64,000 bases of DNA. Origin: an uncultured Dehalococcoidales bacterium. GTDB taxonomy: Bacteria; Chloroflexota; Dehalococcoidia; GIF9; UBA5629. The translations under genes and the position numbers were made by a program. The stretch covers positions 112,254 through 176,253 of the forward strand of contig CAZFIM010000001.1 of assembly GCA_964519615.1 (NCBI GenBank). The letters run 5' to 3'. The notes below the pieces were generated by a model. That model was not told the DNA's origin. It saw nothing but the letters and a program-made list of their open reading frames with translations, and made no database searches. Numbering within the stretch: the stretch's first letter is position 1; every line of letters starts with the position of its first letter. Positions 1-64,000 of the stretch are shown piece after piece.

Positions 1-73
1 CAACACAATGTATTTCATGTCAGTCCTCGTTTCCTTGCCACAAAGTTTTGGCTCATCTATAATAAAGCGTTAT

Positions 74-147
74 CGGGGCGTAGCGCAGCCTGGTAGCGCG
101 CAGCGTTCGGGACGCTGAGGTCGGAGGTTCGAACCCTCTCGCCCCGA
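74..147 (+). tRNA. tRNA-Pro (anticodon CGG)
   Basis: Cloverleaf: acceptor CGGGGCG/CGCCCCG, D-arm GCGC-AGCCTGGTA-GCGC, anticodon stem CAGCG/CGCTG with loop TTCGGGA, T-arm GGAGG-TTCGAAC-CCTCT, discriminator A, no encoded CCA. Closely resembles E. coli tRNA-Pro. Confidence 0.85.
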
Positions 148-156
148 TTTCCTTTA

Positions 157-936
157 CTATCCTTCTGCCTTCTTGGCCTCTTCCCAAAGCTTATCCTGAT
201 CTTGGAGCGTCAGGTCTGCGATGTTGATTCCCTGCTGGCGGCAGCTCTGCTCCATATGCGTAAACCGGCTCAAGAAACGGCTGTTTGCCTCCCGCAGGGC
301 CATCTCAGAATCTATACCCAGCTTCCTGGCAATATTGACAAGGGTAAAAAATATATCTCCCAATTCCGCTACCTGTTCCTTGCGTCCGGCCGCATTTTTA
401 AATTCGCCTATCTCCTCCTCAAGCTTGGGCCAGATATCCCCGCTGTCCTCCCAGTCGAAACCAACCGAGGCCACGCGCCTCTGTATCGACTGGCTGTAGG
501 TCAGAGAGGGCATTTGTGTGGGCACGTTCTCCAGCAAGGAACCGCTTCCGCTGCGCTCCTCCTTTTTAAGTTCCTCCCAGCTCATCTCCACTTCTCTTAC
601 ATCGAGCGCCTGCTTGCGGTCAAAAACGTGCGGATGGCGTCGGATTAGCTTGGTATTGATACCGCGTATCACGTCTTCTATGCTGAATTCCCCCCGCTCG
701 GAAGCAATCTGCGCATGAAGCATTATCTGCAGCAGTAAATCACCCAGCTCGCTGCAGATTTCCTGCGGACGGTCGCGTTCGATAGCTTCGAGAGCCTCGT
801 AACACTCTTCCACAAGATAGGTCTTGAGCGATTGCCGCGTTTGTTTCTTATCCCATGGGCAGCCGTGCTCGCTGCGCAGTGTCGCTATAATGTCCTTCAA
901 TGTTTCGAATTTCCCCGTATCCTTGTATGACGGCAA
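157..936 (-). CDS. mazG: Nucleoside triphosphate pyrophosphohydrolase MazG (tandem MazG domains)
   Basis: 259 aa; EEXXE-type MazG motifs (LVEECYEALEAI, LEEEIGEF) in two repeats. Confidence 0.8.
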   Translation of the reverse strand: MPSYKDTGKFETLKDIIATLRSEHGCPWDKKQTRQSLKTYLVEECYEALEAIERDRPQEICSELGDLLLQIMLHAQIASERGEFSIEDVIRGINTKLIRRHPHVFDRKQALDVREVEMSWEELKKEERSGSGSLLENVPTQMPSLTYSQSIQRRVASVGFDWEDSGDIWPKLEEEIGEFKNAAGRKEQVAELGDIFFTLVNIARKLGIDSEMALREANSRFLSRFTHMEQSCRQQGINIADLTLQDQDKLWEEAKKAEG

Positions 937-1076
937 GATTAACCTCCGTAGTGCACTTAAGCTGGACAGTCTCTAAAACATTCTCCCTCCCCCCAAAACA
1001 CCTTATTATAAATAATAATGCCCACCGAAGGAACTTCTCTCTCCGGAGGGCAACCGTTCGTGTTTTTTTATTACGG

Positions 1077-1790
1077 CTACCTTCTCATGCCGAGGAACAT
1101 CAAGACAAAATAGAAAAGCTGCGCTACGGCCTGCAGCATGGCCGCAACATAGGTGAGAGCGGCAGCAGAAAGCACCGCGCTTGCACCTTCGTACTCTTGT
1201 GCGGATACCAGGCCGTTGGCACGCAGCATCTGCCTTGCTCTATCGCTGGCATTGAATTCTACGGGAAGGGTTACAATAGTAAAAAGCACGGCAAGTGCAA
1301 AAAGGCAGATTCCTATCAGTACCATTGTTGAGGCTATATCGCCGCTGCCGCGAATCAAAGCCATAATAACAAAACCGAATATAACGAAGATAAAACCCAG
1401 ATTGCTGCCCACGCTGGCCGCCGGCACCAGCGATGTGCGAAAACGTAGAAAACCGTAGCCGGTCTGGTCCTGGACGGCGTGACCGACTTCATGTGCTACT
1501 ATTCCCATCGCTGCCACAGACGGCGTTTGCGCCACTGCCGGAGAAAGGCGAAGGACCTTTTTGGCAGGATCGTAATGATCGCCCAGCCTGCTCCGCACCC
1601 CCTCAAGCTTAACATGGCCCAGATTATTTGCCCTCAGCAGTAAACCCGCCACATCCACTCCTCTCAGCCGCTGAGAATTGGCGATTTTTGAATATTTTTT
1701 AAACGTGGAATTCACCTTATACTGCGCATAGAGCATAAAGATGAAAGGAGGCAGCATAATTAAAAACCACAAAGGATCAAAGAAAAACAT
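1077..1790 (-). CDS. Putative neutral zinc metallopeptidase (Zn_peptidase_2 / YugP-like), membrane-associated
   Basis: 237 aa; HEVGH zinc-binding motif, N-terminal TM segment, C-terminal hydrophobic region. Confidence 0.65.
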   Translation of the reverse strand: MFFFDPLWFLIMLPPFIFMLYAQYKVNSTFKKYSKIANSQRLRGVDVAGLLLRANNLGHVKLEGVRSRLGDHYDPAKKVLRLSPAVAQTPSVAAMGIVAHEVGHAVQDQTGYGFLRFRTSLVPAASVGSNLGFIFVIFGFVIMALIRGSGDIASTMVLIGICLFALAVLFTIVTLPVEFNASDRARQMLRANGLVSAQEYEGASAVLSAAALTYVAAMLQAVAQLFYFVLMFLGMRR

Positions 1791-1851
1791 CTAAACCTGT
1801 GCACCTCTCTCTATATACTAAAACCGATTCTAATCAACGTCCTCCGTTTAG

Positions 1852-2811
1852 TCAAGACAGGATACCGCTCATAAAGGTGCGCTGACCTCTGATGAATTCC
1901 TGTGCCGAAACCTCATTTTTACCTTCCAATTGAACTCTAACAAGGGCAAGTATACCGTCCGCCGTTTCCACGCCCACAGGCGAGACCGCAGAGGCCGGCA
2001 AATCTTTGACCTTCCCGGGAGTGCCGCCGCCGGCCAGTGGAAAAGCTTCCACTATTTTCAATTGTTTATTCTGCCAGCGTGTATAACAACCGGGCCAGGG
2101 ATTGAGCGCTCGCACCTGCCTCGCCAGTTCAACGGCGCTCCGATGCCAATCTATAAGTCCGTCCTGCTTGGTCAGCATGGAAGTGTAAACCGCCTGGCTC
2201 TCATCCTGCGGCTGCGGCGTGATACTGCCGTTCAGCCAGAGCGGTAATATTTCAGCCAGCAAATCAGCGCCGGCTTGGGCCAGCCTTGTGGTTAAAGTTG
2301 CGGTCGTATCCCGCTCCAGTATATCCTCCGCACGCTGCCCCAGAATGGGACCGCTGTCCATTCCCTCGTCAAGCAACATAATCGTTACACCGGTACGGCT
2401 GTCTCCTGCCAATATGGCCGATGCCACGGGCGAGGCACCCCTGTATCTGGGAAGCAGGGATGGGTGCAGATTAATGCATCCGTGCTGAGGTATCGATAAT
2501 ATCTCACGGGGGATCATTTTGCCGTATGCTGCGACAACTGCAACGTCCGCCTTTATTTCTACAATCTGGCGTATTACATCCGCTGACTTTAGTGTTTCCG
2601 GGTGAAACACCGCCAGTCCTCTATCCACAGCAAACCGGCTCACCGCAGAGGGCATGAGCTTCCTTCCCCGCCCGGATGGTCTATCCGGCTGTGTGAATAC
2701 GGCCTCAATAGAGTAAGGCCCCGCCAGCAGCCGCTTGATGCAGGGTACGGCAAAAGCCGGAGTACCCAGAAAAATTGCCTTATAAATCACTGTTGGACTA
2801 TTTTTAAACAT
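1852..2811 (-). CDS. fmt: Methionyl-tRNA formyltransferase
   Basis: 319 aa; N-terminal IFLGTPAFAV...TQPDRPSGRGRKL formyltransferase signature, plus C-terminal Fmt domain. Confidence 0.9.
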   Translation of the reverse strand: MFKNSPTVIYKAIFLGTPAFAVPCIKRLLAGPYSIEAVFTQPDRPSGRGRKLMPSAVSRFAVDRGLAVFHPETLKSADVIRQIVEIKADVAVVAAYGKMIPREILSIPQHGCINLHPSLLPRYRGASPVASAILAGDSRTGVTIMLLDEGMDSGPILGQRAEDILERDTTATLTTRLAQAGADLLAEILPLWLNGSITPQPQDESQAVYTSMLTKQDGLIDWHRSAVELARQVRALNPWPGCYTRWQNKQLKIVEAFPLAGGGTPGKVKDLPASAVSPVGVETADGILALVRVQLEGKNEVSAQEFIRGQRTFMSGILS

Positions 2812-3032
2812 TTCTCCTTTTATGTCAAAAACCCCCTTGACACCTCTTCAATGAAACATGATAAGCTTATTATCGCTTGAGGGGCAACGCGAAAGCGTAA
2901 TATTTCCAGTAGATACTGCAATCTGTCTGAACCTATGTACATACTATTTTTTGCTGGTTAACAAGCGCTTTTTTGTCTTTCTCGCATTTTTTTAATTTGC
3001 TTTGTCGTCAATTTTGATTTGGAGTTGGATTA

Positions 3033-4385
3033 TTGAAATCTTGTCAGGATATTTGGGATGCGGCTCTGGGCGAAATGGAAATGGAAGTCTCCAGGCCTAA
3101 CTTCGAGACATGGCTTAAAGATACCCGGGGGATAAGCTACGATAGCGATCTTTTTACCGTAGCGGTGCCCAATACATTTATTGCCGAGTGGCTGGAAAAC
3201 CGGCTTCGCTCTCTGATAAAAAAAACATTAGCTACCATTATCGGCCGGAAGGTAAACGTCCAATTTATAGTGCAATCTATAGCCGGAGCTAGCGCTCCAG
3301 TGGCCGCCGGACTGCAAACAGACGGTGGAACCAGCGTCAGGTCGCCCGGACTGGCGCGGCGTGTCAGGGCTGCTGCCAGATATACCTTCAACAACTTCGT
3401 AACAGGCAAGTGCAACAGGCTGGCCTATGCAGCTTCTTTAGAGGTTGCCGAAAATCCCGGCACTATTTATAACCCGCTTTTTATCTACGGTGATACGGGC
3501 GTGGGGAAAACGCATCTTATGCAAGCGATAAGGCAAATGGCCAAAACCAGCGGCTATCATGTGCTCTATGTAAGCACCGAGAAGCTTACGAACGATTTTA
3601 TAGCCGCCATCCGCAGCGGCGAAGCGGAGACGTTCCGCAGTAAATACATCGGCGTGGATTTCTTGCTCGTTGATGATTTTCATTTCCTGAGCGGAAAGAC
3701 TCAAACTCAGGAGTGCTTTTTCCACATTTTTAATGACTGCTATGATGCAGACTGCCAGATTGTCCTCACCTGCGACTGCCCTCCTAAAGCTATCTCTTCC
3801 ATCAACAAGAAGCTGCGCTCGCGGTTGGAGTGGGGCCTGGTAGTGGGTATTGAAAGTCCGGACCTGGAAACGAGGCTCTCAATTCTTGCAGTAAAATCGC
3901 AGCAGCTGAAATTAAAAATTCCTGATGAGACCATGAATTTTATCTCCTCCTGTTTTCCGCATAATATCCGCGAGCTTGAGGGCGGCTTTAACAGGGTGGT
4001 GACATACGCCAAGCTCAGCGGCGCTCCCGTGAATATGGACATTGCCCAGCAGGCTCTGGCAGACCTTGTGCCCTGTGACAAAGAAAAAGATGTTACCCTT
4101 TCACCGCATCATATTGTGGAGATAGTGGCCAGTTACTATAACCTTGAAACGGATGCTCTGAAAAGTAAAAAGAGAGACAGGAATACCGCTTTGGCACGGC
4201 AAGTTGCCATGTATCTGCTGCGAGAGCAAAATAATCTGCCCTTGAACAAAATAGGCAATATTCTCGGAAACCGCGATCACAGCACGGTTCTATATGGATG
4301 TGACAAGATATCCACAGAGATGCAAAATAATGCACAGCTTAAAAAGGCTATTGAAACGCTCATTGACAGCCTTTCTCACAAATAG
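3033..4385 (+). CDS. dnaA: Chromosomal replication initiator DnaA
   Basis: 450 aa; TTG start with GGAG RBS; DnaA N-terminal domain, Walker A GDTGVGKTHL, C-terminal DnaA-box-binding HTH (HSTVLYG). Confidence 0.95.
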   Translation: MKSCQDIWDAALGEMEMEVSRPNFETWLKDTRGISYDSDLFTVAVPNTFIAEWLENRLRSLIKKTLATIIGRKVNVQFIVQSIAGASAPVAAGLQTDGGTSVRSPGLARRVRAAARYTFNNFVTGKCNRLAYAASLEVAENPGTIYNPLFIYGDTGVGKTHLMQAIRQMAKTSGYHVLYVSTEKLTNDFIAAIRSGEAETFRSKYIGVDFLLVDDFHFLSGKTQTQECFFHIFNDCYDADCQIVLTCDCPPKAISSINKKLRSRLEWGLVVGIESPDLETRLSILAVKSQQLKLKIPDETMNFISSCFPHNIRELEGGFNRVVTYAKLSGAPVNMDIAQQALADLVPCDKEKDVTLSPHHIVEIVASYYNLETDALKSKKRDRNTALARQVAMYLLREQNNLPLNKIGNILGNRDHSTVLYGCDKISTEMQNNAQLKKAIETLIDSLSHK

Positions 4386-4645
4386 TAATCCACTTTCTTC
4401 TCTGTTTTTCTGTTAGCAACCCCTGCATAACTCACTGCTGATAAGAAAATTAATGTTTATACACTCTAATAACTTTCACATTGATGCCGCATGTACCACT
4501 TCATTCTATCCACTCTTTGAACATCCGTTAATATTATAGTTATTATAGATACTATATACTATAAACATATAATAGATTGATACTATTATTAATAACTTAA
4601 AGCGCTGCATTGTGCGGCAGATACGGAATAGATACGTGGATAAAG
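4386..4645. other. Candidate oriC: AT-rich unwinding element plus DnaA-box-like 9-mers between dnaA and obg
   Basis: Roughly 4530-4600 is an extremely AT-rich island (tattatagttattatagatactatatactataaacatataatagattgatactattattaataactt). cgTGGATAA at 4635-4643 is an 8/9 match to TGTGGATAA. Weaker 7/9 boxes: TAATCCACT at 4386, CTATCCACT at 4506. Confidence 0.4.
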
Positions 4646-5691
4646 TAGAAATCAATGTAAAATCAGGTGACGGCGGCAATGGAGTGGTTAGTTTCAGACG
4701 TGAGAAATTTGTGCCTTTCGGCGGACCTGACGGAGGGGACGGTGGTGAGGGAGGAGGTGTGTATATAAGGTCTGATCGCAATGTGGATAACCTGTTTATA
4801 TACAGGCATAAGAGGCATTTTAAGGCTGAAAGAGGCAGGGATGGATCAGGGAGCAAAAAGCACGGGAGAAACGGTGAAAATCTGATACTTAAAGTACCTC
4901 TCGGGACGCTTATATATACTGTTGCAGACAGCCGGGAATACTTTCTGGCTGACCTTAACGAGGAAGGTCAGCAGGTATTGGTAGCGAAGGGAGGAAGGGG
5001 AGGTTTAGGCAATGTTCATTTTGCCACACCATCCTATCAGGCTCCTCAGAAAGCGACAAGCGGGGAGAAGGGGAAGGAGGTGGATTTATTGTTAAGTCTT
5101 AAATTGATAGCGGATATAGGCATTATCGGGTATCCCAATGCCGGTAAATCGACTCTTATGTCCGCAGTATCCGCTGCCAGGCCCAAAATAGCCGGTTATC
5201 CGTTTACTACTATCGAGCCTGTACTGGGGGAGGTAGCGGTTGGCAACAGGCATTTTATTATCGCTGAAATACCGGGATTGATTGAGGGTGCGCATAGCGG
5301 AAAAGGTCTCGGACATGATTTCCTCAGGCATGCAGAAAGGACAAAAGTATTAATCCACCTATTGGACGGCAGCTCAAAAACACTTCAGAATGATCTGCTT
5401 ACCCTTTCACAGGAGCTGGAGCTGTACAGTCATGAGCTCGCTGCCAAGGCAATGCTGGTGGTTATAAATAAAATAGACCTTCCCGAGGTAAGTGAAAGGA
5501 AAGCTGATATTGCCCGCGAGTTTTCCTCTGTAGGGATTAATGTCTATTTTATATCGGGCATGTCAGGAGAGGGCGTTGAGGAGCTTTTGAATGATGCGGT
5601 GAAAGTCCTTGCGGAGGTTGAGGGACAAATGAAGAATATCGAACCGCCTCCAAAGATATTTCGCCCGGTGCAAAAGGACGGGAAAGGATGA
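4612..5691 (+). CDS. obg: GTPase Obg/CgtA
   Basis: 359 aa; Obg fold with glycine-rich GDGGNG / GGDGGEGG repeats, G-domain GYPNAGKST, C-terminal extension. True start may be the in-frame GTG at 4636 (VDKVEI...). Confidence 0.9.
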   Translation: MRQIRNRYVDKVEINVKSGDGGNGVVSFRREKFVPFGGPDGGDGGEGGGVYIRSDRNVDNLFIYRHKRHFKAERGRDGSGSKKHGRNGENLILKVPLGTLIYTVADSREYFLADLNEEGQQVLVAKGGRGGLGNVHFATPSYQAPQKATSGEKGKEVDLLLSLKLIADIGIIGYPNAGKSTLMSAVSAARPKIAGYPFTTIEPVLGEVAVGNRHFIIAEIPGLIEGAHSGKGLGHDFLRHAERTKVLIHLLDGSSKTLQNDLLTLSQELELYSHELAAKAMLVVINKIDLPEVSERKADIAREFSSVGINVYFISGMSGEGVEELLNDAVKVLAEVEGQMKNIEPPPKIFRPVQKDGKG

Positions 5692-5692
5692 G

Positions 5693-6292
5693 ATGAAGGC
5701 GGGTATACTGGGAGGGACTTTCGATCCTGTCCATTGCGGCCATCTGGAGATAGCCCGCCGCGCGGCCGGCCAGCTAAAACTGGCAACGGTCATCTTTGTT
5801 CCGGCAGGGCAGCCCTGGTTGAAAACGGACCGCCGTGTTACCGCGGCTCACCACAGGGTCGCTATGCTGAAACTCGCAATGGAAGGCCAGCCCGGCTTTG
5901 AGATTTCCACAACTGAGGTGGAGAGAGAAGGACCGTCTTATACGGTTGATACCCTAAGAGAGATAAGGCGCATTGTGGACAAAAATACGGAGATCTTCTT
6001 CATAGTGGGGTGGGATACATTGGAGGAACTCCCATTATGGAAAGAGCCTGAAGAGCTGGTCCGGCTGTGCCGGCTGGTTGCTGTATCGAGGCCCGGGCAT
6101 CAGAGGCCGGATATTGAGGCTCTTGAGCATGCTGTGCCGGGGATTGTCAAGAGCACTATACTGCTTGAGATACCACCGATAGCTATCAGTTCAACGGAGA
6201 TAAGGGCGTATGTGAAAGCGGGAAAACCGCTGGACCAGCTGGTACCGGAGAAAGTAGCCGGTTATATAGGAATGCACAGACTATACATATAG
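5693..6292 (+). CDS. nadD: Nicotinate-nucleotide adenylyltransferase
   Basis: 199 aa; GGTFDPVHCGHL (HxGH) motif; adjacent to obg as in many bacteria. Confidence 0.85.
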   Translation: MKAGILGGTFDPVHCGHLEIARRAAGQLKLATVIFVPAGQPWLKTDRRVTAAHHRVAMLKLAMEGQPGFEISTTEVEREGPSYTVDTLREIRRIVDKNTEIFFIVGWDTLEELPLWKEPEELVRLCRLVAVSRPGHQRPDIEALEHAVPGIVKSTILLEIPPIAISSTEIRAYVKAGKPLDQLVPEKVAGYIGMHRLYI

Positions 6293-6344
6293 ATGGCAGA
6301 ATTCAAGTGGATGCCTGGCATCTCAGACAACGGCTGTTATGCCG

Positions 6345-8270
6345 CTAAATATCGAGGTTCTTAACGTTTCTAGCGTGTGCCTGGATAAAAGATTTACGCG
6401 GCGGTACTTCACTGCCCATAAGCATATGGAACACGCTGTCCGCTTTAATGGCATCGCTTACCTCCACTTTGAGCAGTGTGCGCGTTTCTGGATTCATAGT
6501 GGTCTGCCAGAGCTGCTCCGGACTCATCTCTCCCAGACCCTTATAGCGCTGTACCTCCACTTTCCTGTCTCCATTAAGCTCTTTGAGTTTTTGGTCACGT
6601 TCTCTGTCCGAGTATATCCAGAACTCTTTTTTACCCGCCTGTATGCGGTAGAGCGGCGGTTGGGCGATGAACAGGTGGCCCTCGTCAATGAGCTCCGGCA
6701 TATTGCGGTAGAAGAAAGTCAGGAGGAGTGTACGTATATGGGCGCCGTCCACATCGGCATCGGTCATGATAATGACACGGTTGTAGCGCAATTTGGAGAA
6801 GTCCGTCTGTTCGCCGATGCCGCTGCCGAGTGCGGTGATAATAGCACGAATCTCTTCGTGAAGCAGGATTTTATCCTGTGCGGCCTTCTCAACATTAAGG
6901 ATTTTCCCGCGCAAGGGCAGTATTGCCTGGAACCGCCGATCTCTTCCTTGTTTGGCTGAACCGCCGGCGGAGTCACCTTCAACAAGGTAGAGCTCGCAAT
7001 GTTCGGCATTTTTTTCAGAGCAGTCCGCCAGTTTACCCGGCAAGGTTCCCAATTCATTGCCGCTCTTTTTAAAGATCATGTCGCGAGCTTTGCGTGCCGC
7101 CTCTCTGGCTTTGGCCGAAACGAGGCATTTATCGATAATCGCTTTAGCGTCATCGGGGTGCTGCTCAAGATAAAGGGAAAGGCCGTCGGCGATAACGGAT
7201 TCGACCTGAGTCTTCACCTCCGGATTACCCAGCTTGGCTTTGGTCTGGCCCTCGAATTGCGGTTCGGATACCTTGACGCTTATTACCGCGGTGAGGCCGT
7301 CTCGAACATCTTCTCCGCTCAAATTGGGGTCTGTTTCTTTGAGCAGTTTGTTCTTGCGTGCATAATCGTTGAGAATTCTGGTCAGAGCTGAGCGGAAACC
7401 GGTCAGATGGCTGCCGCCGTCAATGGTATTCACGCAATTGGCAAAACTGCGCATAGACTCAGCCAGCCCGTTATTGTACTGTAGTGCTGCTTCAACAGTA
7501 GTGCTGTTGACGGCGCCGGACATATAAATGGGAATTTCATGCAAAACATGGCGGTTTCTATTGAAACGCCGTACCAGACTGGCAATGCCTCCCTCAAAAT
7601 AGTATGTCACTTCAAGATCGCGTATATCATCGCGGAAATAGATTTCCAGGTCCTTATTCAGATAGGCCAGTTCCTTAAAACGCTGAGCAAGGATATCGAA
7701 ATCATAGGCGATCTCTCCAAAAATCTCCTCATCAGCCATAAAGGTAATCGTGGTACCGGTGCTGTTTGCAGGACCGATAACTTTCACATCAGCCTGGGGG
7801 ATGCCTCTTTCGTATTGCTGAAAATATACCTGCTCCTGACGCCTGACTTCTACCTTAAGCCAGGAGGACAGTGCATTGACTACGGATGCACCAACGCCGT
7901 GCAGGCCGCTGGAAACCTTATATGTCCCGCCTCCGAACTTAGCGCCGGCATGCAGGATAGTCATCACCGCCTCCAGGGCGGACTTTTTGGTTTCCGGATG
8001 AATATCTACCGGTATACCCCGCCCCTGGTCGGTCACCGTTACAGAGCCATCAGGGTTAATGATGATCTCGGTGCGGTTTGAGCAACCTGCCATTGCCTCA
8101 TCGATGGTGTTGTATACTATTTCATAGACAAGGTGATGCAGTCCGTGCTGGTCTGTACTGCCGATATACATGCCCGGCCGTTTGCGTACCGCCTCCAGTC
8201 CGCCCAGTATACGGATATCCTCAGCATCATAATGCTCGTTGTTATTGTTGTTCATTTTCATTTGTGTCAT
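6345..8270 (-). CDS. gyrB: DNA gyrase subunit B
   Basis: 641 aa; GHKL ATPase, TOPRIM (EGDSAGG) and C-terminal GyrB motifs. Confidence 0.95.
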   Translation of the reverse strand: MTQMKMNNNNNEHYDAEDIRILGGLEAVRKRPGMYIGSTDQHGLHHLVYEIVYNTIDEAMAGCSNRTEIIINPDGSVTVTDQGRGIPVDIHPETKKSALEAVMTILHAGAKFGGGTYKVSSGLHGVGASVVNALSSWLKVEVRRQEQVYFQQYERGIPQADVKVIGPANSTGTTITFMADEEIFGEIAYDFDILAQRFKELAYLNKDLEIYFRDDIRDLEVTYYFEGGIASLVRRFNRNRHVLHEIPIYMSGAVNSTTVEAALQYNNGLAESMRSFANCVNTIDGGSHLTGFRSALTRILNDYARKNKLLKETDPNLSGEDVRDGLTAVISVKVSEPQFEGQTKAKLGNPEVKTQVESVIADGLSLYLEQHPDDAKAIIDKCLVSAKAREAARKARDMIFKKSGNELGTLPGKLADCSEKNAEHCELYLVEGDSAGGSAKQGRDRRFQAILPLRGKILNVEKAAQDKILLHEEIRAIITALGSGIGEQTDFSKLRYNRVIIMTDADVDGAHIRTLLLTFFYRNMPELIDEGHLFIAQPPLYRIQAGKKEFWIYSDRERDQKLKELNGDRKVEVQRYKGLGEMSPEQLWQTTMNPETRTLLKVEVSDAIKADSVFHMLMGSEVPPRKSFIQAHARNVKNLDI

Positions 8271-8601
8271 AAGCTGTTTAAACCTTGAAGAAAATACCGC
8301 CTTCGGGAGAAGGCCCCTGCTACGGGTAAAAAATATATTTGGAATAAAAACCCATATATTGTGTTAGATTAAATATACAATACTACTTATTCCAATTGTT
8401 ATTTTATCATATATATATCAATGATTAAAAGTAAAACGTGCCTGTAAAGGTATGGCCGTATGGCGGTAAATCTCTGTATAATAGAGAAGGCAGGTAGCAC
8501 GGGGAAGGCCTGAGGCTTATAATGTATATCAGGCAAACCGCCGGATATCGGGTGCTGCTCGTAGCGCTGCGCAAATAATGGTAGCTTGTACACATCTTGC
8601 G

Positions 8602-8631
8602 TTGACACGTAATCGTGAAGAATGGTACAAT
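8602..8631 (+). promoter_or_regulatory. Near-consensus sigma-70 promoter of the CODH/ACS operon
   Basis: TTGACA (8602-8607), 18-nt spacer, extended -10 TGgTACAAT (8623-8631), about 80 nt upstream of the acsE start. Confidence 0.45.
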
Positions 8632-8712
8632 ACCGCTTGTTTTGGCGCCGCCCGATTTTGATGCTACTATTCATTCCAGTGCGTATGCCCTAATCACGAG
8701 TAGGAGGATTAC

Positions 8713-9588
8713 ATGATCCTGATTGGTGAGAGCATTCACATCATTTCCAAACTGGTAAACGACGCAGTCACAGACCGTAACCCCAAGGTTATTCAGGAGC
8801 TTGCTAAGGCACAGACGGAGGCAGGAGCAGACTATATAGATGTTAACCTCGGTCCTGCTAAAAAAGACACTGAAGCCATGACAACCTGGCTGGTAAATGC
8901 CATTCAGGAAGTCACTGATTTACCGCTGGCGATAGATACACTCAATACGGTTGCCATGGAAGCGGGATTGAAAGCCTGCAAGGTCAGACCACTGCTGAAC
9001 TCTGCCTCCGGGCGAACCGACAGCAAAGAGAAAATGCTTCCTCTAGCTAAAAAATACAATACGGAGGTTGTCATCTCAGTTTTTACCGACAAAGGCTGTC
9101 CCCCTGATATGGACAGCAGGACAGAGAGCATTATGGAGACGGTTGCGCTGGCTGAAGAAATGGGTATCGCTATCGAAGACATTTATGTTGATCCAATCAT
9201 CTTGCCTATCAGTGCAGACCAGAAGCAGGTCGCAGAAGCCACCGAGTTTGTAGGCATCCTTCAGGACCTTTTCCCCGGCATAAAATCGACTGTTGGGCTC
9301 TCTAATGTATCAAATGGTACGCCGGAGCCGCTGCGCGGCATTTTAAACCGCACCTATATGGTAATGCTGGAGCGCAAGGGTCAGTATTCAGCTATCGCCG
9401 ATGTGCTCGATAAAGAGCTGATGGCCATCAATAAGGGGCAGCGGCCCGATGTTGTCGATCTCATCCACAAGGTTATGGACGGTGAAGCAGTGGACATGGC
9501 CTCTCTCTCTAAAGAGATGCAGGACTATGTCAAAACAACGAAAGTATTAATGGGCGAGATGCTCTATTCACATGCCTGGCTTGATTAA
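8713..9588 (+). CDS. acsE: Methyltetrahydrofolate:corrinoid/iron-sulfur protein methyltransferase
   Basis: 291 aa; pterin-binding TIM barrel; N-terminus MILIGESIH...DYIDVNLGP is collinear with Moorella AcsE. Confidence 0.8.
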   Translation: MILIGESIHIISKLVNDAVTDRNPKVIQELAKAQTEAGADYIDVNLGPAKKDTEAMTTWLVNAIQEVTDLPLAIDTLNTVAMEAGLKACKVRPLLNSASGRTDSKEKMLPLAKKYNTEVVISVFTDKGCPPDMDSRTESIMETVALAEEMGIAIEDIYVDPIILPISADQKQVAEATEFVGILQDLFPGIKSTVGLSNVSNGTPEPLRGILNRTYMVMLERKGQYSAIADVLDKELMAINKGQRPDVVDLIHKVMDGEAVDMASLSKEMQDYVKTTKVLMGEMLYSHAWLD

Positions 9589-9627
9589 CTCGAGGCGGGA
9601 CATATTTCAGCCGTAAAGGAGTCTGCA

Positions 9628-10533
9628 ATGGAATATAAAGCACCTTTAGAAACATATAACGGCAAAGTGGCAGAAGTGACCATCGGTGAGGGAAGCAAGG
9701 CCGTTAAAATAGGCGGACAGAATATACTTCCCTTTCACTACTTTGAGGGGGAACAGACCAATAAACCGCTGGTTGCTCTTGAAATATGGGATACTGAGCC
9801 TGAAGGTTGGGCAGAAGGATTGCTTGAACCGTACAAAGGTGTAATCGGCGATCCGGCCGCATGGGCAAAGAAGAGTATAGAATACGGGGCAGACCTTATC
9901 TGTATACGGCTGGCAAGCACTGATCCGACGGGGAAGAACCGCACAGCGGATGAGGCCGCTGCAACGGTAAAGAAAGTTGCAGAAGCTGTTCCTGTGCCGC
10001 TGGTGATCTACGGCTGCGGGGACGAGGCTAAGGATGTGGCAGCGTTAACAAGGGTGGCTGAGGTATGCAGCGGCCAGAAGCTGCTTATAGGCCCACTTGT
10101 CAAAGAAAACTATGATCCTATAAGCAAGGCGGCGCTTGAGCACGGGCATAATATCATTGCTCAGACTCCCCTCGATATCAATCTCGAGAAAGAGCTCAAC
10201 GTAAAGCTGCTAAAGAGTTTTCCCCCGGATAGAATCGTTATCGATCCGCTCAGCTCCGGCCTGGGATACGGCATGGAGTACAGCTTTACAATTATGGAAC
10301 GTACGAGGCAGACAGCTGTAATGTTCGGCGATACCACTATGCAGATGCCTCTTATAGCAGACCTCGGCGGAGAGTGCTGGAAGACAAAACAGGCCAAAGC
10401 GAATAAAGAGCAGGGCATACTGTGGGAGGGAGTGACTGCCATGAGCCTGCTGCTCGCAGGCGCCGATATTTTGATTGTGCGTCACCCCGACAACTGCAGG
10501 TATATCAGAGAAGCCATAGATGGCTCTATGTAA
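9628..10533 (+). CDS. acsD: Corrinoid iron-sulfur protein small subunit (AcsD/CdhD-like)
   Basis: 301 aa; AEVTIGEG...IGGQNILPFHYFEGE resembles the AcsD N-terminus; AAGGAG RBS. Confidence 0.75.
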   Translation: MEYKAPLETYNGKVAEVTIGEGSKAVKIGGQNILPFHYFEGEQTNKPLVALEIWDTEPEGWAEGLLEPYKGVIGDPAAWAKKSIEYGADLICIRLASTDPTGKNRTADEAAATVKKVAEAVPVPLVIYGCGDEAKDVAALTRVAEVCSGQKLLIGPLVKENYDPISKAALEHGHNIIAQTPLDINLEKELNVKLLKSFPPDRIVIDPLSSGLGYGMEYSFTIMERTRQTAVMFGDTTMQMPLIADLGGECWKTKQAKANKEQGILWEGVTAMSLLLAGADILIVRHPDNCRYIREAIDGSM

Positions 10534-10614
10534 TTTTGATAATCATTATCGCTGAATTATAATGAATTGTATGAACGTATAGTCCCTCGCAAGATAGTAA
10601 GGAGGATTGAAAAA

Positions 10615-12936
10615 ATGGCGGTACAGGTAAATAAAGAGAAAAAGGCTAAAAAACATACGCGCAAAGATGAAGTGAACGAGATCATCAAGGCGGAGGACGC
10701 ATGGGAACCGGTAGGTCATACGCCGATGCCGGAGATTCCCGATCTCAGGAATTGGGATATGCGCTTGATGAAGCAGTATAAACCGTTTTATGCACCTATG
10801 TGCGATATGTGCTGTTTCTGCACTTACGGGAAATGTGATTTAACAGGGGATAAAAAGGGCGCCTGCGGTATAAATATTTCCGCGCAGCAGGCACGAGTCG
10901 TCCTGCTTGCCTGTTGCATGGGCATGTCTGCTCACGGTGGTCACGGGCGCCATGTGCTTCATTATCTCATAGAAAAACACGGCCGTGATTATCCGATCAA
11001 TATGGGCGATCAGGTTGCTATCGAGGCGCCGCATATCAGAACGGTGATGGGGCTCAAACCGAAGACACTTGGTGATCTGGAGAAGGCTATAGAATATGTA
11101 GAAAGCCAGCTTATTCATCTTATATCCTCACTTCACACCGGACAGGAAGGCTCTGCACTGGACTATGAATCCAAGGCGCTGCATGCCTCGATGCTCGATC
11201 ATGTAGCAATGGAAGTGTGTGATATTGCCGAGATAACCGGCTTTGGCTATCCTACTTCGGTTGCGGAGACACCTCTGGTTGACATGGGCTGGGGCTCTGT
11301 AGATAAGACCAAGCCTCTCATTCTTCTGGTCGGCCATAACCCGGTTACAGCCATTCCTATAGTCGATTATCTTAACGAGCACGGCCTGATGGATAAGGTG
11401 GAGATCGGAGGCATTTGCTGCACGGCTCTGGAGGTGACCAGGTATACCGATAGAGCAAAGATAATAGGTCCTCTTTCCCGTCAGCTTTATTTTGTCAGAA
11501 GCGGCCTTGCGGACGTGATTGTGATCGATGAACAGTGTATTCGTACCGATATCCCCGAGCAGGCCTCTAAAGTCGGCTCGGCTTTGATAGCGACCTGCGA
11601 CAAGGCCTGTCACGGTTTGGAAGACTGTAAGCACAAGGAAGTAGATGAAATAGTAAAGGAGATGGTGGGAGGTAAGCACTCGCTTATTTTCGACCCCGAG
11701 AAAGCGGCCGAAGTAGCAGTGAAGGTTGCGCTGGAGCTTGCACCGAAGAGGAAGAAACAGTTGATCACCCCGGAGCAGGTTCCCGAGCTGGCCAAAGACC
11801 ATAAGCTTTGCAATCTCTGCAGCCAGGTCTGCCCTAATTTGCTGCCCGTCGGCGATGCCGTTGAAGCGGCTAAGAACGGAGACCTTACCTTGCTTGCGGA
11901 GGTTTTCTCTAAATGTCTGGGATGCGGCAAGTGTGAACAGGAATGTCCGCGCAACGTGCCAATCATCAGCATGATGCAGGCGGTCGCAGGCAGCGAGACC
12001 TGGAAGGTACGCTCCGGACGCGGCCCTGTGATGGACAGCGAGATCAGAAAGGTGGGCGCTCCGCTGGTACTGGGTACGATACCGGGAATCATCGCCATTG
12101 TCGGCTGCTCCAATTTCCCGGAAGAGATACAGGAGATTGCTGAAATAGTCGATGAGTTTGCCAAGAGAAAGTATATAGTGGTGCTTACCGGCTGTTCGGC
12201 TATGGCCGCCGGCATGATGAAGGACAAGGACGGAAAGACGGTATATGAAAAGTACCCTCCGCAATTCGATGCCGGAGGAGTAATCAATATCGGTTCTTGT
12301 GTGTCCAATGCCCATATCACCGGTGCCGCGATGAAGGTAGCCAATATTTTCGGCACGCTGCCGCTGCGAGGCAACTACGAGGTTATTGCCGATTATGTGG
12401 TCAACCGTGTGGGGGCCTGCGGTTTAGCATGGGGAGCTATGTCTCAGAAGGCGGCCTCCATTGCTACCGGCTGCAACAGGCTGGGCATACCGGTTGTGCT
12501 TGGCCCGCACTCTGCCAAATACCGCAGACTGTACATGAGCAAGAAGGAAAATGACGATTGGACAGTGATGGACGGCAGAGAGAGGAAGCTTGTCGACACG
12601 CAGGAACCTTCGCCGGAGCACTTGATTACCGTAGTGGAATCGAAAGAACGAGCCATGATCACCATGGCCAAGCTCTGTATCCGCAAGAACGATACTCCCC
12701 AGGGCAGGCAGCTTAAGCTTACTCACTATATCGGCCTGCATAAGAAATTTATGGGGACTTTACCGGAGGATTTACACCTGTATATAAGGAAGCCCTCCGA
12801 TATTCCTATATTCTTCAAGAAGGAGATAATGCCGTATCTGCAAGAGGTGGGTTGGAAGGAGAAACCGGTGCTGTCATTACCGACCTGGATCGGGACTTAT
12901 CCGACCGATGTGCCGCTCGATGCGGTTGTACATTAG
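10615..12936 (+). CDS. cdhA: Archaeal-type CO dehydrogenase catalytic subunit (ACDS alpha, CdhA)
   Basis: About 773 aa from the ATG at 10615, which has a perfect AAGGAGG RBS; the track ORF begins at 10567. Cys-rich motifs CDMCCFCTYGKC, Ni-CODH C-cluster region, and an inserted 2x[4Fe-4S] ferredoxin domain (CxxCxxCxxxCP) typical of CdhA. Confidence 0.85.
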   Translation: MAVQVNKEKKAKKHTRKDEVNEIIKAEDAWEPVGHTPMPEIPDLRNWDMRLMKQYKPFYAPMCDMCCFCTYGKCDLTGDKKGACGINISAQQARVVLLACCMGMSAHGGHGRHVLHYLIEKHGRDYPINMGDQVAIEAPHIRTVMGLKPKTLGDLEKAIEYVESQLIHLISSLHTGQEGSALDYESKALHASMLDHVAMEVCDIAEITGFGYPTSVAETPLVDMGWGSVDKTKPLILLVGHNPVTAIPIVDYLNEHGLMDKVEIGGICCTALEVTRYTDRAKIIGPLSRQLYFVRSGLADVIVIDEQCIRTDIPEQASKVGSALIATCDKACHGLEDCKHKEVDEIVKEMVGGKHSLIFDPEKAAEVAVKVALELAPKRKKQLITPEQVPELAKDHKLCNLCSQVCPNLLPVGDAVEAAKNGDLTLLAEVFSKCLGCGKCEQECPRNVPIISMMQAVAGSETWKVRSGRGPVMDSEIRKVGAPLVLGTIPGIIAIVGCSNFPEEIQEIAEIVDEFAKRKYIVVLTGCSAMAAGMMKDKDGKTVYEKYPPQFDAGGVINIGSCVSNAHITGAAMKVANIFGTLPLRGNYEVIADYVVNRVGACGLAWGAMSQKAASIATGCNRLGIPVVLGPHSAKYRRLYMSKKENDDWTVMDGRERKLVDTQEPSPEHLITVVESKERAMITMAKLCIRKNDTPQGRQLKLTHYIGLHKKFMGTLPEDLHLYIRKPSDIPIFFKKEIMPYLQEVGWKEKPVLSLPTWIGTYPTDVPLDAVVH

Positions 12937-12976
12937 GACTAAGAGCAAGGGAGCGTCTTATTAGAGGAGGGTAACT

Positions 12977-13531
12977 ATGGCAACATCAACGCAGCCATTC
13001 CATCATGTCAATACAATGACGGGCACCAAGTATGCCCGGCTGATCGAGGATCCGGAGGAATATGCGCATTTGATTAAGCGCGCAAAACGGCCGCTGCTGA
13101 TTATTGGTGCACGCTGTCTGACCATGACTCTCGAAGGCAGGAGTTTGCTGGAATACGCAGTGGATATTGCCAAAGCGGGCAGCATACCTATATGTGCTAC
13201 TGCGCATACACAAAAACAGCTCATCGAGATGGGCGTAAAGCCTGACTGCAACTACGATATAATCGAGATATTGAATTTCCTAAAGGATGAAAACTGGCAG
13301 GGAGTGAAGAAAGAGGGGAATCATGACCTGGTGCTGTTTCTGGGGCTGAGGACCGATCTGGGTGAACAGGGGCTTTCCACCCTGAAACATTTCGCTCCGC
13401 ATTTGAAAACCATGACGCTGTGCAAGTACTATTATCCTCACGCCAGCTATTCACTGGCTAACTTCAGGAAGGATGCTAAGTGGAAGGAATTCCTTGACGC
13501 CATTATCGAAGATTTAAAGAAGGAGGCATAA
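12977..13531 (+). CDS. cdhB: ACDS epsilon subunit (CdhB)
   Basis: 184 aa, immediately 3' of cdhA; size and position match archaeal CdhB; GGAGG RBS. Confidence 0.65.
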   Translation: MATSTQPFHHVNTMTGTKYARLIEDPEEYAHLIKRAKRPLLIIGARCLTMTLEGRSLLEYAVDIAKAGSIPICATAHTQKQLIEMGVKPDCNYDIIEILNFLKDENWQGVKKEGNHDLVLFLGLRTDLGEQGLSTLKHFAPHLKTMTLCKYYYPHASYSLANFRKDAKWKEFLDAIIEDLKKEA

Positions 13532-13532
13532 G

Positions 13533-14759
13533 ATGGCAGGTATATTTCCGGTGGATGTCGGACCTCAGTACGAGGGCGAAGTAATCAGAAAAAACGATAT
13601 GCATGTTGAGTTCGGCGGCCCTAAGGTGGATACCAAGTTCGAGCTTGTGACACTCAAGAGCAGCGATGAAGTGGAAAATGAGAAGATAGAAATAATCGGT
13701 CCTGATATCAGCGAAATGGAGGAAGGCAGCAGCCATGCTTTTGCCCTGCTGATCGATGTCGCCGGTGAGAAGCTGGAAAAGGATATGGAGCCGGTCTTCG
13801 AGCGCCGGATGCACCTCTACGGCAACTATATCGAAGGGCTCTATCATATGAACCAGAGAGACGATGTCTGGATTCGTATCAGCAAAGACTCTTTCGCTAA
13901 AGGGCTCAACTCCTTTGAGGTCATCGGCCAGATCCTCATGTTCCTCTATACCTCAGAGCTGGAGGTTATCGAGAAGATTTCCATAACCTTTGTTACCGAT
14001 GAGAGCAAGGTAAAAGAGCTTTTACCTAAAGCAAAGGAAATCTATGCAGCGAGAGACGAGAGAGCCAGGGGCTTGAAAGATGACGATGTAGAGGAGTTTT
14101 ACAGCTGCGCACTCTGTCAGAGCTTCGCTCCCACCCATATTTGCGTTGCCACCCCCGAGCGCATCGCCAACTGCGGCGCCATAAGCTGGTTCGATGGGCG
14201 CGCTGCTTATAAACTGGACCCCGAAGGCCCCGTACAGGAGTGTAAGAAGGGCGAGTGTATTGATCCCGTCAAGGGAGAATACGCCGGAGTAAACAAGCTC
14301 GGCCTTGAAAAATCGATGGGCGCCTACGACCGGGTATTCTTACACAGCGCATTCGAGCACCCGCATACATCCTGCGGTTGTTTTCAGGCTATCTACTTCT
14401 ATATTCCGGAGGTGGATGCTTTCGGCCTGGTGCACCGTGATTTCGCCGGCCCGACAGTGACAGGCACTCCGTTTACCACAATGGCGGCGGATACCAGCGG
14501 AGGCAGACAGGTAGAAGGATTTCTTGGCATTGCGCTTGAATACCTGCGCTCACCCAAGTTTCTGCAGGCCGACGGCGGCTTGAAGCGCTGCGTCTGGATG
14601 CCTAAAGAGCTGAAAGAGCGATACAAGGATGTTATACCGGAAGGTTTTTATGACAAGATAGCGACTGAGGAAGATGTAAGTAATGTCGATGAGCTGCTGG
14701 AGTTTCTCGATAGAGTACAGCATCCCTGGTTGCAGGGAGAGGTAGAGCTTCCCATATAA
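13533..14759 (+). CDS. cdhC: Acetyl-CoA synthase catalytic subunit (ACDS beta, CdhC / short AcsB)
   Basis: 408 aa; nearly collinear with Methanosarcina CdhC (EFGGPK, CALCQSFAPTHICV, HTSCGCF A-cluster Cys motifs, FLQADGG). Confidence 0.9.
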   Translation: MAGIFPVDVGPQYEGEVIRKNDMHVEFGGPKVDTKFELVTLKSSDEVENEKIEIIGPDISEMEEGSSHAFALLIDVAGEKLEKDMEPVFERRMHLYGNYIEGLYHMNQRDDVWIRISKDSFAKGLNSFEVIGQILMFLYTSELEVIEKISITFVTDESKVKELLPKAKEIYAARDERARGLKDDDVEEFYSCALCQSFAPTHICVATPERIANCGAISWFDGRAAYKLDPEGPVQECKKGECIDPVKGEYAGVNKLGLEKSMGAYDRVFLHSAFEHPHTSCGCFQAIYFYIPEVDAFGLVHRDFAGPTVTGTPFTTMAADTSGGRQVEGFLGIALEYLRSPKFLQADGGLKRCVWMPKELKERYKDVIPEGFYDKIATEEDVSNVDELLEFLDRVQHPWLQGEVELPI

Positions 14760-14779
14760 GATAAACCAGGAGGAACAGC

Positions 14780-16147
14780 ATGGCGCTAAAAGGTACTGAT
14801 ATAGTCAAAAAGCTTCCCGAGTCCGGCAAAAAGAACTGCCGCGAGTGCGGGTTCCCTACCTGCTTTGCTTTTGCCATGAAATTGGCCGGCGGCGGAGTAA
14901 AACTGGAGAAATGTCCGCACCTCACCGAGGAAGTGAAGGCGGAGCTTGAAGATGCTCTGGCACCTCCGATCAAGCTGGTAACTTTAGGCACAGGTGATAA
15001 CGTGCTTAAAATCGGCAACGAAGAGGTAATCTACAGACACGAGAAGACCTTTGTGCATTCACCCGGTGTGGCAGTGCTGCTATCGGATACCGAGCCGGAA
15101 GAGAAGGTGGATAAGAAAATCAAGAAACTTCAGGACCTGCGTTATCAGTGGGTAGGAGTGGAGTTGAAAGCTGACCTTCTTGCTCTGAACTGCCAGTCAG
15201 GCGATAAGGCAAAATTCGCAGCACTGGCAAATAAAGTTCACGCAAGCAACGGTTTTGCGGTGATCCTTATCAGTGAGGATGTCGAAGCACTGGTTGCAGC
15301 CGGTAAAATCTATGCTGACCGCAGGCCGCTGCTGTACCCCGTAACGGAACAAAATATCGAACGAATAATTACTGAATTCAAAGATTCCCCTCTGCCTGTA
15401 TGCGTACGCAGCGACAATGTAGAGGGGATAGTCCCTCTCACAACCAAATTGAAGGAAGCGGGATTTGAGGAAATAGTGCTTGATCCCGGCTCCCGCAAAT
15501 TGCAGGATGCGGTACGGGACCAGATGCTGATACGCCGGGCATCGTTAAAGCAGAATTTCAGGCCGCTGGGCTATCCTACGATCGGTTTTCCCTGTTTTAT
15601 GGCCGAGGATTCCATGCACGAACTGCTCTATGCGGCTATGTTCATGATTAAGTATCCGGGTGTTATCGTGCTCTCCGATATCGCTGAAAATACGCTGCTG
15701 CCGCTGCTGGTACAGCGGTTGAATATTTATACTGACCCGCGTATACCGATGTCAGTAGAGGAGAAGCTGTACGACATCAACAATCCTGATGCAGATTCGC
15801 CGGTTCTGGTTACCAGCAACTGGGCGCTTACCTATTTCATTGTTGCCTCAGAGATAGAAGGCAGTAAAGTGCCCACATGGCTGGTTGTAAAAGAATCGGA
15901 AGGGCTGGGTGTTCTGACCGGATGGGCAGCCGGAAAGTTTACGGCTGATTCCATTGCCCCGCTGGTAAAAAAACTGGGAGTTGAGAATAAAGTTAATCAC
16001 AGGAAACTGGTTATCCCGGGAAAGGTTGCCAGGATTAAAGGCGAGCTTGAAGAAGAGCTGCCCGGATGGGAGATTATCGTAGGTCCGCGGGAAGCGGCGG
16101 AAATTCCCGGCTACCTGCCCGATCTGGTAAAACAGTGGAAGAATTAG
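14780..16147 (+). CDS. acsC: Corrinoid iron-sulfur protein large subunit (AcsC / CdhE gamma)
   Basis: 455 aa; N-terminal [4Fe-4S] motif CRECGFPTCFAFAMK, TIM barrel, C-terminal B12-binding domain. Confidence 0.85.
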   Translation: MALKGTDIVKKLPESGKKNCRECGFPTCFAFAMKLAGGGVKLEKCPHLTEEVKAELEDALAPPIKLVTLGTGDNVLKIGNEEVIYRHEKTFVHSPGVAVLLSDTEPEEKVDKKIKKLQDLRYQWVGVELKADLLALNCQSGDKAKFAALANKVHASNGFAVILISEDVEALVAAGKIYADRRPLLYPVTEQNIERIITEFKDSPLPVCVRSDNVEGIVPLTTKLKEAGFEEIVLDPGSRKLQDAVRDQMLIRRASLKQNFRPLGYPTIGFPCFMAEDSMHELLYAAMFMIKYPGVIVLSDIAENTLLPLLVQRLNIYTDPRIPMSVEEKLYDINNPDADSPVLVTSNWALTYFIVASEIEGSKVPTWLVVKESEGLGVLTGWAAGKFTADSIAPLVKKLGVENKVNHRKLVIPGKVARIKGELEEELPGWEIIVGPREAAEIPGYLPDLVKQWKN

Positions 16148-16638
16148 CGCAGACATTCGAAGACATTTTTGTACCCGAAAGGAAAGACCGCCGCCGGCTG
16201 GTAAGTATTCTGCAAGAAGTCCAGCGCAAGTACGGTTATATATCTAAAGAAGCGATGCTGCAGACAGCAGCTTTTCTGGGGATTACCCCCGGTGCTGTTT
16301 ACGGCGTCGCTACTTTTTATAACCAGTTCCGCTTTATTCCTCCCGGTAAAAACGCAGTCAAGGTATGCATGGGGACCGCATGTCATCTGGCGGGAGGTAA
16401 ACTTGTCCTTGAAGCGATATCGCGCGAGCTGGACCTGGATGTCGGAGCTGTGAGCGAGGATAGAGAGTTCAGCCTTGAAAGAGTAGCCTGTATCGGCTGC
16501 TGTGCGCTTGCGCCCGTCATTCAAATAAACGAGACGGTCTATTCCCGTATGACATCACCGAAAGTAGAAGAGGTTCTGGTATCCGTCAAACCGGCTGTTG
16601 ACGAGAGGGACAGCGCCAAGGACAAGGGGGAAGGGTGA
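16135..16638 (+). CDS. NuoE/HoxE-like thioredoxin-fold [2Fe-2S] flavoprotein-complex subunit
   Basis: CMGTACHLAGG...CIGCCALAPV cluster motif. The track ORF starts at 16066 and would overlap acsC by 82 nt; the in-frame GTG at 16135 gives a NuoE-like N-terminus (VEELAQTFEDIF...) and a 13-nt overlap. Confidence 0.7.
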   Translation: MEELAQTFEDIFVPERKDRRRLVSILQEVQRKYGYISKEAMLQTAAFLGITPGAVYGVATFYNQFRFIPPGKNAVKVCMGTACHLAGGKLVLEAISRELDLDVGAVSEDREFSLERVACIGCCALAPVIQINETVYSRMTSPKVEEVLVSVKPAVDERDSAKDKGEG

Positions 16639-16645
16639 AAAGAGC

Positions 16646-18568
16646 ATGACGATAGCATCGATGCAGCAAAAGGCTAGGGCTGAGTGGGACAAGCTATACC
16701 GCGGGGATATCCCGCATATTCTTATCGGTACTGCCACATGCGGCAGGGCAGCGGGCGCTCTTGCCGTTGTCGATGCTTTTAATAAAGAGCTTGCCCGCAG
16801 GCAGGCAAAGGCCCATGTTTCAGAGGTCGGGTGTATCGGCTTATGCTCGCTCGAGCCGCTGGTGACTATCATTAAACCTGATTCGTTTACCGTCTGTTAT
16901 CACAATATTAGCCCGTCCGATGTGCCTGCTCTGGTCGAGGGATATATAGAGGGAGATGATCCCTGTTTAGACCTGGCTGTCGGTACGGTGGAGGGAGGTG
17001 GAGGAGAGGCGGTTTATATTCCAGAACTGGAGCGGTTCGAGCATGAACACAGGGTGCTATTACGTAACTGCGGCTACAACAATCCCCGTGAGATCGACCA
17101 CTATCTTGCCTGCGGCGGATATAACGGGCTGGCCCGCGCATTATCTATGAGCCGGGAGGATATCCTGAATGAGATAGAGAGGTCCGGATTGCGGGGCCGC
17201 GGCGGTGCCGGATTTCCCACCGGAACAAAGTGGAGAATTTGCCGCCAGACCGGCGGCACAGCCAGGTATGTGATTTGTAATGCGGACGAGGGCGACCCCG
17301 GCGCATTTATGGACAGGGTGGTGCTTGAGAGCGATCCGCAGCAACTGCTGGAGGGCATGGTGATAGCCGGGTACGCCGTGGATGCCCGCCAAGGCTATAT
17401 ATATATACGTTCCGAATACCCACTGGCGGTAGAGATACTGCGCTGTGCGCTCACAAAGGCCCGTGAAAAGAAATTGCTTGGCAAGGATATAATGGGCTCC
17501 GGATTTACCTTTGATATCGAGATAATAGAGGGCGCAGGAGCTTTTGTCTGCGGTGAAGAGACCGCGCTCATAGCATCTCTTGAGGGTAAACGCGGGATGC
17601 CGCAGCCCCGCCCCCCTTTTCCTGCCGTTTCCGGTCTTTGGGGCGAGCCGACAGCCATCGATAATGTAAAGACTTTTGTGTATGTACCGTTAATACTGGA
17701 GCGTGGCGCTGACTGGTTTGCGGGTATCGGCACCGCCGGCAGCAAGGGCACTGCTGTCTTTGCGCTTGCCGGAAGCACGGTCAATACCGGGCTTGCGGAG
17801 GTCGCAATGGGGACCACACTCCATGAGCTTATTTATGATATCGGCGGAGGCATTAAAAAAGAGAGAAAGTTAAAAGGAGTTCAGATAGGCGGTCCATCGG
17901 GCGGATGCCTTCCGCAAAGTATGATGCAGACGCCCGTAGACTTCGATTCATTGAAGAAGGCCGGGGCCATTATGGGTTCAGGCGGCATAATTACCATGGA
18001 CGAAGGGAACTGCATGGTCGACACCGCCAAATTCATGATAGATTTCAATCAGAAGGAATCATGCGGCAAATGTACTCTCTGCCGTATCGGCACAACACAT
18101 ATGCTCAATATACTCGAAAGGATTACTGCCGGTCAGGGAAGGATAGAGGATATAGACCTGCTGGTTGCATTGGGGGAGGATATCAAGCTCGGCTCTTTGT
18201 GCGGGCTGGGCAGAACCGCTCCTAACCCCGTGCTCACCACCATCCGCTATTTCAGAGATGAATACGAGGCGCATATACTTGAAAAGCGCTGTCCCGCATT
18301 GGTATGTAAAGAGCTGATAGCCTACTATATTCTGCCGGAGAAATGCCAGAAGGGCTGCGATCACTGCGTCCTCTCCTGTCCGGTAGAGGCCATCAGTACC
18401 GATAGCAGCGGCATCAAAATAATCGATCAAAGCAAATGCAGCAAATGCGGCAATTGTGAGGCCGTCTGCCCGCCGGAGTATGATGCGGTTATAAGGATGT
18501 CGCCGGTGGAACTGGTGCCTGTAACCGGGCCTACCGTTGACGTAGAAGCAAAGGAAGCTAAGGAGTAG
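16646..18568 (+). CDS. NuoF/HoxF/HydB-like NAD(H)- and FMN-binding Fe-S flavoprotein with C-terminal 2x[4Fe-4S] ferredoxin domain
   Basis: GGAGFPTG FMN/NADH motifs, ESCGKCTLCR [4Fe-4S], C-terminal CDHCVLSCP / CSKCGNCEAVCP, N-terminal thioredoxin-like domain. The ATG at 16646 has a GGGGGAAGGG RBS; the track start 16598 overlaps the preceding gene. Confidence 0.8.
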   Translation: MTIASMQQKARAEWDKLYRGDIPHILIGTATCGRAAGALAVVDAFNKELARRQAKAHVSEVGCIGLCSLEPLVTIIKPDSFTVCYHNISPSDVPALVEGYIEGDDPCLDLAVGTVEGGGGEAVYIPELERFEHEHRVLLRNCGYNNPREIDHYLACGGYNGLARALSMSREDILNEIERSGLRGRGGAGFPTGTKWRICRQTGGTARYVICNADEGDPGAFMDRVVLESDPQQLLEGMVIAGYAVDARQGYIYIRSEYPLAVEILRCALTKAREKKLLGKDIMGSGFTFDIEIIEGAGAFVCGEETALIASLEGKRGMPQPRPPFPAVSGLWGEPTAIDNVKTFVYVPLILERGADWFAGIGTAGSKGTAVFALAGSTVNTGLAEVAMGTTLHELIYDIGGGIKKERKLKGVQIGGPSGGCLPQSMMQTPVDFDSLKKAGAIMGSGGIITMDEGNCMVDTAKFMIDFNQKESCGKCTLCRIGTTHMLNILERITAGQGRIEDIDLLVALGEDIKLGSLCGLGRTAPNPVLTTIRYFRDEYEAHILEKRCPALVCKELIAYYILPEKCQKGCDHCVLSCPVEAISTDSSGIKIIDQSKCSKCGNCEAVCPPEYDAVIRMSPVELVPVTGPTVDVEAKEAKE

Positions 18569-18571
18569 AAA

Positions 18572-19327
18572 ATGACAACGACAATTGTAGTAGCCGGCAA
18601 GGGGGGAGTTGGCAAAACTGCCATATCCGCACTGCTGATAGATATACTCTCTAAAAAAGGCATAGTTCTGGCTATTGATGCAGACCCCAGCACTAACTTA
18701 AGCGATTCCCTCGGCATGGAGATCACCGGTACGGTGGGCAAGGCACGCGAAGAGCTTACCGATGATATACAGAAAGGAGTGCTGTCTCCCACCGTAACCA
18801 AACAGGATATCCTGGAGATGAAAATCAGGGAATCTCTGGTGGAAGGAGCCAGAGTAGACCTTCTGCCCATGGGGCGGCCGGAGGGACCGGGCTGCTACTG
18901 CGCTGCCAACCATATGCTGCGCCTTTCCATGGAACGACTGGCTAAAAACTATGATTATCTGGTAGTGGACTCGGAGGCGGGGATGGAACATATTAGCCGT
19001 CAGACGACTCAGGATGTGGATATATTATTGATAGTATCAGACCCCACTATGAGGGGTATTACCGCCGCCTCAAGGATGAAAGACCTCATCAAAGATATGA
19101 GAACCCGTGTGGGCAAGATTTACCTTGCCGTTAATAGGGTCAGCAACGGTCTTCCTCCTGAGATTAAGCAGGCTATAGAGAAGTACAGCCTCAATCTTAT
19201 CGGTACACTTGCTGAGGACCCCAAATTGACCGAACTGGATGTGAAAGGAAAACCGATCAATGAAATGCCTAAGGGATCACCGCTGCGTGCAGGGGTGGAG
19301 GACCTGGTTAAAAAATTCGGCCTGTGA
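18572..19327 (+). CDS. cooC: CooC/AcsF-type Ni-insertion ATPase (CODH/ACS maturation)
   Basis: 251 aa; deviant Walker A GKGGVGKT, MinD/ParA-like fold; last gene of the operon. Confidence 0.8.
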   Translation: MTTTIVVAGKGGVGKTAISALLIDILSKKGIVLAIDADPSTNLSDSLGMEITGTVGKAREELTDDIQKGVLSPTVTKQDILEMKIRESLVEGARVDLLPMGRPEGPGCYCAANHMLRLSMERLAKNYDYLVVDSEAGMEHISRQTTQDVDILLIVSDPTMRGITAASRMKDLIKDMRTRVGKIYLAVNRVSNGLPPEIKQAIEKYSLNLIGTLAEDPKLTELDVKGKPINEMPKGSPLRAGVEDLVKKFGL

Positions 19328-19389
19328 ACAAAGTGCAGGATAAGGACTTTGCCGTATTTACCGTGCAGGCATAGTATCCGGCATGCGGG

Positions 19390-21558
19390 CTAATAGACAG
19401 CTAGCGGAGCGCTGCCGAAAATGAAGCCGCATTTCTCGAATAGTTCCACACAGCAGTCCACCGCGTCAGGGTCATACAGTATCCCCCGGTTGATCTTGAT
19501 CTCTTCAAGCGCTTTATGAATGCCAAGGCTTGGCCTGTAAGGCCGGTGAGAAGCCATGGCCTCAACTACATCGGCAACGGCCAGTATCTTTGCTTCCATA
19601 ATAATATCTTTGCTGTGGAGCCCGTTGGGATACCCTGAGCCGTCCAGCCTTTCATGGTGCTGCAGAATGGCATGAGCTATAGGCCAGGGGAAAGCAATAT
19701 TCTTCACTATCTCATATCCGATCGTGGGATGGGTTCGGATTATACTCATCTCCGCCCCCGTGAGCCCGTTGGGATGGGTTAGAATTTCGGCAGGAACCCT
19801 GATTTTGCCTATATCGTGCACGAGGCCGGCAAGCCGGATACCCACAAGCTGATCTTCAGGCAAGCCCAGCTTGGCCCCTATAGTGAAAGCAAGTTGAGCT
19901 ACACGTCTTTGATGTCCCGCAGTATAGGGATCGCGCAGTTCAACCGTAAAAGCCATGGCCTCAATCATGTCCTCCAGCGCCTTGAGCAGGAGCCCGGTAC
20001 TGCGTTCCGCCCGCTCCTCCGCTTTTCTACGCTCGGTAATGTCCTGAGCAACCACTTGAAAGCCGGTTGGCAGCCCTTTTTCCATAATAAGCTCACCCAT
20101 ACCGGATACGTATTTGATTTCTCCGTTTTTACACCGGACGGCAACGTCCATAGACTTTATGGTGTTGTTCTTGAATTTTTCTTTCATTCTGCGCAGAAGT
20201 GTCGCTGTGTCGAAGGGAAAAAGCTTAAGCGTCGGCCAGTATTTCCCTACGACTTCATCTTTTGTATACCCGGAGAATTCCTCAAAGCGCTTGTTTACGT
20301 AGAGTATTTTTGTTTTCAAGTCTGACCTGCAGATTATGGCCGGCGATGCTGACAATAGGGTTTCCAGCTCTCTCCTGGCCTGGCTCGCCTCTTCCTGTAC
20401 CAGCTTGCGCACCGTTAGCTCCTGCTGAAGTCTGATATTGGCGGCCTTGAGCTCACGGGCATGTACCACCATTTGCTGTTCGAGAGAACGATATTCCTGC
20501 CGTAGCTTCTCTAAAATTTGCTTTTTCTCGCTGATATTCCGGGCAATACACAGCACGCCTACTATATTCCCCGCCATATCGTAAAGAGGACTGGAACTCA
20601 TGGAGGTGATGATTTGGTGCCCTTTTTTCGTTGTGCAGCGGAATTCAAGGTTTTGAATGGTTTTACCCTTAAAGACGGGAGCGGTCTGTTTTTTTATCTC
20701 GTCAATATCATCAGGATGCACGAGCGAAAGTATAGAGCTATCGAAGAGCTCCTGCTCTGAGTAGCCCAGTTCATTGTAGAGCGCCTTGTTGGAATTAATG
20801 AGTTTGCCCTGCCGGTCAAAGGAAAAAATCATATCAGTAGATGTTTGCAGCAGGCAGTCGACGGAACGGACGATTTCCTCTTTCTGCTGCTCGGATTGCC
20901 GCAGTGCCTCTTCCATCCTCCATTTTTTCAGGGCAATTGATGCCAGCTTCACGAAGGTCTCCACTATTTCGGGTTGTATTTCACTGCCCTTGCGCAGCAG
21001 AAAGCTTGCGCTGCCCATAATCTCTTTTTTATCCAGCAGGCCGATGCCGTATACCTCCGGCGTTTCAAGCAGATATTCAATTTGAGCGCAGATAGCTTGC
21101 GGTAACCGTCCCATTGCCAGAGAATACAGCCCGCCTGGAACTTTTTGCAGCCGCCCGCTGCCTATACCTGCACGCGCCTCATCGTTGATATAAAAAGTTA
21201 TATTGAGCGGATGATCGCGCAGCAGTCCGGTAATTTTCTTTATGAAGATATTGCTACCCTCCAAAGATTTGACATGGAAGGTAGCTGTAGTGGAGTCATA
21301 GGAGTTTATGAGCACTACAGAGTTCGGGATCAGCCTGTGTAGGGCCTGCCCGATAATTCTATAGATATCTTCATCGCAGGAGATGTCCGCCAACCTTAGC
21401 AGCATTTCCGCCAGAATATGGAGGGGAGAGTGTTGACCCCGCAGCTCGGTATATGCTGATGCTTTCATCAGCAGATCTATACTCTCAAGCGTTTGCCCGG
21501 TTTTCATAGAAGATAATCGCTCCCGCTTCGTTGCGGCACAGGGTTGTACTGCCGCCAT
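19390..21558 (-). CDS. Cytoplasmic sensor protein with GAF-like N-terminus, two PAS domains and a C-terminal HD-GYP domain (putative c-di-GMP phosphodiesterase)
   Basis: 722 aa; HDIGK...HHERLDGSGYP HD-GYP signature; PAS-like segments between coiled-coil linkers. Confidence 0.8.
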   Translation of the reverse strand: MAAVQPCAATKRERLSSMKTGQTLESIDLLMKASAYTELRGQHSPLHILAEMLLRLADISCDEDIYRIIGQALHRLIPNSVVLINSYDSTTATFHVKSLEGSNIFIKKITGLLRDHPLNITFYINDEARAGIGSGRLQKVPGGLYSLAMGRLPQAICAQIEYLLETPEVYGIGLLDKKEIMGSASFLLRKGSEIQPEIVETFVKLASIALKKWRMEEALRQSEQQKEEIVRSVDCLLQTSTDMIFSFDRQGKLINSNKALYNELGYSEQELFDSSILSLVHPDDIDEIKKQTAPVFKGKTIQNLEFRCTTKKGHQIITSMSSSPLYDMAGNIVGVLCIARNISEKKQILEKLRQEYRSLEQQMVVHARELKAANIRLQQELTVRKLVQEEASQARRELETLLSASPAIICRSDLKTKILYVNKRFEEFSGYTKDEVVGKYWPTLKLFPFDTATLLRRMKEKFKNNTIKSMDVAVRCKNGEIKYVSGMGELIMEKGLPTGFQVVAQDITERRKAEERAERSTGLLLKALEDMIEAMAFTVELRDPYTAGHQRRVAQLAFTIGAKLGLPEDQLVGIRLAGLVHDIGKIRVPAEILTHPNGLTGAEMSIIRTHPTIGYEIVKNIAFPWPIAHAILQHHERLDGSGYPNGLHSKDIIMEAKILAVADVVEAMASHRPYRPSLGIHKALEEIKINRGILYDPDAVDCCVELFEKCGFIFGSAPLAVY

Positions 21559-21726
21559 TAGTTTTCTCGTTTTGAGCTCTGCTTCCCTTTTTATTTAACA
21601 GAAGTGTTTTTACGTGTATGGAGTTAATTATAGGTAGTGCGTGTATAGAATAAAATAGTATTTAAGTACCGAATCTATAGTTCTTTGGTACGGGAAGGGG
21701 GTAAAACTGGAGCGTAAAATCGAGTT

Positions 21727-21755
21727 AAAACCGGCTTTTAAAGCAGGCAAGCCGG
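21727..21755 (-). terminator. Putative intrinsic terminator downstream of mutL
   Basis: Hairpin CCGGCTT-N11-AAGCCGG, followed on the minus strand by UUUUAACUCGAUUUU. Confidence 0.4.
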
Positions 21756-21795
21756 CCACTATTTCACGACGCTCTTAAAGGACGGTCGTCAGCTA

Positions 21796-23493
21796 TCACG
21801 TTCTCCGGAACTCTTTTTCCAACTGCCGCGAGCTTAAGTGAACGATGGTAGGGCGGCCGTGGGGGCAGGTGCGCGGCTGCCGGGCCTGCTCAAGCTGCCG
21901 CACGAGCTCTCTCATCTCTTCGATGGTGAGACAATCGCCGGCCTTAACGGCGCTGTGACAGGCTATCGATTGCGCTACTTTTTCCTCCCTTGACAGCGGC
22001 GCCTCCGGGTTGGGTAGAGCATCGAGCAGGGAAAGCACGGACTCGCTCAAGTTTGCATCACTCATAAGAGCGGGGACAGCCCGGAGCAAGTAGCTCCTTT
22101 CGCCGAAATACTCCAGGTTCAATCCGAACTGGCTTAACAGTTCGCCCCTCTCCTTCACCACCTGCTGCTGTCTGGGATTGAGCTCGATCACCAGCGGGTC
22201 CAGCAGCCCCTGCATGTCTATCCGCTGTTGAGCGCGCTGCGCGAGCACCTTCTCAAATAAAATGCGCTCATGGGCGGCATGCTGGTCTATCAGATAAAGC
22301 CCATCCGGCCCCTCTGCCATTATATAGCTGTTTCCCAACTGCCCCACCACCCTGAGAACTGGCAGGCCGAAACTTGGCCGCTCTTCGTCCTCAAGCTTAG
22401 GGACAGGAGGGGATTCAACGGGTATTACCGGCCGGGTCATCTCCTCCTCGGTCCATAAGGAGGAGGGACTTACCGTGGGTTTAGCCGGAGTTTTCACTGC
22501 CGGCGGAGCGGTGCGGTTTATCACCTTGCGCACGGCTGTATATACCGCTTTGTAGACAGCCTGGCTGCCGCGGAATTTCACCTCCGTCTTGGCGGGGTGG
22601 ACGTTAATATCGAGTTCCTCCGGCGGCAGCAGGATGTTGAGTACGATAATAGGATGCTTGCCCGTTAGCAGATAGCCGTGATAGGCGTCTTCAGCAGCCC
22701 TGACAAGCAGACTACTGCGCACCCAGCGGCGGTTGACGAAGAAGCTCAGATAGTTTCTATTTGCACGGCTGAGGGAAGGGGGGCTTGCCAGTCCACGGAT
22801 ACGTATGGGAGGAGCGTTCTCTTCCACTTCCTGCATCTGAAGGGCTGTTTCCAGTCCGTAATTTTCCACCAGCGCATCCCGCAGGTTGCCGTTGCCGGGA
22901 GTGTGCATGGCCGTCTTTCCTTCTATGGAAAGACTGAAACTGACCTCGGGAAAAGCCATGGAATACTGTGTGACCAAGTTGGCGATATGGCTGTTTTCCG
23001 TGGATATGGATTTGAGAAATTTAAGCCTTGCCGGCAGGTGGCGGAAGAGATGGCGGACAGTGATGGTAGTTCCTCGGGTGCGGCTGCCCATCTCCCTGCG
23101 GACGATCTCCCCGTGCGCAAGGCGCATATAGCTTGCCGAGTCCTCGTCTTCCGGCCGGGTGGATATCTCCACATCAGCTACCGCCGCTATGCTGGGAAGG
23201 GCTTCTCCCCTGAAGCCCAGCGTAGAAACTGTATCGAGGTCTGAAAGCCTGCGGATTTTACTGGTGGCATGCCTGGCAAAGGCAATCTCAACCTCCGCGG
23301 CAGGTATGCCGATGCCGTTATCTGTAACCTTGATGAGGCGGGTTCCACCATCGCGGGATTCGACGGCGATATCGGTTGCTCCGGCATCGAGGGCGTTCTC
23401 CACCAGCTCCTTGACCACGGAAGCCGGCCTTTCGACTACCTCTCCAGCCGCAATCCTGGATGCTACCTGCGGCAGCAGCACTTCAATAGACAT
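21796..23493 (-). CDS. mutL: DNA mismatch repair protein MutL
   Basis: 565 aa; GHKL ATPase N-terminus (ENALDAGAT, DNGIGI), C-terminal dimerisation domain. Confidence 0.9.
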   Translation of the reverse strand: MSIEVLLPQVASRIAAGEVVERPASVVKELVENALDAGATDIAVESRDGGTRLIKVTDNGIGIPAAEVEIAFARHATSKIRRLSDLDTVSTLGFRGEALPSIAAVADVEISTRPEDEDSASYMRLAHGEIVRREMGSRTRGTTITVRHLFRHLPARLKFLKSISTENSHIANLVTQYSMAFPEVSFSLSIEGKTAMHTPGNGNLRDALVENYGLETALQMQEVEENAPPIRIRGLASPPSLSRANRNYLSFFVNRRWVRSSLLVRAAEDAYHGYLLTGKHPIIVLNILLPPEELDINVHPAKTEVKFRGSQAVYKAVYTAVRKVINRTAPPAVKTPAKPTVSPSSLWTEEEMTRPVIPVESPPVPKLEDEERPSFGLPVLRVVGQLGNSYIMAEGPDGLYLIDQHAAHERILFEKVLAQRAQQRIDMQGLLDPLVIELNPRQQQVVKERGELLSQFGLNLEYFGERSYLLRAVPALMSDANLSESVLSLLDALPNPEAPLSREEKVAQSIACHSAVKAGDCLTIEEMRELVRQLEQARQPRTCPHGRPTIVHLSSRQLEKEFRRT

Positions 23494-23566
23494 TATCTCT
23501 TCTCTCTATGCCATGTGCCTATGCACCTCCGGCAGCAGTTCAGGGTGGCTGTATACCCAGCCATCG

Positions 23567-24907
23567 CTACGACCTGGGCGGCAGGAACCCTACCGCATCG
23601 ATCTCAATTTTCATTTTTGTGGAGGCCAGGCTCAGGGGGTAGATCACCGTGCTCGCCGGCGGCTCCGCAACAAGGGCGGGAGCGTATTTGCGATAATAGT
23701 CGCGCTCTATCCGTCGGAAAGAATCATATGTGCCGGGATCGGGCAGCAGCACATATGTCTTCATCAGGTGTTCCAGCGTACTGCCGGTTTCCTCCAGCGA
23801 GAATCTCATGCCATCAAGAGCGGTTCTCAACTGATCCTCAAAATTGTCAGATTCGATTCTGGCGGTATAGGGATCTGTTGCCGTCTGGCCCGAGATGTTG
23901 ATAAGGTTGCCGATAACCACGGTATTGGAATAGAATTTCTTGGTATCTCCGGCATGCCTGGGGAATCCTCTGCGGCCCAGATAAAGCGGGTAGTTTTTGA
24001 CCTCCCAGCCTTTGCGATACCTGTTGACCACGCCGATATAGTCAAGCTGCACCTGTGCGCCGGGCAGCGGCAGAGCGGGCAGCTTGAGGAAGGTGCTGGC
24101 CGGGAATTCCTCCATCAGGTACGGTGCGTACATGTCGAAATGCTCAAGTTCTCTTTTCCAGAGACGGTCCGAGGTCGGACTGCCTGAGACATTGGGGTCC
24201 CGCCCCCGCTTAAGCATATTCTCCAGTCCCGCCTGCATATGAAGCGTCTTGATGAGATTGCTGGCGGAGCTTCCCGCTCTATCGAGTGCCCTTATTATCT
24301 TATCGAAAGCAATATCCATTTGCATCTCAAAATTATCCGTCTCTATTTTCCCCGTCTGGGGGCTGGCGCCGCAGAATGCGGGCAAATAGACCAGATTGCC
24401 CACGGCGACGGCCTCAGATGAAGGCAATGTCCCCGGGATACGGCCCTGTTTGGGATATCTGGTTACTTCACATTCCGGCTCATCTGAGCGCAGCACTGCA
24501 TGAGCATCTACCTCTATCAGGCTTTGATCTTGTCCCAGTGCTTTAACCGGCATGACCGTTATTACCGGCGGCTCCTCGATCAGGGAGGGAGCATGCTTAA
24601 GGAAATAGTCCTCCAGCGCCTTTCCCAGCTTCGGGTAGTCCTCCACTTTTGCCAGCATAACGTATAATTTCACAAGATTGGCAAGGGAGCTTCCCGCCCT
24701 CCCCAGCGCCTCTTTGATCTTATCCAGGCTGCCGGCAAGCTGAGCTTCAAAATCCCCGGCCGCAAGAATGCCGGTTTCAGCATCAGCGCTGTCCATCCCC
24801 GATAAATAGACGAGATTTCCTGCCACTGCAGCGCCGGATGCATAAGGTGCGGCGGCTTCTCCGGTGCCGGTTGCCGCTAAAGGATATTTTGTAAGGGTCC
24901 ATTTCAT
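23567..24907 (-). CDS. Triple-domain RidA/YjgF/TdcF-family protein (three tandem endoribonuclease L-PSP domains in one chain)
   Basis: 446 aa. Three roughly 150-aa repeats each carry the RidA-like pattern, for example GNLVYLSGMD...LAKVEDY...IEVDAHAV, GNLVYLPAFCG...IGVV, and GNLINISGQTATD...IEIDAVGF. Confidence 0.7.
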   Translation of the reverse strand: MKWTLTKYPLAATGTGEAAAPYASGAAVAGNLVYLSGMDSADAETGILAAGDFEAQLAGSLDKIKEALGRAGSSLANLVKLYVMLAKVEDYPKLGKALEDYFLKHAPSLIEEPPVITVMPVKALGQDQSLIEVDAHAVLRSDEPECEVTRYPKQGRIPGTLPSSEAVAVGNLVYLPAFCGASPQTGKIETDNFEMQMDIAFDKIIRALDRAGSSASNLIKTLHMQAGLENMLKRGRDPNVSGSPTSDRLWKRELEHFDMYAPYLMEEFPASTFLKLPALPLPGAQVQLDYIGVVNRYRKGWEVKNYPLYLGRRGFPRHAGDTKKFYSNTVVIGNLINISGQTATDPYTARIESDNFEDQLRTALDGMRFSLEETGSTLEHLMKTYVLLPDPGTYDSFRRIERDYYRKYAPALVAEPPASTVIYPLSLASTKMKIEIDAVGFLPPRS

Positions 24908-25460
24908 ATTCTTATTACCTCCCCTTGCTCGATACTCTGAATATTTCGCTTGTCTCAGACAGGTCTATTCCTGAAACATTACCGCCAGGCCTCGATAAAT
25001 TATTACATTTAACCGGTATCCTGTTATACTATATACCGAACTGGATGAACTTTGCCTGCCCCTTCAAGAGATTGGGAAGCATTGATCGGCGATTTGCCTT
25101 GATACGGTAGAAAAATTGTATAATAGGGTATGATGTAAATCAACTATTTTTATAACAGACAAGACATAAACGAGTATTCTCAAAGAAACCGTTCAAATAT
25201 ACTTGCTGCCCCTACAGGAGTCGAAACAATCAAGCCGCACCGGATTATGTTATAGAATCATATCCGTGAGCGGCAAGCGGAAAAAGGGCAGCTTGACTTT
25301 ATTTTTGCAAAGAATTATCATTAATTATTGTTTATGCTATATAATGATATCGTCAAAGACAATTATTATGAAAAAAGTTATACACCCCCTGCATTAATAG
25401 TTATCGCAAATGTGATAGCGCAGGAAGGTTACCCGCAAAAATACTAAAAAAGGAAAAGGA

Positions 25461-25919
25461 ATGATAGACAATATTGATCACAAACTTATTGTGGAACTTC
25501 AGAAAGACGGCCGCGCAAGCTCGGTCAATCTTTCCAAAAAATTGGGCATAAGCATTGCTTCCGCCTCCCGGCGGATCAAACGTTTGGTGCGTGACAACAT
25601 CATCACCATAACTGCTATGCCGGAGCCGTCCAAGGTCGGATTGAGCGCCATGGCTATTATCGCTCTCGATGTCACTATGAACCAGATTGACAGCGTCTGC
25701 GATAAGCTTATCAGCAATAAAAGCGTTCATTTTACGGCGTTGACCTTTGGCCGCTTCGATATTATCGTTAATGTCTATGCATCTTCACCGGAGATGCTGG
25801 TCAATCTCATCAAGAGTGAAATTGCCACTATAGACGGGGTAAGGCATGTGGAAACATTCTACATAGCTGAGCTGAAAAAGCAGACATTTGCCTGGCTGCT
25901 GGATAGAGAACAGGAATAA
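25461..25919 (+). CDS. lrp: Lrp/AsnC-family transcriptional regulator
   Basis: 152 aa; N-terminal HTH (DHKLIVELQKDGRASSVNLSKKLGIS), C-terminal RAM domain. Confidence 0.8.
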   Translation: MIDNIDHKLIVELQKDGRASSVNLSKKLGISIASASRRIKRLVRDNIITITAMPEPSKVGLSAMAIIALDVTMNQIDSVCDKLISNKSVHFTALTFGRFDIIVNVYASSPEMLVNLIKSEIATIDGVRHVETFYIAELKKQTFAWLLDREQE

Positions 25920-25981
25920 CGTACTTCATCTGCTGAGTATTTAGAATACACAAATATTCAGGAGAATACGGGATACGATAT

Positions 25982-26011
25982 AAAGCATGTACCTGTAAAG
26001 GTGCATGCTTT
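25982..26011. terminator. Perfect 8-bp stem hairpin between the convergent lrp and pcrA genes (putative bidirectional terminator)
   Basis: AAAGCATG-N14-CATGCTTT, with U-rich flanks on both strands. Confidence 0.4.
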
Positions 26012-26051
26012 CGTTATCAATTGCTGATTTGCAGTGCAGGGACGGCTCGGA

Positions 26052-28277
26052 CTAGCCTTTGCCGCCGGTCTTTTCAATTTTCTCCAGAGGGGCAAGGCTG
26101 AGCAGCAATTTTTTCACGCCCACTCCGGCAAATTCTATTGTGGCCTGCTGGTCTCTGCCGAAGGGCGCGCAGCCGACAACCACCCCTTCTCCGAAGGCGG
26201 TATGACGCACATAATCTCCTACGCTTACCTGTAGAGTCCTGACTCTCTCGGGCGCAGGCTGTACAGGCCTGCTCTCCGCGCGCCTGGAAAAGAGCGAGGT
26301 TATCGGAGTACACTCTATCTCCTCCGGTTCGGCCTCCCTGAGAGTAATATTATGTATCAGATGGCGCGGCACCTCCTGGAGAAAACGGGACGGCTCGCTC
26401 ACTGCGCTCATGCCGAAGAGGCTGCGTCTGAAGGTGTAAAGCAGATAGACCCGGCTTTTGGCTCTGGTAACGCCTACATAGCACAACCGTCTCTCTTCCT
26501 CGATTTCTCCATCCTCTATAGACCTGCGATGAGGCAGCAGCCCCTCCTCAAGTCCCACAATAAAGACAACCGGGAATTCCAGCCCCTTGGCCTGATGCAG
26601 CGTGGTCAGTGTAGCGGCATCGGGCTTTTCCTCCGTTTCGTCTTCCGCCATGACCAGGCTGACCTTTTCCAGAAAAGCAGCAAGCGCTTCATCCTGTTCC
26701 AGCCAGTTATATTCCCGTGCAACCGTCCGCAATTCAAGGATATTCTCCCAGCGATCTTTGCCTTCCTCGTCCGCAAGGATGTAGTCCTTATATCCGGACG
26801 AACCGATGACTTCATCAAGAAGTCCGCTTAAGGGAAGCTGCCGGCTTTTTTCAATAAGGTGCGAAAGCAGACGGTAAAAACCTGAAACGGCAAGAGCAGC
26901 CCGTGCCCCCAATTGCGGCCCGGTGTCATCGGACAGCTTGCTCACCGCCTGATACAGGCTGCCGCCGTTGGCACCGGCCCATGAGCTAAGCTCATTTACG
27001 GTACGGGGTCCTATTCCGCGCCCGGGTGTATTGATAATCCGGCTTAAGCTGATATTATCATCGGGATTATGAATGAACTTGAGATAGGCGATAACATCCT
27101 TGATCTCCCGTCTCTGGTAGAAACGCAGCCCGCCGACCAGTCTGTAGGGTATGCCGTGCCGCATGAAAGCCTCTTCCAGCGCACGCGATTGAGCGTTGAC
27201 CCTGAACATCACTGCACAATCGAGCGGTGAAATACCGTGCTCCCTTTTCAACCGGTCTATTTCGCTCACTACATACTGCGCCTCTTCGCCCTCATTATAG
27301 GTCTGGACCACTGTGGTCAGCGCTCCAGCAGCATTCTCCGTTCTTAAAGGCTTTGGTTTTCTCTGAATGTTTGCCGAGATAATGCAGGAGGCTACCTGAA
27401 GGATGTTCTGCGTAGAACGGTAGTTTTGGTCCAGCACGATCACTCTGGCATCGGGAAAATCGCGCTCGAAACTGAGAATATTGCGTATATCGGCATATCT
27501 CCACGAGTAGATGGATTGGTCGGGATCGCCGACCACGCAAATATTTTTATACAGGCCGCCGAGATGCTTGATCAGCCTGTACTGTGTGATGCTGGTGTCC
27601 TGGAATTCATCGACCATGAGGTGCAGGTAGCGTTTCTGATAACGGGATGCTATATCCGCATGCTGTTCGAACAGCAGCACCGTTTTCATGAGCAGGTCCT
27701 CGAAATCCACCGTCTGGCTCTGCTGGAGGTGCTTCTGGTAGCGTTCATAGACCCGGCCGACGATCTCCTCGAAATAGCTGCTTGTTGATCGAGCGTAGTC
27801 ATCAGGTGTGAGGAGCTGGCTTTTCGCCTGGACGATCGCGTTCTGAATAGATTTGGGAGTATACTGTTTGGGATCGATGCCCAGCTCCTGCAGGCTTTGC
27901 TTGATTACCCGCACCTGGTCGTCATCGTCAAATATAGTATAGCGCGGTTCCAGTCCGATAGCGGAACCATCCTCGCGCAAAATGCGCGCACAGATGGAAT
28001 GGAAGGTTCCCATCGCAGGCGGCTCAGCGGACTTGCCCAAAAGCTTTTCCAGCCTCTCCTGCATTTCCCGGGCTGCCTTGTTGGTAAAGGTGACGGCCAT
28101 TATGCGGTGAGGGCTGATGCCGCATACTTTCACAAGATAGGCTATCCGGTGAGTAATAACCCTTGTTTTACCGCTGCCCGGCCCCGCCAGTATAAGCACA
28201 GGCCCTTCTATGGTTTCTACTGCTTCCCTTTGCGCGGGATTGAGGTCGGCTAAAATTTCACGGGGAGATTGTGGCAT
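26052..28277 (-). CDS. pcrA: ATP-dependent DNA helicase PcrA/UvrD
   Basis: 741 aa; SF1 helicase motifs (AGPGSGKT, DEFQDT, VGDPDQSIY, TLHQAKGLEF). Confidence 0.9.
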   Translation of the reverse strand: MPQSPREILADLNPAQREAVETIEGPVLILAGPGSGKTRVITHRIAYLVKVCGISPHRIMAVTFTNKAAREMQERLEKLLGKSAEPPAMGTFHSICARILREDGSAIGLEPRYTIFDDDDQVRVIKQSLQELGIDPKQYTPKSIQNAIVQAKSQLLTPDDYARSTSSYFEEIVGRVYERYQKHLQQSQTVDFEDLLMKTVLLFEQHADIASRYQKRYLHLMVDEFQDTSITQYRLIKHLGGLYKNICVVGDPDQSIYSWRYADIRNILSFERDFPDARVIVLDQNYRSTQNILQVASCIISANIQRKPKPLRTENAAGALTTVVQTYNEGEEAQYVVSEIDRLKREHGISPLDCAVMFRVNAQSRALEEAFMRHGIPYRLVGGLRFYQRREIKDVIAYLKFIHNPDDNISLSRIINTPGRGIGPRTVNELSSWAGANGGSLYQAVSKLSDDTGPQLGARAALAVSGFYRLLSHLIEKSRQLPLSGLLDEVIGSSGYKDYILADEEGKDRWENILELRTVAREYNWLEQDEALAAFLEKVSLVMAEDETEEKPDAATLTTLHQAKGLEFPVVFIVGLEEGLLPHRRSIEDGEIEEERRLCYVGVTRAKSRVYLLYTFRRSLFGMSAVSEPSRFLQEVPRHLIHNITLREAEPEEIECTPITSLFSRRAESRPVQPAPERVRTLQVSVGDYVRHTAFGEGVVVGCAPFGRDQQATIEFAGVGVKKLLLSLAPLEKIEKTGGKG

Positions 28278-28477
28278 ACTTTTTATCAGATCCGTTTCCA
28301 GTTACTGTATTACCGTGCATTTATGAAATCGCCAGGGCAGATAAGTGCGCGGTACGGGACTATTATAACATCGGCTCAAGCGTCACTCCAAACGCCGCAG
28401 CCGGATTTAACGGCGCGCGGAACAACCGGACAAATACAGGAAAGGTGTGGATTTTACGCAGGCAATGAAGCGGCTTT

Positions 28478-29116
28478 TTAATGCGTTTCTATTACCCGCT
28501 CGGAGGAGTCCTCTCTCGAATAGCTTCTGAAACTGCGTTTTATTAGATCCATCAGGCTGATACCATCATAAAACTCATGCATTTTGTGGACAAGCTGAAG
28601 CATGCGTTGATTGATGGTGGTCTGTGCCTGCTCCAACCCGTTCATGCGGGAATCAAAGGCTTGAAACGATTTGTTCATAAGTGCCATGGATGAGCTGAGC
28701 TCGCGGATGACCCTGGAGTCAAACTCAAAAGAACTGACTTTTTTCTGTAGATCGGAGACGGACTTTTCTTTACTTGCGAGCGACGCAACCATCTCTTCAC
28801 GCAGGGTTTCAAGGCTCTCTATCTTAGTTTTTAATTCGTCGACTGTATTTTGCAGTTCTCTGTTTTTGAGCTCCCCTTCCAGCTCCGCAGTTGCCAGACA
28901 GGCGGTGCAGAAAATAGCCTCCCCTTTCTCCAGCTCCGTGTGGCAATGCGAACAGACCAGTGATTGCGGCTGACTGTTTTTAGCGACGCGGCATTGCGGA
29001 CAGCGGTGCGGGAGGCTAAGCCCTTTTCTTTCATAGAATAGGCGCTCTCCCTGCGTAAACAGAAACTCTTTGCCGCATTGACGGCAAACCAGCGTTTGAT
29101 CACTCATCTCAGACAT
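28478..29116 (-). CDS. Hypothetical protein: N-terminal double zinc ribbon followed by a long coiled coil
   Basis: 212 aa; CRQCGKEF...CPQCR and CSHCH...CTAC, then heptad-rich ELEGELKNRELQNTVDELKTKIESLETLREEM. Confidence 0.4.
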   Translation of the reverse strand: MSEMSDQTLVCRQCGKEFLFTQGERLFYERKGLSLPHRCPQCRVAKNSQPQSLVCSHCHTELEKGEAIFCTACLATAELEGELKNRELQNTVDELKTKIESLETLREEMVASLASKEKSVSDLQKKVSSFEFDSRVIRELSSSMALMNKSFQAFDSRMNGLEQAQTTINQRMLQLVHKMHEFYDGISLMDLIKRSFRSYSREDSSERVIETH

Positions 29117-29425
29117 TTACGATCCTCCGTGAGGTTAGATTATCTCTCCTCACCGTACAGTGCAGCCAACATCTTAATCATACCGTATTATATAGTGTAA
29201 AACCAGCGAGAATGTACATCATTTGCAGACCTCTTGCCAACATCCCGCTAATAATACTTCTGTACACATTATATTATAAGGGGCATGTCAAGAGACGGTA
29301 GAAAACGTTCCTTGCTTATGCTGAAGTATCTTCATGGAGGAAAAACCTTTAGCAGGGGCAACTCCCTCCATTATTATTCAGAGGTGGTACAATTACCTTA
29401 TCGACGGATAAAGGAGGCTACGACA

Positions 29426-29923
29426 ATGTCCGGAACGGAATCGTTCTTAAAAGAAGCTTTTGCGGGGGAATCACAGGCAAACCAGAAATATCTTGCTTTT
29501 GCTGCTGTGGCCAATAAAGAGGGCTATAAGCAGATTGCCAGATTCTTCAGAGCAGCAGCAGCAGCGGAGACAGTTCATGCCGGTAACCATCTGAAAGTGT
29601 TAAGAGGAATAAAAACCACCGCGGAGAATTTGAAAGAAGCAGTTACAGGAGAAACTTTCGAGTTCGAAAAAATGTATCCGGAGATGATTGAAGCCGCCAA
29701 AGCGGAAGGCAATAAAGATGCAGAACGCAGTTTTTTCTATGCTAATGAAGTAGAGAAGGTTCATGCCCGTATATATCAATCCTTTCTGGATACTATGCAA
29801 AAAGACGAACAGGATTTTCCCTACTATGTATGCCCGGTATGCGGGTATACCGCTGAGAAAGAACTGCCCGGCAATTGCCCGGTATGCGGTACGAAAGGAA
29901 GCCTTTTTACCAGAATAGACTGA
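29426..29923 (+). CDS. rbr: Rubrerythrin (ferritin-like diiron domain plus C-terminal rubredoxin-like CxxC...CxxC)
   Basis: Start re-set to the ATG at 29426 (AAGGAGG RBS 8 nt upstream); the track ORF 29285 adds 47 non-homologous residues. EAFAGESQANQKY...ETVHA diiron motifs and CPVCGY...CPVCG. Confidence 0.85.
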   Translation: MSGTESFLKEAFAGESQANQKYLAFAAVANKEGYKQIARFFRAAAAAETVHAGNHLKVLRGIKTTAENLKEAVTGETFEFEKMYPEMIEAAKAEGNKDAERSFFYANEVEKVHARIYQSFLDTMQKDEQDFPYYVCPVCGYTAEKELPGNCPVCGTKGSLFTRID

Positions 29924-29944
29924 GACCGGGAGCGAATTCAGATT

Positions 29945-30682
29945 GTGGAGCAAATTTTCGCAGCAGGAGTAGACGGCTGCCGCAAAGGCTGGTGTGTGGT
30001 GACGCTGGGGCGGTATTCTGACTGGAGCGTTTCATGCTGTTCAACTATTGAGGAATTTTGGCAGGAATGCAGGGCTATTAAGCTTGCGCTTATCGATATA
30101 CCTATCGGCCTGAGAGATGGAGGCGAGCAGGAACGCAAGTGTGATCTGGAAGCCCGCCGCCTGCTGGGGAAGCGGGCCTCTTCAGTTTTTCGTCCGCCCT
30201 GCCGCTCCGCGCTTTCAGCGGTAAATTACGATCAGGCTCTTTTCGCCAACCGTGTCTGTACGGGCAAAGGCATTTCCCTACAGGCATTTCATATTACAGC
30301 GAAGATCGCAGAAGTGGACCGGTTCCTCTCCCGTCATCCGCAGGCGCGCGGTGTCATCAGGGAGACTCATCCGGAATTATGCTATTTCATACTGGCGCAA
30401 GGTCTTCCCATGCGCTTAAGCAAAAAGACGCAGCAGGGCCGGCGGGAACGCAGGGATATTTTGTCCTCTTTTTGTCCCTGGGCAGATGATATTATAAAAT
30501 ACGGTCTTGATAATTTCTTAAGAAGGGAGGTGGCGGAGGACGATATTCTGGATGCGCTGGCAGCGGCTCTTGTGGCTTTGCTAGCCGGCAAGGAAGGGTG
30601 CAAGCCTGACACCATACCGGCGCAGCCGGAAACCGATTCCTGCGGCCTGCCCATGGAGATTGTCCTTTACGGGAACATATAA
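29945..30682 (+). CDS. DUF429-family protein (predicted RNase H-like fold)
   Basis: 245 aa; the N-terminal AAGVDGCRKGWCVV resembles the DUF429 signature. Confidence 0.4.
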   Translation: MEQIFAAGVDGCRKGWCVVTLGRYSDWSVSCCSTIEEFWQECRAIKLALIDIPIGLRDGGEQERKCDLEARRLLGKRASSVFRPPCRSALSAVNYDQALFANRVCTGKGISLQAFHITAKIAEVDRFLSRHPQARGVIRETHPELCYFILAQGLPMRLSKKTQQGRRERRDILSSFCPWADDIIKYGLDNFLRREVAEDDILDALAAALVALLAGKEGCKPDTIPAQPETDSCGLPMEIVLYGNI

Positions 30683-30734
30683 ACATGGCTGCCGTACAAT
30701 GATTTCATACTGGTGGATGCGGTGTACTGCACAG

Positions 30735-32396
30735 CTAGCGGTATGATGAGCTCGCCCAGGCTACACGGATGCCCAGTACCACCGCTGCGATAAAGAGGAG
30801 CAGCAGAACAGCGGAAAGCACGGCAATATAGATAGGGACGAGTATCACTTCAAAAGAGGCTGCTTCAGACCAGGGGCTCTCTTTTCCCATCGAATCGATT
30901 ACTTTAATTCTCCACTGGTACTTCCCCGGCGGCAGAGCATCGGCCTGCGAGAGAGTATATGAAGATATACTCTCGGTTTCTTTTTCCAGAGCTATCCGGT
31001 CAAACGATGTGCCTCTGGCGATTTGAAGGACATAGCGTTCCTCCCCGGATTCCCTATCGAGTGACCAATCGAAGTCAACCCCTGTCAAACCCAGCGGCCT
31101 TTTCCCGAACAGGTATTTTATTCCATCGATATAGACACGCCCAATGGAGTAAAAAACAGCAAACCTCTGGTCCTGTACCGGGGCAAGGGGGGTGGGTGAT
31201 GATGTTGCGGCAAATTTCACCGTGTTTAAGGACGCCTGTGCCGTGTTGCCTTTGCTGTCACTGACCGAGATCATATGCTCGAGGCTTGTGGTCTGGGGAA
31301 CGATAAAGGAAGTTCTGAAGCTGCCGAGATCATCGCTCCTTAGCGGAGGCGTAATCTCGGTCTGATCGAAAGTGAATGTGAGGCGGTCTTTGGCGGTAAA
31401 GCCGGCCCCTTTTATAGTGACGCGTTCATCTATGGCAGCGGTGTCCGGTTCCACGGTTAGAGACGGAAGTACCTCGAAGTATGATTTGGGGACTTTGCCT
31501 TTAAGCGTATAAAGTTTGCCGAAGATACTGATAGCATGTTTGCCGTAAGAGCTGGGAGGGACCTCGATTTCCTGTACTATGCTGCCTCCGGTATCTGCGG
31601 TGAGCCCGGACATTATCACTTCGTCATCCCAGCTTATAGATATCCCCACTTCACTGGTACTGAAGCCGTGACCCCACAGGGTCGTCTTTGAACCGACCTG
31701 CCCCGCAACCGGCTCTATTTTGCTCCAGGGGGTTACCAGAAAAACGACCTCATCCACCTCTCCGGCATAGGTTGTACTCCCCTGCGCTCCAAACAAATGC
31801 TCTCCACGGGATATATTGGGAAGAATATAGGAGATGCTCCATGTCCCGAAAGCATCCGCAGAGGTCAAGGTGCTGGATACTACAGTACCATCTACAGTGA
31901 TACTGATATTCGTTTCATATTTATCGAATCCATTTCCAGTGACCGTAAGCTGTGTCTGCGGTTCACCCATCGGCGGAAAGACCTTGATTGACGGAAGTAC
32001 CTCGAAAGAAACGGAAGCGGTGCTTTCAGACCAGTTGCTGTCGTCAGAGATAAAAATGGTATGTTCGCCTCGAGCGGCATGCGGTATCTCAATTGTATAG
32101 AGTATGGTGCCTTGAGCTGAAACGGGGACATCTTCAGCTATGATTGCCTCATCCCAGTAGACAGCAGCCAGACTGCCCGAAAAATTTTCTCCTCTAAGCT
32201 CTATGTTGGACCCTACAAGTCCTGATTGCGCCGATAACGTCAGATTTGCCCCCGCATAGGCAGGAGCCGGGAAAACAGCCGCAGCGACAATAACGATACA
32301 GGTGCATATCAGCAGGGACAGCAGGGCAGCATGGCATGCGTTTTCTTTTATTGTTTTATTAGCCGGTCTCTTCTGGTTACGGTCTCTGCCGGGCAC
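30735..32396 (-). CDS. Membrane-anchored surface protein with tandem Ig/TIG-like repeats and a C-terminal FN3-like domain (paralog of 55866..57638)
   Basis: 553 aa; signal peptide, repeated about 90-aa beta-rich modules, C-terminal GKYQWRIKVIDSMGKESPWS then a TM helix. Confidence 0.5.
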   Translation of the reverse strand: MPGRDRNQKRPANKTIKENACHAALLSLLICTCIVIVAAAVFPAPAYAGANLTLSAQSGLVGSNIELRGENFSGSLAAVYWDEAIIAEDVPVSAQGTILYTIEIPHAARGEHTIFISDDSNWSESTASVSFEVLPSIKVFPPMGEPQTQLTVTGNGFDKYETNISITVDGTVVSSTLTSADAFGTWSISYILPNISRGEHLFGAQGSTTYAGEVDEVVFLVTPWSKIEPVAGQVGSKTTLWGHGFSTSEVGISISWDDEVIMSGLTADTGGSIVQEIEVPPSSYGKHAISIFGKLYTLKGKVPKSYFEVLPSLTVEPDTAAIDERVTIKGAGFTAKDRLTFTFDQTEITPPLRSDDLGSFRTSFIVPQTTSLEHMISVSDSKGNTAQASLNTVKFAATSSPTPLAPVQDQRFAVFYSIGRVYIDGIKYLFGKRPLGLTGVDFDWSLDRESGEERYVLQIARGTSFDRIALEKETESISSYTLSQADALPPGKYQWRIKVIDSMGKESPWSEAASFEVILVPIYIAVLSAVLLLLFIAAVVLGIRVAWASSSYR

Positions 32397-32695
32397 CTGT
32401 TTACCTCCCAGGAATTTTCACGGCGGACATCGGACTATCTGTAGCTTAAAGTATTTACTCTAAAAAAGCAACGGTTGCAGTGCTCATGGAGATGGCCGGT
32501 CATACAACAGAGGGAGAAAACGGCAAGATGTCAGACAGATGTGCGCAAAGAGAACCGCTGCCGGGTAACGGGCATATTATTGCATGTTGCCCGCAGAACA
32601 TATATAATGCTCGTATATAACTTTGTTGATTATTTTCCCGTCATACCGAAAATATAATCAGGCCAAACCATAGCCGGAATCGTGAGGCAGGGAAG

Positions 32696-32863
32696 GTGTA
32701 TATAGGACATAAGGCAGTTTGTCCCGAGTGCGGAAGCCAGTGGTGGGGATGGAGCGTCAAAGACCACCCCATATGCGATAAATGCGGGGCGAAACTGATC
32801 ATACTTGAACGGGGGAAGGAGCATGCATCTCTGCCCTCCCTCGAACGAAAAGAGATGAAGTAA
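32696..32863 (+). CDS. Candidate small zinc-ribbon protein (55 aa, GTG start)
   Basis: VYIGHKAVCPECGSQWWGWSVKDHPICDKCGAKLIILERGKEHASLPSLERKEMK with a CxxC...CxxC ribbon; GAGG 9 nt upstream. Shorter than the length cut-off of the ORF track. Confidence 0.3.
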   Translation: MYIGHKAVCPECGSQWWGWSVKDHPICDKCGAKLIILERGKEHASLPSLERKEMK

Positions 32864-32919
32864 GGCTGGCTGAAGGTATCCGCGTGCTTCCGTTGCGTTG
32901 TTTTTCCATGTAGTACGAA

Positions 32920-33402
32920 TCAGGGTAGATAGGTGATTTCCGCGGCAGGCTTTTCCAGCAGATCGAAAGCGATAGCCGCTTCTGTAAAAAGGTCAACGAA
33001 GGATTCATCCGCATAACGCCCGAATGTAACGAAACGCTTTATCCTTGCGTTCACCAGCATTTTTGCACAGAGAATACAGGGGGAATGGGTGCAATAGATG
33101 GTCGAGCCCTCCAGGCTAACGCCGTGCAGTGCCGCCTGAATGATCACATTTTGCTCTGCATGGATAGCACGGCATACTTCATGCATGGTCCCTGACTCGA
33201 TGTTGCGCTCATTCCGAAGGCAGCCTAGCTCCAGACAGTCCTTCAGTCCTGCTGCAGCGCCGTTGTAGCCCGTGGACAGTATGTGCTTATCACGGACAGC
33301 CACGGCGCCCACGTGGTGTCTTAAGCAAGTGGAGCGCTCTGCCACTACAGAAGCTATTTTAAGGAAATATTCATCTATACCCGGTCTTTTTATCCCATTC
33401 AT
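32920..33402 (-). CDS. dCMP/cytidine deaminase family protein
   Basis: 160 aa; HAEQNVI...CTHSPCILCAKML zinc-binding deaminase motifs. Confidence 0.8.
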   Translation of the reverse strand: MNGIKRPGIDEYFLKIASVVAERSTCLRHHVGAVAVRDKHILSTGYNGAAAGLKDCLELGCLRNERNIESGTMHEVCRAIHAEQNVIIQAALHGVSLEGSTIYCTHSPCILCAKMLVNARIKRFVTFGRYADESFVDLFTEAAIAFDLLEKPAAEITYLP

Positions 33403-33947
33403 GTTAAAGCCTCTATTATGCGCCGGGTCTGCCCCCGCAGCTCTTCCAGCGAGGATTCGTTCACAATGGTGTAATCCGCCATAGCAATTGGCCCGCCCTT
33501 GTGGCTGTTCTCTATTTCCGTGCGGTCGCGTTCCGCTCCTTCACTACCGGTAAGGGGGCGCACTGCTCTATGGGCTAGGCGGCGGTAGCGGGTCGCCGGC
33601 GACGACCAGACGGCAACGAGGACAAGCTGTTGCCCGTAGTGGCCTTTCATCAGAGTATATTCCTCCCATGAGTAGAGGCCGTCAACCACGACATTTGTCT
33701 GCTTGAGCAGGGGGTCGATTTTCGGCAGGTTTAATATGGCGTAAGCCGCCATCCCGTGTTCCTGTCTTAGTTGCTGCCGTACGGTGCGCTCGTTCTCTTC
33801 CTTGAGAGCAAGCCCCCTGCGGGTGACTTCCTCGTCCGTAACATCGCCGAAGCGTACCTTGCGGTACCCGTGTTCTTCAAACACTATCGATACTTCAGAT
33901 TTGCCGGAACCGGCCATGCCGACAATGGCGACTACCTTATATTTCAT
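33399..33947 (-). CDS. P-loop nucleotide kinase-like protein (putative (d)NMP/nucleoside kinase), translationally coupled to the deaminase
   Basis: Walker A GMAGSGKS. The ATG at 33947 (GGAG 7 nt upstream) is preferred over the track start at 33986. The stop overlaps the deaminase start (ATGA). Confidence 0.5.
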   Translation of the reverse strand: MKYKVVAIVGMAGSGKSEVSIVFEEHGYRKVRFGDVTDEEVTRRGLALKEENERTVRQQLRQEHGMAAYAILNLPKIDPLLKQTNVVVDGLYSWEEYTLMKGHYGQQLVLVAVWSSPATRYRRLAHRAVRPLTGSEGAERDRTEIENSHKGGPIAMADYTIVNESSLEELRGQTRRIIEALT

Positions 33948-34054
33948 GCTGCTCCGAATTTTTGAAAATGCGCCCTGCCCCTTCATTTTACGGTTGAGCT
34001 ATTATAGGAGATAGACATTGCAGTTGACAACAGAACAGGATAATCAGCGGTTTA

Positions 34055-35692
34055 TTATGACTGTTCTGCCAGCAGCCTGTCTCTGAGCACCCTTCTGAGG
34101 ACCTTGCCTACCGTGGTCTTGGGTATCTCATCCACGAAAACCACCTCGCGTATTCTTTTATAGGCTGAGAGTCTCTTCTTACAGAACTCGATAAGCTCTG
34201 GGGCTGTTGCCGTACGGCCTTGTTTCAACACTACGAAAGCGGTGGGTATCTCGCCCGCCAGCGGGTCAGGCTTGCCCACCACGGCACATTCTTTTACGGC
34301 CGGATGCTCATAAACCACCGCTTCCACCTCGGCCGGAGCGATAGTATAGCCCTTGTATTTGATAATCTCTTTCTTTCTATCAGCGATGGAGAAGTATCCG
34401 TCCTTGTCCATACGCGCCAGATCGCCTGTATGCAGCCAGCCGTTCTTAAGGGTTTCCTTGTTATCTTCAGGGCGGTTCAGATATCCCTGCATAACCTGCG
34501 GTCCGCGTATCACCAGTTCTCCCACCTTATCGGGCGGAAGCTCGGTCACACCATCATCGGCATCGACTATGCGTGCATCGACATCCATCATCGGTATACC
34601 GATGGTGCCGGCTTTGATCCGCTGAGGCGGGTTGTTGTGGGTTTCCGGGGAAGCTTCGCTTAATCCGTAGCCCAGCATCATCTTCGACCCGGTTGCGCTC
34701 TCCCATTTCTCTTTGACATCCGGGGGTATGGGCATTGCCCCCGGTTTGGCCCAGCGCAGGCTGGAGAGATTGTACTCTTTCAATTTTGGATTGCTCACCA
34801 TCATGATGAACATGGAGGCAGCGCCGTAGAGGATGGTGATTTTATCCGCTTGTATGGCCTCCAGCAGTGTTTCCAGGTCGTAGCGTTCAAAAACGATAAC
34901 TTTTGCGCTGCTGTAAATAGCGGAGTTGAGCAGGCTGGCTCCCCAGCTGTGATAGAGCGGCAGGACTCCTGCTACCACATCCGTATCTTTCCAGCCCATC
35001 CATGTCGCATTCTGGATGGCATTGGCAGTGAGATTATAATGGCTGAGCAGCACACCTTTAGGCAGGCCGGTGGTGCCGCCCGTATATTCGATGGCTGCGA
35101 TGTCCTCATCAGGATTGAGGGAAAAGTCCGGTTTATAAGGCGCATTTTCCGACCGCAGCTTATTGAAGGACACGGCTCCGTCAGGTACGGAGTCTCCGGT
35201 GACGATTATGGTAGAAAGGCCGGTCTCATGCTGTATATGTTTAAGTGCATCAAAGCACTCCATCTCTGTGATTACCGCCGTAGATCCGGAATCGTTGAGG
35301 TGATGCGCCAGCTCCCTGTCTTTGTACATGGGATTGGTGGGCACGACGATTGCCCCTGATTTCAATATGCCGTAGTATGCCACCGGGAATTCCAGACAGT
35401 TCGGCAGCAGCAGCATAATGCGGTCGCCTTTTTTAATCCCCAGCCCCCTCAGGCCCGCCGCCAGCTTTGCCGTCATGAGGTCGAACTCTTTATAGCTGTA
35501 CTTGCCTCTGTCCATCTGGAAAGCAATGTTATCCGGGTGCGTGCGTGCGCTCTCCATAAGGAAGTGAAAAAGCGGTATCCGGGGATAATCGATATGCCGT
35601 GGCATCCTCTCAGGCCAGAATTTAAACCAGGGCCTGTTTTCAGGTACCTGCATAGTAGACTCCTCTTTATGTTTATTAGCGGGGTTCTCCAT
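34055..35692 (-). CDS. Long-chain fatty-acid--CoA ligase (AMP-binding superfamily)
   Basis: 545 aa; AMP-binding motifs YTGGTTGLPKGV, GYGLSE, C-terminal domain. Confidence 0.85.
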   Translation of the reverse strand: MENPANKHKEESTMQVPENRPWFKFWPERMPRHIDYPRIPLFHFLMESARTHPDNIAFQMDRGKYSYKEFDLMTAKLAAGLRGLGIKKGDRIMLLLPNCLEFPVAYYGILKSGAIVVPTNPMYKDRELAHHLNDSGSTAVITEMECFDALKHIQHETGLSTIIVTGDSVPDGAVSFNKLRSENAPYKPDFSLNPDEDIAAIEYTGGTTGLPKGVLLSHYNLTANAIQNATWMGWKDTDVVAGVLPLYHSWGASLLNSAIYSSAKVIVFERYDLETLLEAIQADKITILYGAASMFIMMVSNPKLKEYNLSSLRWAKPGAMPIPPDVKEKWESATGSKMMLGYGLSEASPETHNNPPQRIKAGTIGIPMMDVDARIVDADDGVTELPPDKVGELVIRGPQVMQGYLNRPEDNKETLKNGWLHTGDLARMDKDGYFSIADRKKEIIKYKGYTIAPAEVEAVVYEHPAVKECAVVGKPDPLAGEIPTAFVVLKQGRTATAPELIEFCKKRLSAYKRIREVVFVDEIPKTTVGKVLRRVLRDRLLAEQS

Positions 35693-35835
35693 GTAAAGAC
35701 AGAGTTCTCACACCGCATTTATTGTAGCGTATACATGGATTTAAAGTAAGCCTCTGACTGGAGTGCCGCTATACCTGTATGCTATCATGAGCGCACGCAT
35801 GAGGATATATTAAGAACTCCCGGATTATTGATACA

Positions 35836-37047
35836 ATGATAAATCCTTCACTGGCCCTGCTGATCTCCCTGATAGTAATTCTGCTTCTGCTGCGCATAAA
35901 GCTCCATGCCGGCTTTGCCGTGCTGGCCGGCGGAATACTATTAGCCCTTTTAGTGCTGCCCTGGCGCGTAATACCCGGCATGATGCTTGCTGCCATTTGT
36001 GACTATCAGACCATACGCCTGCTGGTCGTTATTGCCAGTGCGCTTACGCTGAGCAAATTAATGGAAGAACGAGGGCTGCTGTCAGGGCTGGCGCAGACCA
36101 TGGAGCGGCTCACTCCCAAACTTGCCTTTCATCTCGTTCCCGCAGTTATCGGTTTTGTGCCCATGCCTGCGGGTGCGCTGGTTTCCGCCACAGCCGTACG
36201 GGACCTGGTGCGCAAAATAGGACTGGACCCGCCTCAGAGCACTTTTATCAACTATTGGTTCCGGCATGTCTGGGAGTACTCTGTTCCGGTCTACCCGGCC
36301 ATTATCGCCACTGGTGCGCTCCTGGAAGTGCCCCTTTCAAAATTGCTGGCCTTTATGTTTCCGGCGACGCTTCTGGCGGTAGCGTGCGGCGCTGTTGCCA
36401 GCTACAGGATTATGAGGAATCTACCCGGGTCCAGAGGTACTCAATCAAAGGGTATGGCCTTGAACTTCCTGAAGGCTGCCTGGCCCATCATTCTGTTGGT
36501 CATACTGATACTGGCGGGAATTGATGCTATTATCGCTTTTCCTGTCGTACTGCTGCTGCTCATAGTGCAGCAGCGCCCGGGGCTGCCGCAGTTGGGCAGA
36601 TCTTTTAAATACGGATTGGAGCCCAGGATACTTCTCTTCCTTTATGCTGTCATGTTGTTTAAAGCGGTAATAGAGACAGCCGGGGCGGCAGAGTCTATCC
36701 TGTCTGTTTTTCGATCTGTCGGCCTGCCGGTGGTGGTGACGCTCTCACTGCTTCCCTTGATCATCGGTCTGGTTACCGCCAACAGCATGGCCTTTGTGGG
36801 AATTACCTTTCCCCTGCTGCTGCCGCTCATAGGCACCGGCGCCGGCCTGAAGAGCTTTTCTCTGCTGCTGGCCTACGGCAGTGGAATGATAGGGATGATG
36901 ATCTCGCCGCTGCACCTTTGCCTTGCGCTTTCAGCGGAGTATTTTAAGGCACGGTTGGTTACGGTATACCGTTATCTGACCGTGCCGGCACTGTCCGTTC
37001 TTGCCGTGCTGGTGCTGGTCTTCAGCATTGCCTACTATGTCTTTTAG
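35836..37047 (+). CDS. Polytopic membrane protein, transporter-like (possibly DUF401 family)
   Basis: 403 aa; at least 10 predicted TM helices, internal two-fold repeat. Confidence 0.4.
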   Translation: MINPSLALLISLIVILLLLRIKLHAGFAVLAGGILLALLVLPWRVIPGMMLAAICDYQTIRLLVVIASALTLSKLMEERGLLSGLAQTMERLTPKLAFHLVPAVIGFVPMPAGALVSATAVRDLVRKIGLDPPQSTFINYWFRHVWEYSVPVYPAIIATGALLEVPLSKLLAFMFPATLLAVACGAVASYRIMRNLPGSRGTQSKGMALNFLKAAWPIILLVILILAGIDAIIAFPVVLLLLIVQQRPGLPQLGRSFKYGLEPRILLFLYAVMLFKAVIETAGAAESILSVFRSVGLPVVVTLSLLPLIIGLVTANSMAFVGITFPLLLPLIGTGAGLKSFSLLLAYGSGMIGMMISPLHLCLALSAEYFKARLVTVYRYLTVPALSVLAVLVLVFSIAYYVF

Positions 37048-37095
37048 GAGCGAAGACTGTTTTCAGAAAATAAGGAGTACGCTACAATAACAGCG

Positions 37096-38127
37096 ATGAT
37101 TGGGAAAAACGCTCATATTACCGTTATCGGCGCGGGAGCAATAGGCGGCGTTACGGCAGCTTTGCTGCACCGGGCGGGATATGACGTTCAGGTGGTCTGC
37201 AACTCACCTGAGCTGGCAGCGGCGGTAGAGAGCAGGGGGCTGCATATAACGGGCATCAAAGGAGATTTCTCAGTCCGTTTATCTGCTGTCGCGCATATCG
37301 CAGAACTGCAAGGCAAAAAGGACCTTATAATCATGGCTACCAAGGCCGTGGACCTCCAGAAAGCAGCGCAGGAAATAGTTCCCTTTATGAACGAGGATTC
37401 TCTGGCCGTATGTATGCAGAACGGCATTTGTGAGCCGGCTCTGGCAGAGGTACTGGGGAGGGGGCGGGTAGTGGGGTGTATCGTGGGGTGGGGCGCAACC
37501 TTTCACCGTCCCGGCGAGCTGGAGATCACCGCCTCCGGCAAGATGATACTGGGCAGTATCTTCGAGCCAGCAGACGAGCGCCTGCCGGCGGTAGCGGATA
37601 TACTGCGGGCAGTCTACCCCGTGCGCATTTCTCATAATATGATGGGGCACCGCTATGCCAAACTGGTGATCAACTGCTGCATCGCTTCGCTGGGGGTTGT
37701 CTGCGGCCTGCCTTTGGGACAAATGTTGTCAATGAGCAAGGCACGCAACATCATGATCGCTGTAATCAAGGAGTGTATGGCGGTGGCGGACGCCATGGGG
37801 GTAAAAGTGGAGCCCTTTTTCGGGCGGCTCGATTATCATTCTTTCGTCAACGGTTCGGGCTGGTGTAGCGATGCTAAGCGCCATATGCTGCTGCGCCTGG
37901 TGGGTTTCAGGTACCGCAGGCTGCGCTCATCCAGCCATACCTCTCTTATGCGCGGACGCCAGACGGAGATAGACTATCTCAACGGGTATGTCGCACAGAA
38001 AGGCAGGGAATGCGGTATTGCAACGCCGGTCAACGATGCCGTTATTGCCGTAGTCAAGGAGATCGAGAAGGGTGACCGGACGGTCTCAATACATAATTTC
38101 AATGACGGCAGGTTCTCAGGGCTTTAG
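37096..38127 (+). CDS. panE: 2-dehydropantoate 2-reductase (ApbA/PanE family)
   Basis: 343 aa; N-terminal Rossmann ITVIGAGAIGG; C-terminal KPA-reductase motifs (TEIDYLNG). Confidence 0.7.
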   Translation: MIGKNAHITVIGAGAIGGVTAALLHRAGYDVQVVCNSPELAAAVESRGLHITGIKGDFSVRLSAVAHIAELQGKKDLIIMATKAVDLQKAAQEIVPFMNEDSLAVCMQNGICEPALAEVLGRGRVVGCIVGWGATFHRPGELEITASGKMILGSIFEPADERLPAVADILRAVYPVRISHNMMGHRYAKLVINCCIASLGVVCGLPLGQMLSMSKARNIMIAVIKECMAVADAMGVKVEPFFGRLDYHSFVNGSGWCSDAKRHMLLRLVGFRYRRLRSSSHTSLMRGRQTEIDYLNGYVAQKGRECGIATPVNDAVIAVVKEIEKGDRTVSIHNFNDGRFSGL

Positions 38128-38187
38128 TCCCCGCTCAGGGCAGCACGGGGGCTCTCGTATATCTTCCGTCAAACTGTAGCTACGTGT

Positions 38188-38424
38188 TCAGCTGCTGCCT
38201 TTTTTCTCCTTTAGAATTGCGATTATCTCTTCAGCGGCAGGTAAGTGCCCGACCGTATATTTGGAAAAGACAAGCTCCCCATCTACTCTCACATCGAACA
38301 TGCCTTTTTGGCCGGGTAAGACCTGCGCATTTGCCCCCATTGTGCTTTTCAATTCGTCCGCCAGACTGACGGCATGCGGCTGGTAGCCCGGTCAAATCTC
38401 GCAATAGTATATCTCGATATTCAT
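38188..38424 (-). CDS. selW: SelW/Rdx-family selenoprotein with an in-frame UGA (Sec) at codon 11
   Basis: Translation with TGA read as U: MNIEIYYCEIUPGYQPHAVSLADELKSTMGANAQVLPGQKGMFDVRVDGELVFSKYTVGHLPAAEEIIAILKEKKGSS. Rdx-family CxxU motif and downstream FDVxVDGELVFSK...G.LP...EII. AAGGAGAGG RBS 6 nt upstream. The UGA lies at 38392-38394. Confidence 0.7.
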
Positions 38425-38504
38425 TGATGCCTCTCCTTACAATGCATATTTGTCCCTGCAGGGCCGCAGCTTTACTCTGATATTAACCGCATCAATATTT
38501 GATC

Positions 38505-38543
38505 GAAAACGCAGGGAGAGCGTTTATGATTTACTCTCCCCGC
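38505..38543 (-). terminator. Putative intrinsic terminator after the cupin gene
   Basis: Stem GCAGGGAGAG / CTCTCCCCGC (one mismatch) with a 13-nt loop, followed on the minus strand by GCGUUUUCGAU. Confidence 0.4.
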
Positions 38544-38546
38544 AGG

Positions 38547-38894
38547 TCACTCGTACTGAACAGGCACAGCGCATATCATCACCAGAGGCTCGCTTGCCGA
38601 TGTATTGATGTATTGATGCGTCTCTCCCGGCATGACCAGAATAAAATCTCCTTTTCTGATCTTGTTTTCGCTCTCTCCTGACACGGCTGTTCCCGCCCCT
38701 TCGATAATGTAATTCATGTGCTCGAAGGGGTGACTGTGCCTGGGGGTATGGCCGCCCGGTTCGATGGAGAATACGCGGAAGGAACAGGTTGGCGCTCCGT
38801 CTTCTTTTGAGAGCGGGACCTGTTTAGTTATACCTTTTGCCCCTTCCATCTCCGGCTTTATTTTGACAACTGTATCGAGGTTTGATATATGCAT
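38547..38894 (-). CDS. Cupin-domain protein
   Basis: 115 aa; the two-His cupin motif region (GGHTPRHSHPFEH...) and jelly-roll size. Confidence 0.6.
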   Translation of the reverse strand: MHISNLDTVVKIKPEMEGAKGITKQVPLSKEDGAPTCSFRVFSIEPGGHTPRHSHPFEHMNYIIEGAGTAVSGESENKIRKGDFILVMPGETHQYINTSASEPLVMICAVPVQYE

Positions 38895-38965
38895 ATCGGG
38901 ACTCCTGCAGTCTTTATCGTAACAACATTACCATATTATGCCAGGGTATACCAGTACCTGCGCTG

Positions 38966-39397
38966 CTAATAGTCGTTCGGTGCTTTAGTGAGGGGGCGGC
39001 GCAGGCGTTTAAGCGCGGACCTTTTCCGTTTATCATCCAGACGCCGTTTTTTCGCGGTGAGAGAGGGTCTTGTCCTGTGCCGGACCTTCGGCTCCTGTGT
39101 CGCTTCCTTAAGCAGGCTGATAAGCCGGCTATAGGCATCTTTGCGGTTTGCCTTCTGAGTGCGGAAGCGGTGGGCTCTGATAACCAGAAAGCCGTCGCGG
39201 GTTATGCGGCTGCCCGCATTTGCAAGCAGGCGGCCGCGCACATCTTCAGGAAGCGATGGAGACCCGGCAGCATTAAAGCGCAGTTGCACCGCGCTGGCAA
39301 CCTTGTTAACGTTCTGTCCGCCCGGTCCGCCTGACTGGACGAACTCCTCCTGTATCTCCTTCTCATCGATAGTTATATCGGGAGTTATTATTATCAT
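38966..39397 (-). CDS. arfB: Peptidyl-tRNA hydrolase ArfB (alternative ribosome-rescue factor, class I RF-like)
   Basis: 143 aa; GGQ motif (SGGPGGQNVNKV), basic C-terminal tail. Confidence 0.8.
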   Translation of the reverse strand: MIIITPDITIDEKEIQEEFVQSGGPGGQNVNKVASAVQLRFNAAGSPSLPEDVRGRLLANAGSRITRDGFLVIRAHRFRTQKANRKDAYSRLISLLKEATQEPKVRHRTRPSLTAKKRRLDDKRKRSALKRLRRPLTKAPNDY

Positions 39398-39516
39398 GAG
39401 ATGAGCTTATCGTAAAAAGGCATCTTGCGCAATCCCCCGCCATAAGCTTTTCAGCCAGCGGCGGCAGATGGTACAATACTTTGCGACTTTGCAATAAGGA
39501 GGCTTAAGGAAAGCGT

Positions 39517-39996
39517 ATGAAATATACTACACCGCCGCCAATGAAGCTCGATAACACTAAAAAATATAGTGCTACCATAGAAACAGCAAAAGGTGATCTG
39601 GATCTGGAGTTGTTTGCCGCCGATGTTCCGGTGACAGTGAACAACTTCGTTTTTTTAGCTCGAGAGGGCTTTTATACCAACTCGTCTTTCCACCGCGTCA
39701 TCCCCGGTTTTATGGCGCAGGGCGGAGACCCGACCGGCACGGGGACAGGAGGACCGGGCTACAGGTTTGCCGATGAGTTCACGGGGCATACGCATACAGC
39801 CGGTGCGCTCTCCATGGCCAATGCCGGCCCCAATACCAACGGCTCGCAGTTCTTTATCTGCTATGAGCCGCAGCCGCACCTTAACGGCAGGCATTCGGTA
39901 TTCGGGCAGCTTACCGGCGGCATGGATGTGCTCAAGTCGCTCGTCAATGGAGACGCCATCAAGCGCGTAACCATACAGGAAAGTCCGGCTGAGTAA
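39517..39996 (+). CDS. ppiB: Peptidyl-prolyl cis-trans isomerase (cyclophilin type)
   Basis: 159 aa; FHRVIPGFMAQGGD...GSQFFI cyclophilin signature. Confidence 0.9.
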   Translation: MKYTTPPPMKLDNTKKYSATIETAKGDLDLELFAADVPVTVNNFVFLAREGFYTNSSFHRVIPGFMAQGGDPTGTGTGGPGYRFADEFTGHTHTAGALSMANAGPNTNGSQFFICYEPQPHLNGRHSVFGQLTGGMDVLKSLVNGDAIKRVTIQESPAE

Positions 39997-40058
39997 CAAG
40001 CCGACCATAAGCGGAGAACTGCGGGCAGGGCTGTAAAGCACGGAGAAGGGGGAAGGAC

Positions 40059-41057
40059 TTGCTTCATAGATTATACCGGCTGTGGAGACCGGGTATGTAT
40101 CAGGGAAAGGCGCGCATGCGCGGCTACTTCGAAGGCTGGTACTACAAGATGGTTGATGCCGCAGAAAAGAATGTCGTCGCCGTCATTCCCGGCGTATCTT
40201 TTGATGAATCAGGCAATGCCGGCGCTTTCATCCAGCTTCTGGATGCGGCCGCTTCCTCCAGCGCCTATTTTAAATATGAGATAGAGCGATTCAAGACCGC
40301 AGATAAACAATTCGAACTGCAGATAGGCCCCAACAGATTCAGCAGTACCGGCATTGCTGTCGATGCCGCAGGGGACGGGCATACCGTCAAAGGAATGCTT
40401 ACTTTTACGGGCTTGTCTCCCTGGCCGGTAAAACTTTTTTTGCCGGGAGCGATGGGCTGGTATGCCTTTGTGCCGTTTATGGAGTGCTATCATGCGGTCC
40501 TGAGCTTCGACCACATTATAGAAGGTGTGCTTGCCCTCGATGGGCGCCGTATCGATTTCAGCGGCGGCAGGGGCTATATGGAAAAAGACTGGGGGACTTC
40601 ATTTCCTCGCTATCATATCTGGCTGCAGACTAACCATTTCCTGCAACCCGGCATGTCTTTGATGGTATCGATCGCCAATATCCCCTGGCGGGGCAGCTAC
40701 TTCGATGGATTTATCGCCGGGTTCAGGCACGGCAATGAACTCTACCGGTTTACCACCTATACCGGAGCACATCTTAGCCTCTTCAGACTGGAGGAGCGCA
40801 CATTGTCAGTCCACATCGCGTCAAAGCGACACCGGTTGGAGATTGAGATATACGAGGCGGAAGGGATTCCGCTGCGCGCACCCGTAATTGGGGCTATGCG
40901 GGGAACGCTGCGGGAAAGCCAGACTGCGGTGACACGGGTCAGACTGGTGGGTGTTGGAGGAAAAAGAGAGAATCTTCTCTATGAGGGGGAAGGAAGGCAT
41001 ACCGGCTTTGAAATAGCCGGCAGTAGAGAAGAGCTCGCAGCGATAAAAACAGCATAG
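40059..41057 (+). CDS. Tocopherol-cyclase-family (VTE1-like) protein
   Basis: 332 aa; N-terminal GYFEGWYYK-type motif and beta-rich fold typical of bacterial tocopherol-cyclase homologues. Confidence 0.45.
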   Translation: MLHRLYRLWRPGMYQGKARMRGYFEGWYYKMVDAAEKNVVAVIPGVSFDESGNAGAFIQLLDAAASSSAYFKYEIERFKTADKQFELQIGPNRFSSTGIAVDAAGDGHTVKGMLTFTGLSPWPVKLFLPGAMGWYAFVPFMECYHAVLSFDHIIEGVLALDGRRIDFSGGRGYMEKDWGTSFPRYHIWLQTNHFLQPGMSLMVSIANIPWRGSYFDGFIAGFRHGNELYRFTTYTGAHLSLFRLEERTLSVHIASKRHRLEIEIYEAEGIPLRAPVIGAMRGTLRESQTAVTRVRLVGVGGKRENLLYEGEGRHTGFEIAGSREELAAIKTA

Positions 41058-41135
41058 ATTAGCAATTTCAGAGGCTGCCTGAGGTCGAGGACATGCATAG
41101 AGAACGTCGCGATAATAACATAGAGGCAGAAGATA

Positions 41136-41519
41136 ATGGCTGCATGTGAGCAGTCTTGCTGCTCCCGTTGCGGGTGTTCCATCCCTGCAGGGGAAAGCTA
41201 TGATTTGAGTGGACAGGTGTTATGCGAGGAATGCTATCTGCTGGCAGCTCACCGCGTGCAGGCCTGCGACCCGCTGGCGGTGCGTTCGGCGCAGTCCGCC
41301 AGAAAGGCTTTCGGCATCAGCCCGCTGGAAGGCTTGACGGCGCAGCAAAGGGCGATCAGGGAGTATATAGCGGCTAAAGGTAGAGCTGCGGCTGGAGAAC
41401 TGGAAAGAGAGCTTGGTATTCCCCCCGCTGAGCTTCATAACGATCTGGCTGTCCTGCGCCACTGCGAACTGGTTAAGGGACAGAAAGAAGGCGGCACGGT
41501 CTATCTGGTGCTCTACTGA
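41136..41519 (+). CDS. Hypothetical small protein: N-terminal Cys-rich zinc ribbon plus C-terminal winged-helix-like domain
   Basis: 127 aa; CSRCGC...CEEC, then LTAQQRAIREYIAAKG...ELERELGIPPAELHNDLAVL. Confidence 0.3.
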   Translation: MAACEQSCCSRCGCSIPAGESYDLSGQVLCEECYLLAAHRVQACDPLAVRSAQSARKAFGISPLEGLTAQQRAIREYIAAKGRAAAGELERELGIPPAELHNDLAVLRHCELVKGQKEGGTVYLVLY

Positions 41520-41523
41520 GCCG

Positions 41524-42039
41524 CTACCTCTTCAAACTCTCCGCGATACCTTGCGCCCATTTTTCAATGGCGTCCCAATCGCGCCAGTCTCCCAGCGGCG
41601 CCTTGATGTTCTTGATGGCCGCCTTCTCCAGAAAATTGAATTTATCGAGGTTGATCATCCCGTGAAAGACGGCTATATCGCGCGGCTTGATTGCCTCGAT
41701 TACCGGCTCCAGCGCCGACGGATAGCGCCAACCCTGTACCAGTGCCTCAGGATCGCCCTGCCCTGTCGGGCCGCTGGAGAAGATCCACACAGGGACTGCT
41801 GACAGCGCTTCCCGGTTGGATTTAACGAAGGAAGCAGCATCTTTGCGCCACTGCCCGATATAGACGGCACTTCCCAGCACAACCGCCCTGTAACGCGCCG
41901 GGTCTTTTACCTCTTTTACAGGCATAACCTCGGCCTCAAGTCCCGCCTTAAGCAGGACATGTCCGATTCTCTGTGCTATCTCCGCTGTGGCCCCGTATTT
42001 GGTAGCATAGGTAACTAATACGGTATCGCTCATCAACAC
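41524..42039 (-). CDS. Flavodoxin-like domain protein (Flavodoxin_5 / HemG-like)
   Basis: 171 aa; N-terminal VLVTYATKYGATAEIAQ flavodoxin-like P-loop for FMN. Confidence 0.5.
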   Translation of the reverse strand: MLMSDTVLVTYATKYGATAEIAQRIGHVLLKAGLEAEVMPVKEVKDPARYRAVVLGSAVYIGQWRKDAASFVKSNREALSAVPVWIFSSGPTGQGDPEALVQGWRYPSALEPVIEAIKPRDIAVFHGMINLDKFNFLEKAAIKNIKAPLGDWRDWDAIEKWAQGIAESLKR

Positions 42040-42094
42040 AGTCCTGTCGCATCATGGGGGATGGTGTCCCTCGATGCGTTTTTCTTCTTTGCTT

Positions 42095-42751
42095 TTAGCG
42101 GTTCCTTACCCTGACAGTGAAGCCCTGGCTTTTGAAATCGTCGACCAGTTCTTCTATTTTGTCGCTGTCCTGGAGATGGAAGCAGACGACCTTATTTATT
42201 TCTTCCTGCGGACTTTCGATATGGATGGTCGTGATCTTGTGGCCGTGCTTATGGATGGTAGCGACCAAATTCTCCATCTGCTCCAACCCTTTGCCTTTGA
42301 TCAACCCGCCGGTGACCTCGATGCGCGTCCCGGGTATATTTATTCCCAGCAGCGGATTGATGATACTTTCAAAGAAATCGTCACTGGTTACTATACCCAC
42401 AATAGCATCATTTTCCATTACCACCACCGAGCCGATGCGGTTCTTCTGCGCCAGCGCCACCACTTCCTCTGCATCCATATCGGGCGGCACGGTGACCACG
42501 TTCTTGGTCATGACCTCTTTTACGGTGATTCTGTCCAACAGATAGGTGAGCTCCCAGATAGAAAGCGAGCTCGCCTTGCTGGGCGAGGCCTGTTCTATGC
42601 TGCGCGAGGTGACGATCCCCTTCAGTTTGCCCTTATCGACAACAGGCAGCCGCTTGATGCGGTGTGCAGCCATGATGCGTTTGGCCTCGGCAATACTGGT
42701 GCTGCTGGGTACGGTGACGACATTGTAGGACATGATATCTTTTACTTGCAT
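42095..42751 (-). CDS. CBS-domain protein (two CBS pairs)
   Basis: 218 aa; four CBS repeats. Confidence 0.7.
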   Translation of the reverse strand: MQVKDIMSYNVVTVPSSTSIAEAKRIMAAHRIKRLPVVDKGKLKGIVTSRSIEQASPSKASSLSIWELTYLLDRITVKEVMTKNVVTVPPDMDAEEVVALAQKNRIGSVVVMENDAIVGIVTSDDFFESIINPLLGINIPGTRIEVTGGLIKGKGLEQMENLVATIHKHGHKITTIHIESPQEEINKVVCFHLQDSDKIEELVDDFKSQGFTVRVRNR

Positions 42752-43016
42752 TCTGCCCTCCCCTTGTTTTTAAGTTGTTTATTTAAATGACGCCTTCACT
42801 AAACAGGATTAGCTCCCGGGTCATGCGAGAACTGCTAGTAATTGTATGATACGAGTATAACCTGCCGCAGGGACAAGTTCAAGGGGTTTTACTTATTGAA
42901 TGGCAGGCTTACGTAGTGTTGCCTTCTCAACAGACACATGGTAAACTTAATGCGTAAATGCGCATATAAGGATACATGCATATTTAGGCCGTGAGGCCTG
43001 ATAAAAAATAGAGTAT

Positions 43017-44057
43017 ATGATAATGGACTATCTTCTTCACCTCATGCAGGGCGGCCTTACAGCACTGGTCGACTATTTATCACTGCATGTGCTCACGTGC
43101 CTTATTCCGGCCTTTTTTATCGCCGGAGCCATCTCTGCCTTTGTCTCACAGAACGCGATACTGAAATATTTCGGGCCTAAAGCCAAAAAGCTGGTTTCAT
43201 ACGGCGTTGCTTCTGTATCAGGTACGATTCTGGCTGTATGCTCCTGTACGATATTACCCTTATTCGGAGGCATCTATAAAAGGGGGGCGGGTCTGGGCCC
43301 GGCCATAGCCTTTTTATATTCCGGCCCTGCTATCAATGTGCTGGCGATCGTTTACTCGGCCCGCCTGCTTGGTTTTGATATAGGCGCTGGCCGTGCTATC
43401 GGCGCTATCATATTCTCAATTATTATCGGACTCATCATGGCGGCTATCTACAGGGAGGAAGAATCTCAGAAAGATGCAACTGCCTTTAATGCTTTACTTG
43501 ATGACTCTGACAGTAAACCCATCTGGCAGCAACTGCTCTTCTTCGCAGTTTTGGTGGGCATTCTGATCTTTGCCGCCTCAAAGCAGTGGATTGTCACTGG
43601 AGTGCTGCTGGCAGCGCTGGCTGTGATTCTGTGGCGGCTGTTTAGCCGCGGCGAAATCATCATCTGGCTGAAAGAGACGGTGAGATTCGTGCGCCTGATT
43701 GTGCCCTGGCTGCTGGCGGGTGTGTTTGCTGCAGGTATTATCACCACTGTCGTGCCGCAGGAAGCCGTAACCGCCTGGGTGGGCGGCAATGGGCTGCTTG
43801 CCAACTTCATTGCCTCATTTTTAGGGGCACTGATGTATTTTGCCACCCTTACAGAAGTTCCCATTATACGCGCTTTCATGGACCTGGGCATGGGAAAAGG
43901 ACCGACTATGGCATTGCTGCTGGCGGGACCTGCGCTCTCGCTGCCCAATATGCTGGTGATACGTAATATCATGGGCACGAAAAAGACGGTGACATATGTT
44001 GCCCTGGTGGTCATCATGGCAACCATCTCAGGTTATATCTTCGGGCTCATTACATAA
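43017..44057 (+). CDS. COG0701/ArsP-like permease
   Basis: 346 aa; TM protein with CSC motif in TM region (AVCSCTILPLFGG); typically paired with a small thioredoxin-like protein. Confidence 0.6.
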   Translation: MIMDYLLHLMQGGLTALVDYLSLHVLTCLIPAFFIAGAISAFVSQNAILKYFGPKAKKLVSYGVASVSGTILAVCSCTILPLFGGIYKRGAGLGPAIAFLYSGPAINVLAIVYSARLLGFDIGAGRAIGAIIFSIIIGLIMAAIYREEESQKDATAFNALLDDSDSKPIWQQLLFFAVLVGILIFAASKQWIVTGVLLAALAVILWRLFSRGEIIIWLKETVRFVRLIVPWLLAGVFAAGIITTVVPQEAVTAWVGGNGLLANFIASFLGALMYFATLTEVPIIRAFMDLGMGKGPTMALLLAGPALSLPNMLVIRNIMGTKKTVTYVALVVIMATISGYIFGLIT

Positions 44058-44083
44058 AGAATACAACTAGGAGGAGGCAAAAT

Positions 44084-44338
44084 ATGAACATTAAAATTCT
44101 CGGTCCCGGTTGTGCGAAGTGCCACGCACTGGAAAAAGCAGTAAGCGAAATTATCAGTGAACTTAAGGTCGAAGCTCAGGTCGAATATGTGAAAGACATG
44201 GCGAAAATACTCGAGTATCCTATCCTCACCACGCCGGGGCTGGTTATCGACGGCAAAGTCATAACCTCCGGCAAGGTGCCGGGCAAGGCAGAGATGACAA
44301 AATACATAATGAACGCTCTGGCCGAACAGGAGAAATAG
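44084..44338 (+). CDS. Small thioredoxin-family protein (redox-active disulfide protein 2 type)
   Basis: 84 aa; MNIKILGPGCAKCHALE CxxC at N-terminus. Confidence 0.7.
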   Translation: MNIKILGPGCAKCHALEKAVSEIISELKVEAQVEYVKDMAKILEYPILTTPGLVIDGKVITSGKVPGKAEMTKYIMNALAEQEK

Positions 44339-44430
44339 AACAAAAAAATCAGGCAATGTTTAAAAGTATATGAGCAGGCGGGTGTTGTTCTCTGCTTGTT
44401 CCGAACGGGATACCTGATAAGGAGTAAAAC

Positions 44431-44967
44431 ATGATCAAAAATATATTATCTAAACTGGGCGTTTGTCTCGTGATGATAGTTATGCTTAGTGCGGTTGCTG
44501 CCTGCGATACGCCAACACCGGTACCGGCACAGCCCGATGAGCCGCAGTCTTCCGCACCGGCGGCAAGCGAAAAACCTGCTAGCAGCGAACCGCAGGTTAA
44601 GCCGGAAGCTCCCTCAGAGGATAATAATTATGTCGAGGTAGCATACTTTCATACCAAACGCCGCTGTGGGCCGTGTACATATATTGAGATAAGGACGCAA
44701 CATAACATAGAGACATATTTCCAGGATGAGCTTGCCAGCGGGAAGCTGGAATTCAACGTCTATGAGCTGGGATTGAAGGAGAATGAAGCCGTGGCCACAA
44801 AATATCAGGCTGTCGGCTCTCAACTCTTTATTAACACCATAGTAGACGGCAAGGACAATATACGGCATATGGAAGCTGTATGGGAAAAAGAATATCTGGA
44901 CGACCAGGAGAAATTCGACGCCCTTATCCAGGACCTGGTCAAAGAAGCGCTGGAGGCAGCAGGATAA
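44431..44967 (+). CDS. Extracytoplasmic thioredoxin-fold CxxC lipoprotein (paralog A)
   Basis: 178 aa; lipobox AVAAC, Pro/Ser-rich linker, VAYFHTKRRCGPCTYIE, ELASGKLEFNVYELG. Confidence 0.45.
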   Translation: MIKNILSKLGVCLVMIVMLSAVAACDTPTPVPAQPDEPQSSAPAASEKPASSEPQVKPEAPSEDNNYVEVAYFHTKRRCGPCTYIEIRTQHNIETYFQDELASGKLEFNVYELGLKENEAVATKYQAVGSQLFINTIVDGKDNIRHMEAVWEKEYLDDQEKFDALIQDLVKEALEAAG

Positions 44968-45674
44968 TGGATATCGGAAGCCTTGGCGGGGATTTCAATA
45001 TACCGATATTATCAGCCTTTTTACTGGGGCTGCTGACAGCGGTAAGCCCGTGTCCGCTGGCTACTAATATAGCAGCCATTGCCTTCATCAGCCGCAAGGT
45101 GTCGGAGCGCAAATTCGCCGTCATAACCGGCTCGCTTTATACGCTTGGGCGGATGTTTTCCTATTCCGTGATCGGTGTACTTATCATCGCTGCCGGCCTG
45201 GAAATACCCGGTATCTCGCTCTTCCTACAGGATGTGGGAGAGAAGGCATTGGGACCGCTGCTGATAGTCGTAGGACTGGTTATGCTCAATATAGAACGAC
45301 TCGGTTTTGGCAGGGGGGGAGGGCGATTATCTTCTCTTGGAGAGAAGGTAGCCAATTGGGGTACTGTGGGAGGCTTTCTGCTTGGCGTTATTTTTGCCCT
45401 GGCCTTCTGTCCTTACAGCGCAGTCCTTTATTTCGGAGTCTTGATACCGCTTGCGCTCAAGTCCGCCGGAGGTATTTCCTTCCCGGCGGTATATGCGCTG
45501 GGGACGGGGCTGCCCGTTCTAGTACTCGGCACATTGCTTTCCCTGGGCGTGAGTGGGGTTTCTTCATGGCTCAACGCTATATCCAGAGTTGAGCGGGTTG
45601 TCCGCATAATTGTCGCTATCGCATTCATCGGGATAGGCATCTACTATGTCTATCTATGGATTCAGCATGTATAA
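44967..45674 (+). CDS. ccdA: CcdA/DsbD-family transmembrane thiol-disulfide electron transporter
   Basis: Start at the ATG 44967 (MDIGSL...), overlapping the previous stop (TAATG). TM1 contains LLTAVSPCPL; six TM helices. Confidence 0.75.
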   Translation: MDIGSLGGDFNIPILSAFLLGLLTAVSPCPLATNIAAIAFISRKVSERKFAVITGSLYTLGRMFSYSVIGVLIIAAGLEIPGISLFLQDVGEKALGPLLIVVGLVMLNIERLGFGRGGGRLSSLGEKVANWGTVGGFLLGVIFALAFCPYSAVLYFGVLIPLALKSAGGISFPAVYALGTGLPVLVLGTLLSLGVSGVSSWLNAISRVERVVRIIVAIAFIGIGIYYVYLWIQHV

Positions 45675-45702
45675 CTTTAATGTAGCAGGATAGTTTGACG
45701 CT

Positions 45703-46197
45703 ATGGGAAAATTCAGCCGCTTAAAAAATTGGAGCTGTTTGCTCGTACTTCTTATGATTGCCGGCATGCTTTGCTCCTGTGAAAAAATCTTCAGCGATTA
45801 CTCGATATCGAATGCAGATCCGGCAGCACATGTCACCGGCCCGGCCGATCAGGTGGAGCTCGTCTATTTTCACCGTGAGCGGCGCTGTGAGGCATGTACC
45901 TATGCGGAGGAGCGGCTGTTATATCTGGTAAAGACATATTTTGCCGATGAACTTGCCAGCGGTAAACTTGTATTTCAGATTTACAATCTCGGCGATAAGA
46001 ATAGTCAGGCTCCTGCACAGAGATACAACGCTATCGGCTCTCAGCTTTTTATAAATGTCATTATTGATGGTGAGGACCATATCAGGTATGTGGAGGAAAT
46101 CTGGTACTGGGGATGTATAGATGACGAAAAAGTCTTCGATAAGGTGATTAAAAATATTATTACTAAAGGATTGTACGGTACCACGTTGCAGGAATAG
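45703..46197 (+). CDS. Extracytoplasmic thioredoxin-fold CxxC lipoprotein (paralog B)
   Basis: 164 aa; signal/lipobox GMLCSC, LVYFHRERRCEACTYAE, ELASGKLVFQIYNLG; clearly paralogous to 44431..44967. Confidence 0.45.
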   Translation: MGKFSRLKNWSCLLVLLMIAGMLCSCEKIFSDYSISNADPAAHVTGPADQVELVYFHRERRCEACTYAEERLLYLVKTYFADELASGKLVFQIYNLGDKNSQAPAQRYNAIGSQLFINVIIDGEDHIRYVEEIWYWGCIDDEKVFDKVIKNIITKGLYGTTLQE

Positions 46198-46236
46198 AGT
46201 TAGCAGCAAATATGAATTGCGGAAAGAAAGCGGAAT

Positions 46237-47316
46237 ATGAATACTATGGAGAAATCGATCAAAGGTAGCCTGCCGTTACTTGACCGTTTTCTCACCCTGT
46301 GGATTTTCCTGGCTATGGCCTTGGGGGTTGGGCTGGGCTATTTTATCCCGCAGGTTGCGGATGTTATCGGCTATTTCCAGGTTAATACCACCTCGATACC
46401 GATAGCTGTGGGATTGATCCTGATGATGTACCCGCCGCTGGCAAAGGTACGCTATGAGGAGATGGGCCGTGTCTTCCGTGACTGGCGTGTGCTGGGGCTT
46501 TCCCTGGTGCAGAACTACATTATCGGACCGCTGCTTATGTTCTTTGTTGCGATCCTGTTTCTGGGCTTTATCTGGCCGAATCCCGATTACATGGTAGGGC
46601 TCATCATGATCGGGCTTGCGCGCTGTATAGCTATGGTTATCATCTGGAATCAGCTGGCCAGGGGTGACAGCGAATACGCTGCGGGGCTGGTGGCGCTCAA
46701 CTCCGCCTTTCAGATCGTTTTCTATTCCGTCTATGCCTATATCTTCATCACTATTATGCCGGGCTGGTTCGGATTGGAGGGCTCGGTGGTCCATGTGGCT
46801 ATGGGCGAGATCGCCAAAAGCGTGCTTATATATCTGGGCATACCTTTCTTCGGAGGCATGCTGACTAGATTCATATTCCTCAAGATCAAGGGGCGTACAT
46901 GGTATGAGGAGCGTTTTATCCCGAAGATAAGCCCGCTTACGCTGGCGGCGCTGCTCTTCACTATTGTGGTAATGTTCTCGCTCAAGGGCGAGCTTATCGT
47001 GCAGATACCGCTGGATGTAGTCAAAATAGCGGTGCCTCTGCTGATCTATTTTGTCGTTATGTTCCTGCTCTCCTTTTATATGGGCAAAAGAATCGGCGCT
47101 GACTACTCTCGTACTGCCACCATCGCCTTCACCGCGGCGAGCAACAACTTCGAGCTGGCCATCGCCGTAGCCGTAGCCGTCTTCGGCATCGGCTCCGGGC
47201 AGGCTTTTGCCGCTGTTATCGGCCCGCTGGTGGAGGTGCCGTTATTGATAGGCCTTGTCAATGCTGCACTTTTCTTTCAGGAAAGATACTTTCATCATAA
47301 AGAAAAGGCAACATGA
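46237..47316 (+). CDS. acr3: Arsenite efflux transporter ACR3
   Basis: 359 aa; ACR3/BART family N-terminus ([20 protein letters not shown]), 10 TM. Confidence 0.85.
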
Positions 47317-47396
47317 TAAGATATATGCCAGGTTTAACCGTTGTATAATGGTGGTAAGCATAAAGCGCACGGTATATCTGAAATAGGACAATCTTC

Positions 47397-48383
47397 ATGA
47401 GTGCTAAGAAAAAAAAGTATAAAGCGAAAGAAGCAAAGAGCGCCAGGCGTTTATCCTCCCCACCCGCCGGAGGAGCCGGCATTGTTTCCGGACAGCGGCG
47501 GAAAACCCTCTCTTTACCCAAAAAGTTGAGTATAAGGATATTAATGGCTGCGGCGGTGGTTATAGTGTGCGCGGCAGTTATCTGGGCTATTATCTTTTTA
47601 GCCGGCAGAGGCGGCTCTTCCCCCGATACTTCCGGCGTGGTAGATGGCGGCAGTATCAAAATAAGCAATGTAGATATTTCGAAAATCACGGAAAAGACAA
47701 TAACAGTAACGTGGAAGACAAATGTCCCTTCCAGCAGCCAGGTAATAGCCACAGAACAGGAATCAGGATTGGTTATTGCCGGATGGCCCGATGATGAGCT
47801 GCTTAAGGACCATAAATATGAGGTAGCAGGGCTGGAGCCCGATACTGCCTACCAACTTACGATAAAGGCAGTTGATGTGGAGGGGAGCGGGGTGGAGCTC
47901 AAACTTCAGGAACAGGTCGCAACCATGCCCGTACGAACATCAACTGATCTGGTTCAGGGTATGAAGGCTCCTCAGTTCGCTTTAAAAACACTGGCAGGGA
48001 AAGATGTCTCGCTTGCTGATTCCGGCGGCAAACAAATAATTCTGGTCTTCTGGGAAATGAGCTGCGCTTCCTGTAAAGAGCAGCTGCCGCTTATTCAGGA
48101 GTTCTTTTCATTGATGGACAGCAACGAATATATACTTCTCACTGTGTGTGTGAAAGGACGTCAGGCGCTTGTTGAAAGCTATGCTGCAGGGAGCAAATTT
48201 ACGTTCCCCATTCTGCTAGATGAGGAGGGGGCCGTAGCGGAAAAATATACTATCGCCGTCTACCCGACAACTATACTCATCGATGGAGAAGGGATCATAA
48301 TAAGTGTAAGGGAGGCCTCGTTCGGCTCTGTGGATGAGATGACAGGCTTTGTGGCGTCCGACAGCAACGCCCGAAGTGAATGA
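47397..48383 (+). CDS. Membrane-anchored FN3-domain / TlpA-like thiol-disulfide oxidoreductase (redoxin)
   Basis: 328 aa; N-terminal TM, FN3-like (TITVTWKTN...YQLTIKAVD), redoxin with WEMSCASCKEQ CxxC. Confidence 0.65.
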   Translation: MSAKKKKYKAKEAKSARRLSSPPAGGAGIVSGQRRKTLSLPKKLSIRILMAAAVVIVCAAVIWAIIFLAGRGGSSPDTSGVVDGGSIKISNVDISKITEKTITVTWKTNVPSSSQVIATEQESGLVIAGWPDDELLKDHKYEVAGLEPDTAYQLTIKAVDVEGSGVELKLQEQVATMPVRTSTDLVQGMKAPQFALKTLAGKDVSLADSGGKQIILVFWEMSCASCKEQLPLIQEFFSLMDSNEYILLTVCVKGRQALVESYAAGSKFTFPILLDEEGAVAEKYTIAVYPTTILIDGEGIIISVREASFGSVDEMTGFVASDSNARSE

Positions 48384-48532
48384 TGACCGAATAGAGAAAC
48401 AGCGGCGCTGTCCCGCGCAAGTAAAAAACCGGATACCGTTTGTAATGAGGTACGCGGTAAAAGACCATACTATCAGAAAAATGGAAAGAGAGAATACGTC
48501 CAGGCTGCCGTTTACAGGCCTTCTGAAAAGTC

Positions 48533-49351
48533 TTAACCGCGCCCGATACTACTTTTTTGCTCTCCATGTGCCGGATGCCAGCGGAGCAGGGCGGAGCGCA
48601 TACCGTCCGGCCAGATGAACCCCCTGTCTGCAGCCGTCAGGTGCCGTTTGAGTGTGATGCGGACAAGTTCGTCATGCTCCGTGCATCCCTCCAGATGTAA
48701 ATGACGTTTGGCTCGGGCGAATGCGTCATCGAATGTATGGTTGACCCAGGGGTGGAGTTGCTCTTCCACAATCATATCTGCATAAATGCCCATTGCGTAG
48801 AGAGCATTATAGGCAATGATCGCGTTCGGGCTGTCATGAACCCGTCCGTAGATAGTGAGGGACAGCCTGCCGATAATACCGTCTGACGGAGGCAGCCGCA
48901 GGGCCAGGCAGCATGTCTTGCGGGCGTGGCGTCCCATCTTCTCTATGAATTCGCGCAGATCGGGGCTGGCGTACATGGCATGGGCGCAGACGATGATATC
49001 GTGCTGCTGCGGGTAAGCCTCTTCCCATGATTCCGGCACTATCGTGATATTATCAAGTCCTGCCGCAGCGATGGCGCGGGCAAGCATTGCCCGCATCTCA
49101 GCCGAAGGCTCCAGTGCGGTTACGGCTGCGGCCTTGCAGGCGCATGGTATACTCCAGCGCCCGTTTCCCGCGCCGATATCAAGCACCGTATCGGATCTTT
49201 CTATGGCGCCGGTGACCAGGTCGAGCAGCGGGTCCGTCCGTTCCTGTCCGGCGGCGCTGTGCGCTTTGTAGCGCTGTATGGGCTTGCTGTCCGGCCAGTG
49301 GCCGGATACCTCGGTCAGTTCCCGCCACAACGCAAACCAGTCCGTCTCCAT
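48533..49351 (-). CDS. Class I SAM-dependent methyltransferase
   Basis: 272 aa; motif I VLDIGAGNGRW. Confidence 0.7.
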   Translation of the reverse strand: METDWFALWRELTEVSGHWPDSKPIQRYKAHSAAGQERTDPLLDLVTGAIERSDTVLDIGAGNGRWSIPCACKAAAVTALEPSAEMRAMLARAIAAAGLDNITIVPESWEEAYPQQHDIIVCAHAMYASPDLREFIEKMGRHARKTCCLALRLPPSDGIIGRLSLTIYGRVHDSPNAIIAYNALYAMGIYADMIVEEQLHPWVNHTFDDAFARAKRHLHLEGCTEHDELVRITLKRHLTAADRGFIWPDGMRSALLRWHPAHGEQKSSIGRG

Positions 49352-49532
49352 CTATCAGCAGTCCTTCCTGTACCAGTACAGGAACATAATAGCTTTTCCG
49401 GCAAGGCTGCAGCAAATCAGCGCTTGAATATGTGTGCGGCTTTAAAGTTGTGATGTATAGGTGGAACTCGCAGCCCTGATTTGCTCATTATCAGGGTAAC
49501 CCCGGATCAGGGGTAGCGGTCATTTTTTCAGA

Positions 49533-50792
49533 TTAATGCATCTCTATTTTCCCCAGCTTGCGGAATGCGATCAGCGGCAGCAGCGCGACAATGAAGCAGA
49601 CACCGCCTAACAGGCTTAGGGAGGCCGGGGCACCAATATATTCCGCAATAGCGCCGAATATTATCGCACCCGCAGGGCCCAGCCCGAAAGTGACCTCGCG
49701 CAGGCTCATTACCCTGCCGCGCACCCCATCCGGTATAGCCCCCTGTATTAAGGCCGTGTTTATGCTTACAAACCCCATTTGCATAGCCCCGAACAGCACC
49801 ACCAGAATCAGTGAAACCGCTGTTTGCCTGGAGAAAGCAAAGGCAAGCAGCGATAGACCCATCACTATGCCGGCACCTGTAAACAGCGCGGTCTTTTGCC
49901 GGAAATGGGTTAGCAGGGACAGCGTCACCAGTGCGATCAGCGCGCCCAGCCCGGGAGCGGCCTGGAAAAATCCGTAGCCCGTGGCGCTGATGTGCAGTAT
50001 ATCCGTGGCAAAGACGGGCACGAAGCTGGTATAGGTGTTGTCAGCAAGCCATGGCAGCAGATAGAGCATAATTAAGCCTAAAATGATGGCATTGCTTTTC
50101 AGATATTGAAACCCTCCGACCATGCTTTGCCAGGGTGCCTGACGGGAGGTATCCGATGGGGTAGCTGGAATTTTTGCCATTAGCAGCAGGACGATTGCCA
50201 GGATAAGCCCGGCAATCCTGAGAACAAAGATGGGCCACACTCCTATTACCGTCATGAGCGAGCCTACCAGAGACATCCCCACCATGCGGGATGCCAGCAC
50301 GGATATGAGGTCCAGTGAAACGGCATTGAGGAGGTGTTTTCTCTCTACCAGATTCGGGACGATCGCCTGGCGCGCAGGGTGATTAAAACTGGTGGCGGCC
50401 CCGATGAGCAAACTGATAACGATCAGGTGCCATACGGCTATGTGCCCTGTCCCCGTCAGCACGGAAAGGGCTGCCGAAAGAAGTCCCGTCCCTATAAGCG
50501 ATATGATGAGCAGTGTCCGCCTGTTCATGCGGTCGGCAACCACGCCGCCGATGATAGGCAGGAATATCATGCTTATAAAGCGGCAGGCGCCAACGATGGT
50601 CAGCATTAAAGGCGAGTGGGTGAGCTGGTTGACCAGCCACAGGATTGCCCCTACCTCCATGAATTCGCCCAGATGCTCGGAGAAAGAACCAAACCACACC
50701 AGACGAAAATCACGGAATGATAGAGAAGCAAGCATAATTGAGCGAAAGGATTCTTTCCTCTCGGGGCTTCGCGGCTGTTTTTCTCTGCTCAT
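49533..50792 (-). CDS. MFS transporter
   Basis: 419 aa; 12 TM; MFS motif A-like GGVVADRMNRR. Confidence 0.75.
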   Translation of the reverse strand: MSREKQPRSPERKESFRSIMLASLSFRDFRLVWFGSFSEHLGEFMEVGAILWLVNQLTHSPLMLTIVGACRFISMIFLPIIGGVVADRMNRRTLLIISLIGTGLLSAALSVLTGTGHIAVWHLIVISLLIGAATSFNHPARQAIVPNLVERKHLLNAVSLDLISVLASRMVGMSLVGSLMTVIGVWPIFVLRIAGLILAIVLLLMAKIPATPSDTSRQAPWQSMVGGFQYLKSNAIILGLIMLYLLPWLADNTYTSFVPVFATDILHISATGYGFFQAAPGLGALIALVTLSLLTHFRQKTALFTGAGIVMGLSLLAFAFSRQTAVSLILVVLFGAMQMGFVSINTALIQGAIPDGVRGRVMSLREVTFGLGPAGAIIFGAIAEYIGAPASLSLLGGVCFIVALLPLIAFRKLGKIEMH

Positions 50793-51006
50793 GATTATAA
50801 TCTATACCATAATATAGACGTTGTATACGCCCGCCACGCTTGACTTTGCGACTGCTTCTAGGGCGTGTATTCTCAGTATCAGTAATAAAAAAGTAATAAC
50901 GATAATTACTGGAAGCAACCTGTAATGTCTGCTAGCATATCATATATTCTCATAATTTACATCTGTGCCGCGTCTGCCTTCATCCTGCCGGCAAAGAAAG
51001 CAGCAT

Positions 51007-52044
51007 TTACTTTTTAAAAAACGGTTTTATCAGGGCGGCCACCTCCTCTGGAGGGCGGGTGATAAAGCCGCTTCCCAACAGGTTGGGCCCATACCAGACA
51101 TCGTTTATGGGAAATTGCTGTATACCGGCGCGCGCCACAATTTTCATGCCTGCTCTGAAATAAGGCAGGTCCTGTCCCATAGGGCCGGAATATACGGCAA
51201 AATTAAAGCAGGTGAGTTTCTCGTCGTGATATGCTTTAAGCACGCGCGTCAGTCCCTCTGCCAATCCTTCCCAGATGGAGCTATCGAATTCCAATATATG
51301 GCGGCAGCCGCTCACTATGGCATCGATCTCGTAGTGACGGATGGGTGCAAAGGGAACGAGCCATTCGGTTGCGCCGATGCTGCCTATATAGCGTTCGTCA
51401 AGCCTTTTTTCCTTTTTCACCAGATCGTCCCAGTAGTTGCTGCCGTAGCGCTGAAAGTAAGCCCTTCCCTTTTCCATGTAGGTGGTCATAAGCTGATAAG
51501 GCGCGTTTGACGCTATCACCTGTATATGAGGATGCATAACGCTGGAGCCGCTGGGATGTAGATAGTTGCAACCCACCTCGGCATAGCGGGCGCCGTATAC
51601 TTCAAATACGCGCGCCAGATAGTTGCCTGCCAGCGTAAAGGCATCTGTAAATAGCGACGGAGTGAACTCATCGAGCCTGAGATAATGTGAATGTGAGAGA
51701 GTCGCCACGGCGGCATAAGCCTTTTGCGCAAAAAGGTTGGGGAAGAGCGTTGCCTGTCCTCGAGCAAGCCTTCCCTGCGGCACCAGTTCCGCCGGGAAGG
51801 TGGGTGTGGACGTTTCAACCTTCTGCGGGCAGAAAAAGCAGGTCTCCTGAGTTTGCTGAGCTATCTGTTCTATCAACTTATGCTCACTGTGGAAATAAGC
51901 GCCCCTGCCCCGCCGTGGATGGATGAAAGTCACCGTACCGGTGAGAGGGTCATGGCGGTATTCTATGGGCTGCATATCCAGTTCATAGTTCTGAGAAGGG
52001 TTATGCAGCGCGGCTGTCTCGGTGTATCTTTTGAAGCGTATCAC
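51007..52044 (-). CDS. GalT-like (HIT superfamily) hexose-1-phosphate nucleotidyltransferase family protein
   Basis: 345 aa; N-terminal CFFCP zinc knuckle, HPHIQV (HxHxQ) active-site motif. Confidence 0.5.
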   Translation of the reverse strand: MIRFKRYTETAALHNPSQNYELDMQPIEYRHDPLTGTVTFIHPRRGRGAYFHSEHKLIEQIAQQTQETCFFCPQKVETSTPTFPAELVPQGRLARGQATLFPNLFAQKAYAAVATLSHSHYLRLDEFTPSLFTDAFTLAGNYLARVFEVYGARYAEVGCNYLHPSGSSVMHPHIQVIASNAPYQLMTTYMEKGRAYFQRYGSNYWDDLVKKEKRLDERYIGSIGATEWLVPFAPIRHYEIDAIVSGCRHILEFDSSIWEGLAEGLTRVLKAYHDEKLTCFNFAVYSGPMGQDLPYFRAGMKIVARAGIQQFPINDVWYGPNLLGSGFITRPPEEVAALIKPFFKK

Positions 52045-52260
52045 GGGTATCTTCTCCGGGATAATTATTTCCGGTCGATTGTATCATGGAATAATCCATA
52101 AACTCCAATATAAACACAGCAGCTGATGTGGGGAGGCATGGACTTTATCAGGAAGAACGTGGAATAATAGTACACGGAAGTGAAGCTCGTCTGAAACGGG
52201 CGATAAGACAGATGCACCCGTCCACCTGCTGCGGAAGTCAACGAAAGCAAGGAATATGAA

Positions 52261-52509
52261 ATGGCAGTGTATGAAAAATATACGGTATCGGGAAAGGACC
52301 TTCTGGACAAACTGAAGGAGCTCATAAGGCAGGGGAACATACGGCGGGTGCGCCTGATTCATGAGGGCAGGCCGCTTATCGATATTCCTCTTTCGATAGG
52401 TGCTCCGGCTGTAGCGATAACCGTTCTGGCGGTTCCGGTACTGGCTGCCATAGGAGCTGTGGCCGCGCTGGTTGCGGAGTGTACGATCGAGGTTGAAAAG
52501 GTAGAGTAG
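52261..52509 (+). CDS. DUF4342-like small protein
   Basis: 82 aa; MAVYEKYTVSGKDLLDKLKELIRQGNIRRVRL... matches the DUF4342 pattern; C-terminal hydrophobic segment. Confidence 0.4.
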   Translation: MAVYEKYTVSGKDLLDKLKELIRQGNIRRVRLIHEGRPLIDIPLSIGAPAVAITVLAVPVLAAIGAVAALVAECTIEVEKVE

Positions 52510-52565
52510 AGCAAAGGCAGTAAACCGGTTTATTATTTCGACTTTGCAAGGTACTGCTTGAACGT

Positions 52566-53258
52566 CTATACAAGCATATAGCCGAAGCTCTTTTTACTGA
52601 TTATCCGTGAGGGACTGGAGGGGTTGGGCTCTACTTTCTCCCTGAGGCGGTGGATTAGCTGATCGATTGTTGCGTCAGAAACCGCACCGGAGTCCTGAGC
52701 CTCTGGCCATACCTCCGGGATTATTTCATCCCTTGAGCAAATGGTACCCGTCCGGCGGCATAGGAACCAGAGAAGGCTGTACTCCTTACGCGAGAGGGTA
52801 ATCAGGCAGTCGTCCACCCTCACTTCCTTGCGTTCGTCATCTATTTGCAGCCACACAGGCCTCTGAACGCTTTCTGCTTTTTGCGCCTGCGGTATGGTAT
52901 CTATAGAGCTAAAGCGCAGGGCTGCGCGGGGAATACCCTGAATAATGGCCAGCTCGATCAGTGAGTTATCCTCAAGCCTGTATGACCTTCCTTTTTCCAG
53001 CGTTTGCCCGTTCAGCCTGCTGCCGTTGGTGCTGCCGGGATCAGTGATGTAGTAAAAGCCGCCCTCAAATTTGATCTCCGCGTGAGTGCGTGAAATATTG
53101 GGATCGTTTATTTTAATATCCGGATTGCTGGTAGAGGCGGAGCGGCCTATGACAGTATTCCCGGAGGAAAGAGCAAATACTTTCACGGTCTCCTCGCTCT
53201 GTCCTCTTTCAAGAATGAGAAAGGCGGTACCTTTTTGTTTATCTGAACTGTTGTCCAT
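52566..53258 (-). CDS. One-component regulator: N-terminal FHA domain fused to a C-terminal OmpR/PhoB-type winged-helix DNA-binding domain
   Basis: 230 aa; FHA core (VIGRS...ISRTHAEI...TNGSRLNG), C-terminal trans_reg_C-like LSRKEYSLLWFL...IDQLIHRLREKV...FGYMLV. Confidence 0.65.
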   Translation of the reverse strand: MDNSSDKQKGTAFLILERGQSEETVKVFALSSGNTVIGRSASTSNPDIKINDPNISRTHAEIKFEGGFYYITDPGSTNGSRLNGQTLEKGRSYRLEDNSLIELAIIQGIPRAALRFSSIDTIPQAQKAESVQRPVWLQIDDERKEVRVDDCLITLSRKEYSLLWFLCRRTGTICSRDEIIPEVWPEAQDSGAVSDATIDQLIHRLREKVEPNPSSPSRIISKKSFGYMLV

Positions 53259-53458
53259 ATCCAGGCTGTTTCAGGGTGCTAATAATGCAGTAGCGCATCC
53301 GGCCTCTATTATCAGGCAATTATTGAGGCGGCCAACAGGAGCCGCCGTTTCCGCTCTCCATACACGACACAATATAATCGTTACGGCGGGCTCTCGATCA
53401 GTTTTACTGTAAATTCGTTTACGGCATCCTGTTAAAAGGCTGCGCTGAGGGGCTGAGT

Positions 53459-54355
53459 TTACGTTTTCAATGCGCCCTCTGACCGCACAATGAGCAAAGG
53501 CGAGCTGCCCTCGGTAAGTATCGTCTGTTGTATGTTATCGTGCATCCATCGTCCGATACCTGTATGCCCATAGGTAGTCATGGCGACCAGGTCAATATTG
53601 AATTCATCCGAGACCCTGATGATCTCTCTGGCCTCATCACCTGCCAGTATGGTTCGGAATTCAGTGGTCACATTGATTCCTTTCTGCTTGACCCGGTCTG
53701 CTACATCGGCCAGATAGCCCCTGGCTGCTTTCTCCGCTTGCTGCTGCTGCTCGAGCGATTCTATGCTGATCAGATTGGGGTTTGTCTCCAGCATATGGAA
53801 GATAATCATATCCGCCTTAAGGCTGCTGCACAGTTCCTCTATATAAGGAAGGATTGCCTCGCTTTCCTTTGTACCGTCGAGAGGAACAAGCGCACGGCGC
53901 AGGATACCCTTCTCCCTGATATCCGGTCTGGCGCCTTTTGCCCTTATCAAACAAACAGGCTTAACTGAAGCTGTACCGATTTTATAGGCCACACTACCCA
54001 ATGCCCAGCGGCTCAGTCCCGTGCGCCCGTGAGTCGCTACCATAATCTGGGTTACGTTTTCCTCTTCTGCGTACTTCAAGATCTCTTCTGCCGGATCGCC
54101 TTCCACGATTACCGTTTTCACGGCGATCTCCCGCTCTTTCGGTTCGGAGAGATACTTTGCTGCATTGTTTTTTATATCGTTGGCTAACGATTCAAGGTAA
54201 CACTGCGTCATGCGTCTGGATTGCTCTTTACCCGGTTCCAGAACGGTCAGAAGCACAACACTTGACCCCCATCTGCCGGCCATCTCCTCAGCATATGGTA
54301 GCGCTACCTCCGCCATCTCTGAGCCATCCATTGGAAGAAGCAAGCAACTGTACAT
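53459..54355 (-). CDS. Tandem universal stress protein (2x UspA domain)
   Basis: 298 aa; two Usp domains with ATP-binding G-x2-G-x9-G(S/T) motifs (ATHGRTGLSRWALGSV; TTYGHTGIGRWMHDNI). Confidence 0.8.
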   Translation of the reverse strand: MYSCLLLPMDGSEMAEVALPYAEEMAGRWGSSVVLLTVLEPGKEQSRRMTQCYLESLANDIKNNAAKYLSEPKEREIAVKTVIVEGDPAEEILKYAEEENVTQIMVATHGRTGLSRWALGSVAYKIGTASVKPVCLIRAKGARPDIREKGILRRALVPLDGTKESEAILPYIEELCSSLKADMIIFHMLETNPNLISIESLEQQQQAEKAARGYLADVADRVKQKGINVTTEFRTILAGDEAREIIRVSDEFNIDLVAMTTYGHTGIGRWMHDNIQQTILTEGSSPLLIVRSEGALKT

Positions 54356-54542
54356 AGTTGTCCCCCATAAATTATTTTTGTCTTTAGAGATTAATAATAG
54401 TTGCCGTATCTGGTAAAGTCAATAGTAAGGGCTGGATTTATCGCATATAAGCCTGTATAGTGTGCATGTCTTCAGATGTTTCCAGGTAGTAAGGCAGTGT
54501 GTAGTATTTTTCCCCCGGAAGTAATCAAGTCTGCAGTGAATC

Positions 54543-55856
54543 ATGAGCGGTAAAGACGATCAGGATAACACGGTATGCGGTGATAATTTCCGCTCTTGCC
54601 GGCGCAGTATACGGGTGTACCATCCCCGATTCGGCGATCTGACTGATGTTAAATCCGTAACCATGCGCACAGGCTCATCCGCATTTGCGCCGTACATTGA
54701 AGAACCCTTCACTCTCTTTCATTTGACCGTAACCGGCCGCTGCTATGCGCGCTGTCTTGGCTGTATCAACAGCGAGCTTACCTTTTCGGATAAAGACAGG
54801 CCAAGCTTCATCGAGGAGATGGAGGCTGTGCCTGAACGGGATGCCGCGCTCATCGCCCGCCTTGCCGTAGCGGTACCCCACGGGAAGATCACGCTTGCAT
54901 TCTACGGGGGAGAGCCTTTTTTGGCTGCGGCGAGCATGGCGCGGATACGACGGCTGCTGGACTCCTCTGAGATGAAAGGCCGGCTGCGCTACATGGTCTA
55001 TACCAATGGCGAACTACTGGAACCTTCCATAAAGCTTTTTCCGGAGATGATGAAAGGGATGTGGCTTTACAGCGTTTCCATCGATGGAGACCAGCGGCAG
55101 CATGCCGCCGTACGGCCCGGTACCGATCTTGCCGTAATCAGAGATAATTTGCGGGCGTTGGCGCGGGTATATTCGGGACATAGAGTTTTCTGGTCGACCC
55201 TCAGAGAGCAGCAGTCGCTATTAAACTGTTTCGAAACGTTTATGGATATGTATACAGAGGGGCTGGTCAATCAATTCTTCTGGCATTGGGCTGATACTTC
55301 AGAGCCGTTTGCAGAAATACAGACATATGCTGATCTTTACGGCCGTGAGCTGCAGCAGGTTATGGACGCCTACATTCAATGGCTGGCCGAAGGCAAGCTG
55401 CTGCCGGTTATACATATAAATGAATTGGTTCTTTATCTGCTCAGCGGCAAAGAGCGGGGGGCAACCGCCTGCGGAGTGGAGCTGGCGCAAAACTATGATG
55501 TAGTGGCAGGGAGGGTATATGCCTGTGCAGACCTTCCTCCCGCGCTGGGCGAAGTGAAGTACAGTGGGGATGGTTTTACATCACCGGATTTAAGTTCACT
55601 GGCAAAATACAAAGCTGGGCTGGGGTGTCGGGAATGCGGGGTGCATGCATACTGCGGAGGGCGCTGTCCGGTGCAGGCGCTGAGCGGATCCCCGCAAAGG
55701 ACCGTCCAGATATGTGCCCTCATGCGCCTGCATGTAGGCATCGTGCAGGAACGTATCCCGCAGATAGCGGACCTGCTAAAGCGCCGACATATTACCCTGC
55801 AGGATATTTATGACCGCTCAGCAAAGCTCACCCGCTATACGGATGTAATACCATGA
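54543..55856 (+). CDS. Radical SAM enzyme with C-terminal SPASM domain (anSME-like maturase family)
   Basis: 437 aa; CX3CX2C (GRCYARCLGC), GGEPFL, C-terminal CRECGVHAYCGGRCP SPASM Cys cluster. The true start could be M41 (MRTGSS...). Confidence 0.75.
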   Translation: MSGKDDQDNTVCGDNFRSCRRSIRVYHPRFGDLTDVKSVTMRTGSSAFAPYIEEPFTLFHLTVTGRCYARCLGCINSELTFSDKDRPSFIEEMEAVPERDAALIARLAVAVPHGKITLAFYGGEPFLAAASMARIRRLLDSSEMKGRLRYMVYTNGELLEPSIKLFPEMMKGMWLYSVSIDGDQRQHAAVRPGTDLAVIRDNLRALARVYSGHRVFWSTLREQQSLLNCFETFMDMYTEGLVNQFFWHWADTSEPFAEIQTYADLYGRELQQVMDAYIQWLAEGKLLPVIHINELVLYLLSGKERGATACGVELAQNYDVVAGRVYACADLPPALGEVKYSGDGFTSPDLSSLAKYKAGLGCRECGVHAYCGGRCPVQALSGSPQRTVQICALMRLHVGIVQERIPQIADLLKRRHITLQDIYDRSAKLTRYTDVIP

Positions 55857-55865
55857 GCGTATATG

Positions 55866-57638
55866 TTATAGACTGCTTTTATTTCTTGTAAATGCTTTGC
55901 GGATCAGGCGCGGCACAATCGATATGACAATGAAGAATGCGATAAGGCACAAAATGATAATAACCGCGGTTTTTATGCTCATCACCGCTGTTTTAACCAG
56001 TGCCGGTTTGGTCCAGGCGCTTTCATTGCCGGCTCTATCCGTGGCCTTTACCCGCCAGTAATACGAGCCGGGAGGCAGCGATTCAGCCTCGCTCAGCGTA
56101 TACATGGACTCCTCCAGATTATCGATATCCACCAGCAGTTCAGCGAAGTTGGACTGCTCGCTCACCTGTATGGCATATCGGACGCCGCTGGGATCGGACA
56201 CATCGGTCCAGTCGAAGTGAACCTTGGTATCTCCGATATAGCCCTCTCTGCCCCCGTCTTTAGGAGAGGCAATGCGGGGAACCTCCGGAGGCGTGGTTTC
56301 AATGGAAAATGTTGCCGATGCCTCTACGTTTGCCGTATCGATGGCGCTGACAACGATATCTCCGCTGATATTAACAGGTGTCTCGAAACTGGTACTGAAT
56401 TTGCCGGTATTATCGCTGATAATACCCAGTGTGAGCGGCTCACCGCCGAAAGCAAGAGAGATGTCCGCTTTTTTGCTGAACCCGCTGCCGGTGACGGTGA
56501 CGACATCTCCGACATTGCCCACCCTGGGATTAAGAGTGAGTAGCGCTTCTATGGTGAAAGTGCTTTCCAGCACATCATCCGCTACTGTGGTATTGCCGTA
56601 GGCACTGACGGTATGATCGCCGTTGACGCTGTCCGGAGCGTTTATGGTGGTAGTCCAGTAACCCTGGTCGTTGGCGCTGAGATTACTCTCTATAACCTTG
56701 CCGTCGTAGGTGACCTTTATACCGCTCTCATTATTGGCAAAGCCGCTGCCGCTTATGACGATTTCATCGCTGATATAGCCGCCTTCCGGTTCAACGATGA
56801 CGCGGGGGGATACGGTGAATGTCTTGTCTTCCACCTCGCTGTCGGAGGTTGTATCTCCTTCCGCGTCGATGGTATGCATCCCCTTGATTGAGCTCGGTAC
56901 CGTAAAGGATGTGCTCCATGTGCCGTTTACATTGGCGATAAGCCCTGTCCTGACCTTGTCATCGTCGTAGTATAGGGAAATGCCTGTTTCCGCTGATTCA
57001 AAACCGGTGCCGGTGACGGTAACTACCGTCCCTACACCGCCGGTAGAGGGGTTGACCGTTATTTTGGGGCTGACTGTGAAGTTCTCATCAGCTACATCAT
57101 CGTCTTCAGTGGTGCTGCCGTAGGCATCTACCGTATGGGTCCCCGTAGCGGCATCCGGGACGGTGAACGTTGTTGTCCATGTCCCGCTGCTGTTGGCGGT
57201 AATGCCGCTTTTTACCGCTTTGCCGTTAAAGGTAACAGCGATCTTATTCTCAGCTGAGCCGAATCCGGTACCGGTGATATCCACTGCGGTTCCCACGGTG
57301 CCCGAACTAGTCTCAATATCTATTACGGGCACAATAATGAATGTGCCGCTGAATACCTGAGTGCTGTTGGTAAGCACTTTGACAGAATGAGAGCCACCGG
57401 AGGAGTCGTTGACAGCAAAGGTCACTGATCCGGAAGAGGAGACTGTCCCTGTCTTGTAATCGACGTCATCCCATCTGATCGTATATGTATTTCCAACCGT
57501 AAGGCCGGTAATGGTAATATCCGTACCTACCGCTCCCTGCGATGGAGACATGGCCACCGCTGCATGTACGGGTATCGTAATAATTGTACTTAAGAAAAGC
57601 ACTATACAGAGGGCCGAAGCAGCGATTTTTGCACGCAT
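55866..57638 (-). CDS. Membrane-anchored surface protein with about 6 tandem Ig/TIG-like repeats and a C-terminal FN3-like domain (paralog of 30735..32396)
   Basis: 590 aa; signal peptide, repeated VTVTGTGF...TFTVSP modules, GSYYWRVKATDRAGNESAW, C-terminal TM anchor. Confidence 0.5.
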   Translation of the reverse strand: MRAKIAASALCIVLFLSTIITIPVHAAVAMSPSQGAVGTDITITGLTVGNTYTIRWDDVDYKTGTVSSSGSVTFAVNDSSGGSHSVKVLTNSTQVFSGTFIIVPVIDIETSSGTVGTAVDITGTGFGSAENKIAVTFNGKAVKSGITANSSGTWTTTFTVPDAATGTHTVDAYGSTTEDDDVADENFTVSPKITVNPSTGGVGTVVTVTGTGFESAETGISLYYDDDKVRTGLIANVNGTWSTSFTVPSSIKGMHTIDAEGDTTSDSEVEDKTFTVSPRVIVEPEGGYISDEIVISGSGFANNESGIKVTYDGKVIESNLSANDQGYWTTTINAPDSVNGDHTVSAYGNTTVADDVLESTFTIEALLTLNPRVGNVGDVVTVTGSGFSKKADISLAFGGEPLTLGIISDNTGKFSTSFETPVNISGDIVVSAIDTANVEASATFSIETTPPEVPRIASPKDGGREGYIGDTKVHFDWTDVSDPSGVRYAIQVSEQSNFAELLVDIDNLEESMYTLSEAESLPPGSYYWRVKATDRAGNESAWTKPALVKTAVMSIKTAVIIILCLIAFFIVISIVPRLIRKAFTRNKSSL

Positions 57639-57937
57639 AATTGCTGTCTACCTCCTTTGAATTCGTTTTGTCTATTATAGTATAAAAACGCAGGTATATG
57701 CCGATATGTTTAAGAAAAATCTGGTTTTATCGTCTTTGGCCTCATCTCCCGCTGCAGGAGAAATGAATCAATGTTATAGAATATTGACCGATGGTGGCTC
57801 TACCGCACAGGTATGCATTTCCTATTGCTATCAAGGGCCTGATTAACATTTGCCAATATCTATTTCTTTGTGTGTTGTATATAATTTATGCTATCCCTCA
57901 CTACAAATAAGAAATATTTGGATGGAGTATGTAACCG

Positions 57938-58696
57938 GTGGCAGAGGTAGAGAAGCCGCTCAAATGGTATAAAGAGCTTGCTACGGCAAAGGGCAGGTTA
58001 AAGGCCGGTGTCTTTGTTGTAGAGGGCCAGCGTGCCGTCACCCAGGTAGCGGCCAGCAGCCCCGGGGCTATCGAGCATATTGTGGCGGCAGAGGGGATTA
58101 CTATCTTTCCGCCGGGGTATCCGGTACGATTCGTTACTGAAGGCCAGTTCCGCTCCATCAGCAGCATGGACACACCTCAGGGTATGATGGCAATTGTACG
58201 TTTTCCTGAGGGTATCTACAGTGCTGATCTGCCCCCCCGCCCCGGCCCCAGGATCCTGCTGCTGGAGGATATTCAGGACCCCGGTAATACAGGTACGCTC
58301 CTCAGAACCGCCGGAGCATTTGATTACTCCGGAATTATTATGAGCAGAAAATGCGCCGACCCCCTCTCTCCTAAATGTGTGCAGGCCTCCGCGGGAACCG
58401 TATTTTCGCTGTGGATCAGGCGTACGGATAACTATGCTGAGCTTGCTCTCAGGCTTTGCCAGAGCGGTTATATTCTGGTGGCAGCGGATTTGGAAGGCCG
58501 TGAAGATATGTCTGTATTGAGAGAAGAAAAGCGTATGCTTCTGGCACTTGGCAATGAAGCATCAGGCCTATCGCCGGACCTGCGGCAGATGGCTTCCTTC
58601 CGGATGCGCGTACCCATTGCCAGGGAAAAGGCGGAATCGCTTAATGTGGCGGTATGCGGCGCTATTTGCATGTATGAGAGCAGGAAAGAGAAATGA
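57938..58696 (+). CDS. TrmH/SpoU-family RNA 2'-O-methyltransferase
   Basis: 252 aa; SPOUT motifs (LLLEDIQDPGNTGTLLRTA, LALGNEASGL, VPIAREKAESLNVAVCGAI). Confidence 0.8.
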   Translation: MAEVEKPLKWYKELATAKGRLKAGVFVVEGQRAVTQVAASSPGAIEHIVAAEGITIFPPGYPVRFVTEGQFRSISSMDTPQGMMAIVRFPEGIYSADLPPRPGPRILLLEDIQDPGNTGTLLRTAGAFDYSGIIMSRKCADPLSPKCVQASAGTVFSLWIRRTDNYAELALRLCQSGYILVAADLEGREDMSVLREEKRMLLALGNEASGLSPDLRQMASFRMRVPIAREKAESLNVAVCGAICMYESRKEK

Positions 58697-58732
58697 AGGA
58701 TTCAATTATATTTCTTAGCGTCTGAAAAGCCG

Positions 58733-59245
58733 CTACGCGCCCACCTGCGGATACTCCATTAGCCGTTCTCTCAGCTTCTTGAGATTTACCGCATCCTCGC
58801 GGTTGTATTCCAATAGAAGCTCAAGCGCCTTTTTATTGCCGTAGCGTGTGTAGTGTTTCCACAGTTGTACGGCTTTGTATCCATCCATGTCCTGAAGGCG
58901 ACGTGATATTTTTAGCTGCCGTTCAACTGCTTTGAAGCCGCCTTTAAGATTATTGCGCCAGCAGGCATACATCAGATCGCAGTGTTCGTATAGGGACTCG
59001 AGATCAACACCGATAGCGTTATGGATGAAGGGCAGGTCGAACCGCCTGCCGTTATAGGTATAGATGGAGCGCACATTATGCAGAGCGCCGATAAGGTTTT
59101 CTCTGGTAACCTGCTCGCCGACGAGCTGTAGAAATTTACTGTCCGATGAATTGCATAAATAAATACCGATGACAGTAATGCTGTCACTCACGAAAGAGAG
59201 ACCCGTAGTCTCAATATCGAGATAGGCGTCAAGAAAACGGCCCAT
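58733..59245 (-). CDS. RNase H-like / DnaQ-like exonuclease-domain protein (YprB family)
   Basis: 170 aa; DIETTGL Exo I motif, YNGRRFDLPF. Confidence 0.55.
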   Translation of the reverse strand: MGRFLDAYLDIETTGLSFVSDSITVIGIYLCNSSDSKFLQLVGEQVTRENLIGALHNVRSIYTYNGRRFDLPFIHNAIGVDLESLYEHCDLMYACWRNNLKGGFKAVERQLKISRRLQDMDGYKAVQLWKHYTRYGNKKALELLLEYNREDAVNLKKLRERLMEYPQVGA

Positions 59246-59474
59246 TGTCTGTTTCCTGTGATTCGGCAGAAGCCGCTTAAATGAATTCTGCCGTTCATAC
59301 GCCTTTCTAGTTAATATTCGGATATGCGGCTGTATCCCGCCTCTCAGTCATAGTATACCACATCGAGACGGAATGCGAACTAAAAAGGCAATGCGTCGCA
59401 GGCTGCTCCCGTATTATCGCAGCCTGATTTTTTCACTTGCCCCTTTGTGATAAAGTAGATAGTTAAGTGAGTAT

Positions 59475-60656
59475 TTGGTGAGACGTTCTCTAAATCTGCC
59501 TCTAATCTGCTTTGTGGGAGTAGCCGGGTTTGTCAACCAGAGTCTGGTTTATCCGGTAATACCACTGTACGCTCATGAATTGGGCGCCAGCATCGCGCAA
59601 GTTGGTATTATCATGTCTATTGCCCCTTATGTTATGGCGGTGCTGATGGTACCGATGGGCCTGTTTTCAGACAAAATCGGTAAAGACAGGGTACTGCTCG
59701 GCGGGCTGCTGGTGATAAGCATAGCATCGTTTCTGTATTCGTTCACTGCGGATATTGTCCAGATAGCAGCGGTCAGGTTTTTTCACGGATGCGGGCAGTC
59801 AGCAATGATAGTGGCTGCTCTTGCTCATGTTATCGATATGGCTCCTGCAGGTAAGAGAGGATGGACGATGGGGTGGTATACTGCTTTTACTCAGGTGGGA
59901 ATAATGTTAGGGCCTTTCTTTGGCGGTCTGATATTAAACCGGATGGGGTATCTACCGGTCTACTATACAGGCAGCGGGGTAGCTTTAGCCGGCCTGTTGG
60001 TCTGCATCTATTTATTCGGCCGTATAGAAAAAAAGGTGCCGGCCTCTCCTCTGCCGGCAGAGACAGACTGGAGGTTTCTCAAGAGAAAGGAATTTTTCAT
60101 AGCTATATTGCCTGCTTTTTTTGTGGCTACAGGAACAGGGACACTGGTTGCCTATATGGCGATCTACGGTCTGGACCTGAATATCAACGAGGTGGGCGCC
60201 GGTTTCATTATTGCTGTTTCATTTGCCGGCTCGGCACTGGTGCGTGTACCGGCGGGTATGCTGGCGGACAGGCTGGGCAGAAAACCTCTAATAGTATACG
60301 GATTGCTGTTGGGTGCCGCCGCAGCGGTCGGCATTGCTGAATTTCATAGCTTTACCCTGCTGAGCGCGGCCGCTTTTATACTCGGCATCGGCCTGGGTGT
60401 TGTGCAGCCGGCTGCGCTGACGTTGACAGCAGACCTTGCTCCCAGCGAAAAGCGCGGTCTGGCTATGGGCTTCTACGTTTCCTTTTTCAACGTCGGAAAC
60501 GGTTTGGGCCCCACGGTACTGGGTTTTGTGGCTCAGTGGGGCGGCTATACTGTAATGTTCTGGACATGCGCGGGGGCAATTATCACCGGCAGTCTGCTGG
60601 TGAGCGTGCTGCTGCGTAGACGGGTAAGGGTTAACAGCACCGCTGTTATGCGCTAG
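59475..60656 (+). CDS. MFS transporter
   Basis: 393 aa; 12 TM, MFS motifs (GMLADRLGRKP). Confidence 0.75.
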   Translation: MVRRSLNLPLICFVGVAGFVNQSLVYPVIPLYAHELGASIAQVGIIMSIAPYVMAVLMVPMGLFSDKIGKDRVLLGGLLVISIASFLYSFTADIVQIAAVRFFHGCGQSAMIVAALAHVIDMAPAGKRGWTMGWYTAFTQVGIMLGPFFGGLILNRMGYLPVYYTGSGVALAGLLVCIYLFGRIEKKVPASPLPAETDWRFLKRKEFFIAILPAFFVATGTGTLVAYMAIYGLDLNINEVGAGFIIAVSFAGSALVRVPAGMLADRLGRKPLIVYGLLLGAAAAVGIAEFHSFTLLSAAAFILGIGLGVVQPAALTLTADLAPSEKRGLAMGFYVSFFNVGNGLGPTVLGFVAQWGGYTVMFWTCAGAIITGSLLVSVLLRRRVRVNSTAVMR

Positions 60657-60712
60657 AATGAATACCGCAGCCGGTTGACAACTATGGTGAAGGGACACGA
60701 TAAGGGCAGACA

Positions 60713-61249
60713 ATGAAGATTGTGTTACATATATGCTGCGGCGTATGCGCAGCAGGAGCGGCAGCTGAGCTTATCGGCGAGGGGCATGAGATCACAGGGT
60801 ATTTTTTCAATCCCAATATCTACCCCGAAGAGGAGTATAACCGCAGGTTGGAGGGCGCCCGTGAGGTTGCATACAGGCTGGCCTTTCCCCTGAAAAGCGG
60901 ACCATACTACCCCAGTCAGTGGCATGACCTGTGCCGGCCTTATGCCTTTACTCCCGAAGGCGGCGTCCGCTGTGAAATGTGTTTCCGTCTGCGGCTCGGC
61001 TACACGCAGCGTTATATGCTTGCGTGCCGTGCCGAAGCCTTTACCACTACTCTGACCATCAGCCCACATAAATCCGCAGCTGTCGTCAACAGGGTGGGAC
61101 GGGAGTTGGGGGGCGAGAGGTTCCTGTCCAGGGACTTCAAAAAGAAGGACGGCTTTAAACTGGCTATTAAGAAGGCAAAGGAGTGGGGGCTTTACCGTCA
61201 GGACTATTGCGGCTGCATCTACAGCATGATCGAAAGGAGCAAGAGATGA
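60713..61249 (+). CDS. queH: Epoxyqueuosine reductase QueH (DUF208)
   Basis: 178 aa; LHICCGVCA and CGC Cys motifs typical of QueH. Confidence 0.8.
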   Translation: MKIVLHICCGVCAAGAAAELIGEGHEITGYFFNPNIYPEEEYNRRLEGAREVAYRLAFPLKSGPYYPSQWHDLCRPYAFTPEGGVRCEMCFRLRLGYTQRYMLACRAEAFTTTLTISPHKSAAVVNRVGRELGGERFLSRDFKKKDGFKLAIKKAKEWGLYRQDYCGCIYSMIERSKR

Positions 61250-61809
61250 GCGATTGGCCTACGCAGGAAGAGGCCCAGACGATTCTGGACCAATGGTGTA
61301 CAAACAAGAATCTCAAGAAGCATGCATATGCGGTCGAGGCTGCTATGCAGGCTTATGCTCAAAGGCAGGGGGCGGACCCGGTAAAATGGGGCGTTGTCGG
61401 CCTGCTTCACGATTTCGATTATGAGAGATACCCTGATTTGAAAGACCATCCTTTCAAAGGCGTAGAGTATCTGAATGAACATGGGTACAGCCGGGATTTT
61501 ACAGATGCCATCCTGGCGCATGCGGAGCATACGGGTACGGTAAGGGACAGCGATCTTAAGAAAGTTATCTACGCTGTGGACGAGTTGACCGGGCTGATAG
61601 TGGCGGTGGCGCTTACCAGACCTTCCAAAAAGCTAGCGGATGTCTCTGTGGATTCGGTGATGAAGAAATGGAAGGAGAAGTCATTTGCCGCCGGGGTGGA
61701 CAGGCAGATGGTGGAGAGGGGAGCTTGCGAGATGGGCATCCCCCTGAAAGAGCATATCGGCATAGTGCTTGCAGCCATGCAGAGTATTGCTGAAAAGCTG
61801 GGACTGTAG
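61246..61809 (+). CDS. HD-domain phosphohydrolase
   Basis: Start at the ATG 61246 (AAAGGAG RBS), overlapping the queH stop (ATGA). H...HD motif (LLHDFDY), D residue downstream. Confidence 0.7.
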   Translation: MSDWPTQEEAQTILDQWCTNKNLKKHAYAVEAAMQAYAQRQGADPVKWGVVGLLHDFDYERYPDLKDHPFKGVEYLNEHGYSRDFTDAILAHAEHTGTVRDSDLKKVIYAVDELTGLIVAVALTRPSKKLADVSVDSVMKKWKEKSFAAGVDRQMVERGACEMGIPLKEHIGIVLAAMQSIAEKLGL

Positions 61810-61827
61810 ACTATCATATACCATCCT

Positions 61828-62799
61828 TTATTTCTCCACAGGCACGGCTACGGTAGAGAGGACGCTCTCGATGACCTTTTCCACCGGCTGACCCTTGAGG
61901 CGGGCTTCTGCCCTTGTTATCAACCTGTGCGCCAGTACCGGCGCCGCCAGCATTTTGACATCGTCCGGGATAACATAATTCCTGCCCCTCACCGCCGCCA
62001 TTGCCTGAGAGGCGTGGAATAAGCCCAGCGAGGCGCGCGGGCTTGCCCCCAGCTCGACGTTCTTGTGAGTCCGGGTTGCCCTGCAGATGGAGACCACATA
62101 AGAACGTACGGCATCGCTGATAGCCACCTTCCGGCAGAGCTTCTGTAGCGAAAGCAGTTTCTCTGCCGTGGCGACGCTTTGCAAAGTGTCAAGCGGATTT
62201 GCCTGCTGGAAGCGGCTAAGTATGACCTCCTCGTCTTTCTGGTCGGGGTAGCCCAGCTTGATTCTCAGCAGGAACCTGTCGAGCTGCGCCTCCGGAAGGG
62301 GAAAGGTGCCTTCCAGCTCCACCGGGTTTTGTGTGGCAATGATAAGGAAGGGGCGGGGCAGGGGAACCGTCTCCAGATCAACGGTCACTTGCTGTTCCTG
62401 CATGCTTTCCAGAAGGCAGGACTGGGTCCGCGGTGTAGCGCGGTTTATCTCATCGGCGAGTACCACGTTGGTGACGATGGGGCCGGGCCTAAGCTCGAAC
62501 TCCTGCGTGCGCTGGTTAAAGTAATGAATTCCGATAACATCGGAGGGGAGCAGGTCGGGTGTACACTGAATGCGCTGGAACTGCATTCCCAGCGATTTTG
62601 CCGCTGCCTTTGCCAGCACCGTTTTGCCCGTCCCCGGCACGTCTTCGATCAGCACGTGTCCTTCACAGAGCAATGCTACCAGCAGCATCTCTACTGTTTC
62701 CTCTTTGCCTACAAATACTTTGCGCATATTATCCATGAGAGCGCAGGCCACCTCTTTTACAACCGTCATATCACCAATTTCTCCAGAGCTTTTATCCAT
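61828..62799 (-). CDS. moxR: MoxR-family AAA+ ATPase
   Basis: 323 aa; Walker A GVPGTGKT, Walker B, C-terminal MoxR lid. Confidence 0.9.
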   Translation of the reverse strand: MDKSSGEIGDMTVVKEVACALMDNMRKVFVGKEETVEMLLVALLCEGHVLIEDVPGTGKTVLAKAAAKSLGMQFQRIQCTPDLLPSDVIGIHYFNQRTQEFELRPGPIVTNVVLADEINRATPRTQSCLLESMQEQQVTVDLETVPLPRPFLIIATQNPVELEGTFPLPEAQLDRFLLRIKLGYPDQKDEEVILSRFQQANPLDTLQSVATAEKLLSLQKLCRKVAISDAVRSYVVSICRATRTHKNVELGASPRASLGLFHASQAMAAVRGRNYVIPDDVKMLAAPVLAHRLITRAEARLKGQPVEKVIESVLSTVAVPVEK

Positions 62800-63979
62800 T
62801 ATCGTGCTCCTCCTGTATTTCTCTTTCCTGTCCGTGCTGGCGTTTTAACCTGTATTTACGAACCCGGCGCCAGCTTTGATTGACCGCATCGCGGTCGCCG
62901 GAAGACGGTATAGACATGCCGTAGCGTACCTGTACATAGTGCGCCGTAATCAGCTGCAGGTCATCGCTTGCATCCGGCAGTGCTGCCGCAAGCGTGCTTA
63001 AATATTCGTAAGGCGTCTGGTCTGCCGCCCGCGGATATCCTCTGGAAGCCGCCCAGCGAATCATCTGCCTGTAGGTCGTGCGTATAAAGGCAGTGCCGGG
63101 AAGTTCACTTTTTTGCTCCACATGAAACAGGCGCTTAAGCAGGTCTGTGAACGCCGAGCCGATGTATTTGAACATCGCTTTCATGTCCGCCCAAAACGCT
63201 CCTTTAAGCTGCTGGACTTCCACCCCTTCCATGCGGGCGGAGCGGCGGGCTAGCCAGTTGTATATCTGAGATGAAACACGCCAAAGCGCCAGAATAAGTA
63301 TGACGGACCAAATACACAGCATGAGGATATTGAGGACGGAGCGGGCTCCCTCAGACAGACGGAAAAGCCGGAAAGTTTCCGTCTCCTCCGTTCCGGGCAT
63401 TGCCGCAGGCGGCGGCAGCGCTGCCTCTCCCCCCGTATCAGGCATCAGGCTTGCCAGAAATTCCATTATTCTCAGGAATATACCCCAGAGCCATTTTAGG
63501 GCATCAACTGCCACCTGGAGCAGATCGCGGGATACAAAGAGGCCGATGATAAGGCCGATAATAAGTATGGCGCAGATGCTGATTGCCAGCAGCCATCCCC
63601 AGTGTCCCTGCTGCATAGATGCCAGCCAGCTTTTGTCCTGGCGGGAGTGGGCGGTGGAAACGCCGGTCAGAGCAAAGCAGAAAAAGGCCAGCGCCAGCGG
63701 GATTACGCCGCGAATCTGTACATCCGAGGCAGAGGCGATAAGAAAAGCGATTATCAGCAGAATCAGCCCGAACTGAAATTCGGCCAGCAGGCGGATAAAA
63801 TCCGGTTTACACTGCGCCGCCCGTTTGCCCAGCCACCACAGGATAATGCTTGACAGCAGTACCAGAAGGGCAGGCTCGAAATCGTGAATGACATGGACTA
63901 TGGAGAGCGGTATGGACATCAGCCAGGCCGTATCCGCCCACGCTGCGGCAGGGTAAAGATGCAGCTTTACTGTCAGCAT
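62792..63979 (-). CDS. Polytopic membrane protein with C-terminal DUF4129 domain (MoxR-associated)
   Basis: 395 aa in window; several TM helices, C-terminal YEYL...YVQVRYG DUF4129-like motif; 8-nt overlap with moxR; the N-terminus may extend beyond the window. Confidence 0.55.
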   Translation of the reverse strand: MLTVKLHLYPAAAWADTAWLMSIPLSIVHVIHDFEPALLVLLSSIILWWLGKRAAQCKPDFIRLLAEFQFGLILLIIAFLIASASDVQIRGVIPLALAFFCFALTGVSTAHSRQDKSWLASMQQGHWGWLLAISICAILIIGLIIGLFVSRDLLQVAVDALKWLWGIFLRIMEFLASLMPDTGGEAALPPPAAMPGTEETETFRLFRLSEGARSVLNILMLCIWSVILILALWRVSSQIYNWLARRSARMEGVEVQQLKGAFWADMKAMFKYIGSAFTDLLKRLFHVEQKSELPGTAFIRTTYRQMIRWAASRGYPRAADQTPYEYLSTLAAALPDASDDLQLITAHYVQVRYGMSIPSSGDRDAVNQSWRRVRKYRLKRQHGQEREIQEEHDNG

Positions 63980-64000
63980 CGTGACGACCGCCCAGCAAAG

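What the first reader, a model, noticed from the sequence alone, without database searches (positions are those of the whole stretch)
8602..19327. Archaeal-type acetyl-CoA decarbonylase/synthase (CdhABC) fused in one operon with bacterial AcsE, a NuoE/NuoF-like NAD(H) flavoprotein pair and CooC
Nine co-directional genes with 0-40 nt spacers sit behind one near-consensus promoter. The CODH is the archaeal 5-subunit-complex type: CdhA of about 773 aa with an embedded 2x[4Fe-4S] ferredoxin domain, CdhB epsilon, and a short CdhC-type ACS collinear with Methanosarcina CdhC. The flanking housekeeping genes (dnaA, gyrB, obg, fmt, mutL, pcrA) are unmistakably bacterial. The operon ends with a NuoE-like [2Fe-2S] subunit and a NuoF/HydB-like FMN/NAD(H) subunit carrying extra [4Fe-4S] clusters. 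These are tightly coupled (13-nt and 0-nt overlaps) between the CFeSP large subunit and CooC. This architecture suggests CO/acetyl-CoA redox chemistry wired directly to NAD(P)H, possibly via flavin-based electron bifurcation with ferredoxin, rather than through a separate ferredoxin pool. No methyl-branch genes (fhs, folD, metF) or fdh lie in the window.
Basis: partly seen in the sequence, partly recalled or inferred. Interest (0 to 1): 0.65.

Follow-up and report, generated by a model that had tools for sequence, protein, structure and literature searches.

The report
Hybrid CODH/ACS operon with bifurcation-type flavoprotein
A Chloroflexi bacterium carries the already known bacterial/archaeal "hybrid" acetyl-CoA synthase operon, and a pair of NADH/ferredoxin electron-splitting genes sits inside it in nearly all related genomes, which suggests an undescribed way of powering this carbon-fixing enzyme.

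Summary
Nine co-directional genes (8713-19327) lie behind a conserved promoter: AcsE-like methyltransferase, short CdhD, archaeal-type CdhA, CdhB, CdhC, CdhE/AcsC, a NuoE-like and a NuoF-like protein, and CooC.

The host is an uncultured Dehalococcoidia bacterium.

The archaeal CdhABC plus bacterial AcsCDE "hybrid" CODH/ACS is already published (Suzuki 2018, who cite Adam 2018; Merino 2020). That part is not new.

The informative part is the NuoEF-like pair:
- It is not complex-I NuoEF. By sequence it is a BfuBC/HydBC-type electron-bifurcating core, with every cofactor ligand present, including the diagnostic histidine.
- It follows CdhE in 47 of 52 related loci from at least four phyla.
- It forms its own clade, and its distances track those of CdhA (Mantel r=0.81).
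- In this window it lacks the usual BfuA subunit. Some related loci keep a short BfuA at either end of the cluster.

I found no paper that treats this pair as part of the enzyme. One notes the adjacency in a single genome, and one lists the COGs among neighbours.

A Cdh-linked NAD(H)/ferredoxin bifurcating module is the best reading, but it rests on inference. No biochemistry exists. Service to another Wood-Ljungdahl enzyme is a real rival.

The parts
8602..8631 (+). Sigma-70-type promoter-like site: TTGACA, 18 nt, extended -10 TGGTACAAT
   Evidence: 11 of 12 matches with TG. Both hexamers are conserved against L161 in a diverged spacer.
8632..8712 (+). 5' leader with conserved blocks (TTGTTTTGGCGCCnCCCGA; CCAGTGCGnATG) and an AGGAGG ribosome-binding site
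   Evidence: Alignment of the window with L161. No Rfam family matched.
8713..9588 (+). AcsE-like methyl-THF:corrinoid/Fe-S protein methyltransferase (291 aa)
   Evidence: Pfam Pterin_bind. NCBIfam NF005719 scores 226 bits, below its cutoff of 259. Best solved relatives are the bacterial MeTr structures 2yci and 1f6y, at 160-165 bits.
9628..10533 (+). CdhD/AcsD, the short (301 aa) delta subunit of the corrinoid Fe-S protein
   Evidence: NF003376 scores 368.8 against a cutoff of 280; Pfam CdhD.
10536..10563 (+). Second promoter-like site (TTGATA, 16 nt, TATAAT) in the 81-nt spacer before cdhA
   Evidence: 11 of 12 matches. Not tested further.
10615..12936 (+). CdhA, archaeal-type (clade A) Ni-CODH alpha subunit, 773 aa, with an inserted 2x[4Fe-4S] E/F-cluster domain whose first ligand is His396
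   Evidence: TIGR00314 scores 1110 against 781. 877 bits to 8riu_A. His396 replaces the first Cys of the archaeal motif.
12977..13531 (+). CdhB, epsilon subunit (184 aa)
   Evidence: TIGR00315 scores 139.6 against 101.2. Best solved relatives are 1ytl, 8riu_C and 3cf4_G.
13533..14759 (+). CdhC, short archaeal-type acetyl-CoA synthase (408 aa) lacking the roughly 300-aa N-terminal domain of bacterial AcsB
   Evidence: TIGR00316 scores 606 against 356. 469 bits to M. thermophila CdhC 9c0s_E. It aligns only to residues 319-725 of bacterial ACS.
14780..16147 (+). CdhE/AcsC, gamma (large) subunit of the corrinoid Fe-S protein, with an N-terminal [4Fe-4S] domain
   Evidence: NF003195 scores 563.6 against 306; Pfam FeS plus CdhD.
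16135..16638 (+). NuoE/HydC/BfuC-like thioredoxin-fold [2Fe-2S] subunit (167 aa from GTG 16135; the ORF is open from ATG 16066)
   Evidence: PF01257 at 156.7 bits. Best solved relatives are NfnC 9n5u_C and HydC 7p5h_C. The four Cys are invariant in 45 orthologues. The same 167-aa call with a 13-nt overlap was made in L161.
16646..18568 (+). NuoF/HydB/BfuB-like subunit (640 aa): N-terminal [2Fe-2S]-like domain, FMN/NAD(H) site, [4Fe-4S], B2 site (Cys/Thr/His/Cys/Cys), C-terminal 2x[4Fe-4S]
   Evidence: Pfam domains. 656-702 bits over residues 21-609 to the five best solved relatives, NfnB, 9bov_B, StnB and two HydB (7t2r_B, 7q4v_B), and 591-629 bits to two further HydB structures, against 420 or fewer for FdsB and NuoF. 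Ligands were mapped on 7t2r_B. They are invariant in 50 orthologues.
18572..19327 (+). CooC-type Ni-insertion ATPase (251 aa)
   Evidence: Best solved relative is CooC1 3kje. The P-loop GKGGVGKT and the Cys-x-Cys motif are aligned. Pfam CbiA/AAA_31.

Best explanation
The operon encodes the bacterial 'hybrid' CODH/ACS. It combines an archaeal-type oxidoreductase module (CdhA, CdhB, CdhC) with a bacterial-type methyl-transfer module (AcsE, AcsD/CdhD, AcsC/CdhE) and the Ni-insertion factor CooC.

Embedded between AcsC and CooC is a two-subunit flavin/iron-sulfur module. By sequence it is a BfuBC (HydBC/NfnBC-type) electron-bifurcating core, not a complex-I fragment.

Most likely this module is a dedicated redox partner of the Cdh oxidoreductase module. 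On that reading the two electrons of CO2/CO interconversion, and hence of acetyl-CoA synthesis or cleavage, are exchanged with NAD(H) and ferredoxin together:
2 [CO] + NAD+ + 2 Fd(ox) <-> 2 CO2 + NADH + 2 Fd(red).
Ferredoxin alone would then not be the only partner. In this lineage the usual connecting subunit BfuA is missing from the locus, so electrons would pass directly between a Cdh cluster and the BfuB/BfuC clusters.

Shown: the gene identities, the cofactor ligands, the conserved synteny and the co-phylogeny.
Inferred: physical association, the electron path, bifurcation itself, and the physiological direction.
For: Identity of the Cdh and Acs genes.

The NuoF-like protein is BfuB type.
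- It aligns full length to the five best solved relatives, NfnB, 9bov_B, StnB and two HydB (7t2r_B, 7q4v_B), at 656-702 bits, and to two further HydB structures at 591-629 bits.
- Non-bifurcating FdsB and NuoF score 420 bits or less and cover only the core.
- The B2-site ligands C438/C476/H525/C531/C536 of 7t2r_B correspond to C456/T494/H543/C549/C554 here. Schut 2022 reports this His as conserved in nearly all BfuB and absent from non-bifurcating homologues.
- All Cys and His ligands are invariant in 50 Cdh-linked orthologues, except C479 (48 of 50) and the Thr position (34 of 50).

Synteny and descent.
- NuoE plus NuoF follow CdhE in 47 of 52 loci that are long enough. The loci come from Dehalococcoidia, Syntrophales/Thermodesulfobacteriota, Coprothermobacterota and Ca. 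Psychracetigena.
- The Cdh-linked NuoF proteins form one clade.
- Their distances track those of CdhA: Mantel r=0.81, with 0 of 999 permutations reaching it. CdhC against CdhA gives 0.93.

Independence from other partners.
- Paralogous NuoE'F' pairs in the same loci carry their own BfuA or FdhA. The Cdh-linked pair is therefore not simply the Fdh diaphorase.
- A short BfuA gene sits at one or the other end of the Cdh cluster in 11 loci.
- The window has no MetFV, Fdh or hydrogenase for the pair to serve.

Gene spacing is tight: a 13-nt overlap, then 7-nt and 3-nt spacers.

Energetics.
- Schut 2022 argues that bifurcation makes sense for CO at low effective concentration.
- My own estimate from textbook free energies puts the couple (CO2 + CH3-THF + CoA)/acetyl-CoA near -400 mV. 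That lies between NAD and ferredoxin, like H2 and formate. This estimate was not computed with the tools.
Against: - There is no biochemical, proteomic or structural evidence for any hybrid CODH/ACS.
- No BfuA is present in the window or in its closest relatives, and no Cdh-Bfu fusion protein was seen.
- Five of 52 loci lack NuoF. Three of these keep NuoE alone.
- The sister clade of the pair (53-62% identity) carries a short BfuA. In a subset it lies behind MetV-MetF-HdrC-HdrB. Many Cdh loci have MetVF a few kb away. The family may therefore be tied to the pathway rather than to CODH itself.
- Archaeal ACDS works with ferredoxin alone.
- The standard potential of CO2/CO (-520 mV) lies below both NAD and ferredoxin, so bifurcation is not thermodynamically required.
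Confidence: 0.5

Rival explanations
1. The NuoEF-like pair serves another Wood-Ljungdahl redox enzyme encoded elsewhere. The likeliest candidate is methylene-THF reductase MetFV (as RnfC2 does in Acetobacterium woodii); a formate dehydrogenase is another. On this reading the pair sits in the Cdh operon only for co-regulation.
For: Nine loci of the sister clade have HdrC-HdrB directly upstream of NuoE-NuoF-short BfuA, four of them with MetV-MetF further upstream on the same contig. Three more loci have MetV-MetF upstream without HdrC/HdrB hits. MetV/MetF lie within 10 kb of many Cdh loci. Suzuki 2018 describes other nuoEF sets beside fdhAB and folD in the same genome.
Against: NuoE always follows CdhE (or CdhE-CooC) directly, whereas MetVF changes position or is missing. 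No MetFV or Fdh is found among the major ORFs of this 64-kb window. Fdh-linked paralogues coexist as separate pairs in the same loci. The Cdh-linked clade is monophyletic and co-varies with CdhA.
Confidence: 0.2
2. The pair is a plain, non-bifurcating diaphorase. It would make the enzyme a CO:NAD+ (or NADH:CO2) oxidoreductase, analogous to the FdsBG/HoxEF modules of NAD-linked formate dehydrogenases and hydrogenases. This would be useful mainly when acetyl-CoA is oxidised.
For: The FMN/NAD(H) domain and the NuoE fold are shared with such modules. CO oxidation to NAD+ is strongly exergonic. No BfuA is present.
Against: The protein keeps every extra feature that distinguishes bifurcating BfuB from FdsB, HoxF and NuoF: the N-terminal [2Fe-2S]-like domain, the His-containing B2 site and the C-terminal 2x[4Fe-4S] domain. 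All are invariant in 50 orthologues. It scores about 280 bits higher to Bfu-type structures than to FdsB.
Confidence: 0.12
3. The module supplies low-potential electrons to the [4Fe-4S] cluster of AcsC. This would reactivate Co(II) corrinoid to Co(I), replacing the ATP-dependent activator RACo of classical bacterial acs clusters.
For: NuoE starts inside the end of the AcsC/CdhE gene. None of the nine operon genes matched a RACo family in Pfam, though RACo was not searched for by name.
Against: There is no known precedent. A stoichiometric two-subunit flavoprotein for an occasional repair reaction is unlikely. In several loci CooC separates CdhE from NuoE. The rest of the genome was not available to check for RACo.
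Confidence: 0.05

Closest known systems
Hybrid six-subunit CODH/ACS of bacteria (CdhABC + AcsCDE). Described for Ca. Desulforudis audaxviator, Chloroflexi RBG_13_51_36 and NPL-UPA2 'Unc8' by Suzuki 2018, who cite Adam et al. 2018, and for a Hakuba actinobacterium by Merino 2020
   Same: The subunit set and order are the same: acsE, acsD, cdhA, cdhB, cdhC, acsC. RBG_13_51_36 is itself one of the syntenic loci recovered here (L055). The host is a bacterium.
   Different: Published descriptions count six subunits. They mention nuoEF only as lying 'close to' the cluster in one genome. Here the pair is inside the operon and is conserved across phyla.
Bfu family of electron-bifurcating enzymes (BfuABC; HydABC, NfnABC/StnABC, Fdh-Bfu). 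Schut et al. 2022; structures 7t2r, 7p5h, 7q4v, 8oh5, 9n5u
   Same: The BfuB- and BfuC-like subunits carry the full cofactor-ligand set, including the diagnostic B2-site His.
   Different: No BfuA is present in this locus. This resembles 'Type 4', which is so far predicted only for rubrerythrin partners and unknowns. The neighbouring catalytic module is a whole Cdh-type CODH/ACS, which that survey does not list.
Codh-Bfu (Type 2 Bfu) predicted by Schut et al. 2022 in Acetohalobium arabaticum and Clostridium cellulovorans
   Same: The idea is the same: a Ni-CODH coupled to a BfuBC core, with CO as the third substrate.
   Different: Those are four Firmicutes clusters described by analogy with monofunctional CODH, with the CODH genes sandwiched between BfuB and BfuA, and no ACS is mentioned. 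Here the CODH is Cdh-type with epsilon, ACS and the corrinoid protein, there is no BfuA, and the BfuB clade is different.
Archaeal ACDS complex (Methanosarcina CdhABCDE; structures 3cf4, 9c0q-t, 8riu)
   Same: CdhA, CdhB and CdhC are collinear with the archaeal subunits and score 723-877, 55-95 and 469 bits respectively.
   Different: The host is bacterial. It uses a THF-type methyltransferase (AcsE) and a short delta subunit. CdhC lacks the C-terminal extension. In this sub-clade CdhA has His in place of the first Cys of the E/F ferredoxin motif. There are two extra flavoprotein genes.
CooS-CooF-FNOR clusters (CODH with an FAD/NAD(P) oxidoreductase; Whitham 2015, Geelhoed 2016, as cited in Inoue 2019)
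   Same: They set a precedent for linking CO oxidation to pyridine nucleotides.
   Different: The flavoprotein family is unrelated, the CODH is CooS-type, and there is no ACS.

Membership tests
Cdh-type (clade A) Ni-CODH, ACDS alpha subunit | Scores above the curated cutoff of the CdhA equivalog model and is closest to archaeal CdhA rather than to CooS/AcsA or HCP | tested here: met
   TIGR00314 scores 1110.1 against 781.3. TIGR01702 (CooS) scores 75 against 478. 877 bits to 8riu_A against about 70 to bacterial CODH.
Cdh-type (clade A) Ni-CODH, ACDS alpha subunit | Inserted ferredoxin-like domain binding two extra [4Fe-4S] clusters (E and F) | tested here: met
   Fer4 dicluster hits within the insert. 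Seven of the eight canonical Cys are present. The first is His396 in this sub-clade (35 of 81 sequences) and Cys in the other 46. Cluster type at that site is unknown.
Cdh-type (clade A) Ni-CODH, ACDS alpha subunit | Partner epsilon subunit CdhB encoded next to it | tested here: met
   TIGR00315 scores 139.6 against 101.2. The best solved relatives are all ACDS epsilon subunits.
Hybrid bacterial CODH/ACS (CdhABC + AcsCDE) | Archaeal-type CdhA, CdhB and short CdhC together with AcsE, a short delta and a gamma subunit in one cluster of a bacterial genome | tested here: met
   The flanks are bacterial. The nearest relatives are Dehalococcoidia MAGs. The bacterial origin of AcsC and AcsD was not re-derived by phylogeny here; it is taken from Suzuki 2018.
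AcsE (methyl-THF:CFeSP methyltransferase) | Scores above the curated cutoffs of the NCBIfam AcsE models | tested here: not met
   NF005719 scores 226.1 against 259. NF040758 scores 184 against 370. It is still closest to solved MeTr at 160-165 bits. Best described as a divergent AcsE-like protein.
Bfu family (BfuBC core, Schut 2022) | BfuB with an FMN/NAD(H) domain and the B1 [4Fe-4S] ligands | tested here: met
   PF01512 and PF10589. C473 and C476 are present in 50 of 50 orthologues, C479 in 48 of 50, and C519 in 50 of 50.
Bfu family (BfuBC core, Schut 2022) | B2 site with Cys, Cys/Thr, His, Cys, Cys. The His is absent from non-bifurcating homologues | tested here: met
   C456, T494, H543, C549 and C554 align to C438, C476, H525, C531 and C536 of 7t2r_B. 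The four Cys/His residues are invariant in 50 orthologues and Thr is present in 34 of 50.
Bfu family (BfuBC core, Schut 2022) | C-terminal 2x[4Fe-4S] domain (B3, B4) in BfuB | tested here: met
   Eight Cys (567, 571, 574, 578, 598, 601, 604, 608) are invariant in 50 of 50. Pfam Fer4 dicluster hits.
Bfu family (BfuBC core, Schut 2022) | N-terminal [2Fe-2S] (B5) domain in BfuB | tested here: inconclusive
   The domain is present and aligns to NfnB and StnB. Only three canonical Cys (32, 63, 67) are invariant. A fourth candidate, C107, is invariant in the Cdh-linked clade and present in 54 of 79 sister sequences. Ligation cannot be decided from sequence.
Bfu family (BfuBC core, Schut 2022) | BfuC with a [2Fe-2S] cluster (C-x4-C-x35-C-x3-C) | tested here: met
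   C101, C106, C142 and C146 (numbered from the 16066 ORF) are invariant in 45 orthologues. Best solved relatives are NfnC and HydC.
Bfu family (BfuBC core, Schut 2022) | BfuA (NuoG/HydA N-terminal type) subunit feeding electrons to the core (Types 1-3) | tested here: not met
   No BfuA-like sequence was found anywhere in the 64-kb window or in the closest loci. A short BfuA is present in 11 more distant Cdh loci and in 63 of 69 sister-clade loci. The window would therefore be 'Type 4'-like, or BfuA is encoded elsewhere.
Bfu family (BfuBC core, Schut 2022) | Tightly coupled three-substrate (NAD, ferredoxin, third substrate) activity | not testable with these tools
   Needs an enzyme assay.
Respiratory complex I NuoE/NuoF | Equivalog-level score and a nuoA-N gene context | tested here: not met
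   TIGR01959 scores 473.7 against 558.65. NuoE model NF005722 scores 139.7 against 141. No other nuo genes appear among the scanned ORFs. The extra N- and C-terminal domains are absent from NuoF.
Codh-Bfu (Type 2) of Schut 2022 | CODH genes sandwiched between BfuB and BfuA | tested here: not met
   The CODH here is Cdh-type with ACS, and there is no BfuA.
CooC Ni-insertion ATPase | Deviant Walker A P-loop and a Cys-x-Cys metal-binding motif; encoded beside a Ni-CODH | tested here: met
   Alignment to CooC1 3kje shows GKGGVGKT and CyC aligned. No CooC-specific HMM was available, and the generic CbiA/MinD models hit as well.

The most novel reading that the evidence does not exclude
The hybrid CODH/ACS of Dehalococcoidia, Syntrophales and other subsurface bacteria is an eight-subunit enzyme. 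In it a BfuA-less BfuBC core is wired directly to the Cdh iron-sulfur clusters.

This would make acetyl-CoA synthesis and cleavage itself an electron-bifurcating (or confurcating) reaction that uses NAD(H) and ferredoxin together.

In a stronger variant, CODH occupies the low-potential arm normally taken by ferredoxin. The clade-specific residues next to the C-terminal ferredoxin-domain Cys ligands of BfuB would fit this. Moderately reducing ferredoxin could then drive CO2 reduction at -520 mV, with the energy paid by concurrent NAD+ reduction.
Probability: 0.3. Interest if true: 0.8.

Novelty: new variant of a known kind. Interest (0 to 1): 0.6.

Why it matters
CO2 reduction to CO is the most reducing step of the Wood-Ljungdahl pathway. 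How energy-starved subsurface bacteria pay for it, or what they recover from it when running the pathway backwards, is an open question. Papers on the hybrid CODH/ACS state that its advantage and biochemistry are unknown.

If the conserved BfuBC-type pair is part of the enzyme, three things follow.
- Half of the electrons would come from, or go to, NADH. That changes ATP-yield estimates for acetogenesis and acetate oxidation in Dehalococcoidia and Syntrophales.
- It would add a complete CODH/ACS to the list of Bfu partners.
- It would provide a natural example of a BfuBC core working without BfuA.

The hypothesis is directly testable, because the operon is compact and recurs in many metagenomes.

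Tried and rejected
- **Complex-I fragment.** Rejected. Scores fall below the equivalog cutoffs, no nuo genes lie nearby, and the protein has extra domains.
Rejected for the Cdh-linked pair. Only separate paralogous pairs carry BfuA or FdhA.
- **Riboswitch in the leader.** No Rfam family matched.
- **Source genome.** An exact-sequence look-up found nothing. A close relative with 86% NuoF identity gave the same locus.
- **Adam et al. 2018.** The paper is not held, so its content is cited only through Suzuki 2018 and Merino 2020.
- **Context of the representative-library hits.** This could not be looked up directly because of a tool restriction. I scanned metagenome contigs with the nearest representative, P0241, instead. 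That returned the sister clade, not P0241 itself.
- **His396 of CdhA against absence of BfuA.** The correlation is only partial. Many Cys396 loci also lack BfuA.
- **Structure prediction.** Not used. The tool folds single chains and returns no coordinates, so it could test neither docking nor cluster ligation.

Full report
**1. What is there**

The window region 8602-19327 holds nine co-directional ORFs. Pfam and NCBIfam assign them as follows.
- An AcsE-like pterin-binding methyltransferase.
- A short CdhD/AcsD.
- CdhA (TIGR00314, 1110 bits against a cutoff of 781).
- CdhB epsilon (TIGR00315, 139.6 against 101.2).
- CdhC (TIGR00316, 606 against 356; 408 aa).
- CdhE/AcsC.
- A thioredoxin-like [2Fe-2S] NuoE-type protein.
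- A 640-aa NuoF-type protein with additional Fe-S domains.
- A CbiA/MinD-type ATPase.

Reading the junctions gives these starts and spacings.
- NuoE starts at GTG 16135, a 13-nt overlap with CdhE. A gene caller made the same choice in a close relative.
- NuoF starts at ATG 16646, 7 nt after the NuoE stop, with a GGAAGGG ribosome-binding site.
- CooC starts 3 nt after the NuoF stop.

The promoter-like site at 8602-8631 matches 11 of 12 positions and has an extended -10. Its hexamers are conserved against relative L161 while the surrounding spacer has diverged. A second 11/12 site lies in the 81-nt spacer before cdhA.

The flanks are bacterial housekeeping genes: fmt, dnaA, obg, nadD-like, gyrB; then PAS/HD, mutL, pcrA. 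No methyl-branch, Fdh, hydrogenase or NuoG/BfuA-like gene turned up among the major ORFs of the 64 kb.

**2. The Cdh part is archaeal in type, bacterial in host, and already known**

- CdhA scores 877 bits to an archaeal CdhA structure (8riu_A) and 723-762 bits to the Methanosarcina CdhA structures 3cf4_A and 9c0q_A. It scores only about 70 bits to bacterial CODH.
- CdhB matches only ACDS epsilon subunits.
- CdhC aligns end to end with M. thermophila CdhC. It aligns only to residues 319-725 of bacterial ACS, so it lacks the bacterial N-terminal domain.
- AcsE is closest to the bacterial methyl-THF:CFeSP methyltransferases 2yci and 1f6y, although it falls below the NCBIfam cutoffs.
- CooC aligns to CooC1 with the P-loop and Cys-x-Cys motif.

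The nearest CdhA and NuoF homologues are all from Chloroflexota/Dehalococcoidia metagenome genomes.

This combination is published as the 'hybrid' CODH/ACS. It pairs an archaeal CdhABC oxidoreductase module with a bacterial AcsCDE methyl-transfer module in one bacterial cluster.
- Suzuki et al. 2018 describe it in NPL-UPA2 Unc8, Ca. Desulforudis audaxviator and Chloroflexi RBG_13_51_36. They attribute it, following Adam et al. 2018, to one archaeon-to-bacterium transfer followed by spread among bacteria.
- Merino et al. 2020 find it in an actinobacterium and state that its biochemical properties are unknown.
- RBG_13_51_36 is my locus L055.

This half of the finding is therefore correct but not new.

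**3. The NuoEF-like pair is a BfuBC-type core**

Against solved structures, the NuoF-like protein aligns over residues 21-609.
- Top hits, at 656-702 bits:
  - NfnB (9n5u_B).
  - 9bov_B, deposited as 'NADH dehydrogenase (Quinone)'.
  - 8oh5_B, which I take from memory to be StnB of Sporomusa ovata.
  - The NiFe-hydrogenase subunit B 7t2r_B, which Schut 2022 describes for Acetomicrobium mobile.
  - HydB 7q4v_B.
- The non-bifurcating FdsB and NuoF reach 420 bits or less and cover only the core.

The NuoE-like protein is closest to NfnC and HydC.

Schut et al. 2022 define the Bfu family by a conserved BfuBC core. The core comprises FMN, B1 [4Fe-4S], an unusual B2 site, two C-terminal [4Fe-4S] clusters (B3, B4), an N-terminal [2Fe-2S] (B5), and the BfuC [2Fe-2S]. 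[quoted passage not shown]

In the alignment to 7t2r_B, ligands C438, C476, H525, C531 and C536 correspond to window C456, T494, H543, C549 and C554. Thr at the second position is the commoner variant according to that paper.

Conservation across the Cdh-linked orthologues taken from related loci is as follows.
- The B2 Cys and His residues, three of the four B1 Cys and the eight B3/B4 Cys are invariant across 50 NuoF orthologues. The fourth B1 Cys, C479, is present in 48 of 50.
- The four BfuC Cys are invariant across 45 NuoE orthologues.
- Thr494 is present in 34 of 50.

The N-terminal domain keeps three invariant Cys plus C107 as a candidate fourth ligand, so its ligation remains undecided. 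By sequence criteria the pair is a BfuBC core. It is not complex-I NuoEF: TIGR01959 scores 473.7, below its cutoff of 558.65.

**4. Is the pair really tied to Cdh?**

I fetched 80 genome loci with a CdhA alignment and mapped the nine window proteins on them.
- The order AcsE-CdhD-CdhA-CdhB-CdhC-CdhE-NuoE-NuoF(-CooC) recurs in several groups:
  - Dehalococcoidia.
  - Syntrophales, Syntrophaceae and other Thermodesulfobacteriota.
  - Coprothermobacterota.
  - Ca. Psychracetigena (NPL-UPA2).
- Of 52 loci with at least 3.5 kb after CdhE, 47 have both genes within 4 kb.
- The exceptions are two loci with neither gene and three that keep NuoE only.
- Variants place CooC between CdhE and NuoE, or upstream of AcsE.
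- The Cdh-linked NuoF proteins are monophyletic relative to local paralogues, to 90 representatives of the wider family and to five solved structures.
- Their pairwise distances correlate with those of CdhA (Mantel r=0.81, 0 of 999 permutations). This is not far below CdhC against CdhA at 0.93. The pair has evidently travelled with the cluster, including between phyla.
- Paralogous NuoE'F' pairs (44-49% identity) in L011, L033 and L058 bring their own partner: a short BfuA, or an Fe-S protein plus an FdhA-like protein. The Cdh-linked pair is therefore not the Fdh diaphorase.

**5. BfuA and the sister clade**

A metagenome scan seeded with the nearest representative (P0241, a NuoE-NuoF fusion) returned 80 loci. 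Their NuoE/NuoF pairs are 53-62% identical to the window protein.
- In 63 of 69 loci with room, a short BfuA-like gene follows NuoF directly. It is about 215-226 aa and carries Fer2_4, NADH-G_4Fe-4S_3 and two [4Fe-4S] motifs.
- In nine loci the trio lies directly behind HdrC-HdrB, four of them with MetV-MetF further upstream. A few others lie near bacterial-type acs genes.

Among Cdh loci, the short BfuA appears in only 11.
- It lies directly after NuoF in two deltaproteobacterial clusters (L034, L043).
- It lies directly before AcsE in nine clusters (L049, L062, L064, L065, L069, L071, L073, L074, L080).
- The window, its close relatives and most Dehalococcoidia loci have none.

Two readings follow.
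- A full BfuABC module can flank the Cdh genes, which strengthens the link between Bfu and this cluster.
- In the window's lineage the core either works without BfuA or uses one encoded elsewhere. The former would resemble Schut's 'Type 4', predicted so far for rubrerythrin partners and for 'not immediately clear' cases.

The MetFV/HdrCB context of part of the sister clade, and MetVF genes within 10 kb of many Cdh loci, keep alive the rival that the pair serves methylene-THF reductase. Against that rival:
- NuoE is always next to CdhE (or CdhE-CooC), while MetVF moves about.
- MetVF is absent from this 64-kb window.

**6. Mechanism**

The best-supported explanation is that the pair is a dedicated NAD(H)/ferredoxin module of the hybrid CODH/ACS.
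- Schut et al. list CO (-520 mV) as a possible third substrate. They argue that bifurcation pays at very low effective substrate concentration.
- CO in CODH/ACS is a tunnelled intermediate.
- I estimate, from textbook free energies, that the couple (CO2 + CH3-THF + CoA)/acetyl-CoA lies near -400 mV. The inputs are about +20 kJ/mol for CO2 + H2 -> CO and about -22 kJ/mol for CO + CH3-THF + CoA -> acetyl-CoA. Both values are recalled, not computed here. That potential lies between NAD and ferredoxin, as for H2 and formate, the classical Bfu substrates.
- In the reductive direction this would halve the demand for reduced ferredoxin. In the oxidative direction it would yield NADH plus reduced ferredoxin.

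Clade-specific residues may mark altered docking, but this is speculation.
- In BfuB: L110, T114 and P126, and E572, H573 and L576 inside the first C-terminal ferredoxin motif. H573 is present in 50 of 50 Cdh-linked sequences, against Ala in 76 of 79 sister sequences.
- In this sub-clade of CdhA: His in place of the first Cys of the E/F ferredoxin motif, in 35 of 81 sequences.

None of the electron path, the association or the bifurcation is shown.

**7. Novelty**

In the searchable literature I found three relevant statements.
- Suzuki 2018 remark that one nuoEF set is 'close to' the CODH/ACS cluster in a single genome.
- Inoue 2019 list COG1894, COG1905 and COG1034 among Wood-Ljungdahl-group neighbours of Ni-CODHs.
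- Schut 2022 predict a Codh-Bfu from four Firmicutes clusters that include BfuA. They do not mention Cdh or ACS.

A 2026 genomic-context survey of CODHs does not mention Nuo or bifurcation. Adam 2018 could not be read.

I therefore rate the finding as a new variant of known kinds, which are the hybrid CODH/ACS and the Bfu family. It rests on comparative genomics and needs biochemistry.

Noticed in passing
L007:12314-13009, L047:2577-3284 and about 25 other Cdh loci; absent from the window (between 12936 and 12977): A conserved DUF166 gene (about 231 aa, PF02593) sits between cdhA and cdhB in many hybrid clusters of Dehalococcoidia, Coprothermobacterota, Syntrophorhabdus and Ca. Psychracetigena. 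It is missing in the window and its closest relatives. Its function is unknown.
   Followed up: partly
window 11800-11832 (CdhA residues 396-406): The first ligand of the first ferredoxin motif in the CdhA E/F-cluster domain is His (H-x2-C-x2-C-x3-CP) in the window and 34 relatives. It is Cys in 46 other bacterial CdhA and in archaeal structures. This may indicate a His-ligated or altered cluster.
   Followed up: partly
window 16646-18568 (NuoF residues 107, 110, 114, 126, 572, 573, 576): Some residues are invariant in the Cdh-linked NuoF clade and different in the BfuA-containing sister clade. They cluster after the N-terminal domain and next to the Cys ligands of the C-terminal ferredoxin domain; H573, for example, is Ala in the sister clade.
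   Followed up: partly
window 10536-10563: A second near-consensus promoter-like site (TTGATA, 16 nt, TATAAT) lies in the 81-nt spacer before cdhA. It could allow separate expression of the oxidoreductase genes.
   Followed up: no
window 8632-8712: The 5' leader between the promoter and acsE has blocks conserved against L161 (TTGTTTTGGCGCCnCCCGA; CCAGTGCGnATG) in an otherwise diverged intergenic region. No Rfam match was found.
   Followed up: partly
L056, L073, L077: In these loci NuoE is retained after CdhE but NuoF is absent. In L077, for example, unrelated genes (iron repressor, FeoB) follow. This could be real loss or an assembly artefact.
   Followed up: partly
L033:4430-9621; L011:5046-8067; L058:12404-15378: Second, paralogous NuoE'F' pairs are inserted in or beside Cdh clusters. 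Each has its own partner: an Fe-S protein plus an FdhA-like molybdopterin protein in L033, and a short BfuA in L011 and L058.
   Followed up: yes
L092:4652-13149 and eight similar loci (L094, L096, L097, L101, L103, L104, L118, L155): Sister-clade arrangement MetV-MetF-(sensor kinase)-HdrC-HdrB-NuoE-NuoF-short BfuA. This looks like a candidate Bfu-linked methylene-THF reductase system.
   Followed up: partly
window 19390-21558 (- strand): A PAS/HD-domain signalling protein lies convergent to the operon end. It occupies the same position in relative L161.
   Followed up: no
window 74-147: A tRNA gene, the only Rfam match at gathering threshold in the window.
   Followed up: no
window 30735-32396 and 55866-57638 (- strand): Two paralogous large proteins with TIG/IPT and Ig-like domains, probably cell-surface proteins.
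   Followed up: no
window 29285-29923: A rubrerythrin gene. Rubrerythrin is the only partner so far proposed for BfuA-less Bfu cores (Schut 2022), but here it lies 10 kb from the NuoEF-like pair and is not adjacent.
   Followed up: no

What the first reader, a model, noticed from the sequence alone, without database searches (positions are those of the whole stretch)
23567..25919. Single-chain pseudo-trimeric RidA: three tandem YjgF/RidA domains in one 446-aa polypeptide, divergent from an Lrp regulator
RidA/YjgF enamine-imine deaminases are obligate homotrimers whose active sites form at subunit interfaces. Here three complete RidA-like domains of about 150 aa each are concatenated in one ORF with no stop or frameshift. 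Each has the G-N-L-(V/I)-x-(L/I)-S-G...E-(V/I)-D-A pattern, yet they have diverged from each other, so a covalent heterotrimer could hold three non-equivalent active sites. The gene is divergently paired with an Lrp/AsnC regulator across an unusually long (about 550 bp) AT-rich intergenic region. This suggests amino-acid-responsive control of a reactive-enamine detoxification or deamination activity.
Basis: partly seen in the sequence, partly recalled or inferred. Interest (0 to 1): 0.55.

Follow-up and report, generated by a model that had tools for sequence, protein, structure and literature searches.

The report
Three-domain Rid protein lacking catalytic arginine
The gene really encodes three fused Rid/YjgF domains that are predicted to fold into one closed trimer-like unit, but this fusion type was named in 2015 and is common, and all three domains lack the arginine that RidA imine deaminases need, so it is probably not a RidA-type detoxifying enzyme.

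Summary
ORF 23567-24907 (-) encodes 446 aa with three Rid (PF01042) domains, each passing Pfam's threshold alone. They are 30-33% identical as protein and unrelated as DNA. An Lrp/AsnC gene lies divergently across a 553-bp AT-rich spacer.

- The architecture is known: Niehaus et al. 2015 named it "3x-RidA". 170 of the 237 relatives fetched have three Rid domains.
- No domain keeps the catalytic Arg105 (Ile116, Ser271, Ser419). Only domain 3 keeps the signature of this Arg-less subfamily (Tyr326, Arg398, Glu435), so I infer one working pocket and two degenerate ones.
- The Lrp neighbour occurs only in the window's own narrow lineage. Elsewhere the family sits beside pyrogallol-transhydroxylase-like molybdoenzymes and aromatic-acid catabolic genes.

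Verdict: a new member of a known, uncharacterised kind and probably not a canonical imine deaminase. Its substrate is unknown. Interest is modest.

The parts
23567..24907 (-). Gene for the 446-aa triple-Rid (3x-Rid) protein, stop codon included
   Evidence: PF01042 x3; 100% identical to P0240 (NCBI). AF2 pLDDT 93.9, pTM 0.93.
24476..24904 (-). Domain 1 (residues 2-144). It is the fastest-evolving domain. The Arg105-equivalent is Ile116 and the Asn88-equivalent is Gly95 (Trp in most of the clade).
   Evidence: 66 bits; only 33-59% identical to domain 1 of clade members..
24014..24475 (-). Domain 2 (residues 145-298). It has an 18-residue insertion (228-245) and a conserved R-x-W-K-x-E-L motif (248-254). 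The Arg105-equivalent is Ser271 (invariant in the clade), the Asn88-equivalent is Trp250 and the Glu120-equivalent is Gln287.
   Evidence: 29.2 bits..
23570..24013 (-). Domain 3 (residues 299-446). It has a conserved N-terminal R-G-F-P-x-H-x-G loop (313-320) and keeps Tyr326, Ser339, Gly340, Gln341, Arg398 (Asn88-equivalent), Ser419 (Arg105-equivalent) and Glu435.
   Evidence: 58.1 bits..
24908..25460 (.). 553-bp AT-rich divergent intergenic region with three blocks conserved in the 74%-identical relative L005
   Evidence: GC 33-40%; alignment; no Rfam match; leader z = -0.44.
25115..25143 (-). Promoter-like site TTGATT-17-TACAAT for the Rid gene, inside a 42-nt block nearly identical in L005. 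It implies a leader of about 200 nt.
   Evidence: This is a consensus match plus conservation. The start of transcription was not shown.
25293..25321 (+). Promoter-like site TTGACT-17-TATCAT for the Lrp/AsnC gene, in a block conserved in L005
25203..25222 (.). Conserved GC-rich 20-mer CTTGCTGCCCCTACAGGAGT between the two divergent promoter-like sites. It is a candidate operator.
   Evidence: Its function is inferred only.
25461..25919 (+). Lrp/AsnC-family regulator gene, 152 aa
   Evidence: HTH_AsnC-type 45.1 bits, AsnC_trans_reg 33 bits, AsnC_trans_reg_3 39 bits; 92% identical in L005.
21796..23493 (-). mutL, 73 bp downstream on the same strand. It may be co-transcribed, and the adjacency is conserved in L005, L090 and L170.
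   Evidence: No terminator-like site was found in the gap.

Best explanation
The gene encodes a covalently fused pseudo-heterotrimer of the Rid/YjgF fold. It belongs to an Arg105-less, 'Ser105/Arg88' branch of the Rid superfamily.

One ancient triplication of a roughly 145-aa, presumably homotrimeric ancestor produced a clade of about 460-aa proteins. After that the three copies diverged asymmetrically.
- Domain 3 kept the ancestral pocket residues (Tyr326, Ser339-Gly340-Gln341, Arg398, Glu435) and gained a conserved Arg/His loop (RGFPxHxG, 313-320).
- Domains 1 and 2 replaced the pocket arginine with a bulky Trp (Gly95 in this protein's domain 1), and domain 1 drifts fastest.

I therefore infer that only one of the three inter-domain clefts, the one built on domain 3 and probably completed by the invariant Ser271-Thr272-Phe273 strand of domain 2, still binds or transforms a small, probably carboxylate- or phenol-bearing metabolite. 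The other two domains would serve mainly as scaffold, as in chorismatases.

Because the arginine required for imine hydrolysis is missing everywhere, the protein is unlikely to be a RidA-type 2-aminoacrylate/imine deaminase. Across the family the genes lie in anaerobic aromatic or organic-acid catabolic clusters. In this genome the gene instead sits between an Lrp/AsnC regulator and mutL, and the Lrp protein may control it.

Shown: the three domains, their divergence, the positional correspondence of domains across the clade, loss of Arg105, the asymmetry of conservation, the predicted compact fold, and the neighbourhood statistics.
Inferred: a single functional pocket, which interface it occupies, the type of ligand, and regulation by Lrp.
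For: - Three domains.
- One shared triplication: in about 80 proteins of 430-486 aa each domain best matches the same-position domain of the window protein. Domains 2 and 3 are mostly 50-88% identical to the window's (38-88% overall), against 23-56% between domains of one protein.
- Arg105-equivalent across 81 clade sequences: domain 1 Val/Ile 67, domain 2 Ser 81/81, domain 3 Ser 69. In this protein the residues are Ile116, Ser271 and Ser419.
- Asn88-equivalent: Trp 75/81 in domain 1, Trp 81/81 in domain 2, Arg 75/81 in domain 3. Domain 3 also keeps Tyr17 81/81, Gly31 81/81 and Glu120 80/81.
- Single-domain relatives and independently triplicated relatives carry Arg88 (18/29 and 33/45), Ser105 (10/29 and 33/45) and Glu120 (22/29 and 34/45). 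This is the likely ancestral state, although Ser105 is only the plurality residue in the single-domain set.
- Positions conserved in at least 90% of sequences: 15 in domain 1, 29 in domain 2, 31 in domain 3.
- R105A nearly abolishes RidA activity, and Arg-less Rid7 is inactive on imines (PMC4433059).
- Neighbourhoods: AhtL-like_1st + Molybdopterin + Molydop_binding enzymes lie within 4 genes in 8/38 clade loci (immediately downstream in 5 of the 33 loci that have a downstream gene), in 10/49 other triple loci and in 13/44 single-domain loci. PaaK-like ligase, M20 peptidase, TRAP/MFS transporters, HpaB, CoA-transferases, xanthine-dehydrogenase-type subunits, SDR, BKACE and hydantoinase A/B also recur.
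Against: - TIGR00004 ('Rid family detoxifying hydrolase') scores 113 bits summed over the three stretches, just above its 106.25 cut-off. Niehaus et al. note that about 10% of RidA-subfamily proteins have Ser at this position, and their activity is untested, so some imine-related activity cannot be excluded.
- This particular gene is not in a catabolic cluster. The 64-kb window has no AthL-like gene and no other Rid gene.
- The AthL association is present in only about a fifth to a third of loci, and I had no genome-wide background rate for it.
- There is no experimental datum for any member of the clade.
Confidence: 0.55

Rival explanations
1. The protein is a single-chain RidA enamine/imine deaminase with three different active sites. 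It detoxifies reactive enamines from amino-acid metabolism and is controlled by the adjacent amino-acid-sensing Lrp regulator.
For: - PF01042 x3.
- The TIGR00004 summed score of 113 is above its cut-off of 106.25.
- Several sources label relatives '2-iminobutanoate/2-iminopropanoate deaminase'; these are automatic names.
- A divergent Lrp/AsnC gene is conserved in the closest relative.
Against: - The arginine essential for imine hydrolysis (PMC4433059) is replaced by Ile116, Ser271 and Ser419. It is absent from all domains in 94 of 96 clade and near-clade proteins.
- The equivalog models are far below cut-off: NF008490 at 51.6 against 222, RutC at 59.3 against 169.1.
- No threonine dehydratase, PLP enzyme or amine oxidase appears among the recurrent neighbours.
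- Lrp linkage is limited to one narrow lineage.
Confidence: 0.12
2. The protein is a non-catalytic ligand-binding or scaffold protein. It would be a pseudo-trimeric Rid-fold module that senses a small molecule or binds a partner protein, for example an AthL-like molybdoenzyme or a regulator. This would be comparable to FIST domains or to the regulatory role proposed for YabJ.
For: - Two of the three pockets look degenerate.
- The gene sits beside regulators here (Lrp upstream, a PAS/HD-domain protein downstream of mutL).
Against: - Domain 3 keeps a set of polar residues typical of a small-molecule site (Tyr, Arg, Glu and a conserved His/Arg loop), with 90-100% conservation across proteins only 42-55% identical overall.
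- Neighbours in relatives are mostly enzymes and transporters in operon-like order.
Confidence: 0.2
3. The protein is a chorismatase-like hydrolase or lyase (FkbO/Hyg5/XanB2 type) acting on chorismate.
Against: - Sequence identity is only 11-13%.
- No chorismatase family was detected by Pfam or NCBIfam at E up to 1.
- Chorismatases are about 330 aa, whereas all three units here are clear PF01042 domains.
- No shikimate-pathway or polyketide context was found.
Confidence: 0.03
4. The three repeats are an assembly or sequencing artefact, meaning a collapsed or expanded tandem duplication.
For: None. A near-identical relative (L170) has the gene split into two ORFs.
Against: - The repeats have no DNA similarity.
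- About 80 relatives at 42-78% identity have the same three positionally matching domains.
- An identical protein exists on an independent NCBI contig.
- The L170 split is due to 1-3-nt indels in homopolymer or G-rich runs, in an assembly with 9 gap openings in 6.9 kb.
Confidence: 0.01

Closest known systems
3x-RidA (Niehaus et al. 2015, BMC Genomics 16:382; example EF_0115 of Enterococcus faecalis V583)
   Same: Three Rid/YjgF domains are fused head to tail in one polypeptide and presumed to form a covalently linked trimer unit.
   Different: - The published class was described as a subset of the RidA subfamily. Arg-bearing triples such as P0128 and P0131, with PAR(S/T/A) in all three domains, fit that description.
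- The window's clade lacks Arg105 in every domain and its domains are only about 30% identical to each other.
- It shows no positional domain correspondence with other triple clades, which have higher internal identity (up to 96%). That indicates separate triplication events.
- EF_0115 itself could not be fetched, so it was not compared directly.
RidA / TdcF / UK114 homotrimeric imine deaminases (e.g. E. coli YjgF, PDB 1qu9; TdcF, 2uyn)
   Different: The protein is a single chain, not three. Arg105 is absent from all domains, and Asn88 is replaced by Trp, Trp and Arg. The gene context lacks PLP enzymes.
Chorismatases FkbO/Hyg5 (PDB 4bps, 5a3k, 5ag3)
   Different: Sequence identity is 11-13% and they are about 330 aa. 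The chorismatase repeats are no longer recognisable as three PF01042 domains, and the window protein has no chorismatase family match.
Arg-less Rid subfamilies (Rid4-Rid7) and the Ser-for-Arg minority of RidA (Niehaus et al. 2015)
   Same: They lack the catalytic arginine. Their function is unknown and presumed not to be imine hydrolysis.
   Different: Rid4 and Rid7 have Trp at the Arg105 position, whereas here it is Ser or Ile. Assignment to a numbered CDD subfamily was not possible with the tools available.
Cyanuric acid hydrolase/barbiturase and the FIST domain (PDB 5hwe, 8ua3)
   Same: They are other single-chain pseudo-three-fold derivatives of the YjgF-like fold.

Membership tests
Rid / YjgF / YER057c / UK114 superfamily (Pfam PF01042) | Match to the PF01042 profile above the gathering score | tested here: met
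   Whole protein 144 bits. The thirds alone score 66.0, 29.2 and 58.1 bits against 27.3.
Rid / YjgF / YER057c / UK114 superfamily (Pfam PF01042) | Chorismate-mutase-like beta-alpha-beta-alpha-beta-beta domain fold | tested here: met
RidA subfamily (imine/enamine deaminase) | Conserved arginine equivalent to Arg105 of E. coli RidA/TdcF, which binds the substrate carboxylate | tested here: not met
   Ile116, Ser271 and Ser419. Across the clade: Val/Ile in domain 1, Ser 81/81 in domain 2, Ser 69/81 in domain 3. The reference sequence was verified against 1qu9.
RidA subfamily (imine/enamine deaminase) | Score above the curated cut-off of NCBIfam RidA-type models | tested here: inconclusive
   The TIGR00004 subfamily model scores 113 against 106.25, but only as the sum of three stretches. 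Equivalog NF008490 scores 51.6 against 222 and RutC TIGR03610 scores 59.3 against 169.1, so both fail.
RidA subfamily (imine/enamine deaminase) | Imine/enamine hydrolase activity | not testable with these tools
   This needs an enzyme assay.
3x-RidA architecture (Niehaus et al. 2015) | Three Rid domains fused in tandem in one polypeptide | tested here: met
   The definition is quoted.
3x-RidA architecture (Niehaus et al. 2015) | Domains assemble as an intramolecular trimer | tested here: inconclusive
3x-RidA architecture (Niehaus et al. 2015) | Common descent with the named example EF_0115 | not tested
   The EF_0115 sequence could not be obtained. Other triple clades show no positional domain correspondence with this one, which suggests recurrent independent triplications.
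Chorismatase (FkbO/Hyg5/XanB2) | Sequence membership in a chorismatase family model | tested here: not met
   Only PF01042 and Rid-type NCBIfam models were found at E up to 1. Identity to the solved chorismatases is 11-13%.
Chorismatase (FkbO/Hyg5/XanB2) | Single-chain pseudo-three-fold YjgF-like fold | tested here: met
Lrp/AsnC regulator (the neighbouring gene 25461-25919) | N-terminal AsnC-type HTH plus C-terminal AsnC/RAM ligand-binding domain | tested here: met
   PF13404 45.1 bits, PF01037 33 bits, PF22482 39 bits. All NCBIfam equivalogs are far below cut-off, so no specific orthologue is assigned.

The most novel reading that the evidence does not exclude
The roughly 460-aa clade would be a distinct, uncharacterised enzyme family. 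A covalent Rid trimer has been reduced to one specialised active site, built on domain 3 with Tyr326, Arg398, Glu435 and the RGFPxH loop. The carboxylate-binding arginine would have moved from position 105 of one subunit to position 88 of its neighbour. The family would catalyse a new, non-deaminase reaction, for example tautomerisation or hydrolysis of a polyhydroxy-aromatic or diketo intermediate. It would act as an accessory to pyrogallol-transhydroxylase-like molybdoenzymes in anaerobic polyphenol and aromatic-acid breakdown by sediment Chloroflexota, Desulfobacterota and Bathyarchaeia.
Probability: 0.2. Interest if true: 0.6.

Novelty: new member of a known kind. Interest (0 to 1): 0.3.

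Why it matters
This is mainly a caution against annotation by family name. Automatic pipelines call these proteins '2-iminobutanoate/2-iminopropanoate deaminase', yet they lack the residue that activity depends on.

The clade is also a clean natural example of what happens once a homotrimer is fused. The three formerly identical sites are freed to diverge, and here two appear to decay while one is kept. That is the route thought to have led to chorismatases, cyanuric acid hydrolases and FIST domains.

The recurrent pairing of this Arg-less Rid branch, both single-domain and triple, with AthL-like molybdoenzymes could point to a missing step in anaerobic polyphenol degradation. For this particular gene that link is indirect.

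Tried and rejected
- Assembly artefact: rejected.
- Riboswitch or structured leader in the 553-bp spacer: no Rfam match at E up to 1. The putative 204-nt leader folds no better than shuffles (z = -0.44). It is not conserved beyond its first 40 nt or so in L005.
- Lrp linkage as a family trait: phmmer and tblastn with the window's Lrp against all loci found it only in WIN and L005. L170, fetched later, also has it.
- Chorismatase membership: rejected on sequence.
- Exact look-up of the window protein found no record, although an identical protein, P0240, is in the cluster table.
- The AFDB Foldseek library was unavailable, so named full-length AlphaFold matches such as EF_0115 could not be retrieved.
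- Literature searches for '3x-RidA'/'EF_0115' follow-up work and for any Rid-transhydroxylase link found nothing beyond the 2015 paper.
- Model coordinates are not exposed, so I could not determine which domain pairs with which at each cleft.
- My DNA reference 23567-24904:- dropped Met1 instead of the stop codon. Residue numbers in alignment A1 and in the model are therefore protein numbering minus 1. All residue numbers in this report are corrected.
Full report
**1. What is in the sequence**

The minus-strand ORF 23567-24907 encodes a 446-aa protein. It starts with ATG and has GGAGG about 10 nt upstream.

Pfam finds only PF01042 (Ribonuc_L-PSP, the Rid/YjgF family), in three stretches. Scanned separately, the thirds score 66.0, 29.2 and 58.1 bits, and each is above the 27.3-bit gathering score. 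A single-domain HMM places the domains at residues 2-143, 146-298 and 300-446.

The thirds are 30-33% identical as protein (E 2e-17 to 3e-25). They share no meaningful DNA similarity, and Tandem Repeats Finder reports nothing. An identical protein (P0240) lies on a 186-kb NCBI contig. An independent assembly is 99.07% identical over 6.9 kb. The triplication is therefore real and old.

On the other strand, ORF 25461-25919 encodes a 152-aa Lrp/AsnC-type regulator (HTH_AsnC-type plus AsnC_trans_reg). The 553-bp spacer has 33-40% GC, against about 54% in the genes. The one small exception is that domain 2 does not carry the full quoted motif (it reads LPAF for LSG and QLDY for EVDA).

**2. The architecture is already known and common**

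Niehaus et al. [quoted passage not shown] EF_0115 in Enterococcus faecalis V583)". [quoted passage not shown] I found no later work on this class in the library.

A word-indexed search returned 90 relatives, nearly all 430-486 aa. An exhaustive phmmer search of 1.84 billion cluster representatives gave 1610 hits at E up to 1e-3. More than 70 of the best 150 are 370-460 aa with three matched stretches. Of the 237 proteins fetched, 170 have three Rid domains. No solved structure of a sequence relative with three recognisable Rid domains turned up, because every PDB sequence match is a chain of 123-156 aa.

**3. The predicted fold**

AlphaFold2 with a 75-sequence alignment gives mean pLDDT 93.9 and pTM 0.93 for 445 residues. 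A pTM that high requires a confidently fixed arrangement of the three domains. Each domain has the Rid beta-alpha-beta-alpha-beta-beta pattern plus an extra N-terminal strand (the W-E-V-K-K-Y-P segment).

[quoted passage not shown] So the model has the shape of a closed pseudo-trimer. I could not open the coordinates, so this is a prediction judged by scores, not by inspected contacts.

**4. It is not a canonical RidA**

I aligned all domains of the clade with E. coli RidA. That reference sequence was verified as identical to PDB 1qu9.

The arginine that binds the substrate carboxylate is Arg105. Its mutation nearly abolishes imine hydrolysis, and its absence defines the inactive Rid4-7 groups. 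In this protein it is replaced by Ile116, Ser271 and Ser419. Across 81 clade sequences the position is Val/Ile in domain 1, Ser in 81/81 for domain 2 and Ser in 69/81 for domain 3. Among 96 clade and near-clade proteins, 94 have no Arg in any domain.

The NCBIfam equivalogs for enamine/imine deaminase and RutC are far below their cut-offs. TIGR00004 passes only as a sum over three stretches. Niehaus et al. noted that about 10% of RidA-subfamily proteins carry Ser at this position and may differ in function.

**5. One ancient triplication followed by asymmetric divergence**

On 148 aligned columns, about 80 proteins of 430-486 aa show positional correspondence. Their domain 1, 2 and 3 best match domain 1, 2 and 3 of the window protein. 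Domains 2 and 3 are mostly 50-88% identical to the window's (38-88% overall), while domains within one protein are 23-56% identical. The triplication therefore predates the clade.

Outside the clade, triple proteins show no such correspondence and have higher internal identity. Examples are P0134 with domains 2 and 3 at 96%, P0092 at 79% and P0100 at 82%. Triplication, or homogenisation of the copies, has therefore happened repeatedly in the superfamily.

Within the clade the domains are unequal. Domain 1 is only 33-59% identical to the window's domain 1. Positions conserved in at least 90% of sequences number 15, 29 and 31 for domains 1, 2 and 3.

Single-domain relatives of about 135-150 aa and the independently triplicated relatives share a signature: Tyr/Phe17, Ser30, Gly31, Arg at the Asn88 position (18/29 and 33/45), Ser at the Arg105 position (10/29 and 33/45, so only a plurality in the single-domain set) and Glu120. 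In the clade only domain 3 retains it (Tyr 81/81, Gly 81/81, Arg 75/81, Glu 80/81). Domains 1 and 2 have Trp at the Asn88 position (75/81 and 81/81), and domain 2 has mostly Gln for Glu120.

Domain 3 also has a clade-specific conserved loop, R313-G-F-P-x-H318-x-G320, just before Tyr326. Domain 2 has an 18-residue insertion followed by conserved R248-x-W250-K251-x-E253-L254.

In RidA trimers each pocket is built from the 17/30/88 side of one subunit and the 105/107/120 side of its neighbour. This is established knowledge from the TdcF and hp14.5 structures cited. From it I infer that one cleft, built on domain 3, is preserved and probably completed by the invariant Ser271-Thr272-Phe273 strand of domain 2. 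I further infer that the other two clefts are degenerate. An arginine at position 88 could take over carboxylate binding in the same cleft. These last steps are inference.

**6. Gene context**

In this genome the order is uvrD/pcrA (26052-28277, -), lrp (+), 3x-Rid (-), mutL (21796-23493, -, 73 bp downstream with no terminator-like site between them) and a PAS/HD-domain protein.

The 74%-identical relative L005 has exactly the same order. The 99%-identical L170 does too, and the 78%-identical L090 has mutL downstream. Searching all called genes and all six frames of 170 loci with the window's Lrp found it only in the window and L005. Lrp linkage is therefore a feature of one narrow lineage, in which the whole housekeeping block keeps the same gene order.

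For the rest of the family I called genes in 170 loci and clustered neighbours within 4 genes. The commonest neighbour is a 700-866-aa enzyme with AhtL-like_1st, Molybdopterin and Molydop_binding domains, which resembles the large subunit of pyrogallol hydroxytransferase. Its frequency is as follows:
- 8 of 38 non-redundant clade loci, and immediately downstream on the same strand in 5 of the 33 loci that have a downstream gene;
- 10 of 49 other triple loci;
- 13 of 44 single-domain loci;
- 35 of 676 neighbour genes overall.

A Fer4_11 plus CarboxypepD_reg small subunit accompanies it in 7 loci.

Other recurrent neighbours are a PaaK-like AMP ligase, an M20 peptidase, TRAP and MFS transporters, HpaB, family-III CoA-transferases, a zinc alcohol dehydrogenase and xanthine-dehydrogenase-type subunits. 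In the other triple clades they are further triple-Rid paralogues in tandem (13/49 loci), SDR, BKACE, amidohydrolase, hydantoinase A/B and an OYE-type reductase.

Transhydroxylase operons are known in sediment Chloroflexi (PMC3971608), and the SDR/cyclohydrolase/lyase pathway for phloroglucinol has been described (PMC10470551). No paper in the library connects Rid proteins with them. None of the recurrent neighbours is a PLP enzyme. The window itself has no AthL-like gene and no second Rid gene, so this theme reaches the window's gene only by homology.

**7. The spacer**

Three blocks are conserved between the window and L005:
- a 42-nt block containing TTGATT-17-TACAAT (25143-25115, minus strand), which would give the Rid gene a leader of about 200 nt;
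- a block containing TTGACT-17-TATCAT (25293-25321, plus strand), upstream of lrp;
- a GC-rich 20-mer (25203-25222) between them.

There is no Rfam match and no excess folding energy in the leader (z = -0.44). Regulation of the Rid gene by the Lrp protein is plausible from the divergent layout, but nothing I could run supports it directly.

**8. Verdict**

The headline idea of a single-chain pseudo-trimer was published as a class in 2015, and such proteins are abundant. The functional label does not hold, because the catalytic arginine is missing from all three domains and the family's context is anaerobic aromatic and organic-acid catabolism.

This analysis adds three results:
- the clade stems from one ancient triplication;
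- its domains have diverged asymmetrically, so that only domain 3 keeps the ancestral pocket signature;
- the Arg-less branch as a whole is often adjacent to transhydroxylase-like molybdoenzymes.

I file the protein as a new member of a known, uncharacterised kind, with modest interest (0.3). The most novel reading I cannot exclude is a new Rid-fold activity linked to polyphenol breakdown. I give it a probability of about 0.2.

Noticed in passing
L107:3238-9501: Three triple-Rid genes lie head to tail (3238-4566, 4659-5924, 5995-7374), followed by a hydantoinase A gene. In 13 of 49 non-clade triple loci a further triple-Rid paralogue lies within 4 genes.
   Followed up: partly
L170:2516-3854 (GCA_030153525.1, JASEKR010017255.1), which corresponds to window 23567-24907: In a 99%-identical relative the same gene is called as two ORFs of 120 and 309 aa. 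The cause is a 1-nt insertion in a T run and a 3-nt loss in a G-rich run. That assembly shows 9 gap openings in 6.9 kb, so these are most likely assembly indel errors and not a real pseudogene.
   Followed up: yes
window 25203-25222 and 25056-25070: The GC-rich 20-mer CTTGCTGCCCCTACAGGAGT sits between the two divergent promoter-like sites and is conserved in L005. A degenerate second copy 150 bp away is not conserved. It may be an operator, but it does not resemble the AT-rich Lrp consensus I recall from memory.
   Followed up: partly
window 25461-25919 compared with L005:5178-5639: The Lrp/AsnC protein is 92% identical between the window and L005. The flanking triple-Rid and MutL proteins are only 74% and 76% identical, so the regulator is under much tighter constraint.
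   Followed up: no
L026-L089 (single-domain Rid relatives in GTDB genomes): Single-domain proteins of about 145 aa from the same Arg-less branch, in Actinomycetota, Dehalococcoidia and Bathyarchaeia, also lie within 4 genes of AthL-like molybdoenzymes in 13 of 44 loci. The association belongs to the whole branch and not to the fusion.
   Followed up: partly
P0134 (WP_279352627.1, Lysinibacter sp. HNR), P0092, P0100: Some triple-Rid proteins contain nearly identical domains (96%, 79% and 82% identity). This indicates very recent internal duplication or gene conversion, so triplication recurs in the superfamily.
   Followed up: partly
P0131 (EukProt, Lacrimia lanifica transcriptome): An Arg-bearing triple RidA (PAR motif in all three domains) comes from a eukaryotic (diplonemid) transcriptome, so the fusion is not confined to prokaryotes, unless it is a contaminant.
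   Followed up: no
P0119 (803 aa) and P0124 (842 aa): These are longer proteins with four and three Rid domains respectively, plus extra unassigned sequence. Their other domains were not examined.
   Followed up: no
window 23494-23566: Only 73 bp separate the triple-Rid stop codon from the mutL start codon on the same strand, with no terminator-like site. The adjacency is conserved in L005, L090 and L170, so the two genes may be co-transcribed.
   Followed up: partly

What the first reader, a model, noticed from the sequence alone, without database searches (positions are those of the whole stretch)
38188..38424. Unannotated SelW/Rdx-family selenoprotein gene with in-frame UGA (CxxU), missed by the ORF track
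The minus strand carries a strong RBS (AAGGAGAGG) 6 nt before an ATG. Eleven codons later comes TGA (38392-38394), and the same frame stays open for 67 more codons to a TGA at 38188-38190. Reading the internal TGA as Sec gives MNIEIYYCEIUPGYQ...FDVRVDGELVFSKYTVGHLP..EEIIAILKEK. That places the UGA exactly at the CxxU redox motif of the Rdx family (SelW/SelT/SelH), and the C-terminal G..F.V.VDGELVFSK...G.LP...EII block is the family hallmark. Conservation continuing through a stop codon is the classic signature of a selenoprotein. The only track ORF here (38184..38369, +) is an antisense artefact. The finding implies the genome encodes Sec machinery (selABCD) and may hide other UGA-interrupted genes.
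Basis: partly seen in the sequence, partly recalled or inferred. Interest (0 to 1): 0.7.

Follow-up and report, generated by a model that had tools for sequence, protein, structure and literature searches.

The report
Missed SelW-like selenoprotein gene with SECIS
A small 78-codon gene that gene finders skip because it has an in-frame TGA is a typical bacterial SelW-like redox protein in which that TGA almost certainly encodes selenocysteine; this is a correct catch, but the protein belongs to a family known for about 20 years.

Summary
On the minus strand there is an RBS (38438-38430), an ATG (38424-38422), a TGA at codon 11 (38394-38392), then 67 open codons to a terminal TGA (38190-38188).

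With U read as C, the protein matches Pfam Rdx (51.6 bits, cut-off 22.6) and TIGR02174 CXXU_selWTH (46.9, cut-off 34.2) end to end across the TGA.

Every relative fetched as DNA with the N-terminus present has TGA at the same CxxU position, apart from two Cys-type copies fetched on purpose as controls. These relatives include Ktedonobacterales, Campylobacterales, Arcobacter and many metagenome contigs.

A 6-bp hairpin (CCGUCA-GUC-UGGCGG, 38372-38358) lies 19 nt after the UGA. In 15 distinct Sec-type sequences, 98.9% of its cells are paired and three pairs show compensatory changes. Two of those pairs join synonymous third-codon positions. The hairpin is degraded in the two Cys-type controls. 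It fits the published bacterial SECIS model in stem and loop size, G-U loop and spacing; the energy criterion is borderline.

No selA, selB, selC or selD lies in the window, so the Sec machinery remains unverified.

Verdict: this is a genuine, unannotated SelW-like selenoprotein gene, a new member of a well-known kind, and of low interest. The only twist is a rare extra codon that moves the SECIS 3 nt further from the UGA.

The parts
38430..38438 (-). Shine-Dalgarno-like AAGGAGAGG, 5 nt upstream of the ATG
   Evidence: Read directly from the sequence. It is kept (tAGGAGAGG) in the 97%-identical relative L006.
38188..38424 (-). SelW-like / Rdx-family selenoprotein CDS: 78 residues including Sec11, plus the terminal TGA
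   Evidence: Translation. PF10262 scores 51.6 bits (cut-off 22.6) and TIGR02174 46.9 bits (cut-off 34.2). This frame has the best synonymous:nonsynonymous ratio of the six frames against L006.
38392..38403 (-). CxxU redox motif (TGC GAG ATT TGA = C8-E-I-U11); the Sec codon TGA is at 38394-38392
   Evidence: It aligns with the CxxC of 2LJK and 3DEX and with the TGA of all Sec-type relatives.
38358..38372 (-). Bacterial SECIS core hairpin CCGUCA-GUC-UGGCGG (6 bp, 3-nt loop). The stem starts 19 nt after the UGA and the loop 25 nt after it. It is encoded within the codons for A-V-S-L-A-D.
   Evidence: RNAalifold predicts exactly this helix on two alignments. 98.9% of cells are paired, 0 of 500 shuffles reach that value, register slides give 29-64%, and 3 pairs show compensatory change. 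Core energy is -5.9 kcal/mol. It is degraded in the Cys-type controls.
38378..38388 (-). Small 4-bp hairpin GGCU-ACC-AGCC inside the UGA-to-SECIS spacer; its role is uncertain
   Evidence: It appears in the MFE and centroid folds. It is also possible in L009 but not in most relatives, so it is not conserved. Listed for completeness only.
38184..38369 (+). Antisense 61-codon ORF (the only ORF a standard caller reports here); a shadow ORF, not a gene
   Evidence: Listed. Its frame shows 2 synonymous and 8 nonsynonymous substitutions against L006. The opposite strand carries a full-length Pfam match.

Best explanation
This is a functional gene for a small (78-residue) thioredoxin-fold SelW-like/Rdx redox protein whose active-site motif is Cys8-x-x-Sec11. 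Translation starts at ATG 38424. When the ribosome reaches UGA 38394-38392, the mRNA hairpin 19 nt downstream (38372-38358, apical loop G-U-C) is bound by the Sec-specific elongation factor SelB carrying Sec-tRNA(Sec). Selenocysteine is then inserted instead of terminating, and the remaining 67 codons are read to the real stop. What is shown here: the reading frame, family membership, conservation of the TGA, and conservation plus covariation of the hairpin. What is inferred from established knowledge of bacterial Sec decoding: SelB/tRNA-Sec dependence and the thiol/selenol oxidoreductase role. The cellular substrate is unknown, as it is for the whole bacterial family.
For: The frame and motif are. 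The CxxU aligns on the CxxC of solved Rdx proteins. A 97%-identical metagenomic relative (L006) keeps the TGA and the synteny. It has no substitution from the ATG to +105, and its 10 substitutions beyond that split 6 synonymous to 4 conservative. TGA sits at the homologous codon in all 16 relatives from two collection scans and in L019-L023, L026, L024b and L025b. Among 116 full-length database homologues, 103 are 'CxxW' and only 10 are CxxC. Wherever the DNA of a 'CxxW' entry was checked, the W was a TGA miscalled as Trp. For the hairpin, 89 of 90 cells are paired in 15 distinct sequences, three pairs have double-sided changes, and pairs 24/36 and 27/33 both join third-codon positions, so protein coding cannot explain them. 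The first loop base is an invariant G. Of the bSECIS model criteria (PMC13188914), stem and loop size, the N1-G-U-N-N2 loop pattern and the 16-37 nt spacing are met. The Cys-type paralogues have lost the hairpin, with 3 of 6 and 5 of 6 pairs and +1.3 and -4.3 kcal/mol. TGA is an ordinary stop in this genome, ending 16 of 49 long ORFs. SelW-like CxxU proteins are an established bacterial selenoprotein family (PMC1088965, PMC1794560) and are often missed by annotation (PMC4607533).
Against: No selA, selB, selD or tRNA-Sec is present in the 64-kb window, and no second selenoprotein gene is present there. The host's ability to decode Sec is therefore unverified. The core hairpin is weak (-5.9 kcal/mol, against the model's <= -7.5), and the region does not fold better than shuffled sequence. 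Rfam gives no hit. The hairpin lies 19 nt from the UGA, against 16 nt in almost all relatives, which could reduce efficiency. The compensatory changes come mainly from one deep split (the GC-rich clades against Campylobacterota) plus a few single events, so the number of independent events is small. The organism could not be identified.
Confidence: 0.88

Rival explanations
1. A relic selenoprotein gene. The lineage once decoded Sec but has lost the machinery, so translation now stops after 10 residues and the downstream frame is decaying.
For: No sel genes or tRNA-Sec are seen in the window. Loss of selenoproteins and of the Sec trait is frequent in bacteria (PMC1794560).
Against: The RBS, ATG, TGA, SECIS hairpin and the 67-codon frame are all intact. 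The comparison with L006 shows 6 of 10 substitutions synonymous in this frame. The binomial probability of that is about 0.02 if roughly 25% of random changes are synonymous (my calculation). There are no substitutions in the Sec/SECIS half. One 64-kb window covers perhaps 2% of a genome, so the absence of sel genes here says little.
Confidence: 0.07
2. Only the C-terminal fragment is made, from the internal ATG at Met30 (MGANAQ...), as the JGI gene call for the relative P0001 assumes. The upstream 10 codons and the TGA would then be irrelevant.
For: Gene callers produce this 50-residue model. There is an in-frame ATG at that position.
Against: That fragment would lack strand 1 and the CxxU active site, which define the family. 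The N-terminal MNIEIYYC block is identical to Arcobacter proteins that are only 36-42% identical overall. The strong RBS precedes the upstream ATG, not the internal one. Truncated calls are a known annotation artefact for SelW (PMC4607533).
Confidence: 0.02
3. TGA is read as a standard amino acid (Trp or Gly, genetic code 4 or 25), or by near-cognate suppression, rather than as Sec. Many database entries for this family read 'CxxW', which would suggest this.
For: 103 of 116 database homologues are recorded with W at this position.
Against: In this window TGA terminates 16 of 49 long ORFs, and all long genes are intact under code 11. The Rdx CDS itself ends in TGA. The 'W' entries come from taxa that use the standard code (Arcobacter, Ktedonobacterales). 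The conserved SECIS hairpin, and the Cys (never Trp) in true sense-codon homologues, point to Sec.
Confidence: 0.02

Closest known systems
Bacterial SelW-like selenoproteins (CxxU; Pfam PF10262 Rdx, formerly PF05169; TIGR02174 CXXU_selWTH). Reported in, for example, Geobacter sulfurreducens, Desulfotalea psychrophila, Desulfotomaculum reducens, Symbiobacterium thermophilum and Campylobacterota, and the most abundant selenoprotein family in the Sargasso Sea data (PMC1088965, PMC1794560, PMC4607533).
   Same: Size (~75 residues), the N-terminal hydrophobic strand followed by C-x-x-U, the conserved G.F.V..DG.L.FSK...GRFP..EI block, an in-frame TGA, and a small SECIS hairpin with G-U in the loop directly downstream within the coding sequence. 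These genes are commonly missed or truncated by annotation.
   Different: There is an extra residue after Sec (U-P-G-Y instead of U-N/G-Y), found in only 1 of 125 other Sec-type homologues. It places the hairpin 19 nt rather than 16 nt after the UGA. Identity to the nearest full-length relatives other than L006 is at most 48-49%. The host species was not found among the GTDB species representatives.
NF041051 SelTWH_Campy (the Campylobacterota SelT/SelW/SelH equivalog)
   Same: It is the best-scoring NCBIfam model (67.8 bits), and the N-terminal octapeptide MNIEIYYC is identical.
   Different: The score is below the 88-bit equivalog cut-off. The SECIS stem sequence differs (GC-rich CCGUCA/UGGCGG against CUUCUA/UAGAAG). 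It is not a member of that equivalog.
Eukaryotic selenoprotein W and the Cys-containing Rdx proteins MIEN1/C17orf37 (PDB 2LJK) and Streptomyces SAV_2001 (PDB 3DEX)
   Same: Same Rdx thioredoxin-like family, with the CxxU/CxxC motif at the equivalent position.
   Different: Eukaryotic SelW uses a 3'-UTR SECIS and SBP2/eEFSec. MIEN1 and SAV_2001 use Cys. Sequence similarity is remote (E values 2e-5 and 8e-4).
E. coli fdhF SECIS and the general bSECIS consensus model (Zhang & Gladyshev 2005, as summarised in PMC13188914)
   Same: A stem-loop within the coding sequence immediately 3' of the UGA, a small apical loop with G followed by U, and a UGA-to-loop distance (25 nt) within the 16-37 nt range.
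   Different: It is much shorter and weaker than the 40-nt fdhF element. No bulged U is evident. The core MFE of -5.9 kcal/mol is above the model's -7.5 threshold unless flanking structure is counted.

Membership tests
Rdx / SelW-SelT-SelH family (PF10262, TIGR02174) | Sequence match above the curated family thresholds over the full domain | tested here: met
   PF10262 scores 51.6 bits against a cut-off of 22.6, covering residues 2-72 and profile positions 1-73 of 74. TIGR02174 scores 46.9 against 34.2.
Rdx / SelW-SelT-SelH family (PF10262, TIGR02174) | CxxU or CxxC redox motif directly after the first beta-strand near the N-terminus | tested here: met
   C8-E-I-U11 aligns with the invariant C/C columns of homologues and with CEPC of 2LJK and CTQC of 3DEX.
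Rdx / SelW-SelT-SelH family (PF10262, TIGR02174) | Thioredoxin-like fold | not tested
The fold is inferred from homology to 2LJK and 3DEX.
Bacterial selenoprotein gene (Sec decoding of UGA) | In-frame UGA aligned with Sec or Cys in homologues, with conservation on both sides | tested here: met
   TGA is at the same codon in every Sec-type relative examined. Cys is at that codon in the CxxC homologues. The Pfam alignment spans the site.
Bacterial selenoprotein gene (Sec decoding of UGA) | bSECIS: 3-9 nt apical loop on a 4-16 bp upper stem | tested here: met
   A 6-bp stem with a 3-nt loop, or 5 bp plus a 5-nt loop A-GUC-U. The criteria are taken from PMC13188914.
Bacterial selenoprotein gene (Sec decoding of UGA) | [quoted passage not shown] | tested here: met
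   The loop is GUC. The first loop base is an invariant G in 15 of 15 sequences, and the loops are GUC, GUU or GGU.
Bacterial selenoprotein gene (Sec decoding of UGA) | bSECIS: 16-37 nt between the UGA and the apical loop | tested here: met
   25 nt in the window and 22 nt in the relatives.
Bacterial selenoprotein gene (Sec decoding of UGA) | bSECIS: MFE <= -7.5 kcal/mol | tested here: inconclusive
   The core hairpin is -5.9 kcal/mol. The 48-nt region is -11.7, but only by adding a separate 4-bp helix. The Arcobacter-type elements in this dataset reach only -2.9 to -4.2. The z-score against shuffles is not significant.
Bacterial selenoprotein gene (Sec decoding of UGA) | Evolutionary support for the SECIS helix (covariation; loss in Cys forms) | tested here: met
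   98.9% of cells are paired, 3 pairs show compensatory changes including pairs between synonymous third positions, 0 of 500 shuffles reach this, and slid registers give 29-64%. The Cys-type L025a keeps 3 of 6 pairs and L024a 5 of 6. Caveat: few independent events, and only two Cys controls.
Bacterial selenoprotein gene (Sec decoding of UGA) | Host encodes selA, selB, selC (tRNA-Sec) and selD | not testable with these tools
   Only 64 kb of the genome is available. None of these genes is in it (tRNA scan, Rfam, family scans). The species was not found in the genome collection.
Bacterial selenoprotein gene (Sec decoding of UGA) | Selenium actually incorporated at residue 11 | not testable with these tools
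   This needs 75Se labelling or mass spectrometry.
NF041051 SelTWH_Campy equivalog | Score at or above the 88-bit equivalog cut-off | tested here: not met
   67.8 bits. It is related to this equivalog but is not a member.

The most novel reading that the evidence does not exclude
The window copy, with its close relative L006 and the rare homologue P0015, may represent a spacing variant of the family's otherwise rigid SECIS geometry (hairpin 19 nt instead of 16 nt after the UGA, caused by one inserted codon). The host may also be an anaerobic Wood-Ljungdahl lineage that this gene's peptide patterns did not find among the GTDB species representatives. If decoding here needs a co-adapted SelB, or uses the extra 4-bp spacer hairpin (38388-38378) to restore the effective distance, it would be a natural experiment on how strictly UGA-to-SECIS spacing is enforced outside E. 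coli.
Probability: 0.1. Interest if true: 0.4.

Novelty: new member of a known kind. Interest (0 to 1): 0.2.

Why it matters
There are three practical points. First, the genome annotation should gain a 78-residue selenoprotein CDS (complement 38188..38424, transl_except Sec at 38392..38394) and lose the antisense ORF. Second, the gene is a good marker that the organism decodes Sec, so the rest of the genome should be screened for selABCD and for other UGA-interrupted genes, such as FdhA, HdrA and peroxiredoxins in an anaerobe with a Wood-Ljungdahl pathway. Third, the survey shows how badly this family is represented in bulk protein databases, where most entries are N-truncated or carry a spurious Trp at the Sec position. 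That matters for anyone mining selenoproteomes from such resources. Scientifically this is an ordinary member of a family described in 2004-2006, and the family's biochemical function is still unknown.

Tried and rejected
- Rfam, at gathering thresholds over the whole window and at E<=10 over 38100-38520, found nothing apart from one tRNA-Pro. No Rfam family matched this short in-CDS hairpin, so the result is uninformative.
- Single-sequence folding of the region was no better than shuffled sequence (z = +1.09 and +0.18), so the thermodynamic argument was dropped in favour of comparative evidence.
- I searched for Sec machinery and tRNA-Sec in the window and for tRNA-Sec in the flanks of 14 relatives' loci. 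None was found.
- I scanned all six frames for other ORF pairs split by a TGA. The candidates at 53459-54544, 52065-52514, 32500-33402, 52566-53372 and 29285-30682 turned out to be a tandem USP gene with junk upstream, low-complexity junk, dCMP deaminase with a genuine stop, a regulator, and two separate genes (rubrerythrin and DUF429).
- I tried to identify the organism. Exact-protein look-ups of PanE and ArfB were not on record. The genome-contig scan found only distant relatives.
A single-protein query was used instead.
- The sigma-70 promoter scan found no site on the minus strand upstream of the gene.
- Structure prediction was not run, because the intact protein cannot be submitted.

Full report
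**1. What is in the sequence**

The minus strand at 38438-38188 reads as follows.
- AAGGAGAGG at 38438-38430, then 5 nt.
- ATG at 38424-38422.
- Ten codons, MNIEIYYCEI.
- TGA at 38394-38392.
- 67 further sense codons, PGYQPHAVSLADELKSTMGANAQVLPGQKGMFDVRVDGELVFSKYTVGHLPAAEEIIAILKEKKGSS.
- TGA at 38190-38188.

A standard ORF list reports only fragments here, including the antisense ORF 38184-38369 (+).

**2. Is it more than chance?**

With U replaced by C, the 78-residue protein matches these models.
- Pfam PF10262 (Rdx): E=1.1e-13, 51.6 bits against a gathering score of 22.6. The match covers residues 2-72 and profile positions 1-73 of 74, so it runs across the TGA.
- NCBIfam TIGR02174 'CXXU_selWTH': 46.9 bits against 34.2.
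- The Campylobacterota equivalog NF041051: the best-scoring NCBIfam model, but at 67.8 bits it is below its 88-bit cut-off.

A search of PDB sequences finds the Rdx proteins MIEN1/C17orf37 (2LJK) and SAV_2001 (3DEX). Their CxxC motifs align on C8 and U11.

**3. Relatives**

A word-index protein search found only one hit, a 50-residue JGI call that starts at the internal Met30 and is named 'selT/selW/selH-like putative selenoprotein'. Its contig, L006, compares with the window as follows.
- It is 97% identical to the window.
- It has the same cupin-Rdx-PanE synteny.
- It keeps the ATG, the TGA and everything up to +105 unchanged.
- Its 10 substitutions in the CDS all lie in the 3' half.

In the Rdx frame those substitutions split 6 synonymous to 4 conservative. 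That is the best ratio of the six frames. The antisense 'track ORF' frame gives 2 to 8.

Scans of one-genome-per-species contigs and of metagenome contigs returned 17 loci.
- The named genomic sources are Ktedonobacterales, Campylobacterales and Arcobacter.
- Sixteen of the 17 loci include the N-terminus.
- All 16 of those have TGA at the homologous CxxU codon, with the frame open and conserved afterwards.

An exhaustive HMMER search with the post-TGA segment gave 146 cluster representatives.
- 22 are CxxC.
- 21 are 'CxxW'.
- About 98 lack the motif, and most of those are calls that begin just after the Sec position.

A profile search listed 120 homologues. Of the 116 that I could classify, 103 are 'CxxW' and 10 are CxxC. 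Wherever I held the DNA, the 'W' was a TGA (L003-5, L011, L019-23, L026). So the family is predominantly Sec-type and is systematically miscalled in bulk databases.

**4. The SECIS**

Single-sequence folding is no better than shuffled sequence, and Rfam has no hit. The comparative evidence is strong.
- On 11 and then on 15 distinct Sec-type sequences, RNAalifold predicts one helix and only one: window CCGUCA-GUC-UGGCGG at 38372-38358.
- On the 15-sequence alignment, 98.9% of the 90 cells are paired.
- None of 500 shuffles reaches the observed pairing or covariation score.
- Sliding the 3' arm by 1-3 columns drops pairing to 29-64%.
- Three of the six pairs show double-sided changes (C-G/U-A/A-U, G-C/U-A, C-G/U-A), and two more vary on one side only (U-G/C-G, A-U/G-U).
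- Two of the three covarying pairs join third positions of codons (Ala GCN with Ala/Glu GxN; xxN with Leu YUN), so the protein sequence cannot account for them.
- The first loop base is always G, and the loops are GUC, GUU or GGU.

Against the published bSECIS model (PMC13188914), three of the four criteria are met.
- Stem and loop size: 6 bp and 3 nt.
- Loop pattern N1-G-[G|U]-N-N2: here A-G-U-C-U, with A and U paired.
- Spacing from the UGA to the loop: 25 nt, within 16-37.

The fourth criterion, energy, is borderline. The core hairpin is -5.9 kcal/mol against the required <= -7.5. The Arcobacter-type elements in this dataset are weaker still, at -2.9 to -4.2 kcal/mol.

Two Cys-type genes serve as negative controls.
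- L025a retains 3 of 6 pairs (+1.3 kcal/mol in the canonical register).
- L024a retains 5 of 6, having lost one pair through a synonymous GCC->GCG change.

Both of these loci carry a second, Sec-type paralogue next door. L024b has an intact hairpin. L025b has 5 of 6 pairs, and its mismatch is the one unpaired cell among the 90.

Two caveats apply. The compensatory changes trace mainly to one deep split plus a few single events, and there are only two Cys controls.

**5. Context**

The neighbours are as follows.
- An acyl-CoA ligase and a TIGR00529 membrane protein.
- PanE/ApbA, convergent, at 37096-38127.
- A cupin at 38547-38894 (-).
- ArfB at 38966-39397 (-).
- A PPIase, and a tocopherol-cyclase-like protein.

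The window is origin-proximal (dnaA, gyrB, obg) and carries a CODH/ACS Wood-Ljungdahl cluster, so the host is an anaerobe. GC content is 51%, and TGA ends 16 of 49 long ORFs, so the genetic code is standard.

The window holds no selA, selB, selD or tRNA-Sec. A six-frame scan for ORFs split by a TGA produced no other credible selenoprotein gene. One 64-kb window cannot settle whether the genome has the machinery.

**6. Mechanism**

The best-supported reading (confidence about 0.88) is ordinary bacterial Sec decoding. SelB carrying GTP and Sec-tRNA(Sec) binds the hairpin while the ribosome is at the UGA. This yields a 78-residue thioredoxin-fold protein with a CxxU selenenylsulfide redox centre.
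- Shown here: the frame, the family, TGA conservation, and hairpin conservation with covariation.
- Inferred from established knowledge: SelB dependence and the redox role.

The rival readings, set out in the rivals section, are a relic gene in a Sec-less lineage (about 0.07), expression of only a C-terminal fragment (about 0.02), and TGA read as a standard amino acid (about 0.02).

**7. Comparison with what is known, and novelty**

Bacterial SelW-like CxxU selenoproteins were described in 2004-2006. They were the most abundant selenoprotein family in the Sargasso Sea data and occur in Geobacter, Desulfotalea, Desulfotomaculum, Symbiobacterium and Campylobacterota (PMC1088965, PMC1794560). [quoted passage not shown]

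This gene is therefore a new member of a known kind. The only distinctive detail is an inserted codon after Sec (U-P-G-Y). It is shared by 1 of 125 other Sec-type homologues, and it moves the otherwise fixed hairpin from 16 to 19 nt after the UGA.

**8. Verdict**

- The gene is ordinary in kind.
- Interest is low (0.2). The value lies in correcting the annotation and in flagging the genome as a probable Sec user.

Noticed in passing
Relatives' loci L003-L005, L011, L019-L023, L026; proteins P0148-P0263: Most database entries of this family carry Trp at the Sec position: 103 of 116 full-length homologues read 'CxxW'. On the DNA the codon is TGA, so some pipelines call these genes with genetic code 4. 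Most other entries are N-truncated calls that start after the TGA.
   Followed up: yes
L024:3001-3596 and L025:1664-2127: Tandem Rdx paralogues: a Cys-type (CxxC) gene followed 70-140 nt later by a Sec-type (CxxU, TGA) gene. The hairpin is intact in L024b, has one mismatch in L025b, and is degraded in both Cys-type copies. This could be a natural system for comparing Sec and Cys forms.
   Followed up: partly
window 38385-38391 (-), codons 12-13 (P-G): An extra codon after Sec relative to nearly all homologues (U-P-G-Y against U-N-Y) shifts the SECIS hairpin 3 nt away from the UGA. Only L006 and one remote homologue (P0015, U-S-G-Y) share it.
   Followed up: partly
window 47397-48383 (+): A membrane-anchored TlpA/ResA-like thiol-disulfide oxidoreductase with an ordinary CxxC (WEMSCASC). 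It matches the 'WAxxUGC' selenoprotein family NF041054 weakly (50 bits against a 300-bit cut-off). It is a Cys form, not a selenoprotein.
   Followed up: yes
window 3033-18568: An origin-proximal region containing dnaA (3033-4385), obg (4612-5691) and gyrB (6345-8270, -). These are followed by a Wood-Ljungdahl CODH/ACS cluster (methyltransferase 8713-9588, delta 9628-10533, CODH-like 10567-12936, beta 13533-14759, gamma 14780-16147) and a NuoF-like protein (16598-18568). The host is an anaerobe with an archaeal-type ACS.
   Followed up: partly
window 38176-38205 (+): A terminator-like hairpin plus T-run on the + strand overlaps the last codons of the Rdx CDS. It may terminate the convergent panE gene (37096-38127), or it may be chance (1 found against 0.9 expected in shuffles).
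   Followed up: no
window 38966-39397 (-): ArfB, a ribosome-rescue peptidyl-tRNA hydrolase, lies two genes upstream of the UGA-recoding gene on the same strand. This is probably coincidental. L006 is too short to show whether the linkage is conserved.
   Followed up: no
window 30735-32396 (-) and 55866-57638 (-): Two paralogous large proteins with IPT/TIG and Rha78A-like Ig domains, presumably cell-surface proteins.
   Followed up: no
window 41136-47316: A metal/arsenic-resistance-like cluster: an ArsR/SmtB-type regulator (41136-41519), a SaoE/SO_0444-like efflux permease (43017-44057) and an ACR3 arsenite transporter (46237-47316).
   Followed up: no
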